Shown: piece after piece, positions 1 through 64,000 of the stretch
How the letters are laid out: each line of letters starts with the position of its first letter
How positions within the stretch are numbered: position 1 is the stretch's first letter
NCBI RefSeq assembly: GCF_018977255.1
Contig: NW_024704750.1
Coordinates: 4,774,001-4,838,000, forward strand
Source: Callorhinchus milii
Taxonomy: Eukaryota
Length of the DNA: 64,000 nucleotides
Reading direction: 5' to 3'
Notes under the pieces: model-generated
Databases searched by the model: none
Told to the model about the DNA's origin: nothing
Seen by the model: the letters and a program-made list of their open reading frames with translations, nothing else
Position numbers and translations under genes: made by a program

Positions 1-193
1 ATTTGTGAGATGTTTGTAGTGAAATAAAGTGGTTGCAGATTAGAATCAGTTCCTAAAAAGGGGAACATAAAAGATGTACATAACGTACAACATACGGTAC
101 TAACTAGCAAACCCCTCAATCACATTCGTCTCCAATAAATGTGCAAATTTGTGCCTTTCAATAGAGCATTCTGCTGTGTACATTACAATTTGT

Positions 194-497
194 GGTGTCC
201 TGTAGCTCAGTGGTTAGAGCACTCGCCTCGCAAACAAGAGACCTCAGTTTGATTCCCGGCAGGACGAAACCTTGGGTAAGTTTCATTACTTCACACGCCT
301 GATAATAATCCCTCAAGAAAAAAATAATAATAAATTGGTCACTTCAATCCATGACTGTTCGTGGGACACTGATGTGCGTTTCGCCCACACGTTTCGCCCA
401 CACAAAAAAAGTCAATTAACTTTACAGTATAGTCTGAAGTGCTTTGAGACGTCTAGAAGACATGAAAAGTGCTATATCAAATGGAAGGATTATTATA
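194..497 (+). mobile_element. tRNA-derived SINE (tRNA-Ala-like head, L2-like tail)
   Basis: GTCCTGTAGCTCAGTGGTTAGAGCACTCGC..GATTCC A/B-box head. Body and (ATT)n tail shared with copies at 9996, 23212 and 62097. Confidence 0.85.
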
Positions 498-528
498 TTC
501 TCACTAAATTATTTGATTTTTGCCTTAC

Positions 529-3500
529 CTGCTGCATTATAGTGTAGCGTTCACGAAACAGTTCTGCTTTGTCCTTAGCAGTTCCAAAGAGCCTTGGGGC
601 ACTGTGCTCAGTCATCGCAAGACTAAAGAGCATGAGAGAGACAGACATAGATACATATGGTTTTAAACAAGTGAATAACTATCATTCTAACCAACTTTTT
701 AAAAACAGTTAATGAAACAGTTCACATTAAAAAAAAGTTTGAATGGCCCAGGAAGACAAAGGAATTTTATGCCCTTGTTTTGGTAAAAAAAACTACAACT
801 ATCTACTTGTACTTCCAATTTGTTCTTTATTTTATTAAAACAAATTATATTCTTTTTATTTGATCTTCCTGTATTATATATCCCATCTATGGTAGAGAGC
901 AGACAATCTATGTTACATCTCTGCTCTATTACTAGCCATAAGGAGATTACTCAGTCCGCTTTCTGTTCCTCCCTGTGGAAGAATCCACCTATATCTAGAT
1001 GAGGTGTGGAATTTGCTACACCAAGAACCACAGACATAGGCTGACTCCATGGTACCATATATCACAGTGCTAACGGCTATAATATTGTTTGTGCGTCAAC
1101 TGCACAGTTATTTAACTCGGTGGTTCTTGTACCACTTATCTCTAATTTGTCTCTAATCCTTTTCTGGGCATAAATATTAATTTAAGTATTACAGTCCTTA
1201 ACAAAATACAATGCACCTGAGGAGTCTTTGGTGTAACAGATTACTCACAAAAGGAAACCGTGCTTGCACATAAGATTAAAAACATCATTGTTTGTTTCAA
1301 GGCACCACTTAATTACAATTAATTAATTATGTGTAAAGAAGGGTAAACAAATGCAATGCCAACTTGGAAACACTCACTTAATACTGCTATTTAGATCAGT
1401 GAGAAAGATTTAAACTTTTCTTGATATACAAAATATAATTCAGGTGGAAAAACATGTAGTTTTAAGATTTTACAAACTAAATGACTCCATAGATGTTGTA
1501 CAAACTGAAGACGAGGAAAAAATTCTTGTATGAATGAACGAAAAAAGGAAAAAAGTTGCAAACTCACGGTAAAAACTTTTTCCTTTCTGGATTGTAGATA
1601 AACCGAGGGACGTCAAACGCTCCGATTATATTAAAAACGTGTTCCCTGTGAAAGTAAGTGATAATCTTACCAAAACTCATTGCTCTAAAGAATGTCACAC
1701 CTTTGTATTTTGTTTTTTCATGAATAAATATACATTCATGAGCTGAATATTGTCTGCTCCCCAATTCCTGCGGACACTACATTCTGTTATGTTACTTAAT
1801 AGGAATTTAGCATGGACAGTAAGTAGTGTGATAATTTTCAGTATTTGATATATATATAATATAAAATACAGCAGGTAGTAAATATTTTACATCTTCCTTT
1901 ATTGGTAGTCCTTTATACAGCAAATAACTTTGCTGAATAAAGCAGTGTTTTTTTTTAAATCAAGTTTTGAAAATTTCATAATTGTTTTATTCTGAAAACA
2001 TAGTTGTGATGTTTAATGCAATGCATCGTATAAACTTCTATTTGACTTACATAGTTTCATCACACGTCTGACTGCATTCCTGGACTGCTGCCTCCACCAT
2101 CGACTGTTCAATCATGTTGCATTTCACTGAAATGTAGAAACACACAAATTAAGCTTTTTTTTAATTACTTAGCTATAGCCTGGAATAATTGAGACTGGAA
2201 ATGTGTAGGAAAAGCTATCATTCAAATGAACACTTTTAGAATAAGGAATTTATATAATTTATGTACTGCAAATCATAGCACCATGGAAAATCCATAGAAA
2301 TCTACAACACAGAAGAAAGCCATTCGGTCCAACGTGTCTGTGTCAGCTCCCTCATGAGCAATCTTTCAATCCCACTTATCTGTGCTTTTTCCATAAAATT
2401 CCTTGCATTTGATACAGCGTCTTATCACATCATCAAGACATCTCAAAGTGCTCCACGGGAGTGTAGTGAATTGACTGATGTATTTCATAAGTTTTCACTG
2501 CATCAATAAGAACAACTGACCCCGAGATTTTCAAATATGAACATGGAGAATTCCAATTGGCGAGTGCAAGTGTTAAAATTAATCTGAGAATTTTGCTTTA
2601 CTGCATACGTCTTGGAAAATTAATTTCATCAGGAGATGAACCGCAGCTTAATACCGGTTTCAGTTTCAAACAATGGCAGCATCTGAGCATTAGGTTTGCA
2701 AGATGAACAAATCCGAGGCGTGACTGGCGATTACTTACGCGGCTGCTTTTCAACAGCATCGACGATCCGTTCAATGGCATCCTCCAGCTCCAGCTCAGCG
2801 ACCGACTCGAGCACCTCGACGAGATAGACTGTGGCGTTGCTAATGCAGAAATTAAAAGAACGACAATTTTTCTACGCAACTAACTTCGCGATGCACTGCA
2901 GCAGCGTTGCGACTCTCCCCGTGCAACGCCCAGGCCAGGGTCCGTCAGCAACAACAACAACAACAACAAGATTCCATTTATTGAGCGCCTTTCGCGTCGG
3001 GAGGACGTCCCGAGGCGCTGGACAGTTGGGTCAGGACCCGAGCATTGGGGGGAAATGGTCAGGGTGAGGGGAGGGAGCGAGGAGGGGGTAAGAGAGTCGA
3101 GAGGGGGAGCTGAAGGCTGAAGAGAAAAGTTAAGAGCCTCGCGAACAGAGTTAAGAGGAAAAAACGATTTACGGTCACAAGTGTGGAGATGGAGAGAGAT
3201 GAGAGAGGAAGAAAGCCGACCACAGAGGCGGGACAGCTTCCCGCGCAAAATGTAAGCAGCCACATTGTGAAGGGGCCGGTGTTGGTTCCTTCGCGAAGCT
3301 TCCAACACCAACCAACCGGGACATCAGGACCGAGCAGCGCCGCGCCGCGCCGCGCAGGGGCAGTGTTGGCGTTCAGCCCATCTGCCATCCCGACACAACT
3401 CCCCGAGTCCGGTTGCTGACTCGGGCCGAGCCGGGCCGGGCCGGGCAGAGAGGGCGGGGCGGCAGTGTCCCGGCGCGGCGACACTTACGATCGCAGGAGC

Positions 3501-3553
3501 AATCCGTGCATCTTAAAAGCCGCCGAAACCCGGCCCTTGATTCTACCCGCCAT
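529..3553 (-). CDS. POLE2: DNA polymerase epsilon subunit 2, 5' part (coding exons 1-5; gene continues beyond left edge)
   Basis: Exons 3489-3553 ([21 protein letters not shown]), 2739-2839 ([33 protein letters not shown]), 2051-2126 ([24 protein letters not shown]), 1568-1645 ([26 protein letters not shown]), 529-622 ([31 protein letters not shown]). All GT-AG, phases join, and the peptide matches the recalled POLE2 N-terminus. Confidence 0.96.
2947..3140 (-). mobile_element. L2-type LINE 3' end fragment
   Basis: (CAA)n tail plus GATTCCATTTAT..GCGCCTTTC.CGTC.GGAGGACGTCCC, shared with the longer copy at 10290-11252. Confidence 0.8.
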
Positions 3554-3566
3554 CGCCGGGGGGGGG

Positions 3567-3665
3567 TTTGGCGCCAAATGTGCGCCACTTCCGCACACGA
3601 GGGGGGCGGGGCGATGGGCGGGACTAGGGCGGGCGGGGGGGCGGGGCTAGTGTGGGGGCGGGGCG
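3567..3665 (-). promoter_or_regulatory. POLE2 promoter elements: palindromic E2F site plus GC-box cluster in a CpG island
   Basis: TTTGGCGCCAAA at 3567-3578, 13 bp upstream of the ATG, followed by several GGGCGG boxes (3602-3665). CpG-rich from about 2700 to 4100. Fits an S-phase replication gene. Confidence 0.75.
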
Positions 3666-3685
3666 AGGGAGAACGCCACACGTCA

Positions 3686-4230
3686 GACAACAACAACAAC
3701 AACAACAAGAAGATTCCATTTATAAAGCGCCTTTCACGTCAGGAGGACGTCCCAACACCACCACCAACAACAGCAACAGCAGCAGCAGCAGCGACCACAC
3801 CGGCGGTGACGGGCGCCCCCCCCCTCCCCCCGGAGACAAACGATCCGCCCCCCTTCGACGCGACGGCCTCGTCCGGCGGCGGAGACCGCCTCAAGGCGCC
3901 TCGGAGCACGTACACCGTCAAGTCAGAGCGACGGCGTTATTTCGTAGGCGATCGCTGGCGGCCAATCTGCCCACACGCAGCAATGTCTCACAAACCCACC
4001 GCGGGGCGGGTTTGGTTTCCGGGGCATTGGCCGGGCCAGGGGTTGCTCCCTTCTCTTCCTAAGGAGGTGCGGATTCCAACAACAACAACAACAACAAGAT
4101 TCCATTTATAAAGCGCCTTTCACGTCAGGAGGACGTCCCAAGGCATGGTATTAAAAGATAAAAGTAGCCTTTGCTACTGGAAAATCGCCTGCTGCACAGT
4201 TGGGTCAGGACCCGAGCAGGGGGGAAATGT
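3686..4230 (-). mobile_element. Two short L2 3'-tail fragments (3686-3752, 4076-4230) and a (CAA/CAG)n microsatellite inside the POLE2 CpG island
   Basis: Same tail motif as 2947 and 10290. Confidence 0.75.
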
Positions 4231-5286
4231 ACATTTGTATAGCGCCCTTTGCACAGGATAGCATCTCGGAGTGATATTTTAATGGCTGGGGCAGTTGGAT
4301 CTTGCGTGACTTCTGAATCTGAACTCGTGATCGGGGAAATTGATTAATTGGCATTGTTTCTGCTGTGCTGGGCACAAAGAAGTAATCATCTTGTTTTATT
4401 TCCCCTGGGATCTTGTTCTCCATTACAAAGTGGGAATTTGTAAGTATGTACCCAGAAAATATTCAAACAATCGGGGTTTTTTTTGGGGGGGGGGGGGTCA
4501 GTTTTTTTCCCTCAAATTTCTCTGTTCCACTGCTGCCAGTCATTTTTTGGCTCGTCAACAAATGCCAATTATTTGCATGTAAGCATTAACTGCGAATGTT
4601 AGGCTATTCAACAAATGTAGGGCATCATGACCAAACCCAATCTTGTTTTCGCGAGACACACATTATTCTGAGTGTTAGTCAGCGGAGTCACTTCAACGGA
4701 GAAGTGAACAAAATTGAAGGAGGTGGGTAACCTGATAAACAGCATCAAAATATAGATATATTCCTGTATTATTTACAAAAACACAAAAGATGAATATCTG
4801 GAAATCTGCAGACAATGGACTGTGGACACAAGTAATATTTTTAACAATGGAATTCTTTGTCAGAATACTTTCAAATGTCAAAGAATTCAACATAATTGTT
4901 TTAGAAACTATAGCATTAATAGAAATTACATTTAAATAAAAATTATTTACGTATATTTTTTAAAAATATATCAAATTATATTTAACTAAATGGGAAATGG
5001 TTCACTTTCTTTTTTAAAAATAATCTTAGGGTTTTAAATAACTAATTTAAGTACATAGTGTAAACCATCTAAATATAAAGAAAAATCATTTGAAGAGCAA
5101 GATTGAAAGTACACGAGATATGCAATTGACAGTACATATAGCTTGGCCTGTTTCATTTGCCATAATACTTTGGTCTACCCTGTGTGTGTGTATATCAGAT
5201 GTAAAATTGATTAGCGAGGGTTCATCCAGTGCACCATAAACGAGACAGACTAAGAATCACAAAAGAGGGGAAAAACACAGGGAGAA

Positions 5287-5382
5287 ATGGCAGAAGCTGA
5301 TGCGACTTTAGTGACAGAGGAGAGGAGCGGTCGTTGTGCAGTGCTGGATGGAAACCACCTCTATGATTGGGGTGGCTACATA
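5287..5382 (+). CDS. KLHDC1: KLHDC1 alternative/duplicated first coding exon (exon 1a)
   Basis: 96 bp ATG-initiated exon MAEADATLVTEERSGRCAVLDGNHLYDWGGYI followed by a gtaagc donor. Phase 0, compatible with exon 2 at 11566. Clear homology to the KLHDC1 N-terminus (recalled human MADSQLFCVAEERSGHCAVVDGNFLYVWGGYV). Whether it is used is not shown. Confidence 0.7.
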
Positions 5383-5449
5383 GTAAGCTTCAAGCTGCAA
5401 TAACCCAGCCTGGAAACTGATCAAGATAAACCGTCCGACCCCTAACCTT

Positions 5450-5945
5450 CATAGAATTACACAGCACAGAAGGAGGCCATTCGGCCCATCATGCCTCTTT
5501 GAAAGGAGCTACTGAAATCAACCTCACACCCCCACACTCTCCCCATAGCCCTGCAAACTTGTCCACCCCAAATAATTATCTACTTCTCTCTTAAAAGTTG
5601 TTATCGAATCAAATGCCTTTCAAGCAATGCATTCCAGATCCAAATAACTACAGTGTGAAAAAATTTCTCCTCACCTCCCTTCTGTTTCTTTTAACAACTA
5701 TTTTAAATTGGTGTCCTCAAGTTTCCGACCCACATGCCAGTGAGAAATAGTTTCTCCTTGTTCGCCCTAAACAATACCCTCATAATTTTGAAAACTATAT
5801 CAAGTCTCCTCTTAACCTTCTCTGCTCCAAGGAGAATAATCTTTGCTTCTCTAGTCTCCTGATAACTGAAGACCCTCATTCCTGGTACCATCCTGGTAAA
5901 TCTCCTTTGCATCCTCTCCAATGCCTTGACATTTTTCCTAAAGGA
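5450..5945 (-). mobile_element. CR1-type LINE 3' fragment
   Basis: Degenerate RT C-terminal peptide ERMQRRFTRMVPGMR..SYQE..L..FKIM. 3' end CATAGAATTACACAGCACAGAAGGAGGCCATTCGGCCCATC typical of shark CR1. Confidence 0.8.
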
Positions 5946-6694
5946 TGAGTAACCCGAAATAAATTAATTAAATAACCTGGAACCATATGCAAGGAAAAAA
6001 AAACTAAATTCTAACTCCAGGGTTTTGCTTCTTTGTTCACCTTATTTGCTCAGCCCAAATTTTTTTTCAAAGATACAAAGTTAACAGAAGGTTCAAGTGG
6101 AATGAATATGATGTTTAAATAAACCCAGTGACATGGCCACTTACTGCAGGAGCAAAGACTCCATAATTGTATTTGTCTGGGGTCCAGCAATTATTTAAAC
6201 ATTGCTTCGCACCGATTACTTTACTCCATCATATTCATACAATAGGCAGCTTTAAACATTTTCAATTGGAAAGGAAATTATGATTCTATTTTTAGGATAT
6301 TGGAATTGCAGCTGTAAAGAATCTAAGGGAGGGAAGTGAACGAAATAGAAAGATAATAATAGCCAAAGAGGAAAGTTATTGGTCTCTGATTGAAAAAAAG
6401 TAAAGTAGTCCCACAACTGCTTAACAAACTGGCACTGTTGGATATGAAATCATGCTACTAAATCACCCAGTTTGACAAGGAGGACCATAAAATTGATGGA
6501 ATATCATTTAAGAGGTTTCCTGTTTCTTGCTGATGTATACAAAAAAGGAAAGATTTTCAATGCTCTCCCACCATCTGAAGCTGGCGATTTGTGTCTGGTT
6601 TCAAATGCGCCAGCAGACTCCCATTAGCAATTATTTATGTGTGACGCAAATTTAATCATATCCATGCTTGGTGTTCACATGTGCATTTGTCAAC

Positions 6695-7112
6695 AATAAT
6701 AAATAATCCTGGCATTTGATGTAGCACCCGATCACATCGTCGAGACACCTCAAAGCCCTTCACAGGATATACCGTAAAGTGGGGTGACTGCATTTTGTGG
6801 GTAAAATGCAGCGGCCAGTTGAAAACGACAAGCAATGAGCGACAAATTTTATTTGGGGGATTATTGTGCAGGACACCAGGAGGAACTTGCTTCTCTTTTC
6901 AAATAGTGGCACGGACTCTTTAGCATTCACTTGAACAGGCAGAAAGGACCATGATGGTCTAACATCTTATCCGAAGGATGGCACCATCGACAAGGCAGCA
7001 GCCCCTCCAGTACTGCATTGGAAGTGCCTATGTGATTCCACGTCCCAACGTAGGGTTTGAACTCACAACCTTCTGACTCGGAGACGAGAGCAAACACTGC
7101 GCCAGGCTGACA
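6695..7112 (-). mobile_element. Deu-domain SINE (SacSINE1/AmnSINE-like)
   Basis: ATCCGAAGGATGGCACC..GACA..GCAGCA..CCCT.CAGTACTGCA.TGG segment recalled from Deu-SINEs, tRNA-like head near 7060-7112 and the shared LINE-like tail. Confidence 0.65.
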
Positions 7113-7199
7113 CATGTAAATAGAAAACAAACCCGCTGTCGGTCAGGTACATTTTTGGACTCCCAGCAGCTCACTCCGCTCTGGGGGTAATTTTGTGCT

Positions 7200-8400
7200 C
7201 GTGGTTTTATGAGGACGATCCAGTCAACCCACCGCTTGAGCTCGTCAGGTTTCGCTCGCTCCAGGTGTTCCGAAATCCGACGAGACCGCCAACGGAACAA
7301 TTTCTACAGTGCCTGAAATAGTACCGCGGAATTTGATATCTTTTTTTAAAAATGTATTTTAAAATACGTTTGTAGTCCGACAGTTTGCGTCGACTACTGC
7401 GGGTACTAAGGTGGTCAGTGCCTTTGTGAAACCATGTTGGCAAAGATCTTCCAAAGGGGGACGTTTTTGCAGGTTTAAATAAATTTTTAAAAAAATTAAC
7501 AAAAAAATGAAGCCCAAATTAGGAACCCGCCCAAAGTCGCGTCTTTTGCCGCACAGTACCACAAAAACCCGCCCAATTGGGCGCGAGCCCGCCTCCCCCC
7601 CCGCCCAATCTGAAGTGCGCACGCGCAGTCGCGCCTTTGGCCGCCTCGCGACAGCCGCACGTGCGGCGAAAAACTGGGCGGTGCCCGACAGCGCCGGACA
7701 GCGCCGCGCGACGTCTTTGTGAGGAGAGAGAGACCGAGGGGCCGCCACCTGAGCGCTGCGCCCCCGCAGACCGGTTTAACTCGCCTCTTCATCGCCGCAT
7801 TTCAAAACCTCTCCCGGGGGGGGGGGGCTGTGGCAATGGCTGAGACGTCGATAATTCAAGAGAACCAACATTACGCGGTGTTTGACGCCGGTTTTCTGTA
7901 CGTGTGGGGCGGCTACGTGGTAGGTACGGCCATCGCTCGACGATGGAAGCTTCGAGAACGTGGCTCCCTCCAAATCCGGGAAAGCGAATCCGACGGCTCG
8001 ACTCTGTGGGGTGGGTCGAGGGCGCCATCTTTATTTAACTCGGTGCGGGCGGGCGGGCGGGTCGGTGGCGACTCGACGGCTTTAACTCGACACACGTGAT
8101 CGGTAAATCTTCGCGCGTTTTTGTTAAACACATAGGGCGGTGGTGGGGGAGGGCAGGTTTTCCCACTTTAAATCTTTGAGGGCCCTAATCGCCGCCACTC
8201 GCGGGTTCAGCTTCTTCCCCTCAGACCCGTACTGTGTTACGTCGCCCCCATTTCTCCCCCACAAACACACACACACACACACACGCAAACTAAGAAAGGA
8301 AGGAAAACGAGTCAACGTTTCGGGTCCACGACCCTTCGTCAGAACTGATGTTCTTTTGGGGGGAAAAATGAAAACCCCTAAAAGTCCACTCGAGAGTGCA
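7200..8400 (+). promoter_or_regulatory. CpG island / KLHDC1 promoter (exon 1b)
   Basis: CpG-dense. CCAAT boxes near 7574 and 7605, NRF1-like TGCGCACGCGCA at 7616-7627 and CACGTG at 7658, upstream of the ATG at 7836. Confidence 0.65.
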
Positions 8401-11400
8401 AAGATTCAATTGAATGTGTAGATTATCCACAAGTAACAGTGAGACTGGTGGAATTAACCCAATTGCAATGTTTATGTTGGCCATTCCGTTTAACTCTGAA
8501 CAAATCAATACTTTTTTTTTAAAAAAAAGTTGGAAAGGGGAGGGAGCACTTTGCCTGAATTACTTTTTGCCGCTGGATTATTTACTGCTGATAAAATATC
8601 CTTGAGGATATTTGAGGAACGTGGAGATAATAAATACGTATCCTCGCATTTGATACAGCGCCTTTCGCGTCTTCTGGACGTCTCAAAGTGCTTCACAGAA
8701 TATACTGCGCAGTGAATTGACTATATTGTGTGGGTGAAACGCGGCAGCCAATTGAGCAGTGTCCCACAAACAGCTGTGGATTGAGTGAACAATCTTGGAG
8801 TGAATCCTTTTTTTTTTGAAGGATTATTATCCCCGGAAAAGTGATCGGCCAATCGACTAACAACCGCATGCCTACTTACTGACTGCAGTTTTTTTTTGGC
8901 TGCTGTGATTTGTGTTCTTTTTGGGCAGCCGTGGGATAGCATGAAGTCTGCTTTGTGAAGCAGAATTTATACTTTTGACACTCATACTCTTATTGTAATT
9001 GTAGTGATCAGTGCTCTTTCTGAGCAACTTTGCTGTTTGTATTATTCCTGGGGAATCTGGGATTTTTTTGGTTCTTTGTGTTGTCTTGGTGAACTATGGG
9101 TTATGGAAATGTGTCATCTCCTCAGTTAGGCTATTCTGCTGTCTGGGAAGTGGCATTTGAGTGTCCTGGAGAGTCAGGTAGAATGTTTTAGGCTGAACGA
9201 GGAGCTAAATTGGGAAAAATTAACCTGGGGAATTGTTACCTGCCAGGTTGATCCAAATTGTCCCCTCTGATTGATGCAAATACAGCCCATCTAATACTTG
9301 AGCATCTTGCTTCCTTCAATAAACTAGGTGAAAGGACCTAAAACGATTGTACTGCCATCAGTGAATAATGTGTTTTCAAGGGCAGTTGGGGAGAGTACTT
9401 TGAACAGATTTATTTCTCCCTTCCCCCACCCCCAATTTTTCCGTTCCTCTATAAAAAGTTTAACACAAGGTAGTTAAGCTGCTTTGTGATGTCAGTGATG
9501 GTGTAGTTCAGCTCCCCTCTCGACTCTCTTCCCCCTCCTCGCTCCTTCCCTCCCCTCACCCTAACCATTTCCCCCCTCCTCGCTCCCTCCCTTCCCTCCC
9601 CTCACCCTGACCATTTCCCCCCTGCTCGGGTCATGACCCAACTGTGCAGCGCCTTGGGACGTCCTCCTGACGTGAAAGGCGCTTTATAAATGGAATCTTG
9701 TTGTTGTTGTTGTAGTTCTAGGAATTACATCATGAAGTAATGTACGTATGCACATTATTGAATATATTCACAGATAGGGGTCTCACAAATCGAGGGATAT
9801 TTTCATTTCCAACAAGATTGTCTACAGGGAAAACTAGATCTAGTAACTGAACTAATTTGGGAGCCAATCCTGAGAAACAATCCTTACGAACTAAATACTA
9901 TACACCTACTTCAGCCGATAATTTATTTTTGCTGACTTAGCCACACCCAAGTTGCAATGAAGGGATTGATTTGGTTGACAATGCATAACATTTATGAAGT
10001 CCTGTAGCTCAGTGGTGAGAGCACTCGCTTCGCAAGCGAGAGACCTGAGTTCAATTCCAGGCAGAGGGCGAAACCTTGGGCAAGTTTCCTTACTCCACAC
10101 AGAGCCTAATAATAATCCCTCCAAAAAAAAACAATAATAAATTGGTCATTTTCAATCTACGACTGTTTGTGGGACATTGCTGTGCGCAATTGGCTGCCGC
10201 GTTCGCCCACAAATATACAGTCAATTCACTTTACAGTGTGTTCTGTGAAGCGCTTTGGGACGTCCTCCCGACGTGAAAAGCGCTATATCAACAACAACAA
10301 GATTCCATTTATAAAGCGCCTTTCACGTCAGGAGGACGTCCCAAGGCGCTGCACAGTTGGGTCATGACCCGAGCAGGGGGGAAATGGTCAGGGTGAGGGG
10401 AGGGAAGGGAGGGAGCGAGGAGGGGGAAATGGTTAGGGTGAGGGGAGGGAAGGGAGGGAGCGAGGAGGGGGTAGAGAGTCGAGAGGGGAGCTGACGGCAC
10501 GGTCAAAGAGAAAGGTTTTGAGACCGGCCTTGAAGGAGGAAAGGGAGGAAGCGGCGAAGGCACTGGGGATGGAGTTCCAGAGCCTGGGGGCTGAGAGGCT
10601 GAAGGCCCGACCACCGATGGTAGGGCGGTTGGGGCGGGGGATGTGGAGCAGACCAGAGCCAGAGGAACGGAGGGTACGGGCAGGTAGGTAGGGGGATAGT
10701 AGGTTGGAGAGGTAGGAGGGAGCAAGGCCGTGAATGGCCTTGTAGGTGAGGATGAGGATCTTGAAATCAATCCTCTGGGGGTTGGGGAGCCAGTGGAGGC
10801 GAGCGAGGGTGGGAGTGATGTGGTCCCGAAGCCTGGTGCGGGACAGTACACGAGCTGCAGAGTTCTGAATGACCTGCAGTGTGGAGGGAGGTGGCGGGAA
10901 GGCCGGCGAGGAGAGAGTTCCCGTAGTCCAGCCTTGAGGTGACAAAGGCGTGAACCAGGGTTTCAGCAGCGTGAGGGGTGAGGTAATGGCGTAGTCTGGC
11001 GATATTCCGGAGGTGATGGAAGGCGGTGCCAGTTGTGGTGCGGATGTGAGGGAGAAAGGACAGCTCAGGGTCGAACAAAACGCCGAGGTTCCTGACCGGC
11101 TTTGAGAGGTGGAGAGTGCAGCCTTGGATGCTGATGGTGTCAGCGCCTGAGGTGCGGAGGCGCTGACGTGAGCCAATCAGGAGGGCCTCGGTTTTTCGCA
11201 CGTTGAGCTGAAGAAAGTTGTCTCTCGTCCAGGACTCGATGTCAGACAGGCAGGGATTATTATTATTATTTAGTTTGGAGCTGTTGTAGATATTAGTCAG
11301 CCAGTCCTGAGCGAAGTGATGTTTCAAAAGATACTTGACTTGGACCTCAGTCATAATGTCCCCAAATTAGACATATTTTTGGAAAGGAGAAATTGGGACT

Positions 11401-14400
11401 TTTATACACACTTTTTTCCAAGAGAATTCGTTTAGGTTGGAAGTACTTTGTCTCTTCTTCACTTTCCAATCTCTTCTAAAAACTAACATTTTGATTACAT
11501 TTTAATCTTCAATTTTTGGTGAAACTTTAGGAAGATACAAGAAATTAAATGTTTTTCTGTTGCAGATATATGAAAACCATGAAGTCTACTTACCCAATGA
11601 TGAAATTTGGGTTTATGAATTAGAAAATGGCACATGGTAAGATTTTTAAAAAAAAATGTTTTAGTTATGATGTTTTAGTTTAGAACCAGGGTTTCTCAAA
11701 CTTTGTGTGAACTTTCCTAAACCAAGAAAAAAAAGTGCCTCCCCATAGTTCACCAAGACAACACAAAGAACAAAAAAAATCCCAGATTCCCCAAGAATAC
11801 AAGCCGGAAAATTGCTCAGAAAGAGCTCTGATCACTACAATTACAATAAGAGTACGAGTGTCAAAAGTATAAATTCTACTTCACAAAGCAGACTTCATGC
11901 TATCCTATGGCTGTCCAAAAAGATCCCAAATCTCAGCAACCAAAACAAAACTGCAGAAACACTTCAGGAAACCAAACAATTCAGACCATGGCAGTACAAT
12001 ATCCATCAGTCACACCCCATCAGTGGGAAGATAGTGGAATTCAGGATTGCCGTGTAGAAAGATGCATAAGAACATAAGAAATGCTGGACGAAAAAAGACC
12101 AAGGTCTGTCTGGTTCACCTTCCACTTTCCTGGCGATCGCATGCACATATGTCCCAAACCACATATGTACTATAGGTTGAAGGGAGTTTGGCTGTCACGG
12201 GAAGTGCTGTCGGGGGAGCAGCTGCGCCAGGATGTGGGGCCATCCAGCCCTGAGAAACCTGGGACTTTTGGGAGGCACACCAGGGAGGTGCACCCCACAG
12301 TTTGAGAATCTCTGTGCTAGACAAATAATGTTCAATTGTTATTGATTATGATAACAAAATTTACAATAAGTTTAATGTTAGACTTGAATTTTGATTTTTG
12401 AACTACTGTACTTTTAAAGACAGGTAGTTCTCCTAACCTAAGCCATGTAAAACAAAACTTAAATTACCACCTACACTTTTACTTTTATGTAAAAGAACAT
12501 ACTAGCAGATCAGCAGCTCACTGCATCACAAGAGAGATATGAATTAAAAAGACCCTTTGGCCCATTTGATCTCATCCTTTTGAATTTTTGATGTTTCACC
12601 AGAACTTATTAAAATGAAGCAAAGTAGTTTCTTTTAGCCAAAATTAAAAATGTGTTGGTTGATAGTAGCTGCATTACCATCTATATTCATTGTACTTTAA
12701 TTTGCTTTTCAAAATTTAAATTAATTTATTTTAATCTACTTCAGGCAGAAGCACGCAATGAAGGGAGATCTACCACCTCCCTTGTCAAGAAGTTGTGCTG
12801 CTTGTCTGAATGGAATAATGTACATTTTTGGAGGATATGATGGCCTAGAGTATACCAATGAAGTAGGTCATTATCTCAAATACGTTTGCTACATGGTATT
12901 ATGATTTTTATTTAGATAGAACAAGATTGAGAACTTGTACTTGTTTTGCTGAGCATAGTAGGCATTGAAACAAAAAGCGTTTTATTCTTCCCTCCTGAGG
13001 ATGTTGACACTGGCAGCCTTCCCTCCTGAGGATGTTGACTCTGGCACCACATCCAAGTGAGCATTCTCCATGTCCAGACAGTGAATGCTAGCAGACCATT
13101 CAACGTTGGGTGTGATCCCATCTATTATCCATATTTGTAGCTTTCAGGATCACTTGATAGTGGCCGTCAGCAGTAACCCTAGCTGCGGTACTCTGATTTT
13201 TCTTTATTCTTCCCCCTTCCATACCTCTAAAACAAAAGGCATTGAGGCTAACTTCTGCCTTGATTAACAGAACAGGTGAGGTATCAAATTTGGCTTCAAT
13301 TTGCTGTTTACCCAGGCAGCTTGTTAAAAATAGGAACTTAGTGTGGAGAATCCTGAGTTCCATAAACATCCTGAGACTCTTAACTCACAACATCTCTGTG
13401 CTAATGAAATCCTACCTGTCTCCCATTGATGCTGTAGGCATGATGTTAGGAAGAAAATAACTTGTGTTTTGCTTCTGGTGAATTCTCCTATCAAATTACT
13501 GTTTTATATGAGACAGTTGATGTGGTATACAATATTAACCTACTCTATTTATAAAGATTCAGAGTATAAGTTAACATTGAATAGAAATTTGATTTATTGG
13601 AGACCAAGTATACTAATGTTTTTATACATCTGAAACAGATGTATTGTGTTAATCTGCAGGTAAAAGATGCCACGTATATTTGGAAGAAACTCAGGAATTG
13701 CCAAGGAATTTGTCCTACACCAAGACATGAGCTTTCTTGCTGGGTTCATAAAGACAGGTGGGTCCCTGACTTTTAATAAAAGTTGCAATGACGAGATTTC
13801 AGCAGTGAATAGGAATAGAATTTCAGATAAGGATTCTGAAATGCTGTACTCTGTCCAGGGCGTTGGGACGTCCTCCCGACGTGAAAGCCGCTATATAAAT
13901 GTAATCTTGTTGTTGTTGTAATGTATATAATGGAATATTTAAAATCCAATAAGTGCCAAAATATGGTATTCCTGTTGGATGATGAGAAATTAGTTTCAAT
14001 TTTTATCCACTTTAAATTTTCTTTTCTTTACTAGTATTTACACAACAATATTCTTTGCTGACCTAGGTCTGCATGAAAATATATAGATGCAATATTAAAA
14101 AAAATCTGCATCTAACGATCAAGATTTTTAGGAGAAATGCCTGAGGACACGGTTTTGGCATAGTGCCTTCTTAACTTTAAAGGGGATATTACACTCGCTC
14201 TGTCTAATAATGTGTTTTTCCTCATGGAGGAAATATTAAATTCTTCAGAGTCCAATCCTCATTTGGTTTCCAACAACAAAAATTACATTTCTATAGCGAC
14301 TTTCACGTCGGGAAGACATCGCCCAAATTAGACCCTATTGTCACACTATTGCTGACAGCAGCACATTAATGAAATTTGCCCCCCACCCACCATCACCACA

Positions 14401-17400
14401 AAAAAGTTCCCTTCCCCAGATCACGTGCCAACAACAGAAAGTGCCACTATTTAATGCCATTGAAATCAACAATGATTTCTCTTTTCTCCCCCCCCCCCCC
14501 CCCCGCCAAACTCTGCAAAATAACTTCCTGACCACATTCTGTACCATTAATTGTCTGTTAAACACATAAACAGTGCTGACTTGAAAAATATTTTGTGAAC
14601 CTTAAGTTCAGATTTCTATTCCCTTCCAATAAAACTAATATTCTATCTAAAATTGCATTAGAATAAAATATACACGTAAAAGGAAGTCTTCAAAGAAGAC
14701 AAAACTGAGCTTTCCAAAGCAGTAAATTATATTTAAATTAGTAATTACATTTGAAAATCAACTTTGATTTCTGACAGGTTGATTTATTTTGGTGGCTATG
14801 GGTGTAAGAGAATCAGTGAATTGAACGATTCGTTTTATGTGAATGAAGCATCTTGGGTAAGACTCTTAATTTTTATCTTAATTTCTGTCTACATGGTATT
14901 AAATGCAAGAATTATTATTATTTTATTATCAAATAATTATCGAATTCGAATGAATTTTATTCATCCAAAGGGGCAGATCTTGAGAGTGAATTTTGCATGT
15001 TTACTTCTAGTGCTCCTGTGTTAGAGCTGCTTTTCTACACTAATAAAACAACTCTGTCTGTGTGTCAATGTATCTGCCAATCGCACAATAACTGATTGAT
15101 GTAGGGACATGATTTATACCTCATCGGAAAGGTCTTGCACTTAGAAGTGTCATGGGCATATTTTGTTGGGGGGAACTCCTATTGTTGATGAGCTATATTA
15201 AAAATTAAGCCTCAAAATATGAGGTATCCTAAATCATGTCTCTATCTCAGTTGTGACACATCCATTGTGGCATCATGTCTATTGTACTATACAGTATATA
15301 ATAATGGCTTGCAGACAAAAACATTGTGAAACCGAAAAACAATCTATCTTCTACACTAATAAAGACGAAGTGTCTGTCTGTGTGTCAATGTATCTGACAA
15401 TCATACAATAACCGATTGATGTAGAGACATGATTTATACCTCATCGGAAAAGGCTTGCATCTGGCAATGTCATGGGCATATTTTTTTCTGGGGAGGTGGG
15501 GAGGAATCTCCTATCGTTGATATAGCTATATTAAAAATGCTTTAATTAGCCCCAAAATATGAGCTATGCATCATATTCTGCAACTATGTGGCAACAGAGA
15601 AAAGCACACAGTTCAGAGAGATGCATCTATATTCTGCAACAAATGTGTGGCACTCTTCTGTTTGTCATGGGAGCTAGAGTCCTCCCATGTGGGACAGAGA
15701 GAGAGACACTGAGATTGTGAAAGATTGAAAGAGAGGGACTGAGAGAGAATATTTTATAAAGTGTAGTGACTGTTTTGTGGGAGAGAAACTGGGAGAGTGA
15801 GATTGAGTGAGAGACTGGGAGAATGAGATTGAGCGAGTGACTGGGAGTGTGAGATTGAGAGAAAGACTCAGAGATTGAGAGAGAGACAGAGAGTGAGATT
15901 CAGAGAGAGACAGGAGAGAGACTGGGAGAGGGGGAGAGACGGAGAGGGAAAATATATTAAAGGAGTCCTCCCTCTGAGTCCTCCCAAAAGGAGATCTCCT
16001 ACAGGAATCCTTCCAGCTGAGTATAATGTCTAAACGTGTCAATCTACATGTCTGTGTGTCAATCTACATTCCATATTGAATCCGTTGGTTGCAAGTGAAG
16101 CTGCAATGGGTACAGTTTGTAGACAATATTTTTGCAAACAAGTAATATTTAGGAATGATTCATATTTTTAATCTTAAATCTGAGATGGACTTGCGTTAAA
16201 TGTTCCTTTCAGGAAGAAGAGATGTTCTGGGGATGGAATTGTGAGATCCATGTCTTTGATCCCAGTATCCAGATCTGGTACCAGCCCACGACTAAAGTAT
16301 GTTCAAACTCCAGTAATAATAGTTCAAAAAAATCTTCTTTATTTTAGTTGTTTTGTTTTAATCTTACTTAGGCATAAAATTCCACCTAGTTTTAGTCGAT
16401 AACACCATCTTATATACATTTTTAACATCTCTCAGAATTGTGAAAAATGTTTAAATTCAGTATATCAATTTGAAAGCCAGTTTTCCACAGCTTTTTTAGA
16501 AAAACCTATCTTGCAAATTAACACAGAATTTAAGAATTTCTTACAATTCTGTGTGAATTTTAAGACTAAATGGTCTTAATGGCTAAAACTAGGCAGAATT
16601 TCGCTCATATTATCACTTTTTCTAAGCAAGTATAGTTTGTTGAATTCTCCATAATAAAGTTGTAAAGAAAGGTAATAGTACACTCAGTAATCTGCTGTTG
16701 GTTTTGTTGAGCTTTAGGACTGCCTGATTTGGAGACAGCTAATAGTGGTAGTTGTTAAAGGCTCAGCCACCGATGGTGCAGGGGGATGGGGGATGTGCAG
16801 CAGATCTGAGTTAACTGAGCTAAGGGGATGGGCAGAAGAGTGGAGAAGGTCACAGAAATAGGGAGATGGCATTGTGTAAAGGAATTGATAGGTGAGAATG
16901 AAGACTTGGAAGTCGATCTATTGAAAGCCAGGGAGCCAGTGGAGCTGTGGCGAAAAATGATAATGAAGACTCTTATTTAATTGCTGAATTTCCTTATTTA
17001 GGTTTTTCCCTTACTGTTTTGTGCTGTATAAGTGTGATACCAGCTTAACATCAATTGTTTTACAGGGGATGCCTCCTCGGCCTCGAGCAGCCCATGCCTG
17101 CGCTGTTTTGGGAAATAAAGGTTATTTGTTCGGAGGTAGAATACTGGTGAGTCAATGACTCTTTTTCATTAAATAGATTAAATTGATCCATGTTTGAGTT
17201 TAATGCAGCCTTTTGCCTGATTTTCAGGAAACAAGAATTAATGATCTGCACTGCTTGGACTTAGATTCGTGGACTTGGTCTGGGGAGTAAGTATTTTTTT
17301 GTTTACATAGAATGTGGTGGTTGATATTTAACAGCAGTCCTTTTTTGATTATTGGACTTACAGTTCATTTGCAAAAATAATTAAATTTTAATACCAGATT

Positions 17401-20400
17401 AAAACTTCCTTCCCTTTTGATTAGTCCTGTGGGATCTTTCATGTTCATCTGAACAATATGCAAAGGATGGCACCCCCAACAATGCAGAGCTCCAACACAT
17501 TGTAGAAGCCTGAAAAATAGATTAATGTTCATGACTCAAATTGATGCTTGTACGATAAAATCATTATTTTATTTTCTATGATTCAAGTATTTTTATTAAG
17601 TCAATGAAAATAAAAGGGTAGATTGCAGAGAATACACAATAGAGTGGCCTGGCATTGCAGTTTGACTAGAATCCATAGTGTCCTAATAATAATAATCCTT
17701 GCATTTATATAGCGGCAGCCAATTGTGCACACAACAATTTGTATCGTGGAATTGCTAACAGTATATAGACAGCAACTATTTTACAATTTTAATTTAATAT
17801 TATTGATTCTTCCACAGATGTATGATGAGTTGAGGCTTAATATGCAACATTTTGGCTTTGTGTAATGTTAATTTCTCTGTGTGTACCTTTAGGACATTGT
17901 TTTGGGATACTACTTATAAGGTGAAATGGCAGAACAAGCATGGAGTGAATAAGAAAAACGAGATCAGGAGCACAAGAGGGAAGCTCGGCAATAGAGTGTA
18001 GACAGCTTAGAAAAAGTAGCAAGGAAAATTACAAATCGTGGCAATCTGATGAGGCTGACTGAATTCAGAGGGGGGGAAAAAAAAGTGAGAGCCATGTAAA
18101 TCAAAATAAATAGAAGCTTGTGATAGCACAGTGATAGTCAATTGGAGCTTCAGTGAGCTCCATTATGTGTTTGATTCCATGATTAACAACATGATGAGTT
18201 CATCTCCATCCTAACACTTCAGAAAAGTTCTATGCAAGAACTACTCCATCTCCCACATGAAGGGAAAATTTGAAGGTCAATCACTATCCTGATTTAAATT
18301 ATAAACAAGAAATGTTGTGAAGCATTAAGATGAATAAAAAGTATCATTGTTGTCAGCAAGGGAAGTACCTTTTACTTTAGTGGTAAACAGATTACCAGGA
18401 TGAGCCAGCATAATCTTAATATCCCCCCAAATCTATAAGGACTTTTTTTATAGAATATATTGGTTGATATAAACTCAATCTACTTTTGTGTTGTTGTTTG
18501 TTTTCATTAGAGTTGCTGTTGATGGAATACGCCCCCAGGGTCGTTTATGGCACACTTTGACTCCGGTGACTGATGATCAGCTTTTCCTTTTTGGAGGGCT
18601 AAGTGCAGAAAGTCAACTACTTAGTAAGTATTAACACTTATTCCTGCATTTTTCTTCTGCATGACAGGTGACATTAATACTGTGGATAGTTTTTTTGATA
18701 TAAAATGCTGTCATTTCCCTCACTGGGTATGGTGATGTGACCTCAGTTATTAAAATGTGTGAAGGTGAAAGGATCCAGGTCTTATGTAAGTTATTTGACT
18801 TTTTCTGGGAATGTGGAGCTAAAGGATGAGGTTAAAATGAAAAGCTCCACTGAGAGTAATAACTCTAACTAGGCGAAAAGCAAACATAGAAATAGAATGT
18901 CTATCCTAACTATTCCCATCTTCTTCAGCCACCATGTCCATCTCAGATATCCAGCCAGCAGTTTGAAGCGCTTGGAGACTTCTTCCTGATTTGAAAGGCT
19001 CTATACATATTGCATAAATGCTTTTAAAGTTTTATGGTATTGTCCTGTCTGTTCTAGGTGATGCATGGATCTACAGTGTTGGAGCTAATGAATGGAGACA
19101 ATTTGCACAGTGCCTTAAGAACAGACCCAGGTACAAGCAACTTTCCTGTATCTGCAGAGTAATGCTCTGTTTATGTTTAACACAATATTTTGCCAAATAG
19201 GATTTCCCAGATAAAAGCATATTTCATTATTTAGAAAGTGAAAAGGTACAAGAAGACTGGAAGATAACTTGTATTTTGCTACTGGGCCTGTTTTGACTTG
19301 CAGAAAGAGCCATTTTGCCCATTTGTCTGGGATACTTATTTTACTGGCTACTTTGGATGCTGAAAATAATTTAGGGAGAATGAGACTCTGAAAACGTCTG
19401 CAGGTGTGGGGGAATTCAACACATCCTGAGGACCATGTCAGCAATCAAACAATTTGGATCTTAGTGAAGTTCTGCTTTTTATGTTAAAATAGGTAGATAA
19501 GATGGTTGAGGATCACCATACCTCCCTGCTAATTCGGATCAGTAGAGGGGAAAAATATAGATTTCTGACGTCCCTTTTTTTAAGGAGAAAACTGAACACC
19601 TTGTACGTTCCCATTCTGCCTGTACCATTTTAGTTTGGTGATGTGAGGTTAGTTACCAGAAGGAAGAAAAATTGAAGGATATTACCTATGATCGTCCTCA
19701 CATTCCTTTTAGAGTTCATCTATAGACTAACATTGCCTGAAATATATTAAATTTCTAGTGTTCTGTTTTAAAGGCAGCAGATGCAGGTAACATATATTTC
19801 TTCCTTTCATTTTCATACTAGAAAACCATTTTGAGCAGATCTATTGGGTGACTAGAAAAAAAAGTCTTACATGATGTATTACCTCCCAGCAGCTGGGTAA
19901 AAAGCTGGGAATAGGTTGTCAGGTTGGTAGGGGGTTAGAATGTCACAGAGATAGGGAGCAGCAAGGCCATGGAGGGCTTGGAAGGTGAGGACTAGGATCT
20001 TGAACTGTATCCTCTGAGTGATGGGGAGCCAGTGTAGCCAGGCAAGGATGGGGATGATAGGGTCGCGGCTCCTGGTGCGGGAGAGGACACGGGTTGCAGA
20101 GTTCCTGCTGCTGTAGCCTGTAGAGGGAGGAGTGGAGAAGTCGACAAGCAGAGAATTTGCTTAGTTGAGCTTGAATGTGATGAATGCGTGTATGAGGATC
20201 TCGGCGTCCTGTGGTGAGAGACAGTGGCAGAGTTAGGCAATGTTGCGGAGGTGGGGAAAGAAGGAGCAGATCATGGCACGGATGTGGGGGATAAAGGACA
20301 GTTGAGGGTCGAACAGAATTCCAAGGTTCCGTATTGGATCCATGAGATGTAGAGTGCATCCATGAAGGGTGATGCTATCAGCGCTCGAGGTATGGAGCCA

Positions 20401-23400
20401 AGCAGGAGGGCCTTGGTCTTGTTGATATTCAATTGGAGGAAGTTTGCTCTCATCCAGGACTTGATGTCCGACAGGCAGTCTTATGAGGACAGCAGTGTTC
20501 CTGGAGTCGAGGGTGGAGGCGGAGAGATGGAGTTGGGCATCATCCGTATACACATGGAAGTTGACCCCATGTCTACGGACGATATCACCAAGAGGGAGCA
20601 AGTCAATGTTGAAAAGGAAGGGACCAAAGGCAGAGCTCTGAGGGACGCAACATGTGATGGTACGGGGGCTAGGGCAGCAGCCGTTACTGGAGACGATGTG
20701 AGAGGTAGGATTGAACAAGCCAAGGCCAGGTCCTTGAAGGTTGAGCTGCAAAGAGAGGCGGTGGAGGATGATAAATGGTCGACAGTGTCGAAGTGCATCA
20801 GAGAGGTCGAGGAGGACAAGAGAGTCAGATACAGCTTACAGAAATTAAACTGTTGTATGACTTAATGCTGCAGGAATTTTGACTCAGAAGATTGTGAAGG
20901 AAAAACTAAGCTTCAATTTCTGAAGGACAGTTCATTCACAGACTTTTAATTTACTCTGCCCAGTAATATTGGCAAAATGTTTTCTTGGTTTTCTCTTTCA
21001 TTATTAAACCTAACCGCATAATCTGTAAATTTTAATGAATGGAGGCAAAGGTTATTTTGCTTAGTTCAAATTGGCCTTGTAATGGCACACAAGGAAGATG
21101 TATCCCTAAAATTAATTCCTCCGACTAAAGATTTACATTAAATACAAATATTTGAAAATTGCAACAATTCTGTAGCATTTACCAAACTGCATACAGTATT
21201 TATTGCAGGTTCAACTTTTTTGATCTCTGCCACAACAATTTCTATCAATGCTATATGTGGGAGTATTGTTTAAATTTCTAAACATGATTATCACTGTGTA
21301 ATCTATACCCTAACATGTTACTATTGTTTATGCGTAATGCGTAAATTAGTGTTTTTCATCATGGTTTGGGTCATTTCAAATTTCCATCGAGAGGTTTTTT
21401 TATATGAATAAACAATTAAATGAAACGATCTGTGATATAATTTATACTAGGTATAGCAGTGATGTTTTGCACCGTTTTAGATTAGCAGCTACCAAGCGTA
21501 GTAAGGGTCCAAATCCCTGACTGTCCAGCGCCTTGGGATGTCCTCCCGACGTGAAAGGCGCTTATACAAATGTAATTTTGTATTGTATTGTAATAGAGCA
21601 CTGTTACAGTGTGTACAAAAAAAGCGTCAGGTTGCAAGCTAGGATTTCAACAAGTTCGAGTCAGGAAAGTCTACTCCATGTTCCACGGTGAAGCAGACCA
21701 GGCAGAGGTTTACCAACAGCAAGGCATGAGACAAAGGTTTTAATGAAGTGAGGAAAGCAGAGGCAGATGCAGGGCAAGGGAGATGTAGACTGCTTCTCAA
21801 AATGCAGGTAATACTGTGAAGGTAAAGGTAGGGGCTTTATCATAGATCAGTTAAGAGTGATACATGTAATATCAGATATTATTTATGTTGCTTAGATTAC
21901 TTTAATTTGCCAGAATATCTCAAATTAATTGCATATGGTTAATTTAGCTACAAATCTTATCGCAGAAAGAAATCTTCACAGACTAGATTTAGTTTCTAAT
22001 GAGAACCAAGTAATGCGCTAAGCATATTGAAGTTTATTTTCAGGACCCTCTTACTTAAAAGTTCAAGGGACAGTGAAATTTATCAGGTTCAAAAGTTTGT
22101 TCAAACTAATACTAAAATCTGTATTAAACAAAAAAGTGTATAGAATATTTAGAAGTGTTGGGCAATCCAGATATACCTGATAAAGAACAAAATTAAGTAA
22201 TGATTCACTTGTTTATTCTTCACATACTATGTGTAAAATAAATGTTTCAAAGATTAGAATTGCAGGGATGCCAATTCCTTTTAAGGGCTTTTGACAGAAT
22301 CAACGTGACTACTTTCAGACCATAGCTTTCTTTCTCTCTCTTTTTCTCCTCCCATCCCCACTTCCCCCAGGTAGTGTTATTTCCTGCTGTTGATACCAGT
22401 TACTTTGTGCTGCCATTTCCAAGTGACAGAAGTTTTTCATTGATAAGTTAGCCATTTAATATTTTTTTAAAATGTTAGGATTATATTTATTACAGATTCT
22501 GAGTGAGATGTAAGGCCCCTTTACCCAAGGTCTATTTTCTTAATTGCCTTGCTATTGGAAGGTGGCTCCGTAATTTATGATTTTCCACAATCTCTTGAAC
22601 AATGCTGATGAACACAAGAATTAAGCACTTAAGAATGATTGTCCCTATTTAAATGGTTATGTATTAATATACAAAAGCAGCACAAATTAAACAACAAATC
22701 ACTCTCTCGTAATGAGCTGAAGTCTAGACAGCAATAAATGTTAATTAAATAATCCAGTGCATTAATTTATTTTGTACTCCATCTAAAATTGCAATATTGT
22801 CAATATGGTTGGATGCATAGAGAAAACAAATTCCATTTTCAACCATTGCGCTAAAATTTGCATGAAATGGCAAATCAAATTTTACAGGAAATTGAGTGAA
22901 TCACATACTGTGCTGAAATATGAGAAATTGCTTATGAAATTTAAGATGAAAACAGTGTGTTATATTAGTGTTGAAATCCTCTGTAGGTTGTGGCATACAT
23001 CCTGTCTAGGAAAGGAGTTTGAAGTGATGGTGTTCAGTGGAAGCAAGGATGATTTACTTTCCTACGATACTGTAAGTGAATTCAGAATACTTTTTAAAAG
23101 GAGATGTGATGTTTGGACCTATTTTTGAAATTAGTAATTTTGAAATATTATAGTAAAGGTATAATTAAATGTTTGCGTTCTGCTCCAAGAGAAGCAAGCA
23201 CGCTTAGCACGTGGAGTCCTGTAGCTCAGTGGTTAGAGCACTCGCTTTACAAGCGAGACACCTGGGTTCAATTCCAGGCAGGGCGAAACCTTGGGCAAAT
23301 TTCCTTATTCCACACGCCTAATAATAATCCCTCCAAAATAAAACAATAATGAATTGGTCATTTTCAATCCACAACTATTTATGGGACACTGCTGTGCGCA

Positions 23401-24689
23401 ATTGGCTGCCGCGTTTCGCCCACAAATATACAGTCAATTCACTTTACAGCATATTCTGTGAAGCACTTTGAGACGTTGAGAAGATGTGAAAAGTACTATA
23501 TCAAATGCAAGGATTATTATTATATATTATCAAATAAATGCAGATTATTGTTGGTGCTCACCGTATGGTTATTATGTTAAATTTAAATCGCTCGGCTCAA
23601 TTCCTAATGGACATCCCAAACCTGATCTTAACACTGCATAAATGTATTGCCATGATTTGTACCTCATTTGTGCCTGACTTCAAAACACAAGTTTCTACAG
23701 TTTCCATATTTGTCCAATAAATATTTACCAGGTCTTCATGTACAATTGTATCTCAATAATCCATTCCAGTTATTTCAATTTCAGTAAGCCCACAAAATGG
23801 TTCTCACTAGAGATTCGGTTTAATAAACTGAAGCATCACTTAGCTTGACCATGGACAAGAAGACATTTCAAAACAAACTAACAATTATTAATGATGTTTA
23901 AATTGTATGATTTATATTGTTGCATAAACTTAATTGAAAAACGATTTTGAAAGTTTTTTAAACCTTATTTCGGATGGAGAAGGCATGACTCTAAATGTGT
24001 TAAATCTTCTTAATAATTTTCTTCTTCAACTAGGGTCACTGTAATGATGTGCTGATCTTTCAAACTCAACCCTATTCACTCCTCAGGTAAATTTTATGTA
24101 TCTACTGTAGTAAGAATACTGTCTTAATTTCTGCTTGAATGTTCCTAATTATTTAACTGTTATAAATCATTACATATTAAGTAATATGAACAGTTAGTTT
24201 TCTTTCAATATTAACTATGTTCACATTGTTTTTGGTATTTTTTTAAAAATTGAAACTATTATCCTGATTGTTTCAAGGAAGCTCTTCAGTTACATTGATA
24301 CCAGTTTTCCTGTTGGGGTTGAGGTGACTGAAACTAGTAATTTCTTGTTGGTCAAACATCTGACTGAAATTAGAAATTGTACATCTATATCTGTAGCTGC
24401 AGCTTATTGTGCCATAAACACAACCGTACAACTCCATACTGTGAGTTTCTGATTTCAACGATACTGTACTGATTTCTGAAAATTGAGCACTCAAAATGCA
24501 GTTGCTCACGGATGTTTTCTCATATTTAGGTTGTGCTTAAACCCCATTGCCAAAAATGCCACAGTTTTACAGAGTCAGCTTCCATTCTTACCTCGGGAAT
24601 TGTTGGATCAAGTGCAGAAGAAAATAAATTTCTGGGTTTCAGCTGGACAGCAAGAAAAATGCGATTGTATTTTTAACCTGAAATGTTAA
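7836..24689 (+). CDS. KLHDC1: Kelch domain-containing protein 1 (cullin-RING C-degron receptor family), 13 exons, about 392 aa (396 aa with exon 1a)
   Basis: Exons 7836-7919, 11566-11636 (IYENHEVYLPNDEIWVYE), 12745-12862, 13639-13757, 14778-14856 (LIYFGGYGCKR), 16213-16296, 17066-17146 (PRAAHACAVLGNKGYLFGGR), 17228-17286, 18511-18623, 19058-19130, 22987-23071 (LWHTSCLGKE), 24034-24086 (GHCNDVLIFQTQPYSLL), 24530-24689 (BC/cullin box, TAA). All GT-AG, 1179 nt in frame. Confidence 0.95.
9510..9712 (+). mobile_element. L2 LINE 3' end fragment (young)
   Basis: Near-identical reverse complement of 10290-10495; ends in (TTG)n. Confidence 0.85.
9996..10290 (+). mobile_element. tRNA-derived SINE, interrupted in its tail by an L2
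   Basis: Same family as 194-497; remainder of the tail (GGATTATTATT) resumes at about 11253. Confidence 0.85.
10290..11252 (-). mobile_element. 5'-truncated L2 LINE with frameshifted ORF2 C-terminus
   Basis: CLSDIESWTRDNFLQLNVRKTEALLIG..VRNLGVLFDPELSF..HAFVTSRLDYGNSLL then, in another frame, [38 protein letters not shown] (L2 hallmark). Confidence 0.92.
11687..12314. mobile_element. hAT (Charlie-like) non-autonomous DNA transposon relic
   Basis: Terminal inverted repeats CAGGGTTTCTCAAACT (11687-11702) and AGTTTGAGAATCTCTG (12299-12314). Flanks only loosely resemble the NTCTAGAN target. Contains a short CR1-like piece near 12066-12150. Confidence 0.6.
12990..13046 (+). repeat. Short tandem duplication (31 bp period)
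   Basis: CCCTCCTGAGGATGTTGAC(A/T)CTGGCA occurs twice. Confidence 0.8.
15030..16125 (+). mobile_element. Helitron-like relic with duplicated 5' part and internal (GA)n-rich tract
   Basis: About 200 bp direct repeat (about 15032-15230 and 15349-15570) starting TCTACACTAATAAA..TGTCTGTGTGTC. GA-rich tract 15690-15950. Possible decayed 3' end GTGAAGCTGCAATGGGTACAGTTTGT at about 16095-16120. Confidence 0.45.
16376..16601. mobile_element. MITE-like inverted-repeat element
   Basis: AAATTCCACCTAGTTTTAGTCGATAACACCAT pairs imperfectly with ATGGTCTTAATGGCTAAAACTAGGCAGAATTT; further internal palindromy. Confidence 0.6.
19890..20830 (-). mobile_element. Older degenerate L2 LINE RT fragment
   Basis: VPQSSAFGPFLFNI..LGDIVRRHGVNFHVYTDDAQL (RT YADD-like region) and ..IRNLGILFDPQLSF with frameshifts. 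Confidence 0.88.
23212..23523 (+). mobile_element. tRNA-derived SINE, full length
   Basis: Head GGAGTCCTGTAGCTCAGTGGTTAGAGCAC..GGTTCAATTCC, tail ..ATCAAATGCAAGGATTATTATT. Confidence 0.87.
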
Positions 24690-26089
24690 TCAAGAATAGT
24701 TCATTCATTATCAGACTTAAATACTTTTTATATGTCTCACAAAATATTGTTATGATTGGCAAATGCTCTCGTAGTGATTTGCCCACGTGTGCCCAATGCA
24801 GTTCTAAACGTTTTTTTAAAAATTAACAAAGGTTTACTGTTTTATTGTTACTTTTGTGCCATTGAGTGCTTGGACATATTTTCCCTTGTGAGTATGTCTT
24901 CCCATATTTTTGAGAAATATATACAGTTTTATATATATATATTTAAAATATATTACCACTTCGTCAAAAACATTGAAAGATTTGTAACTGATCAATTTAT
25001 TTCCGAAAATCCTGATTGTTGCCAAAAGTCACATGATATTTAAAAAAATTGAGCAGCACCCTTTTCAGTAGATATCGTATAGTGTGCTTTACCCAAAACA
25101 CAAAATGCATCCCCTATTTCCTACAACATAATGCATTCCACAGCCTGTAGTTTCTTGATACCATTTTCACACTAAACTCAACATGTGGATTTTTGTGGCT
25201 TGCAGATTGGATACAAACAAACTAAAATAGTGCATGAGACTTGTAGTGAGAAGCCAAGGCCAATGAAGCACTATGTCATCTAGTGTGATAGCGTTCACAA
25301 CTGTGAAAAGGTGAAGCACAAAAAAACATTGGACCAGGTTGTGAAACTGAAAACACCATAGGAAGTGGAAAAATCATGGAATTGTGTGATCAACATGGTT
25401 TTGGTATTCTAGGAAAGTCTAGCTGACGAGTGTGGGCTATTAGAGAGAATCTTCTTGACAAAATAAAAGTTAAGTGAAACTAATTAAAAGCTGAGGACTG
25501 GTAGTAAACAACCACTTGCAAGTAAATCTGAAAAATCGTGCAACAGGTAGAGTTGTCTTAATAATTAGGGGCAATGGGAAAGTTTGGTCCAGGTGATGCT
25601 TCTGGTTTGGCAGAATTAACCCTTTTACAAGTACTTATTGAGTATATTTTGATGTTTTGGTTTTTAATGCGTTAGATTTCCCAATTAAAATTTTTCATGG
25701 ATTCTGAATATATTCTAGAAGTGCTTACCTTTCAAGTTACTGTTTGTTTAACATTTGAACATGTACCTATCACAAAAATATTTTGTATGGACACTTTCTT
25801 CACTTGCTTTTATAACCTTGAATGTAATAAAAGGCCATATATAATTCTTTCACATCCGTGTTTTGTCCCTTGCATAAATGATGGTTTCTATAAATAAACA
25901 GGTTTACACATGGTGTAGCCACACTGTAAAAAAAATTGATAATTATGGATGGCCCTATCTTGTGTATAATGTGATGGTGGTATAAATCCTTAATCTGCTG
26001 TAATTCAAGTTTTATAAAATGTTTAAAAATAAATAATTATACCAATATTTACTGGTCTGTTTATTATTTCACATGTGATTAAAGTGCCA

Positions 26090-26290
26090 GACATCCCACA
26101 TTTCCCTTCACCTTGTTCCTTTGCCTCCTTCAAGGTGAGTCTCAAAACCCTCCTCTCGACTGAGCCTTCAGCTGCCCTCCACCCTCCCTGATCGCTACCA
26201 CAGCTCGAATCCAAATCCCTGACTGTCCAGCGCTTTGGGACATTCTCCTGACGTGAAAGGCGCTGTACAAATGTAATTTTGTATTGTTTT
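26090..26290 (+). mobile_element. L2 LINE 3' fragment
   Basis: CCTCCTTCAAGG..CTCAAAACC..ACTGTCCAGCGC..GACGTGAAAGGCGCT tail motif. Confidence 0.7.
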
Positions 26291-26599
26291 GTAAGAAATG
26301 AACACTTCCTCAATAATAATATTGAGTCGTAAGTCGTCTCGAAGTCGCCTTATCGCGTCTTCGAGACGACTTATAGCGCTTCACAGGATACACTAAAGTG
26401 TAGCGACCGAGTATTTTGTGGGTGAAATTAACTTCTTAAAAATAATTAATGCCAAGAAACGCTCCCGGACCAGTGATGTTGAGGGCTTCAGGGTCGCTCA
26501 TATTTCCCTCTGGGGGGGGTTGGGTTTTTTTGCACAAAAAAAATGTAATCCGTTTGGAATAGAAGTTCAATAACCCATTTTGCTGCCGATGCAAACTGT

Positions 26600-27300
26600 G
26601 TGACTGTGGCCCACAGTGCTGACCTGTCTCCCCCCCACACAACCCCCACAACCCCCACCAGTAAGGCTGACCAGATGGCCCCAGCGACACAGGGACCGTT
26701 CAGTCCGCCGCTCGCTCTCCGGACGGATTGTCCTGGGCCGAGCGGAAGTGGGAAGGATAAGGCTGTGGGACCGGATGTTTGGAGGCGGTGAGCGCGGAGC
26801 TGGAGATGCGCAGCGGCCGCAGAGAGGTGAGGGGCGGCCTTCAGGAGGGGCTGTGAGAGCGGCGCTCCCCCCCCACCACCACCAGCACCTGCCCCGAGTG
26901 GGAGGGAGGGAGGGGGGCAGTTTGTTTTGTGTCTCGACCCCACACATCGGGGGCTTTTTCTACCCCTCCCCCCCTCCACCCCCAACAACGCCTCCATCTC
27001 AGGCTCCAGTCCACGGCTCTGAGAGCTGTCGGTGTTGAAATAAACAATAACCATCCTTTGCCTTTGAGGCAGCGCCTTTGTCAGTGAGACGTCTCAAAGC
27101 GCTTCCCAGGATACGCTGTAAAGTGACCGGACTGTATGTTGCGGGCGAGACGGACGGACGGACGGACGGGCAAATAATTTGGCCGGTCCGAAGCTGTTGG
27201 CTTTAAAAGTTGTGTGTGATTCGCAACCGGTTGTCCCGCCGGCTTCGTGGCCTGTTGTCGTCTTGTATTTTTTTGGGGGGCGGTGGGGGGGGTGTGTGTG
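26600..27300 (+). promoter_or_regulatory. CpG island / KLHDC2 promoter with probable non-coding first exon
   Basis: CpG-rich, ETS motif GCGGAAGTG at about 26742 and donor-like GAG|GTGAGG at 26826/26827. The ATG exon has its own acceptor (ttttag at 28592-28597). Confidence 0.6.
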
Positions 27301-28609
27301 GGGGTGAGGGGGGAAGAATCTTAAAAGTGGTTTTATCCATCGTTTTGGGGGAATTTATGTTGGTTCCCAAAAAATCCGAAACGTGGATTGCTTTGCTCTC
27401 GTTTTTTTTTAAAAAAATAATAATTTTCGCTCGAGAGGACCCGTAGAACACAGTACGTTTAGTTAGTTATTTCGGTTGCACAAATATTTCCAACTACACG
27501 ACTGACCGCAGAGCAGAAAAGCCCGTGATTTCAGATATCAAATGGTTTTGCTAATTGGAGATCAAAGCATAGGTGTAGTAACATCTGCTAACATAAAGCC
27601 ACTGGTTGATGATATAAATATCTGTCCAGTGAATTGTTGTCCGACCTAAACCCACCGCAGCTATGTTTTGTGATAGGGGTTCACAAGGACTACAGTGTGA
27701 GCAGTCAGATCAGCACTGAATTAATTATCCCATATCATTCTGCCAATGTTAGTACAAACACAGCAGTTCTGTTTTCACTTCAGGGTAAAAGGAGATGCTC
27801 TCGTCTTAAGCGAGTAGTGTTTATTGGCCCCAGTATTAAATTGTACATCACAGTTTTGAATACCAAAGCTGCGATCGAGGCACTGAACTGTATAAACAAA
27901 ATCTCAGATTGATTGTGCTTCGGTTTATCCGTGAAATTATTTTTCATTTAAACCTATTAAACCCATTTTCTGTTGATTGATATTTATCTTCATCTTCTCT
28001 TTAACAATATACACACATTTTCCATAACAGAACTCTCAAATGTACAGGAGGTCCAATCCAATTTTATGCTCATCAAGAAATATTTGTCGTGGTATATTAC
28101 ACTTCCTAGGCTGGGGTTTTGCTTTGAAAACGTTACCCAAATTTACCCATTATTGTGGAATATTTATTTAACTACATTGTTCCGAGAACACATTATGAGG
28201 AGATACTAGTTTATGAAAATCAAAGTTTACATGTAAGTTTGACATGCTGATCGATCTGATCACAAATTACAATGGGTTTGTTTGTGCATTGCAAAATTTT
28301 TGTTTTTATAGATATTTTCTGCCATTCTCACTGTAAAAAAGGCACTAGTGTACCACTAAATCTTCTGACTTTCCAATAGAACATTGCGTGTTTTCAATTT
28401 CTTTAATCTTGTTTTTCTTTAAAACCTGGTTCATATTGCAGCACTTTCATTCCACTAAATCTACAATATTTTTTCTTGTTGCAGTCAATTTGATTTGCTG
28501 TGAAGCATGGATTAAAAACTCAATTGAAATCACCGTAAAGCTCCCACTCTGCAATCTATACAGGCGCGTGCATTATTGTTGATGTTTTTTATTTTAGAAA
28601 TTGTGAAAC

Positions 28610-31600
28610 ATGGCAGATGGAAATGAAGACATGAATGAGGACCTGCAAGCAGAGGAGGAGGAGGAGGAGGAAGAAGAGAATGATTTTCTCCCTCACAGAG
28701 TGACATCTTCATCTTTTCATGACTCTGTACCAGAGGAACGAAGTGGTCATGTAGCTGTAGCACATGGAAACTACATGTATGTCTTGGGTGGTTATAAGGT
28801 AAGATAATACTTGCCACACAAGCTGATCCTCAAAAACATTGATCATTATTTAATATTGTATGCTATTTGCATTTCTTCACCCCTACATGCAATAAAACAT
28901 CTTATATTGGCTTCAATTTGACTCAGATCCTCTTAAGAAAACACATGATTTCTGATTGAAGGCACATACTGAATGGAGACATTAAAATTGATGTGGTTGC
29001 CCAATCATGTACCTAAGGAAATTTGGCATATAACAGTGAATAGCTTAGTACAGGTGCATAAAATGGTATTGACTGAAATGTTGTTTGCTGTTGGTATCTT
29101 AGCTAAATCTACTAAGGCCATTTTAAAAAATATACTTAGAATATTTTTAACAACTAGCATCCTCTAACCACAGGCTCTTAAGAATATTAAAGCATAAAGA
29201 TAAATCAACATTTGGTTATATTTTTCTCATATTCTCTTGTGCTGTTCCTTTGCAGAATGCTGCAGTTCGAGGCTACCACGATTTCTACTTGCCAAGAGAG
29301 GAGCTTTGGATTTATAACATGGAAACTGGGCGATGGTATGAGTAATCTCTTTATTTTACACAAACTATTTCAGATTTATTTGAGATATTAAATAAATCCT
29401 TTTTTTTCTGCATCTGACAATTAAAGAGGGAAATTGAAAGCATTATTTGGAAACTTTGATCTAAAGGGAGCACATTTTTCACACTATTTAAATCAACTAA
29501 AAACAATGATAGTGTAAATGATTTTGATCTCTGATAAGTATATATGTTGTCATTTTTTTAAAAAACCTCGAGATTCCTGCTGCTATATTGTACTACTTGG
29601 ACATTGGACTACTTGTTAAGATTAACATTTTATAAGCGAATGAGGAACATGTAGAAGGAAAATTGAGAGAAAGAAAATTAAATAGGCTATTCCATTGGAT
29701 TATTGTGGACTGAAACCAAGCCATCTATCCCAATCCTCTTTGCCACATGGATGCATTGCTTAGGAAAACTTTCAAGGAGATGGTGTTTGAAGAAGGTACA
29801 TGACCTTTACTTGGAGGATACCCAAGATTTAATGGACTCCCATTTTATAAAAAAATCCAATGAGCTGATTGATTCACTGCAGATGATTATCTTCTTACAG
29901 GAAGAAGAAATACACAGAGGGTGACATACCTCAGTCCATGTCAGGGAGTTGTGCAGCTTCTGTAGATGGAGTACTTTATTTGTTTGGAGGACATCATGCA
30001 CGAGGGAACACCAATGAGGTTAGCAATTTTGGATTTGTTTACATTCTTTAACAATCTTTTCCTTTCTCCCTCTTTCCCCCTTAAATTAGCACTTTTTGAC
30101 AATCACCCTGCATGTTATGGACAGAATGTAAAAAATGGTTGCTGGATTAACAACAGTAATATACAATTAAATAGTAACAACCGTTAATGTACCATTACAA
30201 ATTTCATATGTGATTTTAGAATGTGCTACACTTTCCAGTCATAACCATGCATAAATATTAACAACTGGAATATTGAGTGTTAGTTGTAGAGAATTAGTTG
30301 TTTGCAGTTAAATATTTAGCCAAGGTAATGTTTTTGTACAATTTGGAATTTTAGTGGCTGGATTCTGATGTTTCTGTTTTTGTTGATATTAGAATCAGTT
30401 TTACAGAAAAACTGCAAAGCACTTTTTGATTCTGCAATAGAGCGTGAAATTTCTCTTTCATCTCTCTGCAGTTCTACATGTTAAACCTAAGACCCAAAGA
30501 CAAAATATTATGTTGGGAGAAAATTAAAGAGTTCAGGGGTGTACCACCAACACCCAAGGACAAGCTTGGCTACTGGGTGTACAACAACAAGTATGTACAC
30601 AATTCCCTCTAGCACTGTGTTGTTTAACAAAGTATTGATGGTGAGTTAGTGCTTCTGGATAATGGTACAGATGTTCATCCTGTACAGCCTTGCTCAAAAA
30701 CTTTATAGACTGAAAACGAAGGCATTTCTAAAGTATAGTCAAACGTTGCTTTGGTGATGTGGGTGTTGTGTTAATGCTCTAATATGATCAGACCAGATGT
30801 TCCTTTATCCTATCCTGCTTTTTCTGTATACACCCATGTATGGGCATGTCAAGAAAAGGATGTAAACACTGAATTTTTTTTTACATACACTTGTGAATGT
30901 GCATATCAAATGCAAGTATTATTAATGCAGAAACATTTTCTATACAAAACTAACACTACTTTTCATATGTCACTCAATAAGTAATGTCATAGTGTGGTGT
31001 CATTTTTGTGAGCTCGCTGCCAAATAACGGTTTGCCACGATTTTCAAACGCAATCACATATTTTCTCAGAAAATCTCATCAGCCATTTTACAAATCTGAT
31101 TTTAACATGGACATGGATGTTGGATTGTACAGTAGTTAATTATTTTGGTCTGTAATTTCAATAGAATTTTCATGTAGATGGTGGTACCTTAATCACTATA
31201 AACTGTTACTATTTCTAACCCAATGCTAGCACCAGTTAGTTGTTGAAATTTCTTTCTCTACCTCCACCCCACCCCCCCAACCACCAAAATATGATTATTT
31301 AAAGTAGTATTGCTCACACTTGTAGTTTCTTTGTACGCCAGGCTGATTTTCTTTGGTGGATATGGATACGCACCTCGAGGACAATATCATGGGACCTTTG
31401 AATTTGATGAGTCGTCATTTTGGGTACGAAATCAATTTATTGCCTTGTGATCATTTCCCGTAATGGAGAATTGCTGCAGAGAGTAATGAGTAAGCATTAA
31501 CTTACCAATGTAATTAATTCTTTCCAGAACGCTAGTCACCCAAGAGGCTGGAACAATCATGTCCATTTCATTGATCTGGAAACCTTCACATGGAACCAGC

Positions 31601-34600
31601 CCATTACAAAGGTACCCTTGGTTACCGTTTCAATTCTGCAGAATGAGAATAAGTTGCCAAAGTTGCGGTACACTCCATTAATACGGTTGTTTTTCTAATG
31701 TTTTTGGCATTAAATCATTATTGTAAGAAACATTTGGTTCGGAGACCTAAGGTTTTACTATTGTGAGGTTTTAAATTGAATATTACTCTGTTCAACAGGG
31801 AAAGCCCCCTACACCTAGGGCAGCTCATGCTTGTGCTACAATTGGAAACCGAGGCTATGTGTTTGGAGGAAGGTATCAGGTATGTGTTCGGTTTACTGCC
31901 ACAAATAATAGGTAATTTCACTACAGTTATGTGATATTTGTAATTAAAAAGTAGAGGAGGGCCATTGAAGTGCTGCATTTTGTATTGCGCTACTCAAAGA
32001 TGCTTTATATATAGGATAACTTAAATCAGATTGACGTCCTCTGAAATGGACCCTGGGAGACCTCTCTTTAGAGTTTAAAACTAACTCAGTGGCTTCGCAG
32101 AGCATGAACCAAGAGGTTGACAATAAGCATTTTTGAGCTTAGTTTGGAGGCTGGTATTATACATAAGTTGAGTATTTCAAGACATATTTTACCCTCATTC
32201 CTTAAATAACAAACAGAATGTACAGTATTTAGGAATGCCACAATTTTTCACCCCAGATCCATAAGAATATTAAATGACTCAGACAGATGTCTGTCACAAA
32301 CCAGGTTCACTTATTTCTTATTTTGCAGATTTCCAGCATCTGCAGTATTTTGCGTTTCACTTATTTCTTCTTGTGCTTGCTCCATTCCACAATTAGGATG
32401 CCCGGACAAATGATCTCTATTTCCTTGATCTGGACACGTGGGAATGGAATGAAGTGTAGGTTACAATTTTTCTGTTATTTATTTTACATAATTATGTCAT
32501 GTAAGCTAAGTTATAAAGCTATACTTTATTCAGATGCATTAGATTTGGTCTTAAGGATGTTATATATTTTTTAGTGTTTTGTTCCTTTCTAAACTCCTCC
32601 AGTGTATGTACTATTTCCTGGCTGGGAGGACGACCAGATCCTAAGTCTCTGCCACTGCAGGTCTATTGTCATTTTTTAGAGGGTGAGGCTAGAGTTAATT
32701 TTGATTTGTTTTATTTTTCTTCCCCTCCTCCTGAAATCATTGACTCATGCTAGGTGCCACCCACTGACTCAGTATGTTTATTCAGTTATCTGTCTTTTGC
32801 AGTTTGGTGGATACAGTATTGCAGGTATCGCTTTTTAAGTGTTTATTAAATCAACACACTGGTATACAGAATATCTCATTCATATCATCACTGTTTTATT
32901 TGCTAGGGCACAATCACCCGATCAAATTCCTACTGGCCGCTCTTGGCACTCACTCACTCCGGTCTCAACCGACCATCTTTTCCTGTTTGGAGGTTTCACC
33001 ACTGACAAGCACCCGTTAAGTATGTTCCACCCTTTTCATTTAATGTCGAAAGAGGTTAATATCAGCAATGTGTAGGATTTGGAGAAACATAGTGAAGTAG
33101 ATGTGTGGTATTGTGGTGATGGTTGCTTTTTGTCTGTTATTTCCTTGCAGCAATTGTTAACTGTACAATTTTTTTTAATAAATTGCTCCTCTTTGAACTG
33201 TTTTGCAGGAATTGAATTTCCAATAAATAAAACTTAAGATTATCCATAGCAATTTTAATGATCGTCATTAAAATTCTATTTTTGTATAATGCGCCCTCAT
33301 ATCTAATGAATACTTTACCCCACTTTCTCTGGATAAGTTCCTGTATACAACACAATAATCATGTAATTTTATGTTACAGGTGATGCCTGGATTTACAGTG
33401 TGAGCAGAAATGAATGGCTAAGAGTAGATCACAGTTATGCTGATAGACCAAGGTAAGCAGCACTACTACAGATGATTTTAACCTGTGAAGTGCTCTGAAA
33501 CATCTCAAAGATGTGATAAGGCGCTATATCAAATGCAAGTATTATTATTATTTTGCTTTTGAGATTCAGCCTCTACATGCTCTACATGAAATGCTGTACA
33601 CTGTCCAGCACCTTGGGACATCCTCCCGACGTGAAAGGCACTATACAAATGTAATCTTGTTGTTGTTGTTGTACATGCAGTTAGGATTGGTTGTCAGTAG
33701 TGGGGTGGGGATAAGAGGAAAATCACATATGGACCTTGTTTCTCTTGTCCTGCTATCATCAGTTATTACATCAGTCTATACATAAAGAGAAAAGCTTATT
33801 ATTGTTTTCAATAAAATTTCAGCCTCACATCAGCCCTGGGGAGTTCACTAAACTGCCCTTCTGCTGTACATTTCTCAGACTGAAGCAACATGATTATCCT
33901 TGTCCACACAACTAAGTGTTTATATGTAATTGGAAGTGGAACCTGAACTCCTTTGAAAGAATGAGAAAGAACATATCTATTCCAACATTGTGTTAACACA
34001 TTTTCTATGCAGTTTTCTGTGCTAATACTTGTTATTTATTATCAGGCTCTGGCATTCTGCTTGCACCAGTGATGAGGGGGAAGTGGTTGTGTTCGGTGGT
34101 TGTGCTAACAATCTATTGGCTCATCACCAAGCTGTAAGTTCTTTATAAACTATATTCAGCATCATGGATTTAGAACAAATGTTCTTTATATTTTGTGTTA
34201 TATACATTTATCTATAAAGCAAGAGAATGTTGAAATTTAATGATGTGTGGCATTGGAGCAAACACCCAATTTTAATTCTATTTGTTGGTGTGACTCATCT
34301 CCCTTGTTAAGATTTGAATTTGAACTTCTATTCAACTTGGAACAACACTTATAAAATATAATAACCAACATATCAATCAACCTGTGCTACTTTTAAGTCA
34401 TTGTGAAGTATTTCTGATTTCTAAAATACGATTGTGTTTTTCTGCAGGCTCACAGCAACGACATCCTTATTTTTTCAGTTCAACCAAAGTCGCTTGTGAG
34501 GTAAAGGCATGATTCTGGGCATACATTATTGCTCTTAAAATCTTAAAAATTACTGTTAAGCATATTACTCCTCACTGCCAGAACCAAACAGTGGCATAAT

Positions 34601-35426
34601 GAAACATTGAACTTTATTCCAGAGACCTGGATTCCAATCCACCCTAAATCATGAGTCTTCTCTCAGAGATTACTGCTTTCTAAATGAAATGTAGGGGAAG
34701 TCTCCGCTCAATGTAAATGAGAAAAACACTCTTGTACATTATTTAATTGGCAGTTTTCTTTAAAGAGGTCATGCCTAGTGTGGGGAACAGATATGTCACA
34801 GAGATGCAGTTAAGTGGTATTTCTCAGAAAGAGTTTGCCACACATTGTAGGGTAGTGTAGAGGGTTCTGTCTAAACCTGACCTTATACTTAACTGGGAAT
34901 TGTTGATTGCAATAGGATTTACATCCCACAAAGTGCCTGATCTGATCGCATGTTAAAGTTTAAAGCTGAAGGCAATGGTTTGCTGAATAGGCTGGTGATG
35001 TGGAACACGAGCTTAGAATGGGATAGTTTTTTTTTCTCCTTGATAGAATCAAAGAACTATCAAAAGGATAGTTATTTGAGCATACAAAAAAAGGTCATGA
35101 CATTTTAATGTTTGGTACTAAAAGAACACAGCCCGTCTGTGCTTTCCTTCCTTTTCTCTAAACCTAGCACATGCTTGGTAGTTGTTGGCTCACTCTCATT
35201 TAGCTTCAGTTGCCCTAATGATCTTGTATGTTGTGATTATCAATTATTTCTCTTTCAATTGTAGCTTCAGCATGTATTTTTTGCACTCTTTTTTTCCCTC
35301 AGACTTTGCCTGGAGGCAGTGATCCACTTCAAAGAAATGTTAGCTAACGTGTGGGACTGTCTTCCAAAACATTTGCTTTTGAGTGTCAATCAACGAGCTG
35401 GAAGCAGCAACACATCTGGATCATGA
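28610..35426 (+). CDS. KLHDC2: Kelch domain-containing protein 2 (CRL2 diglycine C-degron receptor), 13 coding exons, about 420 aa
   Basis: Exons 28610-28798 (MADGNED...ERSGHVAV), 29256-29335 (FYLPREELWIYNMETGRW), 29901-30018, 30472-30590 (PKDKLG), 31342-31423, 31528-31611, 31799-31879 (GGRYQ), 32397-32455 (DAR), 32907-33019 (GRSWHSLTPVS), 33380-33452, 34046-34133, 34448-34500, 35303-35426 (..NTSGS*). 1263 nt in frame. Confidence 0.97.
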
Positions 35427-35690
35427 GTTATGCTAATTCACTTATACTTACAATAATAGAGTCCTAGAGCATGATTTAGCTACTCTTAGTTGTAGCTGGT
35501 CAGAAACTGTGTAGTTGTCGCAAACTGGTGGCTTAAGGAGCAGATAAGCATGACTTGATTTTATTTTGTACATAGGTATCTGCATTTTTGCAGGTTGTTA
35601 CAATTTATTTTTGGTAGAATACTTTTTTCCTTTGGAACGTGATGTTATGTGGATGTATGTACATAAATCTTAGAATATTTGATGGTTTCC

Positions 35691-35696
35691 AATAAA
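35691..35696 (+). terminator. Candidate polyadenylation signal of KLHDC2
   Basis: AATAAA about 265 bp after the stop codon. Confidence 0.45.
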
Positions 35697-36074
35697 TGTA
35701 AAGCAAAAGAAAATCAGTCTGGTTAGTGAATGAAATGTTGTGAAAATAATACAAGGTGCTCGTTCCTTCAGGAGGACTGGTGTGTGTTCAGGGTTAGTAT
35801 TTTAAGTGTACAGTGTTTCCTACCTAGTGCTGCACTGAGGAAGTGACAAATGGCACCTCCAGAAATATATTTCAAAAACCTCTGACATCAGGGGAAGCTT
35901 TTTTTAAAAAATACCAACAGAGGAGTAAAGACAATATGGCAGCTGTAGGACACCATGTGATACTATAAATAATTGCGATAAAAATTTAATGTTTCAGTTT
36001 CATTAATTACTCTTTTCAAAAGTAGTTTTTCTAACAGTTTTAGCCATTAACTGTAGCAGTACAAAGAATATCAT

Positions 36075-36080
36075 TTTATT
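36075..36080 (-). terminator. Candidate polyadenylation signal of NEMF
   Basis: TTTATT on + (AATAAA on -) about 290 bp after the NEMF stop. Confidence 0.45.
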
Positions 36081-36369
36081 TCAACAAAAAAGGAACATTA
36101 AAGGAACAAAAATTATTTGAATGTGTGGGATTTTGGCAGCATGGTCAAATACTTTGGTAATTCACCAGTAAAAGCCTGGAAGAGTGAGTTCCTGTGAATA
36201 CTGTCTTTGATTGATAAACGTAAGATTTATGTATTATTATAAAGCAAAGAACAAGAATGCATGCTTAATTCTGATTATTATTAAAGAATTCCCAACAAAT
36301 CAGCTCTTCTGCACTCATCATTAAATACTCCATACATACAGTCCCAGAGAAAGCATCAATCCTCTGTGG

Positions 36370-52770
<16,401 letters not shown>

Positions 52771-54644
52771 TTTGGCCGCGAGGTGTTGGCCGCCGCCCCC
52801 GAGGCTCCCGAAGGCCCTCCCGAGGCCCAGTCCTGTCGGTGGTCACGAAGCCGCCGCCAACGCCAACGCCACCGCCTGAACCTCCGCCGCCAACCCCACA
52901 CCGCTCCTCCGGGGCCACAGCGCCCCCCGGCGGTCGGCCCTGAGCTCAGCAAAGCAACGTTGTGCTCGAGGCGCCCTCTAGCGGTGCTGACAAGACACAG
53001 CAGAATCTGTTCAACACAGGGTATCTGTCCACAAAGTCCTGTCACCCCCCCCCACCCCCCACCCCCCCCCACCCCACCCCCACAACCCTTTTTTTTATTG
53101 GGTTGAAGCAGTAGTTAACACTAACACAAACACACACACACACCCCCCACACACACACCCCCACATTACTGCATCAACACAGAATGCTATTGACGGTCTA
53201 CGAAACACACAGTCACTCCACTTGACACAGCACGTTCTGCGAAGCGCTTCGAGGCGCGATCAGGCGCGACCTCAAATGCAAGGATTATTGTTAGCAGCGG
53301 TGTATTGCAACGTAACGAAGGTGCTTTTTTCTTTTAAAAGAAAATGCAGTGTTTATTTGGCCCCTCTCATTCGATTTTTTTTTAAGATTTGCGAAATTTT
53401 TGTGTTTCCAGATTTTCGTTTCAAACTTTTCGCTTTTTTTTTTAAAAAGAAAAAATCGAATTCGAAAGAAAGGCAAAGTATTTTCTTTCCTCGATAAAAG
53501 CCTTCGCAAGCGAAGGTAGTTTTTTGGCAACGCATTGGTTTGAAGTCAGTGGTGGGGGGAAGAAAAAAAAATCAATCGTTGTTGAAATCTACAATCTCCT
53601 AGAGAACAGCAGTAAACAAACATGATACATTGGAAGGAACAGAACAGGCTTCTTCTACTCTCTTGCTCTCTCTGTTTTAAGCCTTTACTGCAACAGATTT
53701 GAACTTAGGTTCACAGCAACAAAGTATACAGTCAATTCACTTTACAGTATATTCTGTGAAGCGCCTTGAGACGCCTTGAAGACGTGATAAGGCGCTGTAT
53801 CAAATGCAAGGATTATTATTATTATCATTATAATTTCTTTCACGATGACCACAACCCCCATAGACTTCTTGAGCAATGGGAATCTCAGAGCAACACATCG
53901 ATCTCACCAAAAGGCACAGGCTAATTTCACATTCACCGACTTCCTCAGAGCCAAAGGTAAGTAAGATGGCATTCATTCTCGTGTGAACTTAGGAACTCTT
54001 ACAATACTGTAATATTCTTTGTATAATTTCCTTTTGGAGAATAGAAAAATCGATTCACGTGGGTTAAGCATTGGAGTATCATTTAAAATCTGCCAATCGT
54101 TAGATTGTAAAACCTTTTGAGCAATTCCTACTATCATTCTATTCCCGATCAGAAAATAGCAGACTTATCTTTAATAAGTTAATGAACACTTTAATAAGTG
54201 TTACTTTAGCTTCCCGCATTGTTCCATTAGAATATATGTGGTCCCGGGTAGTTCCCTGATCTTGCTGCATTAGCTAATGCCAGCTACCAAGTATGGTGAT
54301 AAAGGCACTACAATTGGCTTTAGTAACGTTTAAAGCCACCAAATGAGCCAAATAATTATTGGATCCGATTACCTCAAGTAATTAGTCGTTTGGAGTGTTA
54401 GAAAAGATTAACAACTTCTGCACAATAGCAGTCACACTTGGACTGTTGTTTATTTCTGGCATTTTAATATACTGTGTCATTTTTACTGTAACTAATTTCC
54501 ATTTTATTTTATACATACAGAAGGTGATTTTCCATTGACATCACTAGAGATATTGTATAAAAAGAAAGAATTTGTATAAAATGACCAATTTAACATAATC
54601 GTGGTGAATGACTGGTTAATCTGGAGAATTATTACACATTACGA

Positions 54645-54985
54645 TACAATTTGCATTTATACAGCGCCTTTTGATCTCTTGAAGATATCTCAAAGCACTT
54701 CATAGTGTTGGAGATGGGAATCGAGGGGTTGGGATGGGGAGAGGAAAGATAAAAGAGGGATTGCTAGGACAATAGGAGAAACTCCCTTCTCTTTTTGAAT
54801 AGGATTGTGGGATCTTTAGCATCCACCTGAAACAGGTAGACTTAACCTACATTTAATCTCTCCTCCAAAAGATGGCACTTCTGACAATGCAGCACTTTTC
54901 CAGTACTGGTCTGGTTTCTCAGCCTAGAGACTGTTAATTCAAGTCTTACAGCATTCTGATCCAGAGGCAATTGAGTCAGAGTAGA
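54645..54985 (-). mobile_element. Deu-domain SINE relic
   Basis: GGGATCTTTAGCATCCACCTGA..CCAAAAGATGGCACTTCTGACAATGCAGCAC..CAGTACTG, homologous to 6900-7030. A related decayed copy lies at about 56575-56900. Confidence 0.6.
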
Positions 54986-57424
54986 TAGAATTAATATAAA
55001 TATCTTTGTCTAGAAGTGTTTAGAAATCTATTCGACAAACTGAGAAAAATACAATTATAAAGAAAAGTCTTATATTCCAGGAATTATTGATTCGAGGTGA
55101 AAAATCCTTCGTGACAGACAGGGAGTAATCCAGGGGGGTTCAGATGAATGTTAAGCAGTTTATATGTTCAGAATCTGAACCCTAATATTGTTGCCTTAAT
55201 TTCACTTACGGGTACAGGTAACAATTTATAGCCTATGTAAAAAAGTGAATGTTTTATATTCCAGTTGTCACAGTTGTGCTGGTTCTTTCTTTGATCATGA
55301 GAGTCTCCCAGTATCTTTGGAAGTTAAAATTGATGCATCAGGAATTTAATTGGCAATTTAATATAACTATGGTGGATAATCCTTTGTGCGTAGGAGGCTC
55401 ACGTCACCAGAATGCAAGATGAACGGGTCATGTTTAGAAGAGTTTTTTTCTCTGAGTTCTAATGGAAACTTACAGGATTTGTAGATGGAGTTAGGAGTTA
55501 AAGGGACAATTTAAATGACTCAGGGTTTGGAGCTGTTTTTATTGAGATGGCAGTTGTGAAGAAACAGTAGGCAACACATGTAAGTGTGCAGCAAATAATT
55601 TGCATTATGAAGAGGAATCCCAAATTGCTAAAACAAAATTGGGGCAAGGGTGCTGAGAAATGTGGACAAATAATGTCTATCAAGTGCTACTGATTGTTGA
55701 TTTAGATGCAAATTGTTTGACCATGATCAGACATTGTTTAGATTCACTGGAAAAAACTACTGTGCAGTTCACTAACTCTTCCATACTAAAGCTGATAACA
55801 CAATTCAGTTGCTGTGTTCATTAAATGACAAGATGTTTTTGAGAATTCTAAGGCTATAAGCACAATTTGGAAATGCAATTAATATCCTTTTCTCTACAGT
55901 GGTTATTGCAATGCAAGATCTCTGATGAGAGACTGAAGAAAATAGTTTGAATTAGTAATCAACGCTCCATATTAAATCAAGTAACAAGGCCTGTTGCGTT
56001 GATAACTATACCTACACTATATACTATCATGTGGAGTGGAATGTGTCATGCACAGCAATTGGATGATAATTACATCCACTGGTGAGGTTGACGACTGGTC
56101 ATATATGATCTGGTCAACCTCTCATATAACTCATTACTGGCAATGGCATGTCATTTATCTCTATGGCTATACTGTTGAAAGATGAGGTAATAATAAACTG
56201 ATGTGACCTCAGGACTGAATGATCTGAGTGCGGACATGATTTCCCCCTCCCCCAAGAGAAATTAAAAAGTTACAGATTTACACAAAAGAGAAGCCAAAGG
56301 TGTCCATCAGAGAACTGGCTATGGACAGTAGGTAGATTTCCGGAGTTAGCAATAAGAATGACTGGGTTCTTCATTTCAGGATACCCTGTTGACTTTTACA
56401 AAGCTAATATGAATTGTGACTTTTAGTGGCAAACAAGGTGGGACATTTTACAAAGCATTTACTTCGGAATTATAACAATAACTACTTTGTATGATCTTTT
56501 AAATTTAGAGGACCAAAACCACAAGAAACGTTACTTCTTAGGTAAGTAGCTTCGCTGACAAATAGTTTACTTAATTAATAATCCTTAGCATTTTGTATAG
56601 TGCCTTTCACGTCAGGAGGACGTTTCAAAGCGCTTCATGTGATTTAGAGTGAAGTGTAGTGATTGCATATTTGTAGGCAAACATGACAGCCTATTTGCAC
56701 ACAGCAACGTCTCACAAACAGCGGTGAAATGAATGGCCAACTTTTTTTTATTTGGATCGTTGGCAAGGATACTGGGAGAAACCTCCCTTCTTTTGTGAGT
56801 GGTGCCATGGGATCTTTACCTTGTACTTAACATCCTCACATAGAGTATAAACCTTGTGACCCACAGGCAAGAATGCTCCCCTTTGACCCAGGCTGACAAA
56901 AACAACCTTACTTATGATTAAAGGGATATTTCATGGTACATTACAATATTATATTGTGTTTTTGCAGTTAACTCACACAAACTTAAAACAATTCTGCACA
57001 CGTGTAAAAATATAGTACACAGGAAGTACTTAAATGTTTCTCTGACATATAGATAAAATATTATATTTTATAAAATAAAATATATTTCTCTGAAACATAG
57101 AGATGGAGATAAATGAGAGCATGCAAATCACCTCAAGCTATCCAAGTGTATTATTTGGTGAAGGCAGAAAGAGCAATACATTACCTAAAAAATGATCCTG
57201 TACTTCTAGGCTTCATTCAAATTAAAAACATTTAAAAGAAGTAATTTGCAGGTAGATTTTAGTGTGTGTTTGGGGGGGGAGTTCATGGTTATCACTCAAA
57301 CATAAGAGTAATAATTTCCTCAAATTAGCCAATGAATTTGCTGCTGCAGTGAGTCAACATGTGAGTTGTGTGTCTTAAACTCAGATACTGTAACCCCATT
57401 CATAAAGGTACACAGAGGGTAGAA

Positions 57425-57610
57425 GTGTGGGCGGGGCAGTGGGCGGGGCGTGATGTGTGTGGGCGGGGCATTGGACGGGGCGGGCTGTGGGCGGGGCGTG
57501 ATGTGTGTGGGCGGGGCCAGCGCCGAGCACGGACGGAAGGACGGCCCGGGCAGTGGGCGGGGCCGTGTGTTCCAGGGTCAGGGCGGGGTCAGGCGTTTCC
57601 AGGCAACCGC
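57425..57610 (+). promoter_or_regulatory. MOK promoter: repeated GC boxes and RFX X-box
   Basis: Multiple GGGCGGGG units including a repeated GTGATGTGTGTGGGCGGGGC. GTTTCCAGGCAAC at 57595-57607 fits the RFX X-box consensus. Confidence 0.7.
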
Positions 57611-57720
57611 AGACGCGCCATGTCCGGCGGCCTGTCCGCCCGCCCGCCCGCGGCTCTCCCCCGGCCGACGAGACCAACAAGCTCGGACGCGTGGTTTAAA
57701 GGTTAAACCATGAGCCGACG

Positions 57721-58095
57721 ATGGACCGTAAGCCGACTGTGATTATTATTATTATTAATATACGTTACCGAAGCCGGAAATAGTCAACAAACGCGCGCGC
57801 GCGTGTGTGTGTGTGTGTAAAAAAACGCACCGCAGCCATTACACAGGGCCCGACTCCAGCCCCAGTGTCTCAGTGCTGAGCAAGTGCACAAAAACCTTTT
57901 AAACCCGTCCCCCCCCCACAACCACACCCCACCCCCTCCACACCCCACCCCCAGGACCACCTCCTTCGAGTGATCTTGAGTTGGATGAAACGTCCTCCTG
58001 ACTCGAAAGGCGCTGTTATAATAAACGTCAATTGTTTGGTTGTTGTTTGTCCTCAAATAATTCAACATTTTGCTTTTTGTTTACACCCCCCCCCC

Positions 58096-58126
<31 letters not shown>

Positions 58127-61100
58127 ACACGTCGGTTATAAATCTAGACTGGTGGGGTTTTAAATGCCCTCTTGGACGAGGGTATTGGTTTGGGGGGAAT
58201 TTAGGTGAAGATTTTTTGTGCATTACATCAAAAGAGGAGACAGGCATCAATGTTTGTAACCAGTTTAATTGGGTTTAATTAATAGTTTCTTGTCTTTTAG
58301 ACTATAGGTTGGTGACTAAAATAGGTGAAGGGACATTTTCAGAGGTATGGAAGGTTCAAAGTTTAAAGGATGCGAATTATTATGCCTGTAAAAAGATGAA
58401 ACAACATGTGGAAAGGTACCAAAAAAAACGACAGAATACAAATGTAATGCTTGTGTAACTGATTGGATGTGCATTTAAATTCTTTTGTTTCACTGAAATG
58501 CTTTCTAAGTCTTAAGTATTTGGTTTAGTACTTTTTCTTAATATCACATAATTCTCAATACTCGTCAAAACTGCCATGTTTATTTATCATATGGATTGAC
58601 TGTTGTCAAACTGTTTGAGCATTCTGATTAAGTGCTTAATGCGTGGTGTCCTGTATAACGTGCATAAGTGTTTCAAAAATGTAATCAATGTCCATAGGTA
58701 GTATTTGTATAAAAATGTCAAGAATAATGTGTAACTGTAATTTGTTCTTTGAGAATTTCTTTTAGGTATTTTTGATATATTTCACATTTAATACATATAT
58801 TATAGTTTATTATCATATTTATTAATTATTTATTATCTATGTATTATGGGGCTTCTCCATTAAACTGCTCCAGATTTATTAATTTAATCTTGTGGATTAT
58901 ATCTCAGTCTTTATAGCGTTCATTCTTGCTTAATTCAAATTCAAGATCCTCATCCTCACCTACAAGGCCATTCACGGCCTTGCTCCCTCCTACCTCTCCG
59001 ACCTACTATCCCCCTACCTACCTGCCCGTACCCTCCGTTCCTCTGGCTCCGGTCTGCTCCACATCCCCCGCCCTCAGCCCCTAGGTTCTGGAACTCCATC
59101 CCCCAATGCCTTCGCCGCTTCCTCTCTTTCCTCCTTCAAGGCCGGTCTCAAGACCTTTCTCTTCGACCGTTCCTTTAGCTCTCGACTCTCTACCCCCTCC
59201 TCGCTCCCTTCCCTCCCCTCACCCTGACCATTTCCCCCCTGCTCGGGTCCCGACCCAACTGTCCAGCGCCTTGGGACGTCCTCCCGAAGTGAAAGGCGCT
59301 CTATAAATGAAATCTTCTTGTTGTTGTTAATCATTACTTGTTACTGAAATTTAGCATTTACTTTTTTTTGTAAACAGTATAGAGCAAGTGAACAATTTAC
59401 GAGAAATTCAAGCTATGCGCAGACTGAGCTTGCATCCTAATATTCTTCAATTACACGAAGTGGCCTAGTAAGTATTGGACCAATACAGATTTGATAATTT
59501 TGTTTCCTCTCCCACCTCATGCTATTGAGTTATCAGCTTGCTAGTATGTGGGTAGTAGTTGAATGTTGGTCAGATGTTTCTTCAACTGGGTGAAGGAAAA
59601 TTGATGGAAATGCAATTTCTTGAATACTTTCTAGCAGTGGTTTTGAAATCAGGAATGTCCCAAATGTTTTTCTTGCTTTAATATAAATATTCCAGTATTT
59701 AACCTCTGATAAATAGTTTCTCTTATCAGTTTTTATCTTCCCTTGAGTGCAAATCAGACAGTGTGCATCAATTGTGCTAAATGAAGTTACTCATTGCTGG
59801 ATGATCCAGCCTTCTATAAAATTTAGAGTACCACACATGTTTATACAATTTTTTAATCTTAACTGTGTGGCTTTCTTTCCTCCTTGTCTATTGTGTTCCA
59901 GTGACAAGAAGAATGGGTCTATTGCTCTAGTATGTGAACTCATGGACATGAATGTCTACGAGCTAATAAGAGGTAAGTAGATTGACGTTTTAAAGATAAA
60001 CACTTCTCACAGTGTCTCATTTAAAACAACTTTTAAAAAAATGCATATTGCCTGTAGTTTGTTTGATAATAGATAAGCCACATGAAACCCATTTACCAAG
60101 ATAATATGCAAAACTCTTACTGTATAACGCCCCTGTGCAAGATGGTTCATTATAATTGAGAGACATATTTGTAATTCATTAATTTTAGAAACTTCTGGTT
60201 TAATTCAGAGTAACTGGCAATTAAATTGGTTTTCGAACGCACAGCATTTCATACCACTTCATGGGCTGCTGGCTAAACTCTGATTGATCTTTGATTCCAA
60301 CCAGATAAAAAGTGGTCAGAGACCTTGGGCTTGTGTATTGATATTTTACTAGTCAAATGTTAGAAAATATGGTGAGGAATTGATTAGGCCAGACCCTGCG
60401 TCTTCTGCTTGAAGATAATTAATAGATTACATTATACTCTGTAGGATGTAAGTAATAAACTCTAGGAACTGTTGAGATGACAGATTCTTCATGTTTAGCA
60501 GTGTAACTATATTATATATTAAATAAAGATAGGATGAAGAACCTAAAACTGCTTCTAATAGTATCTGCTTCCAATACAGATGGATGAACAGAACAAGTTA
60601 GTCAATTGTGAAAAGAACTATAACAGCATTAAGAAGGGAGATACTAGGAGATATTTGAAAGTGTATTTGAATAACCTCATATATAAACATGGAACTTAAG
60701 ATAATTGTCTAATGTTCTGAGTATTTTCATTGCACTCTTTTCCTTATAGGGCGAAGGAACCCTTTACCCGACAGTAAAATAAAGAATTTCATGTATCAAC
60801 TATGTAAGTCCCTTGATTACATGCACAGGTGAGGAAAAATAATCACCAGCAATAGTATTGTAAAAATGAATGCCATAATTATTTTCTTGCTAATACCCAT
60901 TTCAAGAAACTGGTGTATAGAATTTAACAGTTAATAACAAAATCCTTGCACTTTCACCAATTTTGTTTGATAGTTGCAGAGGTGAAATGATATTTTATTC
61001 TGATGTTTTGAAAACAAAATAGTAATCTTGGTGAACAGTACTTGGCCAGTGAGATCACTCCATGTATCAGGGTTTGCAGATTTGAGGACACGTCTACACC

Positions 61101-62832
61101 TCTAAATCCTCCTTGGATTACTGGAGAGCAATTACTCTTGCCTTGCCAGAGACCCAAGGAGATCTGCTTACCTCTGATCTCCCTCCTTGGAGAATAAACA
61201 TACCAATTTTATAGTGTATTCTGTAAAGCGGTTTGAGACGTCTCGAAGATGTGATAAGGCGCTGTATCAAATAATGATTATTATTATCCCCAAAGAGCGA
61301 GGAGGTTTTGAACCCAGAACCATGCATTCCTGGTCCAGTACTCACCCAATTAAGATTGTTGAAAGCTACTAACACTTGTAATACTCTACAAACAACAACA
61401 TGATCTAAAATTGATGGTGTAATGACATTTAGAATTATAATTTACCCTCTTCACTACAGAAATGGAATTTTTCACCGAGATGTAAAGCCAGAAAATATCT
61501 TAATTAAGGTACGTCATTTATACTGAGACATGAAATCAATGATGTCGAGCCATGGAGTAACTGCAGTATACAAATGGCAGAACTTTAAAATATATTGGCT
61601 TTTCCTTTGCAGCAAAACTTGCTGAAGTTGGCAGATTTTGGTTCCTGTAGGAGTATGTTCTCAAAGCATCCATACACAGAATATATCTCCACTCGATGGT
61701 ATCGAGCCCCAGAATGTCTTCTTACAGATGGGTATTATGGCTTCAAAATGGACATTTGGAGTGCTGGCTGTGTTTTCTATGAAATAACCAGGTAAAGATC
61801 TAATTTAAAATATAATAGAAGAATGATGTTGTATTATGTTGTTGATGGAAATAAATGCAATTTGAGCTATTTGGCACATCAGTAAATCTGCTTACCTACC
61901 TGCCAGCAATGTAGCATGAGAGATTCAAAAGACTGAGGGAGTCATGAATTCATGTAAAACTCACTGGCCTGATTTGGAGAATTGAACCTTGGTGGTCGGG
62001 CCACCAGATGGAGCATCCAAGCAGCTCAAAAGGAAGGACGAGGAGCACGGCGAAAACTAGAACCTAAGACTCAACTAATGCCGGTTACAAATACTACTAA
62101 TAATAATCCTTGCATTTGATATAGCGCTTTTCACGTCTTCTAGACGTCTCAAAGCACTTCACAGAATATACTGTAAAGTGAATTGACTGTATATTTGTGG
62201 GCGAACGCAGCAGCCAATTGCGCACAGCAATGTCCCGCAAACAGTCATAGATTGAAAATGACCAATTTATTATTGTTTTTGGTTTTGGAGGGATTATTAT
62301 TAGGTGTGTGGAGTAAGGAAACTTGCCCGAGGTTTCGCCCTCCCTGGAATTGAACTCGGGTCTCTCGCTTGTAAAGCGAGTGCTCTAACCACAGCTACAG
62401 GACTCCAGAAAGTAGTATTGATTGATTGTGCTGACATGAAATGTCAGGTGTGCCTTCTGTCAATGTTTGTATTCATTACAGTAACTAGGAGCAAGACTGC
62501 CATTTGATCAAATTACTCTGGAATCTGAACCCAGAGATGAAAGGCAGTACAATAACTTACAGCACCAACAGTGCCAGCCATGGTGCAATTCAAGCAAGCT
62601 ACCCAATGAAATGTATAGTGGTCTTTTTCCAGCCTTATAGGTTTTTGGGTTCTATAAAAACTTTCATCTTCAATGTACTAAAACAGATTTAATCAAAACT
62701 AATTTAAAAGTTAATGTTTTGTCCTTTCAGCTTACATCCACTTTTTCCTGGTTCTAATGAAGTGGACCAAATTGCAAAAATCCATGATGTTGTTGGAACT
62801 CCAAAGGGCGATATCCTCAGAAAGTTTAAGCA
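57721..62832 (+). CDS. MOK: MAPK/MAK/MRK overlapping kinase, exons 1-8 (kinase domain; gene continues beyond right edge)
   Basis: Exons 57721-57727 (ATGGACC|gtaagc), 58301-58415 ([19 protein letters not shown]), 59378-59467 ([12 protein letters not shown]), 59902-59972 ([15 protein letters not shown]), 60750-60828, 61460-61508 ([12 protein letters not shown]), 61613-61791 ([19 protein letters not shown]), 62731-62832 ([18 protein letters not shown]). The TEY activation loop and these motifs are characteristic of MOK. Confidence 0.95.
58938..59328 (+). mobile_element. L2 LINE 3' fragment in MOK intron 2
   Basis: TTCAAGATCCTCATCCTCACCTACAAGGCC.. nearly identical to the 10290-10765 element (with an internal deletion); ends in (TTG)n. 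Confidence 0.88.
62097..62406 (-). mobile_element. tRNA-derived SINE, full length, in MOK intron 7
   Basis: Reverse-complement homologue of the 23212-23523 family. Confidence 0.87.
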
Positions 62833-64000
62833 GTAAGTGTACATTTTGAATTATAATGCCTTTGATAGCCTGGATGAGAATCCGGAACTCATCATATATA
62901 GCTTATAAGCGTGAACCTGTGTTTCACTATAAGCATTCAGTTCAGCTGACTCTACACTTTATTTTATAGCAGTTTTTTTTATTTCTGTTGTTTTCCCAAT
63001 GAGCATGATTATATATAATTATTCCTAGGAAACGTTTATCCACCCCTGTAAATGATGTCCCAAAGATACTTTACATTTAGAAATGATGTACCATGCTCTG
63101 CGTCCCTTCTGTGTACAATTAATTATTTTTAAGGCTCAATTCCATTTTAGTGAACCTATATACAGTAATTAAGCTTTTTGACTGCAGGCTAATTTGATTT
63201 ATAAATTGCAAAATAGTAGTTAACCAGTTAAAATGTTGCAGCCTAAAATTTCTTAGCTAGGTCATTAAATGAAATTGAATGAAAAGGAATCCCATCTTTG
63301 CTCCTTCGAATGAAAGAAGAATTTAATGTTTGTTTAGTTTGTTTCATCTAATCGTTTTTAAATCCCTTCCTTGTCTGAAAGCAGTGACTCATCGTGAGAT
63401 TCATCAAGTGTTTCCTTTAACATTTTCTTTTCACCTGAAAGCCAGATATTGTCAGCAAGTTATTTAACAATGGAAAGAATCAGAGCAGATTCCTATCATA
63501 AATCATTATTTACTCAAGACCGTAAATATCCTTACTTACCTCTCTCAGTCTTCATTCCGATAATCATCCAACTTCGAAAATGACCTGAACTATTTCATGA
63601 CATACTCTTTTTAGCCTATATAGTGTGAGCATTGCCCTTAGGTTCTCAATAAAAATACTAATAAAGATTTGGTTTAAATTTATTTCAAGAATTGATAGTC
63701 ATCCTGAGGAAGTTATTTTAACATGTAGAAATTGAAGTCTTGTGGTCACCATTTGACATAGTCAAGATCAAAATGTCTTAAATATAAGATGCCCCTTTGT
63801 GATTTTCTCTCTTGGTAAATTTGACATCATCCACTGTGGAGAATGCTCCTGTTTGAAGCGAAGATGATCCTGCAAGATAGGTGATGGGATATTCTCCAGA
63901 TAGTGAAGTTCCAAAAATAATAATGTGATATTATTATTTAAGGCAAGTATTGAAGTAGTTGTTGAGCTTTTAAAATAGCTTTAGCGATTTGAATATTAAT

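Follow-up and report, generated by a model that had tools for sequence, protein, structure and literature searches.

The POLE2-KLHDC1-KLHDC2 locus of the elephant shark (Callorhinchus milii) raises the question of why KLHDC1 should have two first coding exons, and of what each would do to the protein. The whole stretch of DNA analysed (64 kb, the window) carries POLE2 on the minus strand and KLHDC2 downstream of KLHDC1. POLE2 was identified by a Dpoe2NT domain match and a PDB match. A 40-codon query taken from KLHDC1 exon 3 retrieved two protein clusters, each 100% identical to it and each labelled Callorhinchus milii KLHDC1. Orthology of KLHDC1 is given by sequence (59–62% to the macaque and horse rows, 77–81% to full-length elasmobranch rows starting at exon 1a) and also by the POLE2-KLHDC1-KLHDC2 gene order.

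Exon 1a (5287–5382, plus strand, 96 nt, 32 codons) encodes a canonical-type start of blade 1 and lies in CpG-poor DNA, with the donor ATA/GTAAGC. Exon 1b (7836–7919, plus strand, 84 nt, 28 codons) encodes a chondrichthyan variant of the same segment, with I-Q-E-N-Q-H in the register of the canonical E-E-R-S-G-H and the donor GTG/GTAGGT. Both are ATG-initiated, phase-0 and GT-ended, as the original prediction had it, and the translations given there were reproduced. Either is in frame with exon 2 (11566–11636, plus strand, 71 nt), the common acceptor exon, which begins at 11566 after TTGCAG. A profile HMM built from 22 first-exon cores of other species was run against the six-frame translation of the window and scored 41.9 bits for 1b, 37.1 for 1a and 35.4 for KLHDC2 exon 1. 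The best score elsewhere was 8.0 bits, so the scores of 1a and 1b are far above background and match beyond chance. The two are homologous coding exons of the same phase and thus a tandem pair. The HMM found no further copy of exon 1 in the 64-kb window, where the paralogous KLHDC2 first coding exon (28610–28798, plus strand) is single and has the canonical motif. A genome search with 1a returned only 1a itself and KLHDC2 exon 1; it also missed 1b and so is not exhaustive.

The annotated proteins join each of the two exons to exon 2, in agreement with the proposal of a tandem-duplicated first coding exon with mutually exclusive N-termini. In C. milii, splicing of each first exon to exon 2 is as predicted by annotation. 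Nine KLHDC1 records are available for this species: five start at 1b (XP_007886547.1 / V9KXP0 plus isoforms X1, X4 and X5), two at 1a (XP_007886551.1 / A0A4W3K6E8 / A0A4W3JP35) and two at the exon-3 Met. Those starting at 1a come from an earlier RefSeq prediction and from UniProt, and neither has current NCBI among its sources. At the C-terminus, other exons take the place of blade 6 and the BC-box in four of the nine records, and a fifth stops within the BC-box. The two-exon state was also sought in other chondrichthyans, as had been suggested, and both exon types were found in sharks and rays. Narcine (XP_069772485.1, XP_069772486.1), Pristiophorus and C. milii each have both types annotated in a single species. 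The 1b-type start occurs in Rhincodon too, and the 1b-type rows among those listed are Rhincodon, Narcine, Pristiophorus and one Logan protein. The last is a 354-aa protein from a single 1,746-base Logan contig, in which 1b is joined to the downstream exons. No row listed contains both 1a and 1b, consistent with use one at a time; all are predictions apart from the Logan contig protein. The 38 listed chondrichthyan rows other than those of the elephant shark comprise 14 of 1a type (11 species), four of 1b type and 20 with other starts (two unrelated 49-aa records included), the largest cluster being represented by 15 of its 63 members. Given four versus 14 of the 38 listed starts, 1b may be the minor form in elasmobranchs. 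Among the elasmobranch records listed, ten begin at an exon-3 Met and are 327 aa long. Use of alternative N-termini in chondrichthyans is, in our judgement, very probable.

The flanks of 1a and 1b show no similarity above shuffled sequences (score 108 versus 104.7 ± 8.7), and the third codon positions of the two cores match at 8 of 23; the copy is therefore old. The C. milii 1a core is identical to elasmobranch 1a at 17–18 of 23 residues and to elasmobranch 1b at 7–8. For the C. milii 1b core, the corresponding values are 17–18 of 23 to elasmobranch 1b and 11–12 to elasmobranch 1a. This separate orthology of 1a and 1b across chondrichthyans indicates that the duplication is older than the divergence of chimaeras and sharks some 400 million years ago. 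In a first-exon tree of 22 rows and only 32 columns, the five 1b rows group together with 100/100 support, on a stem of 1.62 with short tips, and a clade of C. milii 1a with C. milii 1b is rejected (AU test, p = 0.0003). A recent local duplication was considered and is ruled out by the flanks, the third positions and the AU test. Judged from the sequences compared, the duplication is almost certainly old. No 1b-type start occurs among the bony-vertebrate rows listed, and a short-protein search for 1b relatives gave no candidate. A search of representative proteins with the 32-position 1b profile gave 114 matches, none spanning the whole profile; taken together rather than individually, they are read as probable generic kelch repeats. 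A metagenome scan returned one locus, with a stop within the match, which was set aside as unrelated.

The residues by which the two exons differ were compared with a canonical set of 134 rows, which includes redundant isoforms and excludes C. milii 1a, the 1b-type rows and the coelacanth-variant rows. R, S, G, H and the V preceding W are each conserved in 133 of the 134. In the ten elasmobranch 1a cores compared, all these residues are present and the motif is canonical (EERSGH). All five 1b rows have I/V-Q-E-N-H/Q in place of E-E-R-S-G, and they are identical at 19 of 32 columns, the derived Q-E-N included. The history of 1b, as these rows suggest it, is one of rapid early change and later constraint. 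Exon 1b had been described as losing ERSG. The residues are instead replaced in register, E-E-R-S-G becoming I-Q-E-N-Q; the shortening by four residues is real and lies upstream. Exon 1a of C. milii had been described as changing H, F and V. As wear this stands for H16R (5332–5334) and V27D (5365–5367), which occur in C. milii 1a only among the rows seen, at columns each kept in 133 of 134; position 27 lies in a predicted core strand. It does not stand for the change of F to H as decay, as that column is variable (C 31, F 30, L 30 and Y 20 of 134) and Chiloscyllium also has H. The end branch of C. milii 1a is 0.66, versus a median of 0.087. The exon retains its ATG, Kozak context, length, frame and GT donor, the last with a weak −1 base; these intact features and the 17–18 of 23 residues kept are compatible with continued use. 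On this evidence, C. milii 1a is probably relaxed or silent.

Complementary degeneration of the two exons, the central claim of the original prediction, is not borne out. Elasmobranch 1a has lost nothing, the 1b states are shared, derived and conserved, and the wear of 1a is specific to C. milii; the pattern is thus asymmetric. Subfunctionalisation, in which each copy loses a different ancestral feature soon after duplication, is not what these rows display.

E9, N10, Q11 and H12 of 1b align to R32, S33, G34 and H35 of human KLHDC2. Over the aligned ranges, with an ungapped register assumed from the range lengths, N10 corresponds to KLHDC10 Ser93 and Q11 to KLHDC3 Asn16. Ser93 is described as part of the carboxylate anchor of KLHDC10, and Asn16 as hydrogen bonding with the degron backbone at the pocket floor (PMC11568203, accessible text). 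In KLHDC2 itself the carboxylate is anchored elsewhere than in blade 1, and the 1b contacts are transferred from KLHDC3 and KLHDC10. Structural models of both isoforms, which had been proposed as a check, are predicted to be KLHDC2-like propellers (pLDDT 80.7 and 84.0), from input alignments dominated by canonical rows. They superpose on KLHDC2 with Z 39.5 (rmsd 2.8, 315 aligned) and Z 45.0 (rmsd 2.5, 356 aligned), and the six-bladed kelch propeller is matched by Pfam PF24681 at 195–196 bits. Residues 1–7 and 1–10 are below pLDDT 50 in the two models. Alignment to KLHDC2 begins at the R32 equivalent in the 1b model and four to five residues earlier in the 1a model; this later start suggests that with C. 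milii 1b, which is four residues shorter, closure of the propeller may be weaker. Exon 1b is predicted to alter the pocket floor. Whether the 1a and 1b isoforms differ in degron preference we regard as evenly balanced.

The exons shared by both isoforms have also changed in C. milii. Ten private changes fall at the 95 conserved columns of the body (conserved in at least 95% of 43 other rows; 44 of 47 rows were used, three with other C-termini being dropped), with seven in the next highest row and none in four elasmobranch rows. In 1b-isoform numbering, exon 3 (12745–12862, plus strand) carries private M65L, G67R (codon 12788–12790) and G87E. Exon 4 (13639–13757, plus strand) carries private D121H and K122E (13726–13731), equivalent to D146 and K147 of human KLHDC2, the latter presumably a degron contact. 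A further plus-strand exon (18511–18623, boundaries approximate) carries private S244L (codon TTA, 18545–18547), and this codon is also present, without differences, in a contig of run X6 (18522–18674). Ten of the columns are motif positions, occupied by the central residues of the R-x-x-H-type motifs of blades 2–6. C. milii is changed at four of these ten (G67R, D121H, K122E and S244L) versus none in the 43 other rows, and at six of the remaining 85 conserved columns (Fisher p = 0.01, calculated once the pattern had been noticed). L244 aligns with KLHDC2 S269, and R210 and R215, the equivalents of R236 and R241, are retained. R236, S269 and R241 of KLHDC2 are described as the canonical Arg-Ser-Arg anchor of the tail (PMC11470957, accessible text). 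C. milii has R210, L244 and R215 at these places, and the elasmobranch rows retain Ser. As the anchor Ser is lost, we class the C. milii protein as an ortholog of KLHDC1 and not among the canonical di-Gly readers. The neighbouring KLHDC2 retains the corresponding pocket motifs. In the 392-aa form of KLHDC1, every coding exon is open with normal splice ends. The last coding exon (24531–24689, plus strand, start approximate) encodes the BC-box / cullin-box region. This region follows the propeller, can be aligned with the C-terminal part of KLHDC2 as far as residue 398, has a predicted helix at 338–348 and is identified by the usual BC-box pattern. The KLHDC1 body is faster in C. milii in all 16 relative-rate comparisons (p < 0.05 in 14), which are non-independent. 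With the body faster overall, general decay explains the pocket changes as well as rewiring does. Given the variant exon and the changed pocket residues, the targets of C. milii KLHDC1 may differ.

The promoter surroundings of the two exons differ as had been noted, with a CpG o/e of 1.14–1.20 around 1b (an island) versus 0.39–0.51 around 1a. Of the two exons, 1b alone has a CpG island and promoter motifs. The candidate promoter region (7500–7835, plus strand) is defined by motif matches only: GC boxes at 7527, 7569, 7601 and 7676, CCAAT at 7573 and 7605, an NRF1-like site at 7616, an E-box at 7658 and an E2F-like site at 7545. The consensus patterns behind these matches, and behind those in the POLE2 island, are the ones we assume for each factor. 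POLE2 coding exon 1 (3489–3553, minus strand, ATG at 3553) lies in a CpG island at about 3250–4050 with GC boxes and, as predicted, an E2F-like site (3567). The proximity of 1a to the POLE2 start also held, with 1.73 kb from ATG to ATG, and the POLE2 island lies 1.2–1.7 kb upstream of 1a. At KLHDC2, too, the first coding exon is poor in CpG and an island lies some 1.5 kb upstream of it, and a pyrimidine-rich acceptor directly precedes its ATG; exon 1a has no such acceptor nearer than 5198. One contig of run X1 spans 5036–5267, immediately upstream of 1a. Over 4260–5430, contigs of four runs (X1, X6, X5 and X11) covered 5287–5382 in none of the four, in assemblies that drop rare forms, so that the gap speaks neither for nor against use of 1a. 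Over 2000–21900, no KLHDC1 junction was found among the 15 of 535 joints listed for runs X1, X2, X6 and X3, where repeats dominate. No run is recorded as RNA, and for 11 of the 15 listed the type is a guess. Contigs of similar depth also fall in introns, and contigs give neither the strand nor the transcription start. Single contigs with pieces matching two POLE2 exons were seen.

The account that we favour, and consider rather likely as a whole, is the following. Duplication of the KLHDC1 first coding exon would be older than the divergence of chimaeras from sharks and rays, and both exons would serve as alternative first exons, likely under separate promoters. Each transcript would start at one exon and splice its donor to 11566, giving one blade-1 start per protein. 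With R-S-G of the top-face motif exchanged for E-N-H/Q, the 1b isoform would have a bulkier and more polar pocket floor with one positive charge fewer; the fold, the BC-box and cullin recruitment would be common to both isoforms. The CpG island with housekeeping-type motifs and five of the nine records suggest that 1b is the main form in C. milii, with 1a likely under relaxed selection and the pocket likely rewired away from the Gly-Gly degron. A stronger form of this account, which we hold to be doubtful, is that cartilaginous fishes switch the degron preference of an E3 receptor by promoter choice and that 1b with G67R, D121H, K122E and S244L gives C. milii a new, non-Gly-Gly specificity.

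KLHDC1 might instead be decaying wholly in C. milii, as the neighbouring KLHDC2 covers Gly-Gly degrons; exon 1a would then be a relic, silent or almost so, and the altered pocket a sign of loss. The faster body, the missing anchor Ser, the worn 1a with its weak donor base and the intact KLHDC2 motifs would all fit, as would the five records with blade 6 and the BC-box replaced or the BC-box cut short. Given the faster body it is a live rival, though we think it unlikely: the open exons and normal splice ends of the 392-aa form, the 85 of 95 conserved columns kept, the clustering of changes at the pocket motif, the retained R236/R241 equivalents and the similarity of C. milii 1b to shark 1b all count against it. 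It is still less probable that 1b was retained chiefly for its promoter, or as a decoy that would be expressed broadly from the CpG island and bind EloB/C and cullin, with weak substrate binding. The island at 1b alone and the reversal of charge from R to E at a motif conserved in 133 of 134 rows are in keeping with it, and the ten 327-aa elasmobranch forms indicate that, as far as annotation goes, a 5' end without blade 1 is tolerated; the 19 invariant columns of 1b are more than a promoter-only role would need. Complementary degeneration, with both exons active in C. milii and 1a driven by a bidirectional POLE2 island, is the least probable reading. In its favour are the intact 1a with its older RefSeq and UniProt annotation, the position of the POLE2 island, the run X1 contig just upstream and the like arrangement at KLHDC2. 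The asymmetric pattern counts against it, mutually exclusive exons are unable to complement each other within one chain, the KLHDC2 exon has the acceptor that 1a lacks nearby, and the contig has intronic counterparts of like depth and carries no strand information. Our preferred reading remains an old pair of alternative first exons with pocket floors predicted to differ.

The substrates of KLHDC1 are little known. For a direct test of degron choice, nature supplies variants at this locus: two shark isoforms identical beyond their first 32 residues, together with the C. milii ortholog, in which the anchor Ser is missing. Elephant-shark genes often serve as the ancestral reference. Here caution is needed, as the elephant-shark KLHDC1 is the derived one and not an ancestral reference.

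Among known receptors, KLHDC1 is described as a CUL5 (CRL5) receptor with a role for Gly-Gly (PMC7090344 and PMC12035522, both in their accessible text). The KLHDCX C-degron receptors have an R/F-S-R anchor, and control of degron choice by their pocket is an active question (PMC11568203, accessible text). C. milii KLHDC1 is like these receptors in its predicted six-bladed propeller with C-terminal helices, but unlike them it has two blade-1 exons, an R-L-R anchor and G67R, D121H and K122E at top-face motif positions. Coelacanth KLHDC1 likewise has two mutually exclusive kelch-like first segments on the same exon 2 (XP_014343296.1 / XP_014343297.1 versus XP_005995037.1 / XP_005995038.1). The coelacanth variant differs in that it keeps the Arg, matches 1b at 7–9 of 23 residues, sits on a long branch and is known from two older predictions; it is missing from the rows with a current NCBI source. 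A common origin with 1b is neither shown nor rejected (AU p = 0.196). If the coelacanth variant is the same copy, the two-exon state may come from the jawed-vertebrate ancestor.

The closest known class is the 5' (alternative-promoter) class of substitutions derived from tandem exon duplication, with 236 human events that include the clustered protocadherins and UGT families (PMC8373072, accessible text). That text has no occurrence of KLHDC1, and one supplement searched has none of KLHDC, KLHL or kelch. Our literature search, outside which lay subscription papers and bioRxiv supplements, gave no report of a dual KLHDC1 first exon among the papers listed. The arrangement is real, ancient and unreported in the literature searched, and it joins the 5' tandem-exon class, adding a kelch E3 receptor to a rare class of duplicated first coding exons. 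Like the members of that class, as far as the accessible text describes them, it has homologous tandem exons used singly, homologous N-termini, old age and conservation, and like FGFR2 IIIb/IIIc, described in the same text, it has its changes in loops near the ligand site. It differs from them in being a set of two exons, seen in cartilaginous fishes, whose alternation exchanges a segment of a single kelch blade in an E3 receptor.

Substitutions private to elephant-shark KLHDC1 in the shared exons, that is, the coding exons downstream of the alternative first exons 1a and 1b, include G67R (window 12788-12790), D121H and K122E (13726-13731), S244L (18545-18547) and G311S (23036-23038; residues numbered as in the 1b isoform). 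The R-S-R anchor, which in KLHDC2 comprises the tail-carboxylate contacts R236, S269 and R241, is R-L-R in the elephant-shark protein. G67R and K122E could represent a charge exchange between adjacent blades.

Other terminal exons of KLHDC1 are found in the RefSeq isoforms X1 and X3 (20434-20862), X5 (21595-21639) and X4 (25204-25227). Blade 6 and the BC-box are absent from X1, X3 and X5. Repeat depth, from sequencing-run contigs mapped to the window, is high at 20434-20862 and 21595-21639.

A common repeat end has copies at 3691-3755, 4077-4141 and 10280-10344; such copies are present within the CpG island of POLE2, in the stretch that separates this gene from KLHDC1 exon 1a. The ATG exon of KLHDC2 is CpG-poor, with a splice acceptor directly 5' of the ATG (region 26700-28610); a candidate donor near 26827, in a CpG island that precedes this exon by about 1.5 kb, suggests a non-coding first exon. 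An acidic stretch of about ten glutamates precedes the kelch motif in KLHDC2 exon 1 (28640-28680).

In many elasmobranch annotations (P0128-P0156), a 327-residue KLHDC1 form, often assigned several accessions, starts at the exon-3 methionine and lacks blade 1, which points to a varied 5' end. In coelacanth (Latimeria) KLHDC1, the same exon 2 is joined by either of two kelch-like first segments (protein rows P0021 and P0162 versus P0160, P0161 and P0163).
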